64,000 nt of DNA, from the NCBI GenBank assembly GCA_951804945.1, contig OX638154.1, positions 62,372,001 through 62,436,000 on the forward strand, read 5' to 3'. Both the position numbers and the translations under genes were made by a program. Source of the stretch: Podarcis cretensis (lineage: Eukaryota). Positions 1 to 64,000 of this stretch are shown here, one piece after another. Within the stretch, counting starts at the first letter, position 1. Each line of letters begins with the position of its first letter. The notes beneath the pieces are model-generated. The model had not been told where the DNA came from. It was given only the letters and a program-made list of their open reading frames with translations, and made no database searches.

Positions 1-1255
1 CTATGCATTTGCATGGCCTTCTCAGTTCCATTAGACGTGTTCTCACCCAACCAGCCACTTGAGCAGTTGTTCACAAACTGAGTATTCCTGGATTAGACCC
101 AATTTAATTTAGATGTGCTAATAGCAGTGTGATTGCCACTTGAAACACAACAGTGCAGAGGCAGTTCCATGGGGTTAGCTGTTTGTTGGAGGCAACTTCC
201 CATACAATTTTGGTAATTTCAACAATGCCAGTACAAATTCTGCACCTTGCATGATCTGGGCCTTAGTCAAGTGATTGCCAGCTCTCCATTAGACCTTGGC
301 CAGCTCTTTCCTTCAGAACCTTAGCAAACGTGTCTCTCTCTTTACCATGGTTCTTGCCACTTTTGATCATTTCCTTCGAAGATATTACTTCACTGTTGGG
401 TAATGTGTGCAAGCCGATAAAGGATATTAAATACACATGTGCTTATATAGTTATTCACATAGGTTATTCTGGCGTACTGCATCTTACCACTATGTGTTAC
501 ACTCAGCAGAGATAAGCATGTGGATTGTTTACACATGACAGAGCACCCAATTGCTCCTACACGGAATTGATATGTAAAATAATGTAGTGTGAAGTAGCCT
601 TGGTTCTGCTCAGCTGCAGTCAGATTTTTAAAAATATATTGACACCTATAGCTAATATGAAGAGTTTGTGCTTACTTTCAACAAGTACACCTCTGTATGG
701 TTAATAACTTGTGATGACTAAGAGAATATACTATTTACTTAGTCAAAATTCTGAAAGTTGGCAAATAAACTAATTATTATATAGCAGTAATCAGCATATT
801 TATTTGCAAATTTGGAATTTTTGTGAATGCACTGGGCAATTATCATTCATTTATCAGGCTATACTTGTTTCCATTACAGGACTGGTGGAATAGACAGGTT
901 ATTAATGGTACTTAAAAGTAAAACTCAGTTGTCACTCTTGTATGCTTCTACAAATACCTTACACAGATAAGAAGCTAATTAGAAACAACACCAGTAGTTA
1001 ATAACTGCACAATATATTTGGGTTTTTCTCTCACATAGGTTACTTCTCCTTAAATGTCTTACCACTTACAGCTTTGCTATTTACAGCTAAACATTTTTAT
1101 ATGAAAGTATGTTCCGATTGATTATGCTAATATTTACTTGTAAGTACATAAGCTTAAGACTATAGTGCTGGGGAGATTATCAAGGCAATGACCGTATTGT
1201 AGGCAAAAATGTATTGTGTCGACATTTAAAATGCCTTGATCAGGCTCTGACATAC

Positions 1256-1281
1256 TTTTTTTTTTTTTTTTTTTTTTTTTT
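1256..1281. repeat. poly(T) tract, about 26 nt
   Basis: Homopolymer read directly. Confidence 0.9.
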
Positions 1282-2595
1282 GCATTCCTGGACTATGGGC
1301 AGAATATTAAGAATCTTGATTTTAATGTTTTGAAAAATAAGTGTCTTAGTTTATTGCATTTGGGAGTAATGATAAATTGTTAGTTCCAAAGCAGTGGGGA
1401 ACCTTGTTGGCTCCATGGGCCAGATCCTTATCATGAGTCAAATTTAGCACATGGGTAGGGCCCCCTACCTGACATTCACCTGGCATCACAATGACATCAG
1501 ATGATTCAGTGCTATGAAGTCTCAAGGAAGCAGTTTCCAACCTGCTTAGGGCTGGGTTTGGGAACTCTCCCATGTACCCAAATTGAGCAGAATTGACCCC
1601 TCCCCCACTCTCCTGCACCTCAGCTGTTCATAACAGTGTGAACAAACCCTGTGCAAGGCTTATCCTTCCCTCCTTCTCTGGCATGGTGACCAGGAACAGA
1701 TTGGTAGCAACCACACATTTTCAGGTTTGAATAATCTAAAATTAATAGAAAAGTGTCTTATTGCCCCCGCTCATCCATAGTGGATGGAGACAGGGCATGT
1801 GTGAGCCTGAGGCATGCATAAATTCATTCCCATCACAATAACCCATGGTTTATGATCCCATCCCAAACACATCCACTGTAGCTACTTTTCTTCATACATG
1901 GAGAGACTTCCATGGGTATCAGTAAACAAAGGGTCTAAAATAGGAGGCACAATGAAGAAAGAGGCAAACTTTATTCTCAGATACAAGTTCTAGTATCTTC
2001 TGATACCACAGAGATCTTGCTTCAAAAGTCAAATAAGAAAATCCTTACTGTGGCAAAATCCAAGAAGACTCAGTGTGAATTATCTCTATAAAGACTTCCG
2101 CCTGAGAGGAATTATGGCAGTTTATTACCACCACCATCCAAATGCAATAGATCTCTGATACAGAAAACAGCCTTCTCTGGCTCACTGAATAGGACGTTTA
2201 GTCAGGTAGCTTACCCTTGGGAGTTTCTGCTTCCTTTGTACATAGAAATGTGCAATAGACTCTATAAAGCTGACAATAGATGTAATATCTGCTGACCCTA
2301 TCTTGGAAAGTGAATTCAATAGGACATTTTTCCTCCCAGCCGCAGTCTGTTCCTCATACTATAGCTCAAGAAGCTGAGGGCTCCTGGCTCTGCAATTCCC
2401 CACATTACTCTGCCAGAGTCCGAGTCGACTGACCTTCAGAGCTCAGCACAAGGGTTATCTTTCCTTTCAGACTTTGCTTGAATGTTACATGAGGGAGGAA
2501 TGTATGTGGCAAGTGATGAGTAACAGTCTTTCTGCGTTTCACCTCTGCATCGCTCAAGTTAAAAATCTTTTTGGCTTATGAAGTGAATTCAGAAT

Positions 2596-2599
<4 letters not shown>

Positions 2600-2641
<42 letters not shown>
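2600..2641. repeat. (GA)n microsatellite, about 21 units
   Basis: Read directly. Confidence 0.95.
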
Positions 2642-2645
<4 letters not shown>

Positions 2646-2983
2646 TCCAAGCAATGATTTCCTTGCCTAGCCACACTATTTAGCAAAATCCTCAAAGTAC
2701 TTTTCTGGCTCCCCAAAGAAGCTGCCTTTATGTCAAATTTGTTCTCTCAATCTTTTCCTCATTTCCCACAGAATTTGCTTTGCTTATCCAGTTCTATTCT
2801 GTGATGGTTTGTTAATGTGAAAGAGAGGGAGAACTATAAAACCTTACTCATAATGATCACGTAATGACTTTGTTCCACGTAAAAGACCAGTCCATGTTAA
2901 AATGGAATGGAAAATCTTACTTGTAGCTGCTGCTGCTGCTGTAATTGTTGTAGTAGTTCCTGCTGTTACAGTTGTTGTAGTTA

Positions 2984-3237
2984 CAGTGGTGCCTCGCAAG
3001 ACGAAATTAATTCGTTCCGCGAGTTGCTTCGTCTTGCGATTTTTTTCGTCTTGCGGAGCGCGGATTCCCCGGGTATTAACGGTTTTACGAAAAAGGAAGC
3101 AAACCCGCAAGACGTTTTCGTCTTGCGAAGCAAGCCCATAGGGAAATTCGTCTTGCGAAGCACCTCAAAAAACGGAAAACCCTTTCGTCTAGCGAGTTTT
3201 TCGTCTTGCGAGGCATTCGTCTTGCGGGGCACCACTG
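2984..3237. mobile_element. Tc1/mariner-pogo (Tigger-like) MITE, 254 bp
   Basis: 22-bp TIRs CAGTGGTGCCTCGCAAGACGAA / TTCGTCTTGCGGGGCACCACTG (1 mismatch), TA on both sides, internal TTCGTCTTGCG repeats, CpG-rich. Confidence 0.92.
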
Positions 3238-3833
3238 TATAGTTGTTGCATAGACTAACAGTAACCTCATAAGTGGATCCTTATGTACTGAAATTCACAC
3301 CAGCAACAGACAAGAGGGAAGTGCCAGCAGACTCAAGGCATTTTTGGGTCAGGGCTACATAGTTCAATGAGGACTGAGCTTGCTATGGGCAGCTTAACTG
3401 ACTTTGGGGCAGACAGGAATGGAAACGAGGCTAGAGGAGTGGGAAAGAAATGAAATGGGGTGAAGAGGAAATAGCTGGCTGGCTGGAACCCTAAAGGAGA
3501 GCACTCCAGCCTGCAACACTTTGTACATGGTGTTTTTACAGAGTAGCTATGAAATTAAACTTCTTCATGGAATAAATGTCAGAACAATTCTCCTCCTCCC
3601 ATACCACTGAAGCTTTGTAAAAATAAAAATGAAAAACGGGGCCACCGTGCAAACAAGTTATTGCTAAAGCTGAATTCTTAAGAAGGATGGAAATGGTTGG
3701 ACTATACAGCCTGCTCTAAAATACTTTACCTTTGCAGCTAGAAGTGACATAAGCAGAGTTCAGGCAACCCGCCTCCTGCACCCTGTGGCCACATCCTCCT
3801 CCATCCTCTCGTGAGGAGTTCTATGCACATACC

Positions 3834-3864
3834 AACATACATACATACATACATACATACATAC
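3834..3864. repeat. (ACAT)n microsatellite
   Basis: Read directly, about 7-8 units. Confidence 0.9.
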
Positions 3865-4397
3865 AGTTCCTCTATGCAAGAGGAGATCTTGAGGCAATCA
3901 GGATCCCCACCTTTCATGGATGAGCTCCACAGGCATGTACATGCATAGTGCCCTTTTCACACACTGAGCATCTGTACTGTTGGCATTTACAAATTGAATA
4001 CTACGTTTGAACACCCTGTTCACTTAGGCTCTGGTGTGACAAACTATAGGGAGACACTCTTGCACATATACACACACATGCTTAAGCTCTCATCCTCTTG
4101 CATTTCTTTGTCTGCCGTCTCCAAAATAAATATGATGGATTATGGACTAGACTGTAGAGGAAGTGGGATTGTTGGCCTGGAGTTTCCGCATGCCACCAAA
4201 AGGGAAATGGAACTGAAAACACCAACAGGTTTTCAGCTAGTATACCTTACCTTCTCTCCCAGGCCTCTACAGGCCTCTGAGCACATCCTGCTAGTAGAAA
4301 GCAGGAGTTGACTTTTGTTCCAAAGCACAGGGCTGGAAGGGTGGAGCAAAGCACTCAAGGGAGACAGAAGATTAACAGGGCAGAAGAAGCAGAGTAG

Positions 4398-4658
<261 letters not shown>

Positions 4659-7600
4659 TAGAGTGGCTTTTTTAGGGCTTCGAAGCTATCTTCCATGTTT
4701 GTATTTATTTAAAAATTATTAGACTGCGTTTCAGATTTAATATACGAGGTAGTGTGTGTGAGATTACAGAAGTTGAGTGCTTCTGCAGCTGTAAATATTT
4801 TGGTAATATTCATTCCAGTATTTTAGGCAAGCATTTGTAGTGTTGCATTATGGTTTCCGTGACTCTCAAGGCTTCCTTATTCTAAAATAATACTGAGAAT
4901 TAGGTTTGCTTGCCCCCAAAGAGTGGCATCCTGCAATTTATATTATGTTGTAAAATGACAGGTGGGAGACCCTTTCAAACTATTGTTAACGTGAATTGAT
5001 TTTATTCTTTAATGGCTTTTAATGGCATTGCAGGAGAGGTTGTTTTGTCGATTTAAATGTTGGAAAGTTTGAATGAAGTCTTTCTACGTACCATTGATAC
5101 TGTTGTTCCACTTCTGGATTTGTTAGTTACTTTTCAAGTCATTCTTTTGGCTTAACTTTTCTTCTGTTTCCTGCTACATAAATATCTTACCACTTGTCAC
5201 AAAATATTTTGCTTCTTAAAGGAAATTATATTATTACTTTTTAAAGTATAATTGCAGCTTATGGACAAAAGGCCCCTTGATTTTTTTTCTAAGTGATTCT
5301 TTTGTTATTGTTATTTCTAATTTGCACACAATTCTGAAATAAAGATGTTGATTTTGAATTTGTGAGCAAGCAAGCTAAAAGACAGTCATTCTAATAAATA
5401 CTTGTCAAAGCAGTCCATTGTATTAAACCAGGGCTTGCTAATATGGTATCCATGGGTGCGTGTGCAGGCACAGAGGCCTTCCTTTGTGCCCGCAGAGTCC
5501 CCTCCCCAACTGAAATTAGACTTGGGAGAAGTATTCTGTTGTAGCCAATAAGCTAGGTAGCATTGTGTCCTTGATTGTGGTGTGTGTATGTGGTGTCCAC
5601 AACAGTTTCTGCTGTTTGTAAATGTGCCAATGGACTCACAAATATTGGTGATCCCATTATCACTTCTGGTGCTACTCCATTCTCATGAAGCAGTTGCAAT
5701 CTCTTAGGCCACCAATACCAAGAGAACTAAAGAACTTATATCTTGCCATGTATTGTGGCAAGGTCTAAGTTCTTAAATTGCTGTTACTCTCTCTGAAAAC
5801 ATGTGGTGAAGGGTGGGTAATTCAAAGTATTACTAGTAGTAGTAGTAGTAGTAATAAAAATAATAATGTGTTAATAGTAAAAGATGGAGGGAATGTAAGG
5901 ATGAATGGTTGGGCTTAAGGAAGAGCACTTACGTTTAGAAAAATAGGAAGAAGAATACTATAGTGCCTTTGTTTCATAATACAGGGGGGAAAGGAAAGAA
6001 TAAGGTGAAATGGGGTGCTGGAAGAAAGTAACTTGGCAAATTTCTAGTCATGAAAGTGGGGTTGCTGAAAAGGGGATAAAAGAAGGGAAGAGCTAATGAT
6101 ACAAAAGAGTATCAGAAGGTTTAGCATGTAGAGATGGTAGGATGCATTCTAGAAGAGTGATGAAATCTAAACTAACTGCTCAGTTTGGCAAAAATGATTT
6201 AACAGAAGTCACCCAGCCCCCGTCCTCACTTTGGCAAAAGCGACATAAGACATTTACAGCTGTTTTCTTGGGCAGGCAGAGTTCACAGGTATGAAAAAGT
6301 TTCCACTTACTTTAACAAAACCATATAAAATATTGTATAAGCTAAAGTGCTTTCCCAGTTTCTCTTAGAAAGGAAGTTAAAAATCCCATTCATTCTCAGG
6401 CAGCCTGCTTTTCACCAAGTCATATATGTCTTAAGATTATTTCAGTTTCATATTCTAGGCTGGAATGGGGAATTTCTGGATACTATTGAACTCCCCAGCC
6501 AACATGACCAATAGTTTGGGATGATGGAAACTGCATTATAGGGGAAACTCCCATAGGTGTTGCTTATGGGTGGTGGAGGTAGCCTGGATCTTAGGGGCTG
6601 TACAGGCACACTGGCAGACCCAACCTGGCATTTCCACTGGTTTTCCCACACAGCCCAGATTTCCACCACCTAGCCTCATTGGTCTCCTTTCCTATAAATG
6701 GCAGACATTCTACTGCCAGGAAGCTAGTGTTCTGGCTCTGATCCAATGGCCAACATACTTATACTCAAGGCTACCTCAAAACCACAGAGCTGTAACCTGT
6801 AGCAAATACATGCATAATATTGGAGAAATTATGTAGATGGCACCATGCTGAGAAGATAAACATGACTACCAGCAATTCCTGTTCATGTATCTACACATTC
6901 AGCCCCTATCTCCATGTCACATGCAGTAACACTGTTAGAATCAAAGTTTCACACTCCAGTCACTGCATTTTTCTCTGCTGAAGCATTATGCATCTGTAAA
7001 CTTCCAGGCAAAATGCCCATAAGGAAGGGTTCTGCCCTATGGTTACTGCTACATCTGATGCAATTTTTGCAAACAAGTGTGTGTTGCCTTATTTGTAGTT
7101 TGGGCATGATAGACCAAGCAAAACACAGCATTAAATCCTTGCTCCTAATACTGTACTCATGGAGACTCGCATCCATTTACCTGCACTCCAGTGTGCTTGG
7201 GGAGCTCTCAGGCCTAAAAAGGCTGGAGTCTGCCAGAAAAGATGAATTTCCTTTCACCACAGGAAGACACAGGGAAGTAAAACAAAGCAGACACGTAGTA
7301 AATTATTCCTGCTTTTCAAATACCACTTGCGGTATCCTCCTTACCATTACTTTATCTCAGCACTTTCATCACATAACTCTTGCTAACGGAGAACGAAGGA
7401 AAGAGGAGATAATGAGGATACTTGGTAAGGAAATCAAGCGGTGTCAGGCTTCAGTTTGTACTCTGGTGCAATTCCGCATAGGCTCCATTTTTAAACTAGT
7501 ATAAACTGTTATACAGCCATAAATACACCTAAAAGCTCTCAGCTTTGGGATTTTGTTTTATTTTAATCTGCTATGATCAAATGCACTCCGTGAAGCTGAA

Positions 7601-8196
7601 TGATATAAAACATTCTGCTTTCCCCTTTCCTTTTCTCTCTGTCTTTCTCTTTCTAACTGCATTCTGTAATCCAACACAGATGTGATGTCCTTTTTAACTT
7701 ATGTGGCCCTTTTGAAGGCTGACATATACTGTAAGGTACTGACTTCTCCTTTAGATTTCTTTAAATTGATATATAGGTCAAACGGGCTGCTAGATATTTA
7801 ACCTTAGAATTAATAATCTTCTCTCACTATTTCTCACCACAGATTAATATTTTCATGTGGCTTTAAGCCTGCAAAATAGTGAGCTGACAGTGCTGATTAA
7901 AATTACGTTTTTTTTAAATTTTTGAATATCTTCTTTTTAAAACCCTTTGTTATTTGATAGCAGCACAAGGGTATAACTGGTTGGGTTACCTGGCCTCCCA
8001 CTCTCTTAACATTTCCCCCCAGTTTATTTTTGAATTTCAAGCTTTGAACCTGATAGGAAGAAAGTTGTTTTAAATTCTGTTAGGCTCTGGTCCCCAGATG
8101 AGTAGCAGTGGATATAAAAGACTGTGATACAAGGCTCATGGAAGTGGGATGGAATTCCAAAGATGAAATAAGAATTTATGATAGATACCCATTGCG

Positions 8197-8979
8197 TGTC
8201 GAGGTCCCCAAGCCACCCCCCAAAATAAATCACAATTCACACAGAACTTTTGTTTAAGGTTTTTGGCATAATTTTGGCCACAACTTTATTAAAATACATA
8301 AATATGAGTGGTTGCTTAGACACTGGTTACGACTATCTGTCCCCGCCCAGGGACAGAACTGACTTCCGCAACCCTGCGAAAGCCAGTAAGGGAAAACATT
8401 TTGGGGAGAAAATGGAGCTGGGCCCCAGACCCTCACCTCTCCCTGCATGCTCCCAGGGGCTTGCGCTGCCCAAGCCCCACACTAGGGATTCGGACGAAAG
8501 CATGGCGAGCCCCTGGGTTCCTTTAATGGAATTCCCTTGCAGCAGCAGCATTGGAGGGGCATGCACAGCCAACCCTTACCCCTCCACCAACCAATTTTTT
8601 AACCAATGCCAAACGGAACCTTACAAGTTGTGACGATTTGCTACGCAGTAGGGAAAAACCAAATGATACCAGCCAATCAGCCAAATGGACAAAATTCTTA
8701 CCAGGCCCCTGCCCCAAAAGCAGATCGCCCCATGACAGGCATAGTAAGGTCAAATGCAAAAGCCCTAAATTAGGGAGGGTGGGCGGGTGATCCGGTGCAC
8801 ACAGCGAAAGAGAACGCTCAACGCTGCGTGCTCAGTATATAAAATCCTTGGTCCATCCCACAAATTGACAACATCAAAATTTCCTCAACAATCCAACATA
8901 GCCCAATCACAAGCCTGGCCATCCAAATGGTCCCACCCAGCAACCGAAAGGGGGTGTCCTGCTAGACCCCACTGCAACA
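8197..8979 (-). mobile_element. Probable solo LTR (Gypsy-like), about 783 bp
   Basis: Termini TGTCG...CAACA. The 4-bp flanks TGCG and CGTG are each one CpG transition from CGCG. AATAAA on the minus strand at 8285-8290, TATA-like run at 8836-8844, and GC/CpG content above the flanks. Confidence 0.6.
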
Positions 8980-11001
8980 CGTGCTCTCCATGAAGGAGAA
9001 CACGCTTTATCAAATGTGTTGTTCTGGATTGTTTGTCCTTTCTTTTCCTCAAACTGTCTTACACATTTCTCACACCACTGTAATAATCACATCTTCTGCA
9101 CTTGGGTGCAGGGAAGGAGGAAAAGAGAAGCTGAACAGGAAAAACATGGGAGGAGCATGTAAAAAGTGAGTGGAAAGCCTAGCTATTCCACAGTAAATGT
9201 CCAGTGTGGAGGCAACGTGGATACTTTGCTACTAAACATTTAATGCATTTTCAAGAGCAAGCTCACTAGGACCTTGAGATCACAATGCATTAGTCTCAAC
9301 TGCTATTACATGAAAGAGGATAGCTGTGTTAGCACATTAAAGATTTCTTTTTCACACTCTGAGTGATTGGTTTCTTATCTACAATCTCAGAATGCTGCAC
9401 TGCTATTGGATTTGTCACCAATACAGCACAAACATGTATTTATTTATTTATTTATTTATCTAGATAATTTTTACCCCATTCTTCAGCCAAAAAAGGCTGC
9501 CAAACCAACTGAAATACTATAGTCCCTTGTCTGCAAGCTTACAATATTAAAGGCACAACACAAAAGGAAAGGGGGGTGGGAATGGAAGAGGAAAATGGCA
9601 AACATACACCAGTTATATAGTAGCTCCTGTAATGGTTAGCTGGAATGGAAGCAGTTAGTGACAGGAGGAGCCTCATCTTGCAGCAGATCTGATTGTATGA
9701 GCCCTGCTGTCCTTCTCCCCCACTAAAGTAGCCTGCTGGAATGCCAGCTGATGGGGAGAGGACCCAGTGGTCGGTTATCAGAGCCAATGTTTTTTACTTG
9801 CAAGAATTGGGATGCAAGCAATGATAAAAGCACAGAGCATGTTGAAAAACAGCAATTCCCCCCTATGCTTATATTTCCTCTGTGCAACTCACCAACATAG
9901 GGTCTTTGCTTACTGCAATCAGTATAGCTAGTTTTTGAAAACTGTTAGAAAATTTCTCCCAGAGTTGTTGAACTTCTTTTAGGGGGGAGATTACCAATTG
10001 GACACCCCTGTGGTCGACCAATTGGACACCCCTGATCTATATCAATTGCTGTGTAGAAAAGAGGTTATAAAAAGGTAGTCATGGCACTCCAAAATGTACA
10101 TATCTTGAAAAAAACCAAGCCACCACCACACCATCCTCACAATCTTTAAAGTATGCTAAAACCATTGTAGGCTGATGAAGGTCCTTGCATGATGGATATA
10201 CACTAACGTGTAATAAACTCCATTGCACTGTACTGTTTTCTTCACCCTCTGGAGTAGGTGTTGGTATCTGCACAGGAACAGGAGGAGCTCAGAGTTCTTC
10301 TGCACCATATATTCCTGACTACCGTGTTAACTTTTTTCTGTTTCTTCCTGTGTCCAGCTGTGGTAGCTACTAGAAGCACTAGTTGAACTGACTTTAGTCA
10401 GATATATTATACAGAGCTTAGAGAATCATTGCTGAAATCCATGATGATATATTTCTTTTTGTACACTGTCTACTTTTACAGAGCCTCACTTCTGTTATAT
10501 CCAACAGGCTGCAGCCAACAAAATCTATTAATGAATATGATGCTACAAAAAATGCAGCAGGTCAATAGAAGTACTTGAGGCACAATCATAGTCTTTTTCC
10601 ATTGTAGCCATTAAGTAAAATAATTAAATACCCTTCATTTGCTGTAATAGACGTAGACACGATGACAGAAAGTGACCGTTGGATCAATATGTCTCTCTTT
10701 CTTCTGCAATTTATGAAGGAGCTGGTGACCATTATCTGTGACAATAATCTGTTTCATTGACATTATTGCCTTAGTACCACAAAAGTTATAGAGGGAAGAA
10801 CTGTCTGAAAATTGCATCCATCTTTTTTTATTATTATATTGGACAGTGTCTTCTTGGCTTTCCTCGATCTTTGGGTCTCTTCCATTATTACCTTAGTAGT
10901 ATGACACTCGTTCTAGCATGTGTCCTTCCCATACCACCCCAGTGACATTGGAAGTCCGTAGTCCTGTAGGAGGAGTCCATGCAGTGGCTCCTTCCCATGC
11001 T

Positions 11002-11247
11002 TTGTTGTTATTGTTTAGTTGTTTAGTCATGTCCGACTCTTCATGACTCCATGGACCAGAGCACGCCAGGCACTCCTGTCTTCCATCACCTCGCGCAGTT
11101 TGGTCAAACTCATGCTGGTAGCTTCAAGGACACTGTCCAACCATCTTGTCCTCTGCCGTCCCCTTCTCCTCAGCTTCAGGATCTGTCCTTCCATTGAGCA
11201 CTCAGGGCTGATTTCCTTCAGAATGGATAGGTTTGATCATCTTGCAG
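11002..11247 (-). mobile_element. RTE-BovB LINE 3' end with internal deletion
   Basis: (CAA)n-type tail read as ttgttgttattgtt, then tagtcatgtccgactcttcatgactccatggaccagagcacgccagg and ccaaccatcttgtcctctgccgtccccttctcct, the typical squamate BovB 3' end. Recalled consensus sequence is missing near 11170. Confidence 0.85.
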
Positions 11248-11450
11248 GGCCAGTTTGGGGTGGGGTGTAGGGAGACGCTTGAGGGACAGAGGCTGAGGCC
11301 TGGTGGGTCGCAATCCCCCTGCTTCAGGCCTGAAGTTCCAAACCCCTAGAGTAGAAAAAGAAAAGGGTTTTAATAATGGAGGAAGAGTAGGACAAAAGGC
11401 TGGGAAGAAACTTGGCACAAATTTTCTGTTTTGTGACCAATTGCAATAAA
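11244..11450 (+). repeat. 207-bp direct copy of 12513-12719
   Basis: Manual alignment gives 6 substitutions in 207 bp and no indels. Confidence 0.97.
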
Positions 11451-12001
11451 ACGACATGCAAATGAGGATGGCCTAATTCTCCCCACAGAGGCAGAAGCTG
11501 GGATTCTGCACCCTCCCTTGTGCAAACAGCCTGTCTCTCCAGACTTTTAACTCTCCCCCCATTCCAAAGTTTTTTCTCCATGCAACCATGTTTAAATGAG
11601 GAAGAAGGCCTGTGTGGGCTAGGATTTGGAGGCTGGTACCCTCTTGTGCCTGGGACGCGGGTGGCGCTGTGGGTTAAACCACAGAGCCTAGGACTTGCCA
11701 ATCAGAAGGTCAGCGGTTCGAATCCCCGTGACAGGGTGAGCTCCCGTTGCTCGGTCCCTGCTCCTGCCAACCTAGCAGTTCAAAAGCACGTCAAAGTGCA
11801 AGTAGATAAATAGGTACCGCTCCGGCGGGAAGGTAAATGGAGTTTCCGTGCACTGCTCTGGTTCGCCAGAAGCAGCTTAGTCATGCTGGCCACATGACCC
11901 GGAAACTACGCCAGCTCCCTCAGCCAATAAAACGAGATGAGCGCCGCAACCCCCGAGTCGGTCACAACTGGACCTAATGGTCAGGGTCCCTTTACCTTTA
12001 C
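11449..12001 (+). repeat. About 553-bp inverted copy of 34151-34704 (203 bp of flank plus a Sauria SINE)
   Basis: The flank differs at about 2 of 203 positions and the SINE part at about 22 of 350, many at CpG. ORFs 11520..11813(+) and 34370..34633(-) are near-identical translations. Confidence 0.97.
11652..12001 (+). mobile_element. Sauria SINE (Squam1), passively duplicated copy
   Basis: Head GGGACGCGGGTGGCGCTGTGGG, B-box GGTTCGAATCC, (CTTTAC)n tail. Carries only the 5' TSD copy of the 34-kb element. Confidence 0.93.
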
Positions 12002-12269
12002 ATGATCCAGAAAGAGATGTATCCCCCCCCCCCATCATAGATTTCTTTATAGCTGGATTGGGGCAGATTTGTGGGCTTGGAGTCAAAGATAGCAGCCATA
12101 ATAATGCTACAATTGGTTCCTTGCACAATCCAGTGTATTAGGTACCATGTGCTGTAAAGTTTGTCTTTTCAGAAGAATCTGGGTTCCAGGATGATTAAGT
12201 AGCCAGGAAACTGACATTAGAAAAGAAATTAAATGGAAGCATACTTGCAACAGCTCCAGTTCGGTAGAA

Positions 12270-12617
12270 CATGGCTGAGGAACCTTTTTCAGACCAAAGA
12301 CCACATTCCCATCAGAACAACCTTCTGATGGTCACATGAGTGGTGGGTGGGGCCAGGGGCAAAAGTGGGTGGAGCAACAAATGTAAACTTTACAATTGTA
12401 CAGTAGCTTAATTTCCCACAGTGCTTAATTTTATTCTCTATCCAAGTGAGCAAGAGGCGTTATCAGAGTTCAGGGACACATTCCAGGCAGGAAAAAACAC
12501 TTGGGGGTTAAAGCAGGGCCAGTTTGGGGTGGGGTGTAGGTAGACGTTTGAGGGACAGAGGCCGAGGCCTGGTGGGTTGCAATCCCCCTGCTTCAGGCCT
12601 GAAGTTCCACACCCCTA
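12270..12617. mobile_element. Degenerate non-autonomous hAT-type element
   Basis: Imperfect TIRs CATGGCTGAGGAACCT / AAGTTCCACACCCCTA and 8-bp flanks CGGTAGAA / GAGTAGAA. Confidence 0.6.
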
Positions 12618-12931
12618 GAGTAGAAAAAGAAAAGGGTTTTAATAATGGAGGAAGAGTAGGACAAAAGGCTGGGAAGAAACTTGGCACAAATTTTCTGCTT
12701 TGTGACCAATTGCAATAAAGTTCCCACCTCTTTAATGTAGTACACGATTTGCAATAAGAAAACACAGAAGTGTTTTCTTTTGTCTTCAATATTTTTAATT
12801 GTGCCCATGACAACCTATGTTCCATAATAATATTTCATTTTAACTTTTATTTTCCTGCACACCTGGCTCCATAGTTGCTTACGTACTCCTTTACCATTAA
12901 AAAAGTAATGAATTTAATAAATAGTTATAGA

Positions 12932-13069
12932 CAGTGCTGTTTTTCTAGAAAAAGAGGTGCTGGAACTTACCCATGAACGCCTCCCTCGTTCTCTTAGAAT
13001 GGCACTGGCACCCACCTGAGAGGTGCCGGAACTGACTACCTGTGAGTTTCCCCTTAAAAAAAAGCCCTA
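12932..13069. mobile_element. Short non-autonomous hAT-type element
   Basis: Ends CAGTGCTGTTTTT / AAAAAAAGCCCTA, 8-bp flanks GTTATAGA / GGTATAGA (7/8), internal GAGGTGC(T/C)GGAACT repeat. A related copy lies at 59915-60168. Confidence 0.7.
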
Positions 13070-16000
13070 GGTATAGATATATTTCAAGATAGTCCAGCGT
13101 GTATTGTAATCCATTGAAATAATTAAACCTCATTATGGTGTTGTGATTTATTGCCACGTTTCAGCTGAGCGTAATAGCCTAGGTGTCCTTGTTCCATCAA
13201 ACCTTTAACATACAACTATCCATATGGCCGGTCCAAAGAGATGCTGCTTTTGTAACCTATTTCAATGCCAGCTGTGAAAGAGATGGAAAAAGTTACTCAT
13301 GCCTCCTCCCTGGAAGTACAAATTTAGCTGAATGTCTATGACCCTTTTTGCTGATGCAGTTCTTGTGTCACAATCACTGCTGCCCTTGTGGGCTCCACAC
13401 TGGAATACTGCAATGCAGGTACCCTTGAAAACCAATTGAAAAACTTATAGGTATAGCAGAATGTAAGTACATCTTTATTTTAGGACAGCAAATTGCTGAA
13501 GAATACTGCCTCTGATATCTGAAATACTTTCTTGTTTGTCCTTTGCTACACTTCAAAATGCTGAATTTAGTATCCCAAAGTAAAAACAAACAGTCACTAT
13601 TTTTTCTTAGATTGTTTCTGAGGCAAGTGGTTTTGAACACAATCCCAAATTTCATCCTGGGGCTTATATAGAAGGTTCTCTCATAATTAGCAAGAAACAG
13701 TGTATGATAGAACCCCAATGACTTGTCTTTTCAGATCAACTGTGTTGGCAGCAGAATTCTCCTATATTTAAATTTATATTTTATTGTAAGACTTCTCATA
13801 GTTACACTATTTATTTGTACATTTGTCAAAACGTTTTTAGCTGACTTTTCTGGCCCAACAGGCCCTCAAAGGCAGCCAACAATCAGGAAAATAAAATTTA
13901 AGCACCACGTCAGTATTATAAAATACAGTCTCACAATAAAAATAACTCTACCCGTAGATTGGCTTTGTCATACACACTCAAGATTTACAGGGCAGGTCTT
14001 GTTTTGATAAATAAATCACTTTTTAAAATATAAAGCACCTCTTCTTTTTTATTCTGTGCCTTTTAAAAGATGTAGTTTGCACGTTTGGGACACATCCTGC
14101 TAACCCTGTTGAATAACAGGGGCATCAATTGTCATTTTAGAGCCATTTAAGAAGTATGAATTTCTCCTTGTTTTTGTGTTTTAGTTTCTTACTTTAGTTA
14201 ATAGTTTTTTGTGACGTAGAATAAAATGATTAAAACACAAATACAGCATTGGTTTCATTGGGCTTTGTGAAGTGGAATGTGAGGGTGTTGGAAGATAACT
14301 GCAAGCTGCAGTCACGCTCCTTTTGAAGAAAGAGCAAGAAGTATGTGGAATATGTTGCTCTCAGTGTAAGATAAGCTGGAGTGTGTTAATCAAATATTTT
14401 CATGATATGAAGGCAGTTAAGAAAACAGTAAAAAAAATTACTAATTGCTCTCTTAAGTAAACAGATCTATCATTAGGTTGTCAGGAAGAGTGACATTGAG
14501 CAGAAACACCTTGCTAATCCCCTGAAGATAAGTATTTAACGTAATTAGGCAGACAGTGTCTCTTTTGTTGAATGTAGCATTAATCAGTAGGAAAACTCCA
14601 ACTTTACAGAAAAGAGCTTTTCCTGATATGCCTTTGTGTTAGAAAGCTTCTTACACTTCTTTTGTCAGGACACCATACTTGTAGTAATGACAGCTACAGT
14701 TTTTTGGGTTTGTATGATGTACCATTTAATATGAGGGAAGCATTCTTATTTTTTCATATTGTCACTTATTTGTGTGGCTGCGTGATATATTAGGTTAAAA
14801 AAAAGCACTGTATTACATAAGGTTGTTTATATATTTATCATTCTATTAGTTACAAGTGGGGGCAATGGCAGTGGGGGTCTCCAGATAGATTTGGGGCCAT
14901 GAGAGGTTAATCTTTGTTTTCCCTACCCCCCCCCCCACACACACCTGGGGCTTTCATTTGCCCTGATTTACTTATTTTAAATGGCATTGGATCAGATGCG
15001 TAGATTCAGTGAGTTGAGTTATGCTCATGGAAGGGAAGGAAGGCAGCTTTTGCTGATTCCCTCTCCTCCCTGCAACCCTTTTCACACACTGTGGAAAAAA
15101 TTTGCTTTCCTTCCAGAACAATGTGGAAGTGGCATGGGTAAGGGGGAATAGATACTCTTTGTTCAAACCTTAATTTTAAAATTTGCAGCAAATAGTTGCT
15201 TTAGGTGCGGTGCTTCTCAGATGGAAAATGGCATGGGGGAAAGAGCTAAATTTCCCTTGTTCCACTCTCCAACCAGATCAGGGCCCCCAACAGCTGCTTT
15301 TTGTAAAGGAAACACAGGACTCAAGCATCAGATCCAAAAACATGATCAAAGTCACGTCTGGTTTGACATCTCCTTTCATTCTGAGTAGCTCAGAAGGCTT
15401 TGAGGGGAAAGGATCGAGTTAAAAGATGATAGGCAGACTTCTCAAAGTAACAGGTAGAGGTCAAGTTGGTTTATTTGTTGGGCAGAACAGAATGTAGAGA
15501 TGAAAAATCAAATGCCCTGCTGTAATAAGGGTTTAGGTGAAAATGCTGACTGGCCTAAGTTTTGATTCCAGCTGACAGAACCTTTTCTAGTGTTCATTAC
15601 TTGATTTCACAGTTCAGGCAATTTTAAGAGGCTTAGCATTATATTCTTGTTCTCCTCTATAAAACGTTTTGATCGCTTTCTAATTTTTGCTTTAAATAAA
15701 GTTATTGGGGTCCACTATCAAACACAGTTCCACTTTTTAAGTTTCTGTAAAGTCAATATATAATCACTGTACAAGAAACTGAGGTTAGCTGTTAGAAAGT
15801 TGTGTTGTTTCTTTTCTTCCTGTGACAGTTTATGTTACTCTTACTGATTCATTTGAAAATTCCTCTATACCTCTATGCAGTAATACCAGTTAATGTTCTG
15901 TAAAAAAAAATTCACACTCTGGCTGGGCCCCTCGCTACACTTTTTGGGCACCTGATAGAAGTATACATACAGAAGTGGTCTTCTAAGAAGGCATGCAACA

Positions 16001-16150
16001 GACAAAGTCACCAACCCATGCAACATTTTACCTATGTAGGATAGGGAAACTTAAATAACTCATCAGTACACAAAAATGTGCTACAATAATATTGCTACTG
16101 TGCTGTGATAAATGCGAACCTTCTGAAGTTTGGGAAGCATTGTTGTAGAG

Positions 16151-16277
16151 CAGGGATGAGAAACCTGTGGCCTTCCAGATGCTCGAAAACAGCTCCCATC
16201 ATCCCTGACTATGCTAGTTGAGGCTGATGGCAGTTGTGCCCCCAAACAGCTGGAGGGCCACAGGTTCCCCATTCCTG
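16151..16277. mobile_element. Palindromic hAT-type MITE, about 127 bp
   Basis: CAGGGATGAGAAACCTGTGGCCTTCCAGATG ... CAGCTGGAGGGCCACAGGTTCCCCATTCCTG. Decayed relatives near 33443-33567 and 55318-55757. Confidence 0.75.
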
Positions 16278-16820
16278 TTCTATTCCAAATGAACAGGACA
16301 GGTGGCTCAGGACAAGCCAAGGCAAAATTATTTGGGGGGATGCAAGAATGAGCAGAAGTAATAGATCAAGGCTGCAAGCAGGAAGAACAAACTACTCAAA
16401 CTATATAGGGACAGAACCATGAGAGGTGTGTAAGGCAAGAATTTTGCAAGCTAGGAGGCACGCTTGTTGCCGTCCATCTGTCTTAGGAGACAATGGAGGA
16501 GTGCATCTTTTGGGATGAAGTTACTGTACCTGATGTGGCTTAAGGCACACTGTTCAAAAGGGGAAAGTGGTAGATCAAGGAGCAATACTTCAGAAGGTCT
16601 TGGGTACAGTAGTCCTTGCAGTTGGGAACCTAGGAAACACGATCGCCTAAGCATTATATAGGCACTATCTGAAAATAGAGAAACTTCCCAACCCCTCTTA
16701 TACTAACTTAGAATGTTGTTGCCTTATGGCCACCTAGGTAAGGTTCAGATCAGAATCACAGTGCTGAAAAGGGAAGGATTTAATGGAGGAGGCACTACTA
16801 CTTCCATTTGAAAAATGGTA

Positions 16821-17046
16821 CAGTGGTACCTCGGGTTAAGTACTTAATTCGTTCCGGAGGTCCGTACTTAACCTGAAATTGTTCTTAACCTGAAGCACCA
16901 CTTTAGCTAATGGGGCCTCCTGCTGCCGCCGCGCCGCTGGAGCACTATTTCTGTTCTCATCCTGAAGCAAAGTTCTTAACCCGAGGTACTATTTCTGGGT
17001 TAGCGGAGTCTGTAACCTGAAGCGTATGTAACCCAAGTTACCACTG
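16821..17046 (+). mobile_element. Tc1/mariner-pogo MITE, 226 bp
   Basis: TIRs CAGTGGTACCTCGGGTTA / TAACCCAAGTTACCACTG, TA flanks, internal TAACCTGAA repeats. Confidence 0.9.
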
Positions 17047-18124
17047 TACTAGGGAAAGGATTAAAGTAAGGCAACACAGAGTTGTTTCCAGTAAGTGGTT
17101 TCAGAGAGTATGGTGAAAGGAAGGGGGTGCACTGGGACAACTAGAAGTTATGTGTCCATTTGTGATCTGGCATCATAACAGAACTATTGATTGTGTAGTC
17201 AGTCAATACGATAACTATGCAAATGGAGTAAGGAATTCAGTCATGTTTGTGGTTCCTGGATTAATGCAGATTCAGTTGGGTAGTTCTCTCCTAACTTGCT
17301 CTTTTTTCTGGTTCCCTTTTCTCCATTCCTCAAGAGCTCCTAAGTATTGGTAAATCATGTCACCCGACAGTGCATCTCTGTGCTGATAAGATTAATTTTG
17401 AACAATTATGATTTATGTTTAATCCTGTTGAGATATAACACATTCATTAATCAAAATGTATATTAAATAGCTTCACATAACAACAAATTCTCCAGATGTT
17501 TTTATCCTAGACTCCTTGCTAAAGTAAAATGTGTTTAAAATGTTGCTATAATGAAAGCTGTAGTTCTAAATAAACTTGAATTTGTTTAGGTTATCTATCC
17601 TTATTAGTATAGCAGAAATTGTTGCAACATTTTTAAACCTCTAAAAGGTCAGTATCTGAAATAATAGAGAAGAGAATCATATTCAAATCCTTTCATTCAC
17701 TTCCAGTTTGCACTCCATTTGCATCTTGTAAGGATGTGGCTGAAACATAAGCCTATTTTTGATCACTGATTTCCAAAAGTTTCATGCCTCAGCTGCAATA
17801 ATAGGCAAAGACATACACAGCTATGTAAATGGTGTTTGAATTTATGATTGTATCATTTGCCTGTCATTGTATTTTCCACCTGCAAAGCTTCCATAAACCA
17901 GTGTATTCTGAATAGCCATGATTTGTTCTTACTGCTGTATGTGATCTATGCAGTAGAGTACAATCATGGTTGCAGAAATGGCTTTGGGAGACACCCAGAA
18001 ATTTAACAGTAAGACATCTGAGGAAAAGGAACTGTAAAATATAATGGCACAAAGTGTTATGGTACTATAGCATCTGAAGAAAATGTTAATGACATAAAAT
18101 TAGATGGGGGTATGTGCGGGGGAA

Positions 18125-18490
18125 GGGACGCAGGTGGCGCTGTGGGTTAAAGCCTCAGCGCCTAGGGCTTGCCGATCGAAAGGTCGGCGGTTCGAATCCC
18201 TGCGGCGGGGTGCGCTCCCGCTGCTCGGTCCCAGCGCCTGCCAACCTAGCAGTTCGAAAGCACCTCCGGGTGCAAGTAGATAAATAGGGACCGCTTACCA
18301 GCGGGAAGGTAAACGGCGTTTCCGTGTGCGGCTCTGGCTCTGGCCAGAGCAGCGATGTCATGCTGGCCACGTGACCCGGAAGTGTCTCCGGACAGCGCTG
18401 GCCCCTGGCCTCTTAAGTGAGATGGGCGCACAACCCCAGAGTCTGTCAAGACTGGCCCGTACGGGCAGGGGTACCTTTACCTTTACCTTT
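18125..18490 (+). mobile_element. Full-length Sauria SINE, CpG-rich (young) subfamily
   Basis: Head GGGACGCAGGTGGCGC, B-box GGTTCGAATCC, (ACCTTT)3 tail, TSD TATGTGCGGGG at 18111-18121 and 18490-18500. Confidence 0.95.
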
Positions 18491-19939
18491 ATGTGCGGGG
18501 CAGGGGTACAGAAGGTTCCACCAACCTTGGATTGTTTAGCTTTAATAAAAATGAAGCAAAATGGTTGTGAATGCAGGAGGAGAAGCTCTCAATGGATGAA
18601 TGAAAGACATTTCATGTTTTGTAGTAATACCTAGGAACGGTGGGGGAGAAGGCTAGTAAGAATGCTGATGCTTCTTGAAAAGGTCTTTCAGTAGCTGCTC
18701 CAAAAGGAAGCTGCTAACATGCACAGGTTTTTTTTAAGAGAACTAGAAAACAATTTTATGTCTCTTTTATATGCCATTCACATGTTTTAATTATTCACCT
18801 TCATGTTTCTTAAAATAATGATTATGATGAATTCAGTTATCATGCATAGTGGCATCATTTGAGTGCTGAGATAGTTGTTAACCGCTGTTAGAGCCCGGTA
18901 AATAGATTAGGTGTTTTAAGAAAGAAAAAGAAGGTCAGCATTTTGGTTGATGTGTATAGTTGAATAAATGGTGTAATAGGTTCGGTTACTATTTTTTACT
19001 TTCATTGCACAATGGTTATTGTAATGTTCATATGGTAGATAAAAGTAATAAGAGCCCAAGAATGTATGGGTCAAAACAATCCTCCACACAACTTTGTATT
19101 GCTGATTCATATACACATTCAAGCAGAAGCTGGACGGACAGCTGTTAAAAATGTTCTAACAATCACACCTATCTTATGCCAGTAAGGCCCACCTGATAAC
19201 TGATAGATTTTGCTTAACTAATAACTAAATTAACTTTATGTTAGCATATGGCATTGTTTTTGAAATTTGTTTTTATTTTGTTCTTTATTTTACGGCATTC
19301 AATTTTTCTGGTGCAGATAGGTTTTCTTATAGATTGTTTAGAGAGCCCCTCTATAACTGATATAGAGGCCAATGGTTCCCAAGCTGGGGGCACCTGCCCC
19401 TTAGAGGGTCCACTCATTTAAGGGAGGGGGGAGGCTTCTTCAAAAGGCAGGTGCTTTAAGTCCCATTGGAGTAGCTTCTCCCCTCCTTTAAATGAGTTAT
19501 GTTTAAAGAAGAAGAGGGAGGCTGCTTTAAATACCACTTTTTTTTCAAAGAGCTTTAAGAGAGACCCACCCCACTCTACTCCTGTTGTGTCTCTGGAGGG
19601 TCAAACAGGAGCAGGGGGTCAGCAAAATTTGGAGGAAGGGTTAAAAAGGGGCTCCTCATACTCAAGAAAGTTGGGAACCATTGGTTTAGGCTACATTCCT
19701 TCATCCTTTGCATATATTCCTCCTGTTGATCAATACTGCCTATCAATACTGCCCATATTTATATTGACATTAGTATTCAGTAACTTTCATTCGTATAGCA
19801 AACATGGAACTGTGCTGTATCATGATTAAAAAGGTATTCTGAGGTGGTTAATTAATCAATATATGGCATTTTAAACCTGAGAGGTGTTGTTTTTGGTTGT
19901 TATTATGGTATGCATTTTTGTGTTTTTATATTGTACACT

Positions 19940-20240
19940 TAGAATCATAGATCATTGAGTTGGAAGAGACCACAAGGGCCATCGAGTCCAACCCCCTGCC
20001 AAGCAGGAAACACCATCAGAGCACTCCTGACATATGGTTGTCAAGCCTCTGCTTAAAGATCTCCAAAGAAGGAGACTCCACCACACTCTTCCTAATGTTT
20101 AGGTGGAATCTTCTTTCTTGTAGTTTGGATCCATTGCTCCGTGTCCGCTTCTCTGGAGCAGCAGAAAACAACCTTTCTCCCTCCTCTATGTGACATCCTT
20201 TTATATATTTGAACATGGCTATCATATCACCCCTTAGTCG
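19940..20240 (-). mobile_element. CR1 LINE 3' end with internal deletion
   Basis: ATTCTATG-type tail and CR1 3' UTR. Minus strand translates [51 protein letters not shown]|SVVESPSLEIFKQRLD, the CR1 ORF2 C-terminus lacking the usual WN-LP segment. Confidence 0.92.
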
Positions 20241-20532
20241 GATCTTGGATGATTACCTCAATTTCCCCAACACCAGCACCAGCAGTGAAGATCTCAAAGT
20301 AGGTGGTCTTGTTGGCAATGTTGCCCACAGGCTCCAGGCCAGGACCCTGGGCAGTGACCTTGCTGGCATCCCTGTGCGATTTGTCCACATTCACCTCAAA
20401 GGGGCTCTTGGCAATGTGCTGCCCAGCAAACAGTACCGTCACCTTGTGGATTCCTGTCACTTTTAGCACATACCACACAGAGAACGTCCGGTTCTTGTCA
20501 TTGTTGGCAATGACCTTTGCTTCTTCCCGATG
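20239..20532 (-). pseudogene. FLNA: Processed (intronless) fragment of filamin A, Ig-like repeats 1-2, 98 codons
   Basis: Translates [98 protein letters not shown], close to recalled human FLNA (about residues 326-423). No introns, no start codon, no poly(A). Confidence 0.9.
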
Positions 20533-21288
20533 ATCTTTGGATAAAGGGTGGTATAGAAATTTAATAAATAATAAAAATAATAGTTCTAGAGTGACACTGG
20601 ATTTAGCATCTAGAAATACACTGAATTCTACCCACCCCACCCCAATCTTTGTATTACCTTTGGGAAGAGAATAGACACTGTGACGTTGTCATTTTTGGTA
20701 GTGATGGATGATTTACCCTTAGCAGAACTGTTCTTCAGCTTGGGAAAATGTGTAAAGTTATCCACTGAGAAGACAGATATTGTGAACAGAATTAATATAC
20801 AGCTTTCTCTCATTTACTGTATTTGGAGAATGCCCATGGATCTTTTCCTATTATGTAATAGGAAGCATTGATATTTCCTGACTAGCGAATACAAGGAGGT
20901 TCAGGATTTTAAACTATTGTGCTGCTCTGCTGATCCATAGAAGATGATGAATATGAAATATTCCTGCACCCACACTACTAAGTTGGGTTGGAGGTTTGCG
21001 AACTGCAGAATTCTGGAAGGCCTTCCTGGGAGACTTCATCATCTATTCCATGACTCCACTAACCTATTATTCCATTTTTGCTTGCATTTGTGCATTTGGT
21101 GGATGGACATGACATGCATGAGTTGGAATGAACAAAATAGCTTTATACTTAGGGAAATGACACATGAATGAAATTTTAGACAGCTTTAATTTGGAAAAAA
21201 TGCTCCAACTTATAGTAATACAAAATTGATATGTGTACACCCATCAAGATCAGTATTGTCTAAATTTTCTTTTTATTGTATACTATAC

Positions 21289-21323
21289 CCCGTACGGGCA
21301 GGGGTACCTTTACCTTTACCTTT
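21289..21323 (+). mobile_element. 35-bp extreme 3' fragment of a Sauria SINE
   Basis: CCCGTACGGGCAGGGGTACCTTTACCTTTACCTTT is identical to 18456-18490. Confidence 0.85.
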
Positions 21324-23948
21324 TATATTTAAACTATTAACTAAAAATAGAGTAAGGAACGCATTGTTTTCTTGAAATAAAATTATTTTGTTCTTTTTAT
21401 TGACATTGTGAGCCTGAGAAACATAGCTAGTTTAATTTAGATCAAGTGAGAACTGATATGGACAAATTGTTGTGCATTTCAATGAAAAAGCAGAATTAAA
21501 AAACACAGCAACCCAAAGTTCCAGCCGTTGAATTTGTTTTAAAAACACATAACTTTCATTTTACATTAGTGAAGTGTGTTTCCCATTACTTCTACCACTA
21601 AATATTAACAGAAGATAAAACCATGGGAGTCCAAATGCTTCTAAGGTACCTTCACACTAGGGCAGTTAGAACATTGTAAGTGGCTGAAAGTGCTTTAACA
21701 TTCATATGTACTCTTCTTAAAATGTTACATTAAAGCACCGTAGGCATGGGTTGTACCATTAGATTGCTTTATAAGAAAACCATTGGGTGCCCATTGAGCT
21801 AATATTCTGGTGCCCCCATATGCTTCAGGACTAGATGAATTGCAAAGGCACGTAGCCGCCTCCAAACAATGCTAATCCATTTGTGAATCCAGTGCCCTGT
21901 AGTTGCCACTGCAGTATGCATCCCAAAGAGTAATGGATGCTTAATTTGATGTAGACTAGTACAGGAACTCAAGTGCATTTATAAATTGCCACTATAACTA
22001 AATGAAAGAGGATATTCTCAGAAATATGCAGGCTGTGGGAGTTATCTGACTTAGTCATAGTCAGAGTCCATTGAATAAAATGGACTTAAGTTAGTCAAGG
22101 CTAAGTTATGTCCACTGATTTCATTCAGTTTACTCTGCGTATTAGTCAGATACCACATGATATCAGGAACATTAGCATAAGATGTGCTAAACTAGCATTT
22201 TGGTTTTAAGTTTATTTTTTAATTGCAAATACTGACAATCTTTGCTGTCTTAAGAATAATGTCATGTGGCTGTGATCATTTTAGAAAAAACTAGGTTTAT
22301 TTTGGCTTGTTCCTAGAACTTTTCTACTTGCATGCAAGCTCTTTTCCTGCTTTTATTAACCCATTCAGAGAATGTTTCAGTTCTGCTGCTTATACAGAGC
22401 ACCATGCTCATGCACCATAAAATGTGAATGATACTATTTGCTTTGCAACATCTAACTTGTCTTCCATACCTTTCCCCTCTTAAAGGACAAAATATTTATT
22501 AATAATAATAATAATGTTGTTTATATACTGTACACACTTGGTACTTTCAGTGATCTCTTATCCAGAGAAATTATTAGGTCCACAATTCTTTAGCTACAGT
22601 CATACAGCAGCATCAGATTCTGCTAAAGACCATTCACTAGGCCCTAAAATATGCTTTTAGAAATTAGCAGTTCTTGTTCAGTCCCTCTAAACATTTAAAT
22701 TAAATTCTCAAAATTTATGTTCTTCATGTTCTTCTGAATGATGAAGCAGTCATATTTTTGGATCTAATGGGTGCCACCACTTGCATTTAATTAATAGATT
22801 ATTCCTGAAGTCAAGTATGTCATACAAGCTGTCAAACACTTTTTAAAAAAGCCACCTCATTTAATACATATTATTATGAGATGGTTGTAAGAGATTTCAG
22901 TTTGCACTTTTATACTTTACTTTAAAATCCTGCACTAAATTATATTAGTGGTCCAAATTCAGAATAAGTTTGTTGTGCTTAAATGTCATTGAAATCAACT
23001 GGGCAACTAATTTATGTCCATCATTGCAATGAAACTAGCTTCCTCTGGATTTGGACCAACGTGTATGTAACTTGGAATATTCAGTATTAAATACTTATCA
23101 TGTCACATACATTATCTTAGCAGTTCTTACAACTCAGAAAGAAAATGTATCAGCTCCAATAAAGTACCCAGGGGCTAAGACCCCCTACTGAGTTGTGGTG
23201 GTATTTGAAAGCGCCTTCTTGATAAGTATTCATGCAACACAATTCTCTGCATGCCCCTCCCCCCCAAAGGAAGTCCCACTCTGTTCACTGGAGCTTAATT
23301 CCAGGTAAATGTGCATAGGACTATATTTTAGCCACTATGCTATACCAGCTATCATTCAAAGAAGTTTTCCCCAGTCTGGTGCCCATCAGAAATCTTTGGC
23401 CATGAACACTCAACCTCATGTTTCTGTAATTCAGCAATCTCAATATGAATTGCTCTTCTTGACCACTTTTAGACTGTAATCCTGAACATACTTACTTGAA
23501 AGCAAGCCTCTTTGAACATTGTGTCTTACTTCCAAGTAAACATGCACTGCATAGGATGACACTGTTAAAACGTAGCTAATATGGCCAATTAGCAACCACA
23601 AGGAGAACAGTTGATATTTTCTGTCACTACATAGGTCATGATTAGAATTGCCTTGTGTGAGGTTGAGCAACTATGGCCGTATAACTTTTTGACCCAGTGC
23701 ACTTCTGTTCTGTCAAATTTTGACTATGAACTTTACACTGTTTGTACAGATCTCCGTACCTGCCCATTGTAAAAATGCTATTATCTAAACTATAACAATC
23801 AGATTTGTATTGTTAGTAATTTTAAACAATAAAATCCAACACATCAGTTAATATAGTAGTAGAGTTAGGAAAAGCCAACAGTTTGAAAGGAAAACCATAA
23901 AAGGTATTAACGACACAATCCTATTCATGTCTACTCAGAAGTAAAGTC

Positions 23949-24107
23949 CCTTCAAGCAATGAGAATCCTGTCCTTTTAATGTATTTGTTATAATATGTAT
24001 GCTGCAATCCTGAGCATATTTATCTGGGAGTTAATCCCAGTTCATCCCAGCAGCATGTGTATTATAAAGAATACAGTAATAATACAGGATTCTCATTGCT
24101 TGGAAGG
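23949..24107. repeat. About 160-bp fold-back inverted repeat
   Basis: Perfect 19-bp outer arms at 23953-23971 and 24084-24102, plus imperfect inner arms TTATAATATGTATGCTGC / GCAGCATGTGTATTATAA. Confidence 0.85.
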
Positions 24108-24540
24108 AGTCTACTTTTTAAATTACCTCACTGATTTTCTGTTCTGATAATGTTGCCTCTTTCTTTTTGTATATCTATGTGCTTGTGCATACAGACACCA
24201 AAGATGAGAAAAGTGCATAAACAGAGGCTACAGTTTATCAAAGATCTTTTAAACGGAACATTCATTTATTATGGATAAATTGTATGCACGAAGCACAGAC
24301 TACAGACTTGATATTAAACCAACATAAAAATTAATGGTTTGTATCCAACACTCGGCGAGTGGAACTTCCCTTCCTTTCCTTTCCCCAAGCACCCCCAAAT
24401 CTGCTTGGGGGATGATTCCCAAACCCTCTGGAGCAGATTTTGAGGGTTTATGGGATGAGGCTGGAGGAGAGAGCTTCCATTGTGCAAGTAGCAGGACATC
24501 AGCATTGGCTAGAACCCCATCAGCCGTATCATTTATATGA

Positions 24541-24685
24541 GCAGAGACCATAGCTCAGTGGCAGAGCACACAGTTTGCATGCAGGAAGTCTAAGGTTCAG
24601 CCCCTGACATCTCCAGTTAAAAGGAGGCAATTCTGAGATGAATGGACAAATAATCTGTCCTGGCATAGTGTCCTATGCTCCTATT
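24541..24685 (+). mobile_element. tRNA-derived SINE (Squam3-like), decayed
   Basis: A-box TAGCTCAGTGGCAGAGCA, tttgcatgcag, decayed B-box ggttcagccc and cctatg-type tail. Related copies at about 38845-38965 and 60228-60406. Confidence 0.65.
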
Positions 24686-25460
24686 AGCATCAAACCTGAT
24701 GATACAATGTCAGAAGGGGGTCTTCACTTCTGTGAAAGATCTTTTTTCCAGTGAAAGCCTCTATTAGTGGTAAGTTTTAAAACAAATGAACAATTTCAAT
24801 ATTATAAAATACCATTCAGGTTGCGCAACACTAAAAGGCTTTTTAAATTTTATAAATAAAAAATCTCCCACACAATGGGAAATGGATGCTGTTTGTAACT
24901 CAGAAACCTTTAACGCTGCAGAAACATCTGGAACTCTTCAAGGCATTCATCCAGTCCACCCACCCAGTTCCCAAAACACTGTCTCAGTTTTGCGCATATC
25001 CCCAGAACTTTCCTACCCTTGCCGCCAGGATATATGTACATTTCACCTCACTCTCACTCAAGGGTTTAACAGAAGCAGGAACCTGTGGGCAGGAGGCAGA
25101 TCTGCTCTTGGTGTTCAGCCTATGTGGTTTCAAAACTCTGGGCAGTTTATGAGACATATTCAGCACCTGTCCATAAGCCAGAACAATCTCTTTAAAATGT
25201 ATATATAAAAATGTATATATAAAATCTAAGCACTGCACCTACTGTAGTTTGAAAAAACGTAAAGAATAGGGCCTAATAAGAATGCTAATTAATAACATGT
25301 CAGCAAGTTTCCTTCAGAGATTTAAATATATATATATTTGGATGCATCTTAATATATATTTTTTCATGCCAGTGATGGCCACCCTTTGCACCCAAAGACA
25401 ATCATAAATAAAAGTGAACCTTCAAGCTTGCTGTTGTATGCAATTTAATTTGTCCTTTAA

Positions 25461-25724
<264 letters not shown>

Positions 25725-28700
25725 TAACCATGGTGCCCCTAGCCATCAGGATGTGCTATATGGATAGAGTTGCTGTTTCAAGTGCCTGAAGGTTTTGGAT
25801 AGAGAGTAAACGAAGATTAGCTACCTTAGTCTGGTCTAAAGTGGTTTTGATTGCCTAGGAGTCAATGTGAAGAAGGAGCGTGGCTGTGTTTTGATTCAGA
25901 GTGAATTATATTTTAATATTTTGGGGTATAAGTCTTAAGTGTTCACTGTGTCTCATTCAGCAAGGAGCTATGCATTCTATTGCTTCATCATTTTAATCTT
26001 TCAACAATCCTGGTTTTGCATTGTGTGACATTTTGTATTTAGTTTGTAGGATTCATTGTTCCAGTCCACAGGCCCTCATCACCATCGTCTTTTAAGGTTT
26101 TAGATGACTTTTGGTAGCTTAGTTAGTTTTCACCAGTGTATTTGTGGGTGACTTAAAATAAAGCACTTGACCGCTCGGTTTCCAAGGAGTGAATAATTGT
26201 TTAGAAATAGCTCTTCAGATTGAAATAGAAAATGAAGAATGCTGCTTAGTTAATTCACAAAGACCACATATGTGCTTAGTAACAAGGTGAGGAAAATCAC
26301 TTGGTTTCTGAGTCATCCAAAATTTGAGGAATTTGCATCTAGGAACTTTAAAAAATACCTTATTCCCTGCTTAGTGGCATTCATAAATAAACTTTTGCTC
26401 TTAATAGCTTTTATCCCAGACGATCACAAAATAAAATGGCCAGTTGTGATAGAATTATGCTTCTTCCTGCAGCATTTTGATTTATTGGACATACTAACCT
26501 GTTACACATATAACGCTTCCTAGGTATAATGTTTTTGATAAACAATATGTTTATATTAGACATGTCTACTCAGGAGTAAGCCCCACTGGGTTCAATAGAG
26601 CTTACTTCCAGATAGGTAGGTATAAGAGTACAGCCTTATTGTCCTCTAAATTGCACTAGTATAAATCTATATGTAGGTCAACCAAAGCATCACAAAATAG
26701 TGTGCAAGCTTTAGAGTTCTTCAGAACTTTGAAAAGTTTGTAAATAAAAGGGGAAGCTGAAGGCTGCAGAATCATGACCAATTACATGAGGGCTGAAGCA
26801 GCAATGAGGTCAGGTCTGTCCGCCAATGTGTCTGCCCTGCCCTGCCCTTTCTTCCTCTTCACTTTCTCCTGATAAGCAGCAGTGACTTCACTGCTGAAAG
26901 GTTATTGCTGTGCCTCCATGCAACCAGGTGAGCCACCTCTTCTTTCAAAGAAGGCTTTTAAGGTGCTACACAGATATCAGGTGTCTCCAAGACCTTTAAT
27001 ATAAACTCAAAGCCCACCAAATAGCACTGGTGTGCAAGATGTCATCACTCTGAAACTTTGCATGGCTTTCAAAATTATTCAGACAGAGCAGAATGGAATT
27101 ATTTGCAGTTAATTAGGTAGCAAGTTGCTGGGAGGCAAGCATGCATTTTAAAAATGCTCCTGATAATTGGTGAAAATAGAAAGGTATTTGTAGGATCAAA
27201 GTTACATTAACAGCGTATTCAGCTGTACGCCAGCTGACTCTGAAACTCAAGGGCAGCCTAGACCCGGCTCCACCACAGTACTGCAGGGCCATAGCTAAAG
27301 TGGTACAGGCAGGCTTAACATGGGGACGATGCTCCGTCTCAGTGCTGCTGGTCCAGAAAAAGCTTTCAAGCAGTTACAGTGTTTTGGCTTTGCAAACATT
27401 TGTCCAGGCTAAAGGATAGAGCCACTTCTAGGGACCTTAGATCCAGTGCTAATGGGTATAGGTGCCACGCTTTATACTTTCTTACAACTTTTAGACGTTT
27501 CATCCTGCCCTGGAATTTTCTGAACAGAAGTAAGGGGCAAGATGCCCCCTAGAGTCTAGTCCTTGATCATCTGCAGCACGGCATAACTTTGGGCTTTTTG
27601 TTCTTAGTTAAACCAACTGATTACTCAGTGGGGCAGAACCTCACCGATAGCCTTGTGGTGGAGTCATTGCCACTTAATCGAGGTGGCCAGGCCAGGGTTG
27701 TGTAGATGTACCACTGGAATCAATACAGCACTTCCACCAGTGTGTCTGCACAACCTCAAACCATAATTGGCAGCATCCTGGTATTTGGCAGCAACCCCAG
27801 AGTTCTAATTCTTATGTGTGCAAATAATAGAAAGTACCAAGGTTATATCAAAAAGTAAACCAAAAAAGAAACTACTGCGGGGGTGGGGAGCAAATATGTA
27901 TCACGCCCACCTATTTTATGGATTTCTCAATCATAAACCCCTTATTTCAATAAAAATCTTGAACAGCTATAGAAGAAATCTAGAAAATCTTTCTGTATTT
28001 CTTCAGAGAGCATTTTCTCTGAAAAAGTTCTGTATTTTGAAGGTGTATTGGTCAGAAGGGGCATCTACTGTTTTCTGCCCCTGAAATGGAGGTTCCCACT
28101 GCATATTCTCACGTATTCGCTGTCTGTTGCTTCCATCAGAAAAATCTGGTGGCATGTAGCGAGGTTTCTGGGTGTTCTTTTAAACTTAATGAAAAGTGGG
28201 GGTAGGATCAGACACACTCCACTTCCCCCTGCAGCAACATGGATTAGAAAGAAAGAGAAAATGATTCCATAGGCACCAACTCTCTTAACCTGGGGTGGGG
28301 TGGGGTGGTAATTATCAGCAGAGGTCACAGCTGGGTAGGGAAGGGATAACATCCCTTCACCACACCACATCCCTTCACCACCCCTACTGATAATTAGGTA
28401 AAGGAAAAAAATGAGACATAAATGCATGCTACACATTAAGCATAACATGTAGTTTGACCCTGATTTAGCAAGTAAGTGTCATTGTTCAACATCATTGGGC
28501 TCAAACCATCTTGGAACCTTCAACAGCAATTTCAACCTAAGGAGGATTTATGCATTCTTATCCCTGGATTTCATGCTCACCTGGTCAGATTTCAAGAGGC
28601 TCCATTAAATTGCTTGCTGCCAATAATCATGCAACTTTCTAGACTAGTTTTGCATTTGCTCAATACAGTACACTTTTAATCTTTGTTATTTATTAATTCT

Positions 28701-31700
28701 CCCCTCCTTCCTCTCAAGATAATAGCCCCAGGCATGTGGAGATAAAAATCTTAGCCAAAGGTAGAGCTGACAAGCTGGAGAACATGTAATGGCCATAAAA
28801 GTTATAGAAGTGTATAGATGTAAATAGAGTTATCGAGGCTACATCTCTTGGCAAGACATGGCATATCTACACTGAGAACCTGGTGTATGTCAACATGTAT
28901 GTGACTGAAGATCGGTCATAGACAACACCTTCTGCCCAAACATGATGAAGCTATTTGGGTTTGTTGTTCCATGGAGGATGGAGACTTCCTGGAAATTAAT
29001 ATCTCCATGTATCATTACTTAGATTCATCCTATACTGTGGATATTCTCATAAAGGATGTGTGTGAATGCTTCATATATTATTGGATAAGAGAAAGAGGGT
29101 ATATGGATATTTTCAACAACTGAAACAAAGCCTAAGCACTTGTAACTTTAATTCCTACTCGCATTTGTCCCCTTTCCCTATTATCTCATGTATCCCTTTC
29201 CGTGTGACCTTTTCGCTGTCCACCTTTTTCTAGACTTTTCATATTTCCTTTCCTTACCAAATGCTGAAATATAGCTTGTAATCCTCTTGGGGCAGAGACC
29301 TGTATTCTTTTTGTTTTTGTTACTCCCTAAAGCGCTTGTGTACTGAAGGCATCCTAATAATAACGTAGAATGCAGCCTGAATTAGCCTGTGGATTTAGCC
29401 TAAAACATTACAGATATGCAAACACTTTCTGTGAACATGTCTTAAGCTTGGATAAAATTACCTGGCAGTCCAGTTTTCTTAAATACTAAAACACTTTTGT
29501 TTGCAAAGCACCAGATGCATGAACATGGCTCCACAATACAATCTTGCTGCTACAAAGAGTTGCTGAATGAAACAGCAGGAAAGCCATGGCTCTCATACAA
29601 AAAGGAGCAAGGCAAAGACTCCAGCAAACACCTGTGCTATAGAGAGCTGCATGTGGGAAGCTGAGCCCCATGGCAGTGCTCCTCTTGATTATTCATCATA
29701 GCTGTGATGTAGCCATCTGAAAAAGAGTGTGGGTTTGGCTATCAAAAGTATCAGCTGAGCAGTATGCACTAGTCCTGGTGTTTTATTGCCTGCTTTGTCT
29801 ATACTTATCCCAGGCAGATGAGGCATCATACCAGCGTTCGATTTAGGAATGGAATAGATATCCACGATTTTCTGCTCCAACGGCAAAATGTCATAAATCC
29901 ATTCACACATGCAGGAGGCAGATAGTTTCAAACAGACCTCTGTACTTCTAGCTTGTGTGAATCTCTAATTTCCAGCAGAAATATAAGCACTAGTCCAACA
30001 GAGCTGGAGCCTTCCAAAGCTCTTCTCATGCATTTTAACCCTTTTATGTTCCTCTTGAGGGGGGCACATTTAGTCTTGTGCCTTCTTCACTCAACTATGA
30101 AGCTTACTGTATCATTGTGAGGCAGTCACTATCTTTCAGCTTATTCTAACTCACAGGGTTCATTCAGGGAACTCAGAGACACCAGCAGCAATAGCTTAGC
30201 TGCACCAAATTCCACTAGATGCCATTTCCCTCCCAATAATAAATCTTTAAAGAGAAAGGTGCTGATTTGAAACATTCCTGGAAGTAACATCCAGTATCCT
30301 GAGAAATCTTATTCTGTCCTGCTCACTTCTTCCACTAATAACTTTAGCTGGTTGAAATTACTGACATCAGGAACCAGAATTGCATTCTCTTTGATCCCTG
30401 ATGTCTATAAGCTGGGGCCAGGCCACTTTCTCCTGCCTGGGTATTGAGATCTGAATTTTCACTGGCTCTGAATATCTGAGATGTTAAAAGGAAGATGGGC
30501 TTGGGGGCACAAACCAAAATCACCCCCCCCAACATTTCCCAATATGAAGGTCATCATTTGAGTCTTTGTGCACATCGCACCAAAATATGAAGTGGGTTTC
30601 TAATCATATTCAGTATCATGGTCCTGGAGTCAGATTGCTCAACTTCAGGCGAAGCTCTCAGATGAACCTGTAGGGCCAGTTGCGCCTGGTCTGAAGATGT
30701 GACACTGCTCTCCTCTGAGAAGGACTCCACTGCAGAAGACCCAGGAAAACTTGAAGCTTCCCTTCTCCATTGCAGTAGGAGATTACTGGAGAAGCCTGGT
30801 TCCTTTAAGGAAAACAGCATCTTGCAGCACAAGTGGGGCTGACAATTGGGCTGCACCTCCTGCTGCTACTGCTATATAAGGATTCAGTTTAAGCCCTGCT
30901 TCTTGCTGGAGGAACTTCTGAACATTATATTACCCACAGCACAGCCTGAACTCTGCCTTGTATTCATATCTGAACCTTGTCCCACCTTGCCTTGCCACTC
31001 TGTGGACTCTCAGATGAGCACAAAAACCTTGCTGTGAATGGTAAACAGTTTTTTGGGGAGATGCCTTTCCTCTTTTTTGGCATTGCATGTGGCCACCTTA
31101 GTAAATGTGTGTGATCAAGACTATTAGGTTATCTTGTCAGAGCTCTAGGAAGCAGCTTGTTGCAGAATCTGCTGTCATAGACCTGTTGACATCTTGTGCT
31201 TCCAGGTGGCAAAAAATAAGTTGCCTTCAGTTGGACTGTGGGAAGCTGAAGGACTAAATGAATGGATAGCATTCATTGCAGTATGTTGTTGACTTTTAAA
31301 AAATTGATGAGCTACAGTTGATGCTGTTCTCCTAAATTTTCATCCATATCCATAGTGTATCATCAGCACATGCCCAACTGAAACTATGCCTACCACTTTC
31401 AGAACCATCAACAAATAAAATGTCATTGGAGAGTAAACTCTGTATGGTTACCATATGTGGTTGCTCCATCTACTATTGTCTTCGACTGGTGGGGCCCTGA
31501 GGCTCAACCTAAATTGAGCCATCAACATTATTTTTTCTTCTCTTCGCTTGTTTTTTGAAGATAAGAGGCAATTGTAGGGAGAGAGGGTGAGAAACTGATA
31601 AAGAAAAACACTGTGCAAAGCCCCTGATATAAATGGGTATTGGGCTCACCACCAGCACCCACACTCAAGTAGCTGCTGGGCAGCCTCAGTACAGGTGCCC

Positions 31701-34144
31701 CCTCTGTCAGCTCCCTATCTTAAATTTCCTACAATTCCCCAGAATGCCTGAAGAAGCATTGCCCCAGTGCCTTGTGGGATGTAACTGCTACCTGCTCATG
31801 GGATAGGGACTGGAGTTCCACCAACGTAGGAGGGGACCCACTTTTCTAGTGTCCCCCCTCAAACCTGGAGTTCCCAGGACATAACTTATGTTTAACTGTG
31901 TCTCAGATGTGAAAAGTTTGAAGACTACTGAATTAAATATTATGACAGCTGCTGGGGAAGATATTGCTATAGGATTTGATTAGAGACTCTTCCCTGTTCT
32001 GACTTACAGTATTTGTGCTCTTACATTCCACTCTGCAAGCAAGACGCTGGCAAATAGTTAAACCTAGACCTAAATAAAAGTCAAGAACCGTGTAATTAAA
32101 ACTCTACCTTTATTGGATTTTAAAGAGTTGCCCTGTGACATAGGAAATATTTAGATGAGTAGCTTATTTAACTGATTTGTATGTGAGTGAACAGCTTAGA
32201 GGACTACTACCCTAAATTAACTATAAGACCACCCACTGAGATTGCCTCGTAAAGGATCCTGATTGCTTAGCTTCATTATATGCAACCATTCAATAAAATG
32301 CTAGATAAATGCATAACTAAAAGCTCTATTACACTAATAATTTGCGCAAAGATAGATGTGTGGGACACCATGCTGGGTTAATTTGTCATCCCTGCAGCAA
32401 ACTTCTAGAGATGGCCTTTTTAGTGAGGAATTGTGTTAATATGTTGTTCCACTGAGGACATGTTAGAGCAACAAGATGACTTGGTCCCTTAATCTTTTAA
32501 AGAGGCAAATATGCCCTGAGAGGAAAGTGGCAGGGAGAAGAATTGGGGTGATTAACAAAGTGGACCTAGATTTAAAGTTACCCTGACAAAAGAGACTAAA
32601 TTCCGCCTATATAAGGGAAGTGGGGAGGACAGGAAGAGCGGGGAGGCATTTTTTTTGAACACAGTAATAGGATTTCATGCATATCTAAAATAATAACATA
32701 AAAATTGAATACTCTTAGACCACAGTATTTAGCCTGCACTTTTGCTGATTACATATTCAGTTTCGTTGCTTTTCTTTGATCTGTCCATGGAGTTAAACTG
32801 TATGCTTTGAACAGAGTATTGAACTGTAGTATTTTATGCTAAATTTCCTTTTATGCTAAATTCTCCATCCTGCTCAGACATTCACACACCAAAGTCCATT
32901 ATTATATTTAAATCCAGAACCCATGTTTAAGCACCAGAGCTCAGGATTTCCAACCTCTCGTATTGACAGAACCATAAATCACATTAAAGTTAAGTGAATT
33001 ACTGTACCATGCAACTATAGCTGTAACAATGTTTATGTAGTATCAGCTTACCATCTGCAGAATGGAAGTGAGGAGAAACACTGATATTCAAAATGGGACT
33101 AGGAGTCCTAATGACTTAGCAGCAATCTATCACTCTGGATTCATTGGTTCCACTAATATACCCATTTTAGTATCAAAGCAGAATTCTATCATTGCACAAA
33201 CAAAATATGACATTATTTTACAAGTTTTTATTTAATACACTGCATTCAAGTGTGAAATAATTTATTTTTTGAATTTTTTTTGTTGAAGCGACTAATGAAA
33301 CCCAGTACAGACAGTCTGAATACGAGCCTACAGTACATAAGATATTTGGTTGGATTTAGACTTAGTCATGCTTAGTGCAGACTCATTGAAAACAAGCCAT
33401 GACTAACTTAAGTCCCATTGAATATTTCTGTATTCAGTACATCAGGCATAACGAACCTGATCTTTTTGATGGTGACACCCATCATCCCTGAACATTAGTC
33501 ATGCTGGTTAGGGCTAATGGGAGTTGGAGTCCAGGAACATATGGGAAGCCAAAGGTTCCTCGTGACAGCTATAAGTAGAAAGAGTATAATTTTGCAAAAC
33601 AAACAATTGCAGCAGCAGCAGGCCTTAATCTATCATGTTCTTTATTCAAGAGGTTGTCAGGAGTCCATTGAGCTCACCCAAATATCTGAACAATTCATTT
33701 GGCAATGCATAGCAGTTTCCATTTTTTCAGCAGAGTTTGTTACATTTTTATCCCATCCTTCTTCCAGAAGCTCTGGGTGGCATTAATGGTTCTTCCCCAC
33801 ACAACTACTCTAGCCTCTGTGGGTTGGATTTGGTTGACAGATGGTGACAGGTCAAAGGTTGCCAAGTGAGTGCCCCACTTAGTGAAAATTGTCTGATCAT
33901 CTTCAGCCTGGGCCCAAAGTAGCTAGTTGCTTTAAAGCTGAAGAAACAATTATCGCTTGGCAATAGTTCTTTGTTGAAGGCTACCATAGAATCTTGCTCT
34001 CATCTTAGCAGACCTCCTTCAGCTCTTTGCTTCAGTAATACCAGCTCCTTAGTTAGATCTTCGGCTTCCCTTTAGAAGTCAACCTCTGCTGCTCACTGCT
34101 TCCCCTTCTATCTAAAACATCTTGTGCATGCTAGGCACAAGAGG

Positions 34145-34501
34145 GTAAAGGTAAAGGTAAAGAGACCCCTGACCATTAGATCCAGTTGTGACCGACTCTG
34201 GGGTTGCGGCGCTCATCTCGCTTTATTGGCCGAGGGAGCCGGCATAGTTTCCGGGTCATGTGGCCAGCATGACTAAGCTGCTTCTGGCGAACCAGAGCAG
34301 TGCACGGAAACTCCATTTACCTTCCCACCGGAGCGGTACCTATTTATCTACTTGCACTTTGATGTGCTTTCAAACTGCTAGGTGGGCAGAAGCTGGGACC
34401 GAGCAACAGGAGCTCACTCCGTCGCGGGGATTCAAACTGCTGACCTTCTGATTGGCAAGTCCTAGGCTCTGTGGTTTAACCCACAGTGCCACCCGCGTCC
34501 C
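34145..34501 (-). mobile_element. Full-length Sauria SINE at its original insertion site
   Basis: (GTAAAG)3 tail and complete head. A 15-bp TSD AGGCACAAGAGGGTA lies at 34133-34147 (overlapping the tail) and 34502-34516. Confidence 0.95.
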
Positions 34502-36154
34502 AGGCACAAGAGGGTACCAGCCTCCAAATCCTAGCCCACACAGGCCTTCTTCCTCATTTAAACATGGTTGCATGGAGAAAAAACTTTGGAATGGGGGGAG
34601 AGTTAAAAGTCTGGAGAGACAGACTGTTTGCACAAGGGAGGGTGCAGAATCCCAGCTTCTGCCTCTGTAGGGAGAATTAGGCCATCCTCATTTGCATGTC
34701 GTTTAGGGTTAGAGAGCAGTTTAGCAAGGTATAGAGATAGACATGTAGAGGAGAAATGGGCTGACTAAGGAAGTCCTGGCAGAGAGAGAGAGATGCTTAT
34801 CCCCAAAGCACACACCCTCAGAAACCGTGAGTTAACCAGCTAGTCCCTCTCTTTCAGCCTAACCCTTTTTATAAGGTTGTTGTGAGTATAAAATGGGGTA
34901 GAGGAAATACGGGTATTCCACACTGAGAGCGCCTGAGGAAAGTGGGATAGAAATGTAATGAAATAAATGAATAAGATCCTAACATCATTCTGTGCACAGT
35001 CTTCATTTAGGTTGGTTTCCATATATATCAGAAAATAGTAGCATACCCTATGTCTTTTATTTACCACTACTTGCTCATCTGAATTATGTGTCTATAAAGT
35101 TACATTCAATGAACAGAAAGTGTGAGGCTGCAGGGTTTTTTAGGACTGCTGAAAGAGTTAGATGTAAACATTTTATTTAAGCACATTTGAATAAGAATAA
35201 GCTAGAACAATCTTTAAAACTCAGTTCTTCAGAGGTGCCTTGTTGTTAGTTGGTGCTTCTTTTAATCTTAGATTGGTAGAATGTAGGAAGAGTCGGGAAG
35301 CCAGTTGTGATCCACCTCCCATATCAGTCGGTGGCAAAACTACCATTGATTAATGGAGCTGGATTGTGCCCAAAAGCTTTAATTTTTTCAAGCTGTTGGT
35401 TCATACTTCTGTTCTGTACCTCTTGAATTGCATTATATATATAGAAGTTCAAGTTCCCTTCAAAACTCCTGGCCTTTTGCCAGCTTTCCTTATTAAAAAG
35501 TCACTCTTCTTATTTCTGATCAACACAGCTGTTGCAGAGCTTTCAAAGCATTTCACATCAGCCAGCATGGTGGCTTAGCCAATTAGTACTCTAATACGGT
35601 CATTTTTGAAAACAAGTACTTTCAGGGTAGAAAGGGTGGGATACATCTTACATAATTTGAACTGGCACTTGCTTTGCTTTAATGTTATGAGAGAGGTTGC
35701 AGATCACAGTGAGCTAAAGCATCTCAAAAAGATTGAAAAGGAAGTATCTAAGGAACGAACTACAACAATGTTTCCTCTTTAATGCCTTTTAACAAATACT
35801 TTTCAATTGTAATGAGGCTAATTAGGTCTTTTTTTAAAAAAAGGAGCTGATGGTACATTCTCATGCTTCATTGTGACTTAGCTGTTGCTATTTTTAGAAA
35901 GAGGAATTCATGTTTAATGAATTTGTTAATAAACTTAGATATATTTATCTGTATTGCTTTTATCTTGTACCTCTAAAACCAATAAAACAAAGCATCCCAG
36001 GGAATTATTCTGTCATCAGAACATGGGAATTCCTCATGCTTCCATTCTATCCCATAGTTCCCATAGTTATTGAATATTGGAATAGAATACAATAGAAGGA
36101 AGGCCTGACAACAGGGGTATTTCCACTGGGAGTCTGAAATTTGACCTGTATAAC

Positions 36155-36440
36155 TTCATGTGCCTGTGGAAACCTGCAAGCAAGACATGAGCACAACAGC
36201 ACTCTGCCCACCAGCAACTAGCGTTCGCAGGAACACTGCTTCTGACAGTGGAGGTTGGACAATAGTCATAATGGCTAGTAGCCGTTGATGGCCTTGTCCT
36301 CCATTCATTTGCCTAACACATTTAAAGCCATCCAAGTTGGTGGCCATCACTGCCTCCCGTGGGAGCGAGTCACATAGTTTAGCCATTCACCGCTCAGTAC
36401 TTTCTTCAGTCTGTCCTGAATCTTCCAGCATTCAGGTTCT
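36155..36440 (-). mobile_element. Older CR1-clade LINE 3' fragment
   Basis: Minus strand reads LCDSLPREAVMATNLDGFK, a decayed WNSLP..V.A..L..FK ORF2 terminus, followed by a CR1-like 3' UTR. Confidence 0.65.
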
Positions 36441-36446
36441 TTGGCT

Positions 36447-36451
<5 letters not shown>

Positions 36452-36485
<34 letters not shown>

Positions 36486-36508
36486 GAGAGGGAGAGAGAA
36501 AGAAAGAA
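36452..36508. repeat. (GA)n and purine-rich microsatellite
   Basis: Read directly. Confidence 0.9.
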
Positions 36509-37981
36509 ACCATTTCTGTATCCACTTTCTTCATGCCATGTATAATTTTATGCACTTGGTTACGTTGCATTGCATTTGCCATTTTATTGCTCATTCACTC
36601 ACTTTGGAGAGATCATTGTGGAGCTCCTCACAATATCTCTTTTTAGGAGGGGGGGGGACCAACAACACTGAATATTTTGTATCATCTGCACACCTGTCCT
36701 CATTGAGGTTCTGACTGTAGAACTGAGCTGACCTTGGAGAAAAGATGCTTCATGAGAGGGGGCAAATGGAGATATGCATGTACTCCTCACCTGTGCATCC
36801 ATATTCCTGTTGGCATTAGATCCCTCCATCATTTTCTTTCTAAGTAACCAGGATAGATTTGGGTTTAAACACACTGTATCCATCTGTCACATCAACTTTG
36901 GCTGTCAGTTTGAAGCTCTGTCTGCAGTATTGGAAGGGTAAAATACTGGCCTTCCGTACAGAGTAGTTATAAGGATTACAAATGTATATGAAGTAACCTT
37001 AGTGTTAAACAGGGACCTGATCTCGCGTTTGAAAGCCCCAAAGGCAGTCTCTGGCCCTCATCACCACCACACTCCACACAATGACTAAATAATCTTAAGG
37101 GCTGGGAAATTACATAGGAGTCCTTGGTAGGCCATTCCTCTTGCCCTATCACCAGTTTCCAGCTTTTTGGAACCAAGGGGAACCACCTTTGAATAGTAGA
37201 AAAGAAGACAGCTGAAAGAGTGTTCTGGTTGAGAAGTTGGGGAAACAGAGATTGAGGAAACCTCACCTGTTTTGGTATGTTAGAAGGTTTTGGAAGACAA
37301 GCACTGCAATGTGGGGAAGGTGTCATGCTTCCCACCTAGCACATGCAGAAAGAGGCTCTTAGGTGTAAGTCAGAAAGGGATATTTGTTCAGGGCAAGTGA
37401 CAGTACAGGCTCAGCAGCAGATATGGAGTTCAGGGGTCACAATTCAGGGGTTTGGGTATCAGAAATAGACTGAAACCATGAAGATGTCTCCAGAACACAT
37501 TGCTTGCCCCCACCTCTGCTTCCTGCCAGCCACTCCTGTCCAGCTTCCTTTAATCTCCCCATCCTCCACCAAGCAGATGTACAGTAGAGGAGGAGGAGAG
37601 TGGGCTGCTGAGGAAGAGGCAGGGTGGCATTTTCTATGACTGGTTGTGATGGCAGATATAGTTCCAGTGAAGGCAAAATGCAGAGGTTTGGTACATTAGG
37701 GTCAAATAGTGAGGGGTATTTCCAGAAAATGCTGCTTCTGTTACTTTCTCCCCCTCTTTCATCAAAACAGGTTTAAAATTATGGGTGTGGCTTTCTGAGC
37801 GTTTGCTAGGTGGAAGTTAGGTTGGAGGGACAAACATCCCTGTTTCCTATGATGCAAAATTACTGAATGAAAACATGCTGCAATATTTAAACAATAAAAT
37901 TTATAAATGCTTCCATAAAGGTCAGTATTGTGGTTACATTGGTTACCAAAGAGGAATCATAAGATTGAACTGAAATGTTTT

Positions 37982-38345
37982 ACCACTGAGCCTCTTGGGC
38001 TTGCCAATCGGAAGGTCGGCGGTTCGAATCAGTGTGACGGGGTGAGCTCCCGTTGCTCTCTCCCAGCTTCTGCCAACCTAGCAGTTTGAAAGCATACCAA
38101 TGCAAGTAGATAAATAGGTACCACTGTGGCAGGAAGGTAAATGGTGTTTCCATGCGCTCTGGCACTCAATACGGTGTCCCGTTGCACCAGAAGCGGTTTA
38201 GTCATGCTGGCCACATGACCCGGAAAGCTGTCTGTGGACAAACGCCGGCTCTCTTGGCCTGAAAAGCGAACAAGAGTGCCACACCCCTTAGTCATCTTTG
38301 ACTGGACTTAACCATCCAGGGGTCCTTTACGTTTTTACCTTTTAC
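37982..38345 (+). mobile_element. Sauria SINE, older subfamily, slightly 5'-truncated
   Basis: GGTTCGAATC, GCAAGTAGATAAATAGGTACC core and ACCTTTTAC-type tail. The first ~25 nt of the head are absent. Confidence 0.9.
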
Positions 38346-40871
38346 TTAGCCTATTATCCTCAGTCACACGTTACAGGTGCATGCTGCAGGTACATCTAGA
38401 GCTATAGTGCCCTGCGTGTTCTCCAATGCTTCAGCATCTCTACTCAATAATGATGCCTATAGCAGGTGGAGAGGTTTCATAAATGTTTGAACTTGTAATA
38501 GCTTTCCTTGTAAATGTCACTTCCTGAAAGTTCATGTGCAGCTGTTCACTTCATGTCCCGTTTAACAGGATGTGATTGTCACTTTTTGTTAGTAGCACAA
38601 ATATAGCTGTTGGGAATTCCAGCTGTTGCTGCTGGATCATTTCTGACATACTGCAATATTTTGTAAAATATAGGCTACACTGTGCTATCTTCTTCTTGTG
38701 CTAGGTGGCTTGTAGCTTACATAGACCAAAATTGTCTGTGCATGTGTGTGTGAGAGAGCATCAAATCCTTCCTAGTCTTTATGGTGGAAGGGTCTCAGTA
38801 GAGGGAGGTGCACTGTGTAATATTACAGAAACCTGGAAATTGACCAGCAGTAGCAGAGCACCTGCTTCACATGCAGAAGGTCCCAGGTCGGGCCAGGAAT
38901 GTCCCCTACCTGAAACCCTGCAGAGCAGCTGTCAGTGAGTGTAAACAGTACTTGACTAAACAGACATCATCCTGCAGCATTGTTGCAAAGCAAACATGGC
39001 ACCAAATTAGTCAGCCATGGAGTCTGAGCATACTGGGATTCTTATACTGTGTTATGCAGAGTTACAGTAGGAAATCAGAGATGCTGAGAAGTTGACAAAA
39101 TGTTAGTGTAGAACTGTTTATGTTAAGTATATCAGAGTGAAAGTTAATTCTTTATTTAAACAGATTCAGAGCAACCTTTTAAACTTTGTAATGATAATGC
39201 TCCAGTTTTACCGTTTACAAATCTTTACATTTTAATTTAGATACATTTCAACACTTATTTTATTATTTGACATCACTACCCCCTTCTTACAATATTGAGC
39301 TTTATTGTTAGGGTATCCTTGGTAATTATTTTTAATGACTTATGACCAGCATACCCTGGTACCGTAAGCCACTTACTGTGAATTATTTTTTATAATGGTA
39401 AAAAATTGTGCAATAAATCATAGGATTCTTTTGTTGCGGAACAAGTGACAAATCACAAAAATATATTAACTGCACCCACCCTGTCTTTCTCACCATACCT
39501 GCATACAGAGGTAGTGAAAAACTAGGAAAGTGGAAAAAACCTGTTTAAAGTAAGAACGGCACACGTTACACAATGGCTTAAAGGCATTACAATTTTATTA
39601 TTTTTCTCCTGATTAATGTAACATCTTTGGACACATTGTTTCACGTATATCAATATTCTTCTGAAAGATCTTTAAGCTGCAACATGCAAACATGGGGTGA
39701 TAATTTGTGGGATTTTAGGGTTGTAGCCAATGCTAGTCCAACTTGGAGTAGACATAGTGAATTTAATAAGCACGACTAACTTGTGTCCATTAATTTCAGC
39801 AATTGTACTCTAAGTAGAACTTAGATGACTACAACTCGGAGTTCTGAGTGTGGCAGTGATAAACATTTTATCTAGTAATGAAAATTACAGTTTCTCAGTA
39901 AAAGAAATTATTATTTGGTAACATATGATGAGGACTGTAGAACATACTCAATTCAGTTCCAGGAAAAGGAAAAGAAAAAAAGAAGAAATTCTGCAAGGTT
40001 TATTACCATTCAACAGTGTGGGTAGAGGAGCTGTTGTTTTAGCATTTGCTGTTTGAACACATACAAATAGAAACCAAACTATTCTCAGGATGTGGCTTGG
40101 ATATGCTGTACTTGGTTATGAAGCCTATGATCAAGACAGTGCTTATTGTCACAATTAGTCTGCACAATTACCAAATGAAAGGGCCTAGCCAAAGTCATGG
40201 CCCAATCCCTTTAGTTTGCAACTGGTGTTCCAATTTGTAGTTGAGCTGGATTTATAGAAACAGAAGGAAAGTGGAGTGGAAAAGGAAATTGATATAGTTG
40301 GATGGGCTTGTCAGAATCAGAGCAAGAAGCAGGGTTTAGCACAGCTTGAAACTAAAGAATAGATGGTGCCCAGGTGAGTTTGGAGAGTTGTACAGACTCT
40401 GGAAATGAAGCAGTTATGTAGTCTGAAATAATAGTAGGGTAAGATTTTAACATGGGAACATGTCTGAGCAGCTAGATGCTCAGTGTGGTAGATGAGATAT
40501 GCAAAAGGCAGCTTCCTTTTGTTCTAGCTAATCAGAAGTGATGTTTTAGGATGCTTGTATAAACAGAATAGCTACTACTGGCTGACTTTACAAAGTGAAT
40601 GTATTTTGGGACAAAGTCATGTTTAGCCTAGACAGCTCTTTTCTGGAGGTGGAAAAGGTCTGTACCTTCAGTGACCATGCAGGTTTAGTTATCTACTTCT
40701 ATTATAATCTGGGCTCCAAATATGTAGCTGGATTTCTGTCACTACTGAGTGTGTTGTAGCAGTTAGTATGAGCTATTTCTTCATGGGGAAAATAAATATA
40801 GGGTAGTATGTAAGTTTTACTTAGAGTAGACCAATGAAAGTGAATGTATATACAACTAAGTTAAGTCCATT

Positions 40872-40934
40872 AATTTCAGTAGATCTGCCATGAGTAAAAT
40901 GAATTTCAGTAGATCTGCCATGAGTAAAATGAAT
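40872..40934. repeat. Perfect 30-bp tandem duplication
   Basis: AATTTCAGTAGATCTGCCATGAGTAAAATG twice, followed by AAT. Confidence 0.95.
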
Positions 40935-40950
40935 ACCACTCTATGCCCAA

Positions 40951-41142
40951 CATAATAGCGAATTCCTAGGGGCTGAGGACCATTTGGGCCCCCCATAAAA
41001 ATATTTGATGGGGCCACCCCCCAAATTGATGGGCATTTTCATTCAAATGCTGTGTGTGCACCGTGTTACGTGATCGATTATGCAGGGCAGGGCTTACTTA
41101 CCTGCCCCCCCCCCAATATTTTATTCAAGTCGCCCCCGCCTG
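40951..41142. mobile_element. Decayed non-autonomous hAT-type element
   Basis: GC-rich block with 8-bp flanks ATGCCCAA / TAGCCCAA. TIRs are poor. Confidence 0.45.
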
Positions 41143-42899
41143 TAGCCCAACTAGTATGAAATGAAGGATTTGTTTCATTTTGTTAAAAAGAGAAATCTTT
41201 ATTACAATCTGTCTAATGTCAGTGAAACACCAATGCAAAATGCTGCTACTTTATTTTGGTTTAATCTTCATTCAGCTATTGCTTTGTACTGCCAAGTTAT
41301 ATATACACCCAACGTATTAAGCATGCTTCCAGACTAATGCAGTCTATTCTCCTGTTCACGTAGTGACTTTCAAAACTTTTATTGAAGCAGTTCTTTGTGG
41401 TTTACAAATGCAGTGCATAGGCATAGAAAGATATAAAAGTTTAATAGTGCTGGTTGAGAGAGGATGTCTATATACTTGGTCAGAAATAAACCCTAATGTG
41501 AGAGGAGCGATAGCATACAACCCCAATGGACTTCTGTGATGCAGTGTGGTGAAGTGGAAGAAAATCAGCAAAATTCAAAAAAATTCCAGATACATTGGCT
41601 TATAGAGGAATAAATGTGAACATATGACATTTTCCCAGTATTCCAATTCCAATATTATTGTTGCTGGGTCCTCCCAATTCCAGCAGATGCATTTTGGAGT
41701 GCTGTCTTCAATAGGTTTGTGTGAGTTACTTGGAAAACCACCCGGATAGTGCCCTATTCATGAAGAAGGTAACAGAGTACAGAGCTATTCGGTAGACATA
41801 GCAAATAAAATTTAAAACTGTTATCTGTACCATAGGGCTATTTAACTGCATGGTACCATAGAAGAAAATATCTGAGTCTTTGCCACATTTTCTTCTATAA
41901 TTACTATCATTGTCACTTGAGTATCCATGCATATTTCATTTTTCCTTGTGCCGCCCATGTCTCCTGCCATTAATTATGGAGGAGTGAATAAACTTGCCCA
42001 TTTTGGAGGAATTGGTGTGCAGGGGTTGATTCCTGTTCAGTGTGGAGAAATATGAGATGCATACGAGATGCATACAGGAATATCGTGTTACTCACGGAAA
42101 GGTGGTAGTCAAACCATGGTATCTTAGTTTCAGCCTCCTTTACCTTCCCTAATACAAAGGTTCTGCTTGTAGTATTGTTGTAGGGGTTATTGAGAGCCAG
42201 TCTGTACATAATTTTAATCCATTGCATGTGAATTCACTATCTTAGATTCCTAAAATTGCCCTGGAGTCACATTTGAATGACCAGTTTTCACTTAGAAAGG
42301 ACAAAATGAAAATGTTAGTTTACATGAAAGCAAATGACTTAAAAATCATATTTCTCAATTGAGCCAAAAAAATGACATACACAAGGGCTGCAAGAGCATC
42401 ATCATTATATTATTGCCCATTTATAGCCCAAAATAAAACTGGTCCCTATGTGGAAACCAGAATTATGCAGAATGTCAGTTAAATCAACTGTAATCTCCCA
42501 AATACATTTTTTATTGCTCGATTCATTAGAAAGGCTCTTAAGGTAATGAATAGTCGTCACTTTTACCAAGGACTTCTGGCTCCTTTATAAATGATGACCA
42601 CTAAAAATGCAGAAAAGACATTTTAAAATCTGGCTGCATTTAAGCTCTGCCTTTATATTTGAAGTGGTACAGAACTCAATATGACTTGATGTATTATAAA
42701 AATCAGTACCTAGAACATCAGGCACATACTCTAGTATGTATAGATTTTGGGAATACTTTTTTTTTTTTTTTTTTTTGAGTGGGGAAGATTTTTTCTTTTT
42801 AAAAATAAAGAGCTATATTAAAATAATTGAAGTTTCTATATAAATAAATTTATAAATTTGAACTGTGTTTATCTAAGTCCAAAAATCAATCCCTTATAA

Positions 42900-43148
<249 letters not shown>

Positions 43149-46100
43149 TAACCATGAAATTATGCTAACAAGTGTTTTTTACATATATAAAAACAGGGCC
43201 TTAAGTTTTCACTGCTACAAACTGACTATGAAGAGTGATCCAGCCAAAGATATGCATGTTCAGGTCCCACCGAATGTGACTGAAGTTCAGTTAATGTGCT
43301 TTTAAACTGCTTTATTTTTACATGCTAAACTTTCTGACTTGTAGCCAGTTGTATTAGCAGCTCATTGCCATGTTGGTCATTAGCGCAACTGTAGCTTTCT
43401 AGGCAAAATATCGTATCATAGAATATTGTGTGTTAACCCAGGATATAATGCTGGCAGCAGCCACTACCTTTTTATAATGGGATTGCTCAGAGAAGGTATT
43501 GCTGCTGCTTCTTTTGACTAACAGCAGCTTAGTGTTATGTCCTAATCAAGGCAAATTTGAGGTTAGACTTAACCATGGTTTACGCAAACCATTGTTTATG
43601 AAACCATTGTTTCAATAAACCATGATTAAGATGAACAACAATTTAGGGGCTGGATATAATTCTAAAGTGCAATTAATTGATAATGTATGCAAAAGCTTCT
43701 AATCTCTTAGCAGCCACTTCACAAAAGAAGAGAGGGGAAATCACATTAGCTCTGAGATTTGGTCACATAAAGCTAGGCCATATTTCACTTATTTAGAAAT
43801 TTTCTCAATTGCTTTATATTGAAAAGAATCTTAAAGTGATGTACAAAAAGAGAAAGCAATATAATACAATTTATTGGTAATCTGATAAAAAACTATTTCA
43901 AAATTAGCAATGACCTGGATTGTCCTTCCAGGAAGGTCTGGTAAAATAAAAATATAGGGGCTGCTATACTAAAGCACTGCACTATGTCACCACATAGGTG
44001 ACCTCAGTGGCATGCAGCATTTCAAAAAGAACCTACCCTCATGACCACAGTGACCATACCAATATAGAGAAAGTAAGGTAGTCCTCAGGAACCCGAACCC
44101 CAATTTATTAAGGACCTTTTAGACCAATACTTAAATCTGACCTAGTAGCATATTGGCAGCAGTGTAGTGCCCTTAGTACAGGCAATACGTTCTTCCAGTT
44201 GGCAGCCAAGCAGTCATGTTCTGGACTAGCTTCTGGATCAAGTCTACAGGCAGCCACAATTGAGAATAAAATGACAGTAATTGGTGGCATCCCAACCCAA
44301 CATCCAGTATAACAGCATTTTGTGTGAACTGAACTTCTAATTCATCCTTTAGGAAGACTTTCACCTGCCGTGGTCCCAAAGATTCAGCTTCATGCTTTCT
44401 GACTTCAGCACTTCCAAGGTTAACAAAATACCTTGTAATTTTTATTAATTATTTCTTTAGACAGGAGAGTAAGGAACAGCTGTTTCAGATCAGCCACATT
44501 CACTTTCTTTTAAAAAATGACTTTCTTATAGCACTTTAGATTAAGCTGACCAGTACTTGAACTCAAGAAGATAAAAGTACAGATTCTTATAGTTTGTTAT
44601 TCCTGAGAATTGTTATCTTTTCTCCTTATCTCTCTGAAAAATTAAACAGTGCTCCAAGATTTTTGGTTGAGCAATCTCAGGTTGTTGTTTTTGTCAAACT
44701 TAGTAATTATCTTCAGGTTATTGGAATAACACTCCATTTGTATGCAGAAATGATTAACTCTGTGTACAACCTTATCTAAAATAATGCTTGGCTTTCTTGC
44801 GAACAGTAGGGCAGAACTGAAGAGTAATGATTTCCCCAGTTGTTTTTATCCTTTACATTTCCAATATGTATAATACAGTGTAAACAGTTGCTTTTAGCAC
44901 TCAGTTTGTTACCTCAACCTGATAAAACAACAACAGCATTGCTTTGGATCCAAACTATAGCGTTGGATCTAAAAGCCATGAGCAGAAAAACAATATCCAC
45001 TAAAGCAGTTCTGCAAATATTTAAGAGTGCATGCAGTGTTATAATAAGTAGGTTCTTTTATAGCAGTTTTCATGTGTCTGCTTGGGCAGGAGATTACACA
45101 AGATATGGCAAAAATGGAATAACATATTGAAGTTTGGACTACACAGTTACTAGAAAGTAAAACCCAATTTAGAGGAACTTAGACTGCTTTCTCCTCCCAC
45201 AATCTACTTTGAGGGACTTCTGGTTGCCCAGTTCAGAGTGGGAGATACTAAGGACTGCAGCAGAGAAGGGTAATCCTCAAAAAAATTGTTCTCCTCTTCC
45301 ACCAGACGACTCTTGCAGGAGTAGCACAAGGAGAATCAATTGGATACCACCTATTGCTTATAAGCAGTAGAGCTATATTCTTTAAGTTATTATTAATCAG
45401 ATGACTGACTTCACTCTACTCAGGAGATTTCATTCACTGGATACAGGAAGTCAAAGTGGTCTGGTATGATGCTGGCTACACCACTTCTTTAAGCACCTAA
45501 CGCCACAAAAATTGGCTGAACTTATGACTTATGATTTCTTATGAGTCACTTCGGAACAGTATCATAGCCTTGCAAACTTATGAGTAATAGCATTCCTTGA
45601 AGTCAACAAAGCCTCTCAAAGGAATTAAATGGATTTAGCATGTTTTAAGCTTCAGATCCCATGTGAAATATGCATTCTGCAGCATCCTGGAACTAAAGAT
45701 TTCCACTATACATATTCTCTACATTTAAAGAAAGAGTTTTTAATCTTCATCCAGTTACAGAATACTAAAGAATATTGTCAGCATTTTTCACAAAATCAAA
45801 CCACCTGATTCATTCACAGTTTGTTCTCATTCAGCTGTGTCATGGTGCATATTTGTACCATCATATGATATTAAATATTTAAAACAAAGCAGATAGTGTT
45901 TTCTAACAGAATGATATTAAAAAATTGAAACTCTGAGCTGTACAGCTCTTATGAGGATCAACAATGGCTAATTATTAAAAGGAAAGTTGGGATTATTTCA
46001 AAATGTGAAATGTCAGTTTTACTTTCTCCTCAATTTTCTCGTTTCTTAGTAAGAATAATGTATAATGTAAGGTTGAAGTCTTAAACCCAGTATTGATTTC

Positions 46101-46489
46101 AGTAATTTTGAAGATTGCGGCCTAAGTCCATTTGAAACCTTGGTATGGAGGTTGCCCCAACTCTTAGAGGCAAATCCAAGGTCCTAGTGAAGATTAAAAA
46201 CAGTAGAGCTATAAGAATATTGTCACTGCAAAGGTGATGCAGCTTAAGGTTTTTTATTATAATCGGTTCAGGGATCTGCTCTTGTGCATAAGATACAAAC
46301 TTCCAGGAAAATAATAGAAGGCAATGACCTTGTTTGCAAGTAATGCCAAACCAAGGAGGTTTGAGCTGCAACACATTTTCGGTTCATGCACCTCCTTCTC
46401 CTCTGGCATGGGAGTGAGGAGAAGAATGGAAACTCCCACTGCTATTTTGGAAACTCAAACTTCTATTTTAGAATAACTGCCATTTGTCT

Positions 46490-46627
46490 GTTGTCCAAAC
46501 CTAGAAAATGGTGGTTAAAGTTAACTGTGGTTAGCTAAAACAAACCAGTTTCAAACCATAGTTTATGAAACTGTATTGTTTCAAGTTGCCATAATTGGAA
46601 TCACCCCAAGTATAGGGTTTGGACAAC
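46490..46627. mobile_element. Small MITE-like inverted-repeat element
   Basis: Perfect 12-bp terminal inverted repeat GTTGTCCAAACC / GGTTTGGACAAC and internal AAACCA(T)AGTTT motifs, similar to 43569-43630. Confidence 0.55.
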
Positions 46628-47101
46628 ATACTAAACTAAGGTCAACCTAAAATGAAAGCAAAAGTTTCCTTACTACAGCATAGGAGGAGAGAGGAGCATG
46701 CAAGCCCAAGCCTTTCTGAGGCTCATATGTCCAAATTTGCCTGATGCCTTCAGTTTTCATATAAGGAAAAGGGGGTGGGGGAGTTGATAAGTTTCTCCTT
46801 TTTTCAGTTAACAAAGAAATGGCTTCCATAAACTTGATTGTCCATCTGCAGTTCCCTGTACCATAACCAATGCCGTTCCCAAGGGCCACCCAAATCTTGG
46901 GAGTAGATTTTCAGGGAGCTGAAGAGGGGAGGAGAAGGGGTGAATGTTCTTCTTCATAAATGTATAGCTTCTTCCATTTATAGAAAGGACACTAGCATCC
47001 AAATCTCTTTATAAAAAGATTCATTTCAATTTCAGCTGCCTGTTTGTTTGTGTTTTTCTTTAGCACTGATCAACTGTTCTCTTGGGACAAGAGGCAGCTA
47101 A

Positions 47102-47428
<327 letters not shown>

Positions 47429-48430
47429 TAGTGCACGCTAAGAGCACACATTAAGGCCACAACAGCAACAAAAAGCAAACATTAATTCCTTCTGGACAGA
47501 AGTAAGATAGATTCCCAAAACTGTTTTTTTTTTTTTTTTGCTTTGGTAAATGTTTTATAATATCCTATGCCTCACGAAGATACAGCACAGCTTTGGAGTG
47601 TGTTTAAAAATAACAGCAAATGAATTTAATGCATTCTTTTCTGTGTTTCTTTTTCCCTTGCTATTAATTCTTTATTATATTAATTGTCACACAGAAACAT
47701 GATATATAGCCAAGAAGCTCGAGACATGGTTAACCTGGGTTTTGGGGATTTTGTTTGATGATTTCTGGATTTTTGGTTATGTTGATTTTAAAAACTTTTT
47801 GACAGTATTCTTTATGACCATCATCAGCACCACCATCAGCACCACCACCTCCATCATCATTATCATTGGTTTTAGTGACCTTGCAGCAGAGATCTAAGCA
47901 TGATCTAAATCATTCATACAGGTAACAGTGATAGTGGGCTCTTCTGTTCTCCAGCAGGGGCAATACAGTAGAGTAATATTTGCTTCTAGAAGCAGCTTTG
48001 ACTCATTACACATGTTCACTATTTAATTCCAAGGATATTTTGTTGCAGAAAAGCAGGAGCTGCTTTAAACCACAAAGGAAAACTCTTCACTGAGTGAAGG
48101 CTGCAATTCTGAATGGTCCTTAGAAAACAGAATAGGACTCACTTCTGTGTAAAGGAGTTTAAAATCTCCCTTTGCTACTCAGTAAGGGAGCAGCAACTTT
48201 ATCCTTGCCATGGAGATGCAGAATTATGGGACTGCAGTGAAGTTGCACACTTCTTAGGGGCTGTGTGGACCCACAGATGGAATTCTGTTTGCACCCCATT
48301 GAGCAAAAGTAACATTACTACAGCACTAAAGAATCATAGAATTGTAAAGTTGGAAGGTACCACAAAGGACATCTAGTCCAGACTCGTGCAATGCAGGAAT
48401 CTTTTAGCCCAACAATGGGTTCAAACCCCT

Positions 48431-48913
48431 AATTATTATTATTATTATTTTATTACCGTATTTACTTGAATCTAATGCTCACCTTTTTTGGGCCAAATTA
48501 CGTTGCGAAAATTAAGGTGTGCATTAGATTCAACGGCACATTTACATTCACCAGCAAATACTTTTTTTGGTTTCAAGGTTCTGAAAATTAAGGTGTGCAT
48601 TAGATTCAATGGAGCACTAGACTCAAGTAAATACAGTATTTATACCCCACCCATCTGGCTAGGTTTCCCCAGCCACTCTGGGCGGCTTACAGCCTCTATA
48701 TATAATTGTAGCACATTTAAAACTTCCCTAAACAGGGCTGCCTTCAGATGTCTTCAAAAAGTCAGATAATTGTTTCTTTCCTTGACATCTGATGGGAGGG
48801 CATTCCACAGGGTGGGTGCCACTACCGAGAAGGCCCTCTGCCTGCTTCCCTGTAACCTCACTTCTCACAATGAGGGAACTGCCAGAAGACCCTCAGAGCT
48901 GAATCTCAGTATC
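48431..48913 (-). mobile_element. L2 LINE 3' fragment with (AAT)n tail
   Basis: Minus strand encodes an L2-type ORF2 end (approximately RQRAFSVVAPTLWNAPPSDVK-like, then TF..HLKAALFREV) followed by a 3' UTR and (AAT)n. Confidence 0.8.
48456..48636. mobile_element. pogo/Tc2-type MITE, 181 bp, inserted in the L2 tail
   Basis: TIRs CCGTATTTACTTGAATCTAATGC / GCACTAGACTCAAGTAAATACAG, TA flanks, internal direct repeat GAAAATTAAGGTGTGCATTAGATTCAA. Confidence 0.88.
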
Positions 48914-51900
48914 CAACCCTGAGATTAACATTTTCATTCTCTACCAATTGAGTTATATCTTTTATATAGCTGCAGTCTGGAATCAGCATAAGAAACTATG
49001 TGTCATCCAGGTCTAACAGTTGAGTTGTTAGCTGAGCAAAGAAAGTATAAACCACAGCCACTTCATTGAAGCCCAATGTTTTTTGCAGTGTAACACATTA
49101 GCTCTGAAATGTGTCTAGGTCCATATGAGTAAATAAAGAATTTCCACATGTTGGCTTTATTTTTATTTTCCTCTCCAAGTGGGTGTAAACTGTTAATCAT
49201 ATACTAACAACAGGAAGATTTAAAAAGCACTATTTAAACTCAGATAAGCACCTACTTTGGCAGCTAGGAAGATGATGGTCATGTCTTCCTAGGACTATCT
49301 AGTAAAAGTTTATCTAGCTGAAGGATTTTTTCATACTGGGCTAATGTGGGTGAATCCTGGGTACATAATAATCTGCTTGAAATATTATTGTGCCTGCCTG
49401 TGGTGAAACATTTGTGTGAAGCAGCCATTGCAAAACCATCAGAATATATATTTTCTTCATGCATAGCTTGGGTTTTCTTGATACAAGAGTTTTATTTTGC
49501 TCTGTTTTATGCATAGGCCTGGAGAAGTGGGTTTTCACATGTACGTATGTAAAATAGACCCAATTTACAAAATTTACAAAATACCTAATAGCACAGTTTT
49601 GTGACCTGCATAAATTCAGCCTGTTTTCACATTGTCCATAATTTATTTCAGCTTCTGCTAGTCGTTTAGGCACGAACTGAAATCCCACTCTTTGTAGTCC
49701 TTATTAGTTCCCTTTTAGCTTCTTGAATTTCACCATGCAAATTTCCAGACGTGTCTTCATTGCTGTTATGAGCAAGAAACTCAAGTTTTAAATAAATAAA
49801 TAAATGATTCCCAGGATGCTGAATTCTATAGTCCAGACCAATTTCCATAGTTGAACAGCTGTAGAGTCTGATGCAAGGATACAGGCTGCCCCACATTTAC
49901 CTCCTGAGAATCTTCCTGCGAGCTGCAGGTGGGAATTTCCCATAATCACAAACCAGTCATAAATTAACATTGGACATAGTAGATGTATCATGCAGAAGAG
50001 GAAAATTAAAGTCAGGTGAGCGGATAGAATCTGCCACCAAAGCCAGCAGATCTGTTTACCAGACACTTGCCGTTTGTCTCTTAGAAGAATACGGTCTTCT
50101 TCCACAACTGTAAAATGCTGCTGATCTTTCATTTCCTTTATGCAGCGGCCTTGGTACTTAAAGCACGTTCTTGGCACAAGCCCATTTTCTTATGTTTGCA
50201 GCATGCTTTATGGTAGAAGGTGTTGATCTAGTGCAAAATTGTGGTCTTTCAGATGTGTCCTGTCAAGTTCTGTTGTTTGCATCTTAGTAAAAAAAGGTGT
50301 TTGAAGGGAGTTAAATGTTAGCACCAGTCATATCAGAATAGTGTAGCTATTCATATCCTACATACCTTCCTTCTTGTGAGGAAGAAGCTGCACACTGTAT
50401 TAGATTACTGCTGCCTGGAATTCTGCTTTGCCAGCATTTATCCTTGTTGACTCTCCAGTTCTTTGACAGTAATCATTCTCCCAGAAAAGTAAGGAATTTG
50501 AAGACTACCCTTCACACCACAGAAAATTAAAAGTAATTCATACTGAAGAAGTTGCTTGTGACTTGCACCTTTCTATATACTGAGTTCAGACTTCAAGTTT
50601 GATATTGCAGACTCTGATAGGTAATAACTCTAGAAGGCCTGAGGCAAAGATCCTTCCTAGTTCTGCTACGTGGGATAATTCAGCTAGGAATGCCATCCGT
50701 TGCACTTGATATTATATGCGTAAAACAGATGCTGTTCCACTGAGCTATGGCTTCCCCCTGTTGCATAGCAAAAGGAAAGATGGGTCATATACTCCTAATA
50801 AAAACAGAAAAAACAGGTATTTCTATTGCATCACAGCAGCACTAGAGCTGTGTGTCTATCGATCATCTCACACAGCTTAGAAGGCAAAATATACTTAACC
50901 TTCAAAGACTTAGTGCAGATCAGTATTGTTGACTTCATTGACTTGTGAGGTCGGTAATTACCTGAAGTCTGAAGTCAGTAATTCCTTTGTTACCTGAATG
51001 GTGTCGGAGACACTATGGCGATGGGAAGGTTTGGAAATGGTAAAGCCTGTAAATTACATTTCCTTTTTGTCTTGTGCCTTTTTATTCCTGTTTTTCTAAT
51101 AATCATGCCTTTTGAAGCATGATCCTGAGGGTGAAGAAAGTTTGTGACTTTGATCTCCAAGTGTAATGTTAAAAATATATTCGTTTCAGAAGCTTTGTTC
51201 AGATAGGCCAAAATTGCTGCTGTGTGAATGGTCTGAGACCATTTGCTCTACATTTCCTTTTTGTTAGGAAAGCCTAATACGATAGACCATGTTTACAGTA
51301 TGGCTGTTAGACACATTCAGAAATAGAAAAAGAGTTTCTAAAAAGAAATAATTAAGATGTGACTTCAAAATTTGCTATAAACTTATTGCTATAAATGCAA
51401 TAAATATTTGGAAACTTACATAAAAATGTGACTTACAGCACCTGTGGTCAGGAGACAATAAAACCCCTTCTAAACATTGAATCCTGAAGAGCATTTGAGC
51501 ACCTCAAATAAGATTTTGCCCTGTTCTCAACCAGCTCTTCTGTTCCATTGCAAGGGGATGCTTTGCAGTTGATTGAGGTAGGATAATGTACCTCAATAGA
51601 ACAGTGTAGAATATACCATAGTACAACATTCTGTTGGTAGATCATAGTGCCTTCCGTTCTACCATGTCCCATTGTCCCCCCCCCCCCCCCGATGCTTAGG
51701 AAAGGAAGTCTACTCTGGTTGGCAGTGGTTCTCTGATTTTAAGTAGAACTTTCTCGTTGCATGTGAAATACATAAGGAAGCTAGATTAATACTGTACACA
51801 CAACATACTATGTGCGTTATCAGACATCATGTGTGTCTAATTCTTGTGCTAATGCTTTTTTTAAAAAAAAATGTAGTTCCTTTGAAATTTATTGTTTAAT

Positions 51901-52551
51901 GGGACATGAACAGTTGGCCATCTGTCCAATAGTACTCTGATGAAAAGCTCACACAAAATCATGGCAGATCTCCAACGACTGTATATTGGCTGCTTAATCA
52001 CACTGCATCTTTGGATGACTTAACTAACCTTCTGTAAGGCTTACAGCACAATCCTTGGTGTGTTTACTCAGACGTAAGTGCCGTTATGCACAATGGGGCT
52101 TTCTCTCAGGTGAGAACACATAGGATTGCACCCTGTGCCTGTTACTTTGAAAGCTATGGGCACCATCTTGTTAATATCAACAATTATGTTAGTAGAAAGT
52201 GATGTAACTAAGGGCATGGTCTCCATAGAATGAATGGTTTCCCTTCTTTTAAATTGTTTGTTTTTCATAATTATTTCACTAAAGTTTGTGTGTCTTACTC
52301 CAGATATTTTTTTTACCATGCCATTTTGTGTTGATAAGAAATACTGTTTCTTATTGCCCAATTATGTCCATATTTATATTGCCATCATTCAAAACCCAGT
52401 TTCCCCAAGTCAGATTCTTGACCCCTCCAACGTGAGCTCATTTCTGTGTTCAGCATTTGTTTAGGTGGCTCCAAGACCGGTGTTGTTTTTGGTGTTGTCT
52501 GTCTGTGATCTAGTGCTGCTTCCTGAACGCATGTGTCCCTTCCCTTCACAG

Positions 52552-52643
52552 CCTACTCGACACCCAGCACCTCCCCTGCAAACCGATTCGTCACTGTTGG
52601 ACCACGGGATCCAAGCTTTGTAAATATCCCTCAACAGACACAG
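52552..52643 (+). CDS. NFIA: NFIA coding exon 10, 92 nt
   Basis: Acceptor cccttcccttcacAG and donor CAG|GTGGGA. Translates (T)YSTPSTSPANRFVTVGPRDPSFVNIPQQTQ. The terminal SWYLG exon was not seen before 64000. Confidence 0.96.
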
Positions 52644-54057
52644 GTGGGAAGCTTTCGACTTCTGCTTTGTTTGCTGTGCTGCTTGTTAACTCTTTGGTGC
52701 ACTTTGGTGTTGCTACGGAAAGTGACATGTGTCTCTCCACCAGTCAGTTCATCTTCATGGTCTGAGTAACAGTGAAATGTCATTGCCAGTATTTGTTTGT
52801 ATGTTTTGTTTTCCAAAAAATCCTGTGGCAACAATGCTACATTCAAATTCAATCTTATAAACTTTAATTCTGTCTTTCTGACACTCACAATTTTCTTTCT
52901 GACACACAGAATTGTTTTTTTTCTGCAGCCCACTTTTTCAGGGTCTTTTATGGCAAGCCAAGACACTGGTCACTTGTGGTCACTTCCACAAGGGAAATCA
53001 AAATGTATAGAATGTCCCGTTCTCTACACTTACATCACATGCCATTATACATGTTCAAACACTAATATTTCCCCTCTTTCTAAGCTATACCATGCCCACT
53101 GTTTTCTTGTGCAAGAGGGACTTTGTATCTTCAAGAGAAGAACCCCAGGGCCATTTTTTTCTCTTTGATAAACATGACAGTCAGCAGCTGAATTTATTAG
53201 ATCATTCAAATTAATAGCCATATTTTAAAAGCAGCTGCTTCATGCATCATAGGCTGTGTTAACCCAAATTCACAGATTATTTTTTAAAATTGTTTTTAAA
53301 GACCTCAAACTGAGACATATATGGTTACATCCAAAGTAGTGCCAATGGAGTGCCACTGTTACAGCAATACTTCAGTTTTGTCTCCTTCTGCTCTGGAGCT
53401 GGTTTTGAGGACATGTTTGGGGCTGCCAAGGAGAAGAAGTGAAAGTTTTGTTCTGCTAGTTCAAACCTCTTGCTCCAGTGGAATAGGAGTGATGGATAGT
53501 GCCCAAAACAACATTATTAACAACATTTCTAAAAACTAGCCTAAGGCTAGCTATAGGCATACGTACTTTGGAAATATGTCCAGATAATTGAAACATACTT
53601 CTGATTAAATATACTTAAATGTACTTGGGAGTTTGAGCTTGTTCCAGCACCTCGTCAGTTAGGCCAGGTGATACTCAGAGCAGTTTCTAAAGGCTTTATT
53701 ACATATGGAAGTGATGTTGTCTTTGACAGTCCTAACCCAGTGGATCAAGAATTCATTAGAGGAAACAGAGCACAGAATCTATGTTGAGATGGAAGATAAT
53801 GGTTTTGCGTTCCGGTGCTTTCGCCAAGATTCATGATTTCTCGACTGCACAGAAAACCCATAAATTATCAGATCAAGCATCTTTGTTGCAGCTGCTGTGG
53901 CACTTGCACAGCAATAAAAATTCCACAAGCAGTTCCTTATACACACACATCCCTCCCAAAGAGTCATTTCTGGTATTTTCTAATTTCACCCAAAGAAGAG
54001 GAAGGTTTGGCTACTACATCAAATTAGAGAAGCCCCGTTATAAAATACCTACATACG

Positions 54058-54078
54058 TGTGTGTGTGTGTGTGTGTGT
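54058..54078. repeat. (GT)n microsatellite, about 10 units
   Basis: Read directly. Confidence 0.9.
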
Positions 54079-57000
54079 TTTACAGGAGATAACTTGACCC
54101 AAGATTCCCTGGATATTTTTACCCAACTGGTTTGCTATACTGATATTCAGTATATGTATTTAGGGAGTAAAAAGTTTCACAAAGACCTCAGTGCTGCTCA
54201 GTGTAACATATTGATGCACACGGAGTATATTCAGAACTTTAGCAAAGGAACTGAGGAAAGAATTTTGGAATACATCCGATTTCTACAGGTGGGAGAAAAA
54301 TAATTTATGAGACTGGGATCATAGGAGTGGCTAACAGAACACAAAGTTACCTCAAAGATATTGTGGAGGTCAAAGAAATATCTTTAAAGATTTTGTTTCC
54401 AGTGTCAAGTGGAACATAAAAGTGAAAAACCACCAAGAGCATCAAGAATTCAGCCAACACTAGTTTGACCCCAGTGAAGTTGGAATAACCCTACCCTACT
54501 AAGACATTTTTTATAGCTGAATCAGAAGCTTGACCATTTTTTAAAAACTAATCTAAGACAAGGACACCGAATGTGCTTTTTCTGGGCCATTTCAAATTCC
54601 CAATTGTCAATTACGAAAATAGTTGTTGGCAGTTTTGTTAGCGACTAATTTGAGCCAGATGTTGAAAAATATTAAGGCTGTACTTAATATCTCATAATCA
54701 CGAGGAAGGGAAGAATTAACAAGAGGAATTTGTGTTTAGGACAACCATAGGTTTATTTAGAATGTTGTAATGGTTACCGTACAATGTTTTAAAGGTCAAG
54801 AGCAAGAAGCATTTGGTTTCATTTGACAATTGAAATTTCAAATATAATCATTTATCATGAAGACCTATGACAAACTGCAATTCTGTTCTTCCTCCATAAA
54901 ATTGAAACATACAACATGGACCAAATAGCACCTACTACAATGTCCTTATTGTGTTGCCATTTTCACACATGGAATACAGCCTGTGTTCATGGTCTTAAAT
55001 ACCATTTTCTGGTAAGATGAAAGTTCAACTGTTGCTTAGCTTAGTGTGGAAAGTAGTTTGTGGGAAGCAGCTTACCACTGAGTTGTGCTGATATTCACCA
55101 TGTCACTGCAAAACACCCCCTCCCTTTCCTGGTTTGCAGGTCTGGTGACAATTACCAAAGCCACAATAGCAAATTGTGACATGTAGCAACATACTTGTAT
55201 GGAGAGTGGCCTGCAGAAACTAACCTTAATTGTGGCCCTTGCAACAAATTCACCACCATAAGCTTACTGCACTCTGAGCCTACCACATCTCATGTTACAA
55301 ACTATAGCTATTAGAGCAGTGGTGGCTAATCTGAGTCTTCCATATGTTGTTGCACTTCATCTCCCATCAGCCCCAGCCAACAGAGCCAAAAGTCAGAGGT
55401 GATGCAATACTTCAGTGTGATAGCTCCCTTCCCAATGCTAGGCTGGCCCCTTTGCTGTGTTGGTTTTGGCACCTGCTAGAAACCTTTTTGTTTCTGCAAG
55501 CTGCCCCAAGCATGTAATTTTATTAAAGATAATGGTTTTAGGATTACTGATTTTAATTCATTTTTGAAAAATGTATATATATTGACTTGGTTTGTTTTTA
55601 TTGGTACTTTCAATGAATATTTTAAATTTCCCTTTGTAGTCCCCTTAGAGGTTTGTTTTAATTGAGTAAGCAGTATACAGACTTTGTTAAATAAAATTTA
55701 AAAAGGGCCTGTAGCAGTTCAACAATGTCTAGAGGGCCCCAGGTTTGCCACCCCTCCATTGGGGTATAACTTGCTGGTGTGGAAGGTGTCATAACGGGAC
55801 TGCTCTCATGGATGAGTGGATCTTATTGTTCCCCCAGCTTGAGGTGAGCTGATACAAGAGGTTAAAGATGGTCCGTTTGAGAAATGGCTTTTCACAAGCA
55901 AGCAAACAGTAGCTGCAGTTCATCACACAGAAAACTGCAAGTTGTATCATGTTCACAAAGCATGTGAACTTACCCTCAGTAATGAAATCGATATATTCCA
56001 GGACTCAGACTGTGAGAGCACTGTCTGCTTTCTTGCTGACTTCTCCATTTGCACTGTTTGGTAAGGGCTCTCCTTTATAGCTACATGGATAGAAGTGGTT
56101 AAACTGTGTTGGATTTCAAGCCTTCTCCGCATTGAACAAGGTCACAGAAAGTACACCAGCAACTCGGAGAATATTTTAACTCTTCAGGGTCTGTTTTTAT
56201 TGGTTAGGCAGTAGAAAGCCGCATGGCTGTCTGCTTTTCCACCGCTCAGCCTCCCTTCAAGTACCTCCTATTTAACAGATGTACAAGAAAAGTTTTCACA
56301 TGCTTTTACATTTAAATTGTAATGTTTATTTTGTGGCCTCATAACTTTAAGCAGAGAGGTATTTTAAAGCAAGCTGTTTGAACCTACAGTCCTGTGCTCA
56401 GTTATTCAGTACTTCAGCAGCCCTGTGCGCACTTACTTTGAAATAAGCCCCATTGAATTTGATTCTTTTTAAACAGACGTAAGTCCCTTTGATTGTATGG
56501 GGCTTCCAGATCAGATTGCTTAGGATGCTATAATTTTCATATTTGTTCTTACTGTTTAGGGGTAGACAAGACAAACCGTATTTCCATTCGTCCGATTTTA
56601 ACAACTCATTGTAAATTTGCCTTCAAAGAACAAGACACTAAGTGTTTGAGCACTAATGGCTGCAATTGTAAACAAACTGACGCAGAATTAACAAAATTAT
56701 GAACATGATAGTAATCAATAGTGCATATTTCTATTGACTAGATAACCTTGGTATGATTAATTGTTTTGGTTAAGATGTAAATAATTTAATTCTGAAATTT
56801 GGGATAAAACGAAAACCTGCAAGCAGTTTATCTTGAGTTTTAAGTTATACCAGATATTTCCTTTTAGTACAACATCTAAATGCAAAATGGAGATGTTCTC
56901 TTTCTCCCAAACCTTGCAAATAATTGAGAGGCTGGGGTTGCTGCAGATTTCAATTAAGGGATGTGTGAGAGAAATTGTATGTGTGTGAGAGAGGAGGGGG

Positions 57001-57891
57001 GAGAGAGAGAGCTGTCTTATTTGTAAAGGAAATACTATCCCATGTAGATAGTCATCCACTGAAAATATTCAGTCCACTTTCCCCTGACATCTAATACCAA
57101 GGAATGTACCACATGCAACCCAAGTGATATTGGAAGTGTTGCAACTCCTTTATAGAAAGTCAAGCGGAAATGGCAGACTCTCCAGTTACTGAGTCCTAAA
57201 CTACAGACTCTACCTTGACTGCTCCCCTCCCACAACATGTTCATATGGAATAGTGATTTATGTGGTCCTTCTCCACCAGGCCATCAGGAACAGCTGCATG
57301 GACAGTCAACAAGACACTGAAAAATCCCCACGTTTTCTATCGCTTGCTTCCTTGGTTTCTATCTCACCATGAGATTAGGAACATACGATGCATCACATGG
57401 CCCTACTCTCACTTTCTATCCTTTCTAAATTCCAGCACAAGAATAAGTACTTCTGGAGCTGATGTTTCTGTCTAGCTTGGTCTGTGAGGGCTTAGACATT
57501 TTTCTCACCTTGGGGAAGCTACTAAAGGAAGTTTGATACCACTGTGGAGTTTGCAGCCAACTCTTTGGAAATGGGAGGAATATGAACTTAGTCTATATAT
57601 AGAAGGTGCAGGGAAGATATATGCCACAAATACCTTTGAAAATAATAACACTTGGGATTAATTTTATGGGCAAGTGCCCCTTCTTTCAGAGCAACACTCA
57701 TCACCTTTTTTCTTGATTAGAGCCAGCTTAATTGCCGACAGTTAAACTATTCAAGTTTTCTTTATTATTGCCCCATTCACCTTCCCACTCTGTTTGATTG
57801 GTAATGTGCCTATAAAATATTTTTAAAAATATATGTTAGAGTAAGGCACTTGATATAATTAAACTCGAAGAGTCTTCCCCCTACCCCAAAG

Positions 57892-58056
57892 CATGGGCGT
57901 AGCCAAGGGGGAGCACCGCACCGCCCCCAATCAAGTAAAACAATATAATTACTTAACTGACCAATCACATTGGTTCTGCCCCCCCCCAACAAAGATCCTG
58001 CCCCATCCAACAAAGTCTCGCTCCCCCCCCCCACAAAAATCCTGGCTACGCTCATG
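57892..58056. mobile_element. Non-autonomous TIR (hAT-type) element, 165 bp
   Basis: TIRs CATGGGCGTAGCCA / TGGCTACGCTCATG (1 mismatch). No clear TSD. Confidence 0.7.
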
Positions 58057-58188
58057 TTTCTAAGCTGGCTTTATGTTTTTCAAGCAGCTTTTCCTTTTCC
58101 GCCCTTTTCCCCTTTTTTGGTTACTGCAGACATTTATTTGTATAGCAAATTAGGAACAATAAACTTCTGTCTGATTTATTGTGTGTTC

Positions 58189-58346
58189 CCTCAGTTGGTT
58201 AGGGTGTAGTGCTGATAACGCCGAGCTTGTGGATTCTGTTTCCATATGGTCCATCTGCCTATTCTTGCATTGCAGGGGGTTGGACTTGATGATCCTTCCA
58301 ACTCTATATTCCAATCTATATTCCAACCTATATTCAATGATTGTGA
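58189..58346 (+). mobile_element. tRNA-derived (Ile-like) SINE with CR1-type tail
   Basis: ctcagttggttagggtgtagtgctgataacgcc head and ttgcattgcagggggttggacttgatgatccttccaactc tail, resembling the CR1 3' UTR at 19960-20000. Confidence 0.7.
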
Positions 58347-58549
58347 AGGTTGGAAATGAGCAGATATAATGAATGGACCAATTTCTAAACCTCTCTTAAC
58401 TAAACTATTATTTTTACAAATATCGCACTCAGTTTTGTATTGTTAATATGTGGCAAATACTCAGGTATTTATCAAAGCTTTGTGCAGGATAAGAACTTGA
58501 TTTAACTGCACATAGACGCAGGTATCACTAGCAGCCCCGAAAATAAATT

Positions 58550-59600
58550 ACTATTATTATTAAAACTGAATAGTCACATGTCCCTAAGTGACTTATATTT
58601 AAAACCATAAATCCATAGGAGCTTGGGCAGCACACTAACACTAAAACAGAATCAACTTAGTCAAGCAAGGGCCTGGGCAAAAGGTAAATCTTTACCTGAT
58701 ACAATACAGAGATATCAGTAAAGATGCCAGGCAGAGCATTCCACAGATGAGGAGCCACAACAGAGAAGGCCCTGTCCCTTATCATCCTGAGAGGATGGAT
58801 CTGAAAGGGACCTCAGATGAAGATCTAAGTGTCCAGGTAGATTAATATTGGGAGAAGCATTCCAGAAGTTATTGCAGGGGCAGACTTTGTTAATATGGTG
58901 TCCTGAGCAAGGACCCCTCCCTCTGAATATATCTTATTTTTGCAATAACTCCTTTTTTTGTGCCCACTCATCTCAGCACCCGGGGGTGGAGGACGACCAC
59001 CAGCACTGACCTAAATCCAGTGCTGTTATTAGAGTCCTGAGCCATGAGGAGTTTTAAAGGTCAAAATCAGCAAAATTGAACTCAGGAGTGTACGTCAGCC
59101 AGTGTAACTGGAATAGAATGGATGCTTTATTATCTGTTTTATTATAACACAGTTGGGCAAGCTGTGTTCTGCACTAACTGAAGCTTCCAAACCATTTTCA
59201 AAGGCAGTCCCACATAAAGCACAGTCCAGTTCTGAGCTTACCAGAGCATAGATGACTAAAGTCAAATGATCTCTGCCCAGATAGGGTCATAGCTTGGGAC
59301 ACCAGCCTAAGCTAGTAGAGAACACTCCACAGTACCAAGCCCACCACTGCCTCAAGTGACAGAAGTGGATCCAGAAGAACCTCCAAACTAAGAATTTCAG
59401 AGTGACTGTGACTCCCATCTAGAGCAGGTCACATAGCACCCAGCTAGACAGAGGAACCACCCACTAACGACATCTCCGTTTCAATTTATTGGCCACCATT
59501 CAGTCCACTATCATAACCGAGCACTAATTTAAGTACATCCACTGCCTCACCTGAAGAAGATGAAAAGGAAAAACAGCTGTGTGAGAGTAGCATAGTGACT
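58550..59600 (-). mobile_element. Decayed L2 LINE fragment, about 1 kb
   Basis: gcattccacagatgaggagccacaacagagaaggccctg is the minus-strand RAFSVVAPHLWNAL motif. A decayed YADD-region-like stretch lies near 59575-59595. Boundaries are approximate. Confidence 0.6.
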
Positions 59601-60227
59601 CCCAAACACTGTGTGAATCCACAGTTTCAAGTAGATAAGAAACTTACTTTAGTGTTTGCCTTCGGAGCCAACAGCCCCCTTACCACAGCAACACACGGGG
59701 ACAGCCAGATCTTGGTTATAGAGCCTGCAATGTGCTTGGAAAGGGTCTCCAGGTAGGGCTCAGAAACACCCCTATATGAAAGCCTTGAGAGTCACAGCCA
59801 GTCCCTACTGGGCAAGGTAAACCAATACTTAAATTGCCAAAGGACACAGAATTTGCCATTGCTTCATGGAGATTCAGAGAGACAGACCAAACCCCAAAAA
59901 TGATGGTGCAGGATCAGGGTTTTTCCCCCCTAGAAAAAGAGGTGGGGGAATTTGCTGAGCACCCACCCAAAGTTGAGCTTTTTTGGGGGGGGGAAAGAGC
60001 AGCCAAAGTTGTTGAGCACCCACCTTCTGCCAACCTCCACCTACACAGCCACAACCGTGACACCAACACAATCATGGCTCTGCACAGCCCCAACCTCAAA
60101 AGCTGCCAGAACGCATCAAAGAGGTGCCAGAACTCAGTTCTGGTGAGTTCTGGCTTGAAAATGTCCTGAGGATGATGAAGCATTTAAAGGAAAGAGACCC
60201 TACCAGGGATAAATGTGGAATAACATT

Positions 60228-60406
60228 GGGAAGGGCTGTGGCTCAGTGCTGGCGCATTGGCTTTCTATATAGAGTCCAAAGTTTGATCCCTGGCATCTGT
60301 AGGACTGGATATATTCCCTGTCTGAAATCCTAGAAGGCAGCTGTCTGTCAGTGTAGACTGTACTCATCTAGCCACATCAGGCAGCTTCTGGTGTCCCTTT
60401 GTTCCT
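60228..60406 (+). mobile_element. tRNA-derived SINE (Squam3-like)
   Basis: GGGAAGGGCTGTGGCTCAGTG head, gtttgatccctggcatct B-box region, gtcagtgtagac body and ggcagcttc...gttcctat tail. Confidence 0.65.
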
Positions 60407-62818
60407 ATAGCACTAAAGTCAGATTTATAAGGAAGTAATCAGTGGGCAAGATCCAACCCAAAGCAGAGCAATACGCTTTTCTGTTTTCTTCTGTTTTCTG
60501 TTTTCTTTCATATCTTAAATTGTGCCTGTGGTATTAGTAGTGAATATAATCGGTTGTTTACTGCCCAGCCAAGAAGTCTAAATGGTGGTTCTGTCCGGAA
60601 TCTCTGGTATTTAAGTTCTAGCCCAGTGGATTTTCCCATAAATATTGTAAAGAATCATTATTCTAGAGAGCACCCGTCAAGAACGACATGATTAAGTGCA
60701 AGGCATTTCTCTTCCCAAGAAAGTGGTAACTAATGGCACAATCTACTGTTAGTCCTTCTGTGAATATTCATTAATTGCAAGGAAGAACTTCCCAGTGGAT
60801 TGTTAGAAATACTGATTTATTGTCAAATCAATAAAGCTTTAAAAATAAAAATAAACACTGTATGGGTGATCAAAGCAGCTTTAAAACAAGTTAGCACTGT
60901 ATCTCTAAGGAAGTTCTAAACTTCATAGCACTTTCTTTATGAAAGGTATTGGTTTGTCAGCCGTGCAGGTTAATGATTAATGGGGCTAGAAATCCACCCT
61001 GAATTGTCTGTTTGGTGTTTGATTGTTGTGGCCAGCTAAAGTACTACAGAGTTCATAGATTCTCTGATTTCTGCTTTAAATCGTCTCTTACGCAGCTGCA
61101 ATTTCTTTTTGCCATATACCTCCATTGTCCTGCCAAACATACATGAGAGAGTTGAACTGCAGCTATGCATTCTCAGCTACATTTTTTTCCTTTTCCTTTT
61201 TGATTTTCTGCTCTCCACTTTCACCTCCCCCACCAACCTCCACTGCAGATAATGGTGTATTGGATTAGCCTTCCTTGCTGCTGCATCAGATCCCGATCGA
61301 TTTATTGACTCTGTCAGAGAGGCTAGTACAGTAATTGTTACAAGAGCAGAATGGAAAGCAAGAACATGTCCACATAAAAAATAAAAATGACATTTTGTTC
61401 TTTCTTTACCTTCCTCTTTTTCCTTACACTATAGATCTTTATGTGTATACGCAACAAGAGACCACTTAAATTAACCCATTACTTCTACATTATTAATTGT
61501 GACAGTTGGGGTGCTACATGATTACAAACATATTATTGAAAACATTGATCTCACTCTACTGGGGTGCATTTTAGTAGTTTTTTTTGGGGGGGCGGCTTCT
61601 CTGATGGTTGTGTCAGGGTATCACTGAATCACATTTCCTTGCTGGCATTAGGTTTTTAATATGAATGATCTTGGAACTGCATAAAATAGTGAATCCCAAT
61701 AAAATGGTAATAAAGAGACTGAAACCCCAGTCCTATGTGTGTATAACTGCAATGGGCCATGTAGCAGCTTGCAGCTGTGTTGGTACAATGGCAACCTGCA
61801 CTGTTGCTAGTAGAACAGACCTATCGCCCTGTGCCGTGTATTCATCACAATCCTGTTACAGTTCTAGCCCTATGACAGCTGAAATGTGTTTAGGCTTTGT
61901 TGAATATGAATCATCCATAATCTTTTTTCTTTTCTTTTTTTTTAACCTTTTTTTGCCAAAGAACTGTTTTTCTGCTTTAACGTAATGTGATGTCCTGGGA
62001 TCAGCCCACACCAGCCATAGATCATAATGTTATGCTGGCACATTCTATTTTTTATTATTGCAGATACAAATGAAGCTTTCATTAAACTGCACATAAATAA
62101 GAAGATATATCAAATGCCATACTTTAGGAATCCTAAAAATTTGCTTTTGCTATTGCTCAGAGGAGAAAGCCGCTGGCAAACTGCATGTTTATTCAGAAAT
62201 GAGACGCAATGAATTAAATGGGATTTAGTGCCAGGTTAGTCAGCACAGGATACACCTTGGTCGTAGGAAAGATTATAATGCTTTCCCCGGCATACAATTT
62301 TGCCAGGATTAGACTTTAAGAAACCAAGCACTTGACAAGGGTTATTAATGCATTCGCCCATGTAGCAGTTCCAGTGAAATCATCTGGCAGGGAAGATTCC
62401 ATTGGCACCATTCATTCATTCATTCAGTCATTCATTCATTCATTTTATTTGTATGCCACTTTTCCACACACACAAAATCATTCTCAAAGCAACTTGCCAC
62501 AAAAAACAGGGAAGCATTTCAAACAAATAACATTTAGTAATAACATAGCAAAACAAAAATATAATAACATACAATACTATACAATAACTTACAATACAAA
62601 ACACCCAATACTATAAATATAACAAGATTACTTAAACAAGCAGCATCGCAACAGCAAAAATAACATGTGAGCTTCACCATTTCACCTTCGTCCTAAAAAC
62701 ACCCCTTCCATGATGCTGCTCACAGTCAGTCTCCTGCAGGAGCTTCTTGTAAGGTTTCAAGGGCAAAGGGGTTGAGTAGTTGGAAACACCCACTCCTATG
62801 ACGTTGCTCCGCTGGAAG

Positions 62819-62890
62819 CTTCTTCTTCTTCTTCTTCTTCTTCTTCTTCTTCTTCTTCTTCTTCTTCTTCTTCTTCTTCTTCTTCTTCTT
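62819..62890. repeat. Perfect (CTT)24 microsatellite
   Basis: 72 nt read directly. It abuts an L2-type 3' end on the minus strand (62891 to about 62995). Confidence 0.95.
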
Positions 62891-63188
62891 TATTACAATT
62901 GTATACCACCTTTATCTGAACATCCCAGGGCAGTTCACAACAGAAAATTACAAAATGGGAATACAAAATACATAATAAAACAGAAACAAAACAGAAACAT
63001 GCTTGTATCTGGGGTGAATAGAACCTTTAGGGAATTTTCATAAAGACCTTGGGATACAGGGAGAGAGCTACCCTCCGGCCCCACATGACACACCTCGTTC
63101 CTGACTCTATATTCCACCCCGCAGTAGATTAAATTTAAACATTCACAGTTATCATCATGTCTTGTTTGGGCTTCAAAATGAATGGCTA

Positions 63189-63424
63189 TACCTCGGGTTA
63201 CATACGCTTCAGGTTATACACGCTTCAGGTTACAGACTCCGCTAACCCAGAAATAGTACCTCGGGTTAAGACCTTTGCTTCAGGATGAGAACAGGAATCG
63301 TGTTTCGGCGGCGCAGCAGCAGCAGGAGGTCCCATTAGCTAAAGTGGTGCTTCAGGTTAAGAACAGTTTCAGGTTAAGTACGGACCTCCAGAACGAATTA
63401 AGTTCTTAACCCAAGGTACCACTG
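63189..63424 (-). mobile_element. MITE of the 16821-17046 family in opposite orientation, one terminus eroded
   Basis: Reverse-complement match to 16821-17046. Ends ...GGTACCACTG|TA, while the left CAGTGG terminus is not intact. Confidence 0.88.
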
Positions 63425-63685
63425 TATTTAAAGAGAGTCAAGAGGTGTGAACCGAGATTTTTTTTTTTTAAAAAAAAGAAAGCATGCATCAAGAGTGTGT
63501 GTGTTTGTGGGTGTGGGTGTACACACACACATGCATGCATGCATGCATGCAGACTATCATTTGGCCTTAAAAAGAGCTTCCACCAGAGTTTGTGGTAATT
63601 TAAAAGCTCACAGTTAAAATCTGAGTGCTCAGAAGAGAGGGATAGCAACGTTAAATAATAATATTAAGATAATGCTATTAAAATA

Positions 63686-64000
63686 CAGTGGTACCTCGGG
63701 TTAAGAACTTAATTACTGTATTTTTCGCTCTATAAGACGCACCAGACCATAAGACGCACCTAGTTTTTGGAGGAGGAAAACAAGAAATATTCTGAATCCC
63801 AGAAGCCAGAACAGCAAGAGGGATCGCTGTGCAGCAAAAGCAGCGATCCCTCTTGCTGTTCTGGCTTCTGGGATAGCTGCGCAGCCTACATTCGCTCCAT
63901 AAGACGCACACACATTTCCCCTTATTTTTTAGGAGGGAAAAAGTGAGTCTTATAGAGCAAAAAATTCGGTAGTTCTGGAGGTCCATTCTTAACCTGAAGC
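63686..64000 (+). mobile_element. Third copy of the same MITE family, interrupted and running off the window
   Basis: TA|CAGTGGTACCTCGGGTTAAGAACTTAATTA, then an insertion, then GTTCTGGAGGTCCATTCTTAACCTGAAGC. Confidence 0.88.
63716..63969. mobile_element. pogo/Tc2-type MITE, 254 bp, nested inside another MITE
   Basis: TIRs CTGTATTTTTCGCTCTATAAGAC / GTCTTATAGAGCAAAAAATTCGG with TA at 63714-63715 and 63970-63971. Confidence 0.88.

Follow-up and report, generated by a model that had tools for sequence, protein, structure and literature searches.

A three-part insertion in an NFI-family gene of a lizard, possibly made by extension of both ends of a break from BovB and Sauria SINE tails

The block at 11002-12001 of the window (the whole 64-kb stretch of DNA analysed here) is composed of three abutting parts: the 3′ end of a BovB element, a direct copy of sequence located at about 12.5 kb (segment 2), and an inverted copy of sequence located at about 34 kb (segment 3), which finishes in the tail of a Sauria-type SINE. 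When the one-event models considered below are combined, the block is probably the product of one BovB-associated composite event. As to the particular course of this event, the reading that we prefer, although only tentatively, is a BovB-driven insertion at a staggered double-strand break in which both ends of the break were extended. That the block arose as one BovB-associated event had been proposed from the sequence alone, and this proposal is plausible in view of the exact abutment of the parts, the weak outer TSD, and the outer junctions common to four organisms. A further part of that proposal, in which one cDNA end hopped twice, is less well in accord with the arrangement of the parts, as described below.

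The anatomy of the block was obtained by BLAST of positions 10500-12800 against the whole window and by global alignment (Table 1). Segment 2 is 97.1% identical to its donor over 207 bp. Segment 3 is aligned with the reverse complement of its donor over 554 columns with 23 mismatches and one gap (95.7%). In the global alignments that included the flanks, the homology of both copies to their donors breaks off sharply at the ends given in the table. Within segment 3, only two differences from the donor fall in the 203-bp non-SINE part, while the SINE part contains 22 differences including the gap, of which 12 are CpG transitions. Adjacent parts overlap at both internal junctions, by GCAG at the first and by AA at 11449-11450 at the second, where both donors have TAAA and the copy has TAAAA. 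The block is bounded by CATGCT on the left and CATGAT on the right; a match of at least five in six positions has a chance probability of about 0.005 with a fixed offset and about 0.04 when slack in the boundaries is allowed. Thus, the three-part anatomy with its GCAG and A-run microhomologies was found by self-BLAST of the window and global alignment to be as claimed in the sequence-only reading, and both copies of the imperfect outer TSD that it had named are present.

Table 1. Positions of the parts of the block, their donors and the NFI-type frames in the window
Feature	Position	Strand	Evidence
CTF_NFI frame	4398-4658	+	profile positions 52-103, E 9e-9
Possible short TSD, left copy (CATGCT)	10996..11001	.	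5/6 match to CATGAT
BovB (RTE-clade LINE) 3′ end, 5′-truncated	11002..11247	-	match to published copies, contig depth ~1e6
GCAG microhomology, BovB 5′ break point / segment 2 start	11244..11247	.	alignments, other BovB copies
Segment 2, direct copy of 12513-12719: repeat end + 126 bp of unique flank	11244..11450	+	207 bp, 6 mismatches
Segment 3a, inverted copy of unique flank 34704-34502	11449..11651	+	2 mismatches in 203 bp, low depth
Segment 3b, Sauria-type SINE from 34501-34151	11652..12001	+	alignments, tail motif
Possible TSD, right copy (CATGAT)	12001..12006	.	5/6 match to CATGCT
Segment 2 donor, 511 bp right of the insertion	12513..12719	+	BLAST, alignment; contiguous with upstream repeat 12340-12512
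CTF_NFI frame	25461-25724	+	profile positions 102-143, E 6e-10
Segment 3 donor: Sauria SINE (~34148-34501) + TSDs + 203 bp of head-side flank	34133..34704	-	BLAST, alignment
CTF_NFI frame	47102-47428	+	profile positions 206-264, E 5e-20

A search of sequencing runs provided matches from eight organisms, and the Logan contigs of four of them (referred to as organisms G, A, D and F) were aligned to 9800-13600 at a likeness of at least 90%. The material consists of contigs only, with one depth value per contig and with paralogous bubbles merged.

The leftmost part of the block was assigned as follows. The reverse complement of 11002-11045 reads ...GAGTCGGACATGACTAAACAACTAAACAATAACAACAA, and the published Podarcis muralis Bov-B copies end ...GAGTCGGACACGACTAAACGACTAAACAACAA(CAA)n (supplement of PMC13295347); the 3′ end found here is the same as the published P. 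muralis ends save for CpG decay. The tail of squamate Bov-B is (CAA)2-6 (Table 4, PMC13295347), and a CAA-rich tail adjoins the left flank at 11002 in the block. Because both the 3′ end and the tail match the published copies, this part is the 3′ end of a minus-strand BovB with its tail at 11002. Across 10943-11323, the contigs reach a depth of about 1e6. According to the loose-end consensus of the contigs, other BovB copies in the genome extend beyond 11247 with different letters, and therefore the element is truly truncated at this position and GCAG is a genuine 4-nt overlap. The fragment retains a 69-codon open frame at 11030-11236, a putative remnant of the ORF2 C-terminus. This 69-aa remnant had no match in Pfam and no named family in the ESM Atlas, and a protein search with it gave 119 related short unnamed ORF fragments, the best being a hypothetical protein of Podarcis lilfordi. 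When the sequence was read for a TSD belonging to the BovB part only, 10990-11001 and 11248-11260 did not match. As a separate observation, many BovB copies elsewhere part from this copy at 11085 and rejoin it at about 11168-11170 (loose ends, four organisms), which suggests the existence of BovB subfamilies, or of a derived short element, with a different internal stretch.

The donor of segment 2 can be recognized by its position relative to a repeat. In terms of contig depth, a moderate-copy repeat occupies about 12340-12593 and is followed by low-copy sequence at 12594-12720. The copy starts within the repeat and then extends 126 bp into the unique flank, which supports the 12.5-kb locus as the donor; segment 2 is therefore a segmental copy, not another transposon insertion. 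The sequence-only reading had placed this donor in a complete hAT-type element. This was not borne out: neither terminal inverted repeats nor an 8-bp TSD was found between 12180-12420 and 12480-12640, and the depth indicates only a moderate-copy repeat. Copy and donor differ at six positions, and at several of these (12541, 12578 and 12698) the donor contigs of other organisms show the letter of the copy, which at 12541 and 12698 is present in all four organisms; the donor letters of the window are therefore derived at these positions. Collapse of paralogues in the short-read contigs may contribute to this pattern in organism G, whose contig over 12354-12719 mixes the donor context with the letters of the copy. 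Just to the right of the segment 2 donor, a high-copy repeat is located at 12932-13031 (depth about 5e4). The contigs link it to the SINE ends 11652 and 12001, and it is probably a SINE-associated or composite repeat family.

As for segment 3, homology to the SINE copies of the genome begins at 11652 and stops at 12001, judging from the loose ends and joints of the contigs, and the depth of the SINE contigs is 1e6-1e7. The tail of the Sauria SINE is (ACCTTT)n (PMC13295347), and such tails are present at 11990-12001, 18476-18490 and 34148-34165. In segment 3 the tail is CCCTTTACCTTTAC, and it adjoins the right flank; it consists of two units, as against three in the donor, and the copy ends 3 nt short of the terminus of the donor SINE. 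The limits of the SINE head and tail were set by reference to another Sauria SINE of the window, a CpG-rich plus-strand copy at 18111-18501 with a clean TSD (TATGTGCGGGG) and an (ACCTTT)3 tail. The 3′ end of Sauria SINEs is in part common to Bov-B, by whose machinery these SINEs are likely mobilised (PMC13295347). The BovB 3′ end and the SINE 3′ region, aligned locally with each other, did no better than shuffled sequences, and only the short motif GAGTCGG-CA--ACT was common to the two. A scan of 10500-13000 by ARAGORN called no tRNA.

The direction in which segment 3 was copied is indicated by the TSDs. The minus-strand SINE at 34 kb is flanked on both sides by the 15-bp TSD AGGCACAAGAGGGTA (34133-34147 and 34502-34516), and the block contains this sequence once only, as its reverse complement at 11637-11650, inside the copied flank. 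Since only the 34-kb SINE keeps both TSD copies, the 34-kb locus is the donor, and copying in reverse, from 11.6 kb to 34 kb, is ruled out. The direction of copying that had been read from the sequence, with 12.5 kb and 34 kb as the donors, thus holds on the TSD pair at the one locus and the repeat-into-unique start at the other. In organism D, the donor-locus contig aligns up to the SINE head (11651) and no further, leaving 47 letters unaligned, unlike in organisms A, F and G, whose donor contigs reach 14-36 nt into the SINE; in organism D, either the SINE head has diverged or the donor differs there.

The contigs also bear on whether the block is real. It is very improbable that an assembler made it as a chimeric join of repeats. 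Such an error is conceivable in that very high-copy repeats, BovB and SINE, bound the block and none of the short-read contigs listed spans it, but copies and donors show a divergence of 1-6%, and independent contigs carry both outer junctions. Left-flank contigs starting from 9800 cross 11001/11002 into BovB in all four organisms, to 11030, 11031, 11057 and 11073, that is, by 29-72 nt. Right-flank contigs likewise reach the SINE tail in four of the four organisms, from 11974, 11984, 11987 and 11987; these overlaps with the tail are shorter than 31 letters, which is usual for 31-mer contigs at the edge of a repeat. In addition, organism G has 11449-11665 as a stand-alone 217-nt contig with the letters of the copy and about 1.5-2 times the single-copy depth, as is expected for a two-copy sequence between branch points. 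Misassembly, which the sequence-only reading had named as one way in which it could be wrong, therefore fails as an explanation. The same applies to its other concern, that the 203-bp flank might be a dispersed repeat that precedes Sauria SINEs. The depth is about 1e6-1e7 on BovB and SINE and at the single-to-double-copy level on 11324-11577, and this low depth rules out a dispersed repeat as the source of both the 203-bp flank and the segment 2 flank.

Neither an empty nor an intermediate allele was seen in the four organisms, and a joint from 11001 to 12002 was absent among the joints listed, which were the best-supported ones. In organisms A, D and F, the contigs show the outer junctions but not the internal ones at 11247 and 11449. 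The divergence of the flanks from the window is 0% in organism G, 1.6% in A, 1.8% in D and about 3.4% in F. Lower shares of matching words in organisms D, E and F were considered as a sign of the empty allele and rejected, because the flank divergence of 1.8-3.4% accounts for them and the outer junctions are present. From the outer junctions in four organisms, the block is real and older than the split of these organisms.

The block lies in a gene. Three colinear plus-strand open frames match the Pfam family CTF_NFI (PF00859), and on the strength of these matches the host is a predicted NFI-family gene on the plus strand that spans at least 4398..47428. The insertion and the 34-kb donor are in two different introns of it. 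Segment 3 and its donor form an inverted repeat pair of about 550 bp with 96% identity (11449-12001 and 34151-34704), with the NFI exon of about 25.55-25.68 kb between its two arms. An inverted pair of this kind might in principle influence local recombination or splicing, for example by promoting back-splicing or exon skipping.

The orientations of the three parts restrict the possible templates. For a minus-strand BovB, the first-strand cDNA corresponds to the plus strand, extending rightward from 11001. If one rightward-growing strand made everything, the template of segment 2 would be minus-sense and that of segment 3 plus-sense, and leftward growth would reverse both. Since segment 2 is direct and segment 3 is inverted, with both donors in one gene, the two templates are of opposite sense in either case. 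Consequently, RNA of a single sense, such as the NFI pre-mRNA, cannot yield both segments on one growing strand.

These strand relations can be accommodated if both ends of the break were primed. At the left end, the plus-strand 3′-OH at 11001 would have primed target-primed reverse transcription on BovB RNA, giving the 246-nt 3′ fragment. At the right end, the minus-strand 3′-OH at about 12002 would have primed reverse transcription in the (ACCTTT)n tail of an RNA bearing the Sauria SINE, made from the 34-kb locus in the sense of the SINE and thus antisense to the gene; copying would have passed through the SINE and then through 203 nt of its upstream flank. A 207-nt patch would have been taken from the sequence 511-717 bp to the right of the break, for which there are two options. 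Resection of the 5′ strand at the right end may have exposed the minus strand for copying by the left end, or the right end may have copied plus-sense RNA or DNA, in which case nascent NFI pre-mRNA becomes a possible template of segment 2. Finally, the ends would have been joined through the GCAG and AA microhomologies, leaving a TSD of 4-6 bp. We infer that there was a single event, that the template of segment 3 was RNA, and which of the ends made segment 2. Segment 3 bears no intron or poly(A) mark by which an RNA template could be told from a DNA one. In the sequence-only reading, nascent NFI pre-mRNA was the candidate template of segment 3. With both ends primed, however, that template would be a SINE-sense RNA antisense to the plus-strand gene, and any contribution of NFI pre-mRNA would be to segment 2.

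The evidence for priming at both ends comes mainly from the tails. Two retroelement 3′ tails face outward, the (CAA)n of BovB on the minus strand at the left edge and the (ACCTTT)n of the Sauria SINE on the plus strand at the right edge. Because of these outward tails and the ending of segment 3 in the SINE tail, two-ended priming is favoured over one end hopping twice. An end 3 nt early and a tail shorter by one unit would follow naturally from a start of reverse transcription within the tail repeats, whereas a random stop that close to the SINE terminus has an estimated chance of about 1-2%. The microhomology of 2-4 nt at both internal junctions and the short outer TSD also count in favour of this model, as 5′-truncated and complex L1 insertions have short TSDs and junction microhomology (PMC11702581). 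In L1, moreover, insertions from two RNAs are known, in which the pieces in opposite orientation are attributed to end-joining of two separate reverse-transcription products, and so are insertions with DNA templated from a near site (PMC11702581). Twin priming has also been invoked for L1 chimeras of the germline whose pieces are oppositely oriented (10.1101/2025.02.02.635956). The differences at non-CpG positions are 4/207 in segment 2, 2/203 in segment 3a and 10/351 in segment 3b, about 2%, and by our own arithmetic they are homogeneous (chi-square, p about 0.3); this is compatible with one age for segments 2, 3a and 3b.

In the other one-event model, which we regard as unlikely, template switching proceeded serially from the left end only: the growing strand passed from 246 nt of BovB through GCAG to the minus strand of 12513-12719, then through the A-run to the plus-sense sequence 34704-34151, with DNA or nascent NFI pre-mRNA as the template, and finally to the right end. 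The anatomy and the microhomologies fit this order of events, and serial template jumps are made by LINE reverse transcriptases (PMC2104539; PMC11702581). The gene being on the plus strand, its plus-sense pre-mRNA could template segment 3, and resection would expose the minus strand of the right end, as segment 2 needs. Nevertheless, segment 3 must then stop by chance within 3 nt of the 3′ end of the donor SINE with its tail outward (about 1-2%); homology of no more than 1 nt at the last junction would favour such a stop, and the shorter SINE tail is left without explanation. For these reasons, the double hop of one cDNA end that had been proposed from the sequence alone is not favoured here: it needs a chance end at the SINE terminus and leaves the outward tails of BovB and SINE without explanation.

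A stepwise origin is also unlikely. In this case, an older 5′-truncated BovB would have been struck exactly at its 5′ junction by a separate event, either a retrocopy of the SINE locus or the repair of a break with templated insertions, of the polymerase-theta type or by microhomology-mediated break-induced replication. Templated insertions made of DNA only, from distant sites, are known. That no empty or partial allele was found in the contigs of the four organisms and that the outer TSD is weak fit two steps as well, and the BovB tail, with CpG decay relative to the published copies, is not demonstrably as young as the copies. However, the second event must hit the BovB 5′ end to the base with a 4-nt overlap, for which the chance estimated from the density of repeat boundaries is about 1-2%; the BovB part has no TSD of its own; and the outward tails and the end point in the SINE tail become coincidences.

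Priming at both ends has its own difficulties. Its weakest link is the SINE-sense transcript that it needs, which must include at least 203 nt of upstream flank. Normal Pol III SINE RNA starts at the SINE head, and therefore the RNA for segment 3 must have been a read-through or antisense Pol II transcript. The shortness and imperfection of the outer TSD (p about 0.04 when slack is allowed) also count against the model; a published scan of Bov-B and Sauria copies was confined to TSDs of 10-49 nt and gives no norm for so short a one. The fit of the BovB side to the published ‘Tn-TA’ nick signature is partial: read in BovB orientation, it shows a run of T at −7 to −5 and a TSD with A as its first letter, but it has G instead of T at position −1. 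The SINE side does not fit the signature, which is acceptable if it was the second-strand cut.

For human L1, there is good documentation, from tumours and cell culture, of complex insertions that join a LINE tail, a second reverse-transcribed piece and local DNA. To our knowledge, they are barely documented for RTE-clade elements such as BovB or as fixed germline events. The present locus is a clean, datable example in several lizard species. Its donors survive within the window, so that one can tell straight from the sequence which way the copies were made, how the strands relate and where the microhomologies lie. The locus suggests that BovB intermediates are acted on by the same repair routes that resolve those of L1. 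A much broader statement is improbable at present, namely that, in the germline of lizards, BovB insertion intermediates as a rule make use of both broken ends, the second end being primed on SINE-bearing read-through transcripts of the same chromatin neighbourhood. If it were true, retrotransposition would copy unique intronic sequence in inverted form over tens of kilobases, the 550-bp inverted repeat pair around the NFI exon would be one product of this, and squamate genomes would have a general source of intragenic inverted duplications that has so far gone unrecognised.

Among the known systems, the block resembles L1 twin priming with two RNAs and complex L1 insertions in having pieces of opposite orientation, outward tails, microhomology and a short TSD (PMC11702581; 10.1101/2025.02.02.635956). 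It differs from them in three respects. One is the enzyme, which here belongs to the RTE-clade BovB. Another is the second RNA, which in the L1 cases is an mRNA, a tRNA or the same L1 RNA and here is proposed to be a transcript of a Sauria SINE locus with 203 nt of upstream flank. The last is that the L1 events were observed in cultured cells and tumours, while the present event is fixed in the germline of several lizard species. The carrying of unique sequence from upstream of a source element to a new site also recalls the 5′ transduction by L1 and SVA, but a read-through transcript would be needed in the present case, and we know of few if any descriptions of 5′ transduction for tRNA-derived SINEs.

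In a fungal LINE, double template jumps have given rise to multi-part chimeras (PMC2104539). The U6/L1 chimeras and the tripartite MINE chimeras of Magnaporthe are similar to the block in that several parts stand behind a 5′-truncated LINE 3′ end within one TSD (PMC2104539). All of their parts, however, have the same orientation and come from abundant RNAs, whereas here one part is in the opposite orientation and one copies local sequence that is not transcript-like, in a sense incompatible with that of the other part. Templated insertions at double-strand breaks, FoSTeS and microhomology-mediated break-induced replication produce similar short copies from near and far sites, with microhomology of 2-4 nt and with some copies inverted. 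These repair mechanisms need no retroelement, and they do not predict retroelement 3′ tails at both outer ends, as are found here.

Follow-up and report, generated by a model that had tools for sequence, protein, structure and literature searches.

An intron-free filamin A fragment fused to a CR1-type LINE 3' end in a lacertid lizard genome: a probable template-switch retrocopy

Introduction

How can an internal piece of a protein-coding mRNA come to stand, without introns and without a poly(A) tail, directly against the 3' end of a LINE? This question is raised by an insert of about 0.6 kb on the minus strand of a 64-kb stretch of lacertid lizard DNA, within an intron that is putatively one of NFIA. 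The whole of this stretch is referred to below as the window, and all positions are counted within it. According to the account given in PMC5470649, which cites Suh 2015, the bird and reptile genomes dominated by CR1 are poor in gene retrocopies, and this was attributed to the need of CR1 for its own 3' end. A chimera between an mRNA and CR1 would be a side door through which host coding sequence could be retroposed despite that need.

The original prediction, made from the letters of the window, described 294 nt of uninterrupted filamin coding sequence that run on the minus strand directly into a same-sense CR1 3' end. It ascribed the fusion to a CR1 reverse transcriptase that had jumped from its own RNA to a cellular mRNA. 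Herein, the identity of each half, the joint between them, and the site of insertion are analyzed, and the possible routes by which the two halves came together are weighed.

Results

The minus-strand translation from 20535 to 20239 gave 99 codons without a stop, and these were matched to the Filamin family of Pfam (PF00630) with an E value of 6.2e-18 and a score of 65.9 bits against a cut-off of 26.9. The filamin-derived part proper covers 20239-20532 on the minus strand as 98 open codons, corresponding to the end of Ig repeat 1 and the start of repeat 2. Solved filamin structures also matched the piece, and the best positional match was the end of Ig repeat 1 in FLNB (4b7l, residues 299-347). 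The 5' limit lies within 20530-20535, where up to 3-4 letters could equally belong to the older repeat that surrounds the insert. Five filamin proteins were then compared with all 64 kb by local tblastn. Filamin similarity was confined to 20532-20239 (to 20236 with P0151), and a second filamin copy was found neither upstream nor beyond CR1 within the window.

The filamin part was further compared with proteins of 1.84 billion scanned representatives. It corresponds to residues 327-424 of P0001, a vertebrate filamin of 2627 residues. The FLNA-type database fragments were 87-95% identical to it over the same residues, as against 71% for the FLNB-type fragment P0158 and 65% for P0001; a Terrapene fragment named "filamin-A-like" was 84% identical. 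Because the identity is highest with the FLNA type, filamin A is taken as the parent, as judged from database fragments and P0001. The window piece differs from the closest fragments by a P-to-L change (in W-Y-V-P), a V-to-I change, and a G-to-R change (in S-H-G-D), which amounts to about 3 changes in 67 comparable residues. The first and the last of these are the VP-to-VL and GD-to-RD changes that had been singled out from the sequence as falling at conserved sites, and the closest database fragments do keep the original residues at both.

The positions of introns were taken from short open reading frames on genomic contigs, listed under no species, which read from a filamin exon into an intron. 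Three exon-exon joints were located in this way on the minus strand, each at a place where the genomic read-through fragments stop matching the window: between E5 and A6 (20521/20520), between K31 and V32 (20443/20442), and after the first base of the Gly86 codon (20280/20279). In about four fifths of some 110 short filamin fragments, the match ended at Gly86 and was followed by unrelated residues, and in most of them it started at V32. The closest fragments, P0117, P0258, and P0259, are reptile-like and share the signature E-V-N-V-D-K-S-H with the window piece. In these three, 31-33 unrelated residues stand in frame between H-K and V-T-V-L, and they close with a pyrimidine-rich stretch and Q. 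Their residues after Gly86, together with those of P0161 and P0162, fit splice donors of the form GTAAGT or GTCAGT. The acceptor at E5/A6 is visible in P0130 and P0147, and the FLNA-type fragment P0157 contains all three introns. The introns placed by the original prediction (after EE, after HK, and within TAG) were all recovered in this manner.

The window sequence is uninterrupted across all three positions. Because the piece crosses three intron positions of genomic filamin fragments without a break, it was evidently copied from a spliced mRNA, as judged by introns known from database fragments and not from the gene of this lizard. The predicted internal exons are 78 nt and 163 nt in length, with a partial exon on either side.

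The CR1-type part covers 19941-20240 on the minus strand. Translation of 20240-20019 gave the C-terminal coding tail of a LINE ORF2, 74 residues long, up to a stop codon at 20018-20016. The 3' UTR follows at 19941-20015, with a predicted hairpin at 19994-19957, whose fold z-score alone is not significant, and then an octamer-type tail at 19956-19941, one unit of which lacks a T. Database relatives of the ORF2 tail were 73-98% identical, with E values down to 3e-32. The named ones belong to Podarcis lilfordi and P. muralis, and the Podarcis copies were 94-98% identical (94-98% for one P. lilfordi fragment). Alignment with the relatives showed that they continue upstream as L-E-K-R before R-L-R-G-D-M; the window copy is therefore 5'-truncated inside ORF2, between E-K-R and R-L-R-G-D-M. 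The alignment also revealed a private in-frame deletion at 20088/20087 of 48 nt, or 16 codons, which all database relatives keep. The gap may have arisen when the reverse transcriptase skipped ahead during the same event, or else through deletion at a later time.

No Pfam family was matched by the ORF2 tail, none of its database relatives carries a CR1 label, and an ESM Atlas search with the tail returned unnamed clusters only. The tail presumably resembles ORF2 of chicken CR1. Because no relative is labelled CR1, the probable assignment to the CR1 clade was based on the architecture of the 3' end. In amniotes, the CR1 3' end consists of a hairpin and an octamer microsatellite, ATTCTRTG (PMC8665684, PMC4316615), and the terminal letters of the window element are this octamer minus one T. 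The end at 19941 is the same terminus as that of a second CR1-type tail at 48330, which has the exact octamer, and 19941 is taken as the true end of the element.

Other CR1-related sequences were also seen. The second CR1-type 3' end lies at 48330-48399 (minus strand) and carries the exact octamer ATTCTATG plus ATTCT at its end, and in a third, at 58262-58330 (plus strand), the hairpin leads into a repeat tail of another, 11-nt-like kind. Elsewhere in the 64-kb window, no CR1 copy covering the region of the junction was found, and no Rfam families were detected in the window. Two Podarcis muralis gene models, P0283 and P0285 (SYCE3-like and C2H2 zinc finger), include the CR1 ORF2 tail as coding sequence. 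Either CR1 fragments were exonised in these two or the annotation is wrong.

At the junction (20236-20241, minus strand), the filamin codons give way at once to CR1 codons of the same sense, with nothing between them, and 2-6 nt can be assigned to either parent. At least 2 nt (CG, 20240-20239) are common to both parents, in agreement with the overlap of about 2 nt that had been predicted; this value is only the minimum. The next codon after the joint is ACT (Thr), which equals the residue that follows Q-D-P in P0151, a mammal-type FLNA fragment. For this reason, the shared stretch may be 5-6 nt long, provided that Thr (ACT) also follows Q-D-P in the parental mRNA. Past the joint, the filamin frame reads from Q-D-P into T-K-G and a stop. 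A fusion protein was considered and rejected, because the filamin and CR1 reading frames differ by +1.

The position of the joint relative to the exon end was determined by a frame-compatibility computation on the intron read-through tails of database proteins, which are mammal-type fragments. When the tails of P0156, P0168, P0176, and P0178 were read in the shifted frame, from 26 of 29 to 34 of 35 residues were compatible with a next exon that continues unbroken well beyond Q-D-P. The joint thus appears to fall inside an FLNA exon, at least in mammals, a position that speaks against splicing in cis or in trans. A GT donor after the joint was also absent from the window.

The insert is flanked on both sides by an older interspersed repeat. 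The upstream flank (20533-20600, minus strand) has an A/T-rich tail on the plus strand, and the downstream flank (19860-19940, minus strand) continues the same repeat, as judged by alignment of the joined flanks to a copy at 62870-63010. The joined flanks scored 78 against this copy, compared with 32 +/- 5.4 for shuffles, and the downstream flank alone matched weakly (z 2.7, against this one diverged copy). About 11 nt present in that copy are unmatched where the insert sits, and the search for further copies found only this one to be usable. Flanks that match successive parts of one older repeat would give moderate support for a single insertion. The placement of the unit inside an older repeat is likely from the joined flanks, with a weaker signal for the downstream flank by itself. 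Within the insert no poly(A) was found, as had been claimed, and no clear target-site duplication was found around it.

Two neighbouring features were noted. At 62800-63010 (plus strand), a long (CTT)n run precedes a copy of the repeat family that hosts the filamin/CR1 insert. A GC-rich island at 18100-18500 (0.61-0.64), with tRNA-like motifs in its translations, is probably a tRNA-derived SINE.

The region was also looked for in the contigs of runs with six organism labels. These held 0.57-0.88 of the sampled words of 19500-21100. The flanks alone give 0.63, and shares above this value therefore require part of the insert. In organisms E and F, the share was constant at 0.57-0.58, which would fit an empty site. 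In runs X15-X20, guessed to be RNA and carrying two other organism labels, 0.17-0.21 of the words were present, about the share of either half of the insert.

Overall, the translation, the Pfam match, the ORF2 tail, and the shared terminus agree on the bipartite structure that had been described, and its coordinates proved right to within 1-3 nt.

Discussion

The first point to be settled is whether the two halves arrived together. A landing of CR1 within a larger FLNA pseudogene was rejected, as filamin similarity is lacking on the far side of CR1 within the window. To our knowledge, there is no route by which a tailless 294-nt piece from inside an mRNA would insert on its own. Because of these two points, arrival in a single event is the economical reading, and we consider it probable. 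Divergence from the respective relatives amounts to a similar few per cent in the CR1 and filamin parts, which would be compatible with co-arrival followed by neutral decay. The insert itself, at about 0.6 kb, is non-functional: its frames are offset, and it has neither a start codon nor a promoter. At such divergence, the open filamin frame would not count as evidence of function.

The reading that we favour, with a probability of roughly 0.6, is one retroposition by a CR1-clade LINE in which reverse transcription of the CR1 RNA moved to a spliced FLNA mRNA. Target-primed reverse transcription would start on the 3' end of the CR1 RNA, with its hairpin and octamer tail, and about 300 nt would be copied. 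The enzyme or the growing cDNA would then shift, around the codons Q-D-P(-T), to filamin A mRNA in its spliced form, with probable help from 2-6 nt of matching letters. Homology may have guided this shift, or the enzyme may have jumped from end to end between RNAs that were broken. A further 294 nt or so would be copied toward the 5' end of the filamin A mRNA before synthesis ended early, and the cDNA would be attached to the opposite side of the break within the older repeat. The product would be a chimera with mRNA at its 5' side, LINE at its 3' side, and no poly(A), subject to neutral decay since.

In known template jumps, the landing site is mostly the 3' end of the acceptor, and an internal landing such as this one therefore needs a broken mRNA or a homology-guided switch. 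Two findings count against a single retroposition: no target-site duplication brackets the unit, and the continuity of the older repeat depends on one diverged copy. The jump of the CR1 enzyme from its own RNA to an mRNA, as originally put forward, stands as the best fit and has precedent; it was deduced from the anatomy of the insert, and the part of CR1's own enzyme in it is to be read as probable.

The insert could also be the daughter of a pre-existing composite. A truncated CR1 would have stood beside or inside an FLNA processed pseudogene, and a read-through transcript of the two would have been retroposed in trans and 5'-truncated, as in 5' transduction. Chimeras that arose by read-through or promoter capture are on record for L1 (PMC11838501), a stringent LINE mobilises any RNA with its tail at the end (PMC4476161), and the 48-nt deletion private to the CR1 part may go back to one particular source copy. 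On the other hand, no second copy is present in the window, and the origin of the fusion would merely be moved one step back. Had CR1 inserted into an FLNA pseudogene, FLNA would flank it on both sides at the source and the junction of the daughter would be equally clean, so that nothing speaks specifically for such a composite, and we regard it as unlikely.

A joining of the two RNAs before reverse transcription, followed by normal CR1 copying, is rather less credible still. The joining could be an RtcB-type ligation of cleaved fragments, which is known to precede U6/L1 retrotransposition (PMC6789731), or trans-splicing, as suggested for mRNA/L1 chimeras (PMC11838501). Trans-splicing is made less likely by an FLNA joint that lies mid-exon, at least in mammal-type genes, and by the lack of a GT donor after it in the window. 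Ligation requires specific RNA ends, none of which are known for fragments of mRNA bodies, and would not predict the letters common to both parents at the joint.

Equally improbable is the separate arrival of the halves, whether by two unrelated insertions that hit one and the same nucleotide or by the joint capture of loose cDNA fragments in double-strand break repair, with no target-primed reverse transcription at the site. The missing target-site duplication is in keeping with such an origin, and the apparent loss of about 11 nt of the older repeat at the site is of a kind that break repair can cause. CR1 insertions, however, often have no clear duplications anyway, and the complete CR1 terminus is as expected of priming from the tail. 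The exact abutment in the same orientation would have to be a coincidence, and the tailless filamin piece would again be left with no insertion route of its own.

Fusion of FLNA mRNA or gene reads with a CR1 copy during assembly is very hard to credit, as FLNA genomic reads would carry introns, the filamin piece has diverged from every database FLNA fragment, and contigs of several organism labels hold 0.66-0.88 of the 19500-21100 words, above the share that the flanks alone provide.

The template shift from CR1 RNA to spliced filamin A mRNA is thus retained as the preferred reading. A wider claim, that CR1-clade reverse transcriptases, which are regarded as stringent and as hardly ever producing gene retrocopies, can switch or jump onto the bodies of spliced mRNAs, and do so repeatedly together with L2 in this lacertid genome, is put forward tentatively, as it may well not hold. 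Such a process would scatter internal exon blocks independently of poly(A). If the claim is true, blocks of this kind, here parts of two filamin Ig repeats, could be exonised at new loci. The value of the present single copy, which has no visible function, is that of a mechanistic footprint.

Comparison with known chimeric retrocopies

The insert was compared with the known products of LINE activity. A classical processed pseudogene is, like the insert, an intron-free copy of a spliced mRNA. In contrast, the insert has no poly(A), stops short of the mRNA 3' end, represents about 4% of the coding sequence, and is without a target-site duplication of 7-20 bp. An L1-type processed pseudogene was therefore rejected as an explanation: in place of a tail, filamin stops at codon 99 of the fragment and CR1 comes next.

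Chimeras of mRNA with L1 at the 5' side, catalogued by TiMEstamp (PMC11838501), share with the insert the presence of sense mRNA exons on the 5' side of a LINE. They mostly contain first exons, joints at splice sites, and near-full-length L1, which suggests trans-splicing or promoter capture. The insert, in contrast, consists of internal exons that end mid-exon and a LINE tail of 300 nt.

A switch from CR1 to tRNA was proposed for the birth of PittSINE, and PittSINE and TguSINE1 (PMC5729268) resemble the inferred route of the insert in that copying starts in a CR1 tail and then passes to another cellular RNA. There, the acceptor was a tRNA and the product an amplifying family, whereas here the acceptor would be an mRNA and the product is apparently a single dead copy. 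The same process is thought to create SINEs.

The closest likeness of structure is to U6/L1 and other chimeras with a cellular RNA at the 5' side and a LINE at the 3' side (Doucet et al. 2015, PMC4476161; Gogvadze et al. 2007, PMC2104539), which include Anolis chimeras of U6 with the LINEs L1, L2, and RTE, a turkey U6/CR1 case left unresolved there (PMC4476161), and a tripartite chimera in Magnaporthe (PMC2104539). Like these, the insert is bipartite and same-sense, contains a 5'-truncated LINE that retains its terminus, and probably arrived as one unit. It differs in that the LINE is CR1-type rather than L1, L2, RTE, or MGL, that the 5' partner is an internal piece of spliced mRNA rather than a full or 3'-complete small RNA, and that poly(A) and a clear target-site duplication are missing. 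The insert is thus most likely an mRNA/CR1 chimeric retrocopy that belongs with the template-switched LINE chimeras, and its interest is mechanistic, not functional. It would add the CR1 clade to the LINEs for which such chimeras are documented, namely L1, L2, RTE, and a LINE of a fungus.
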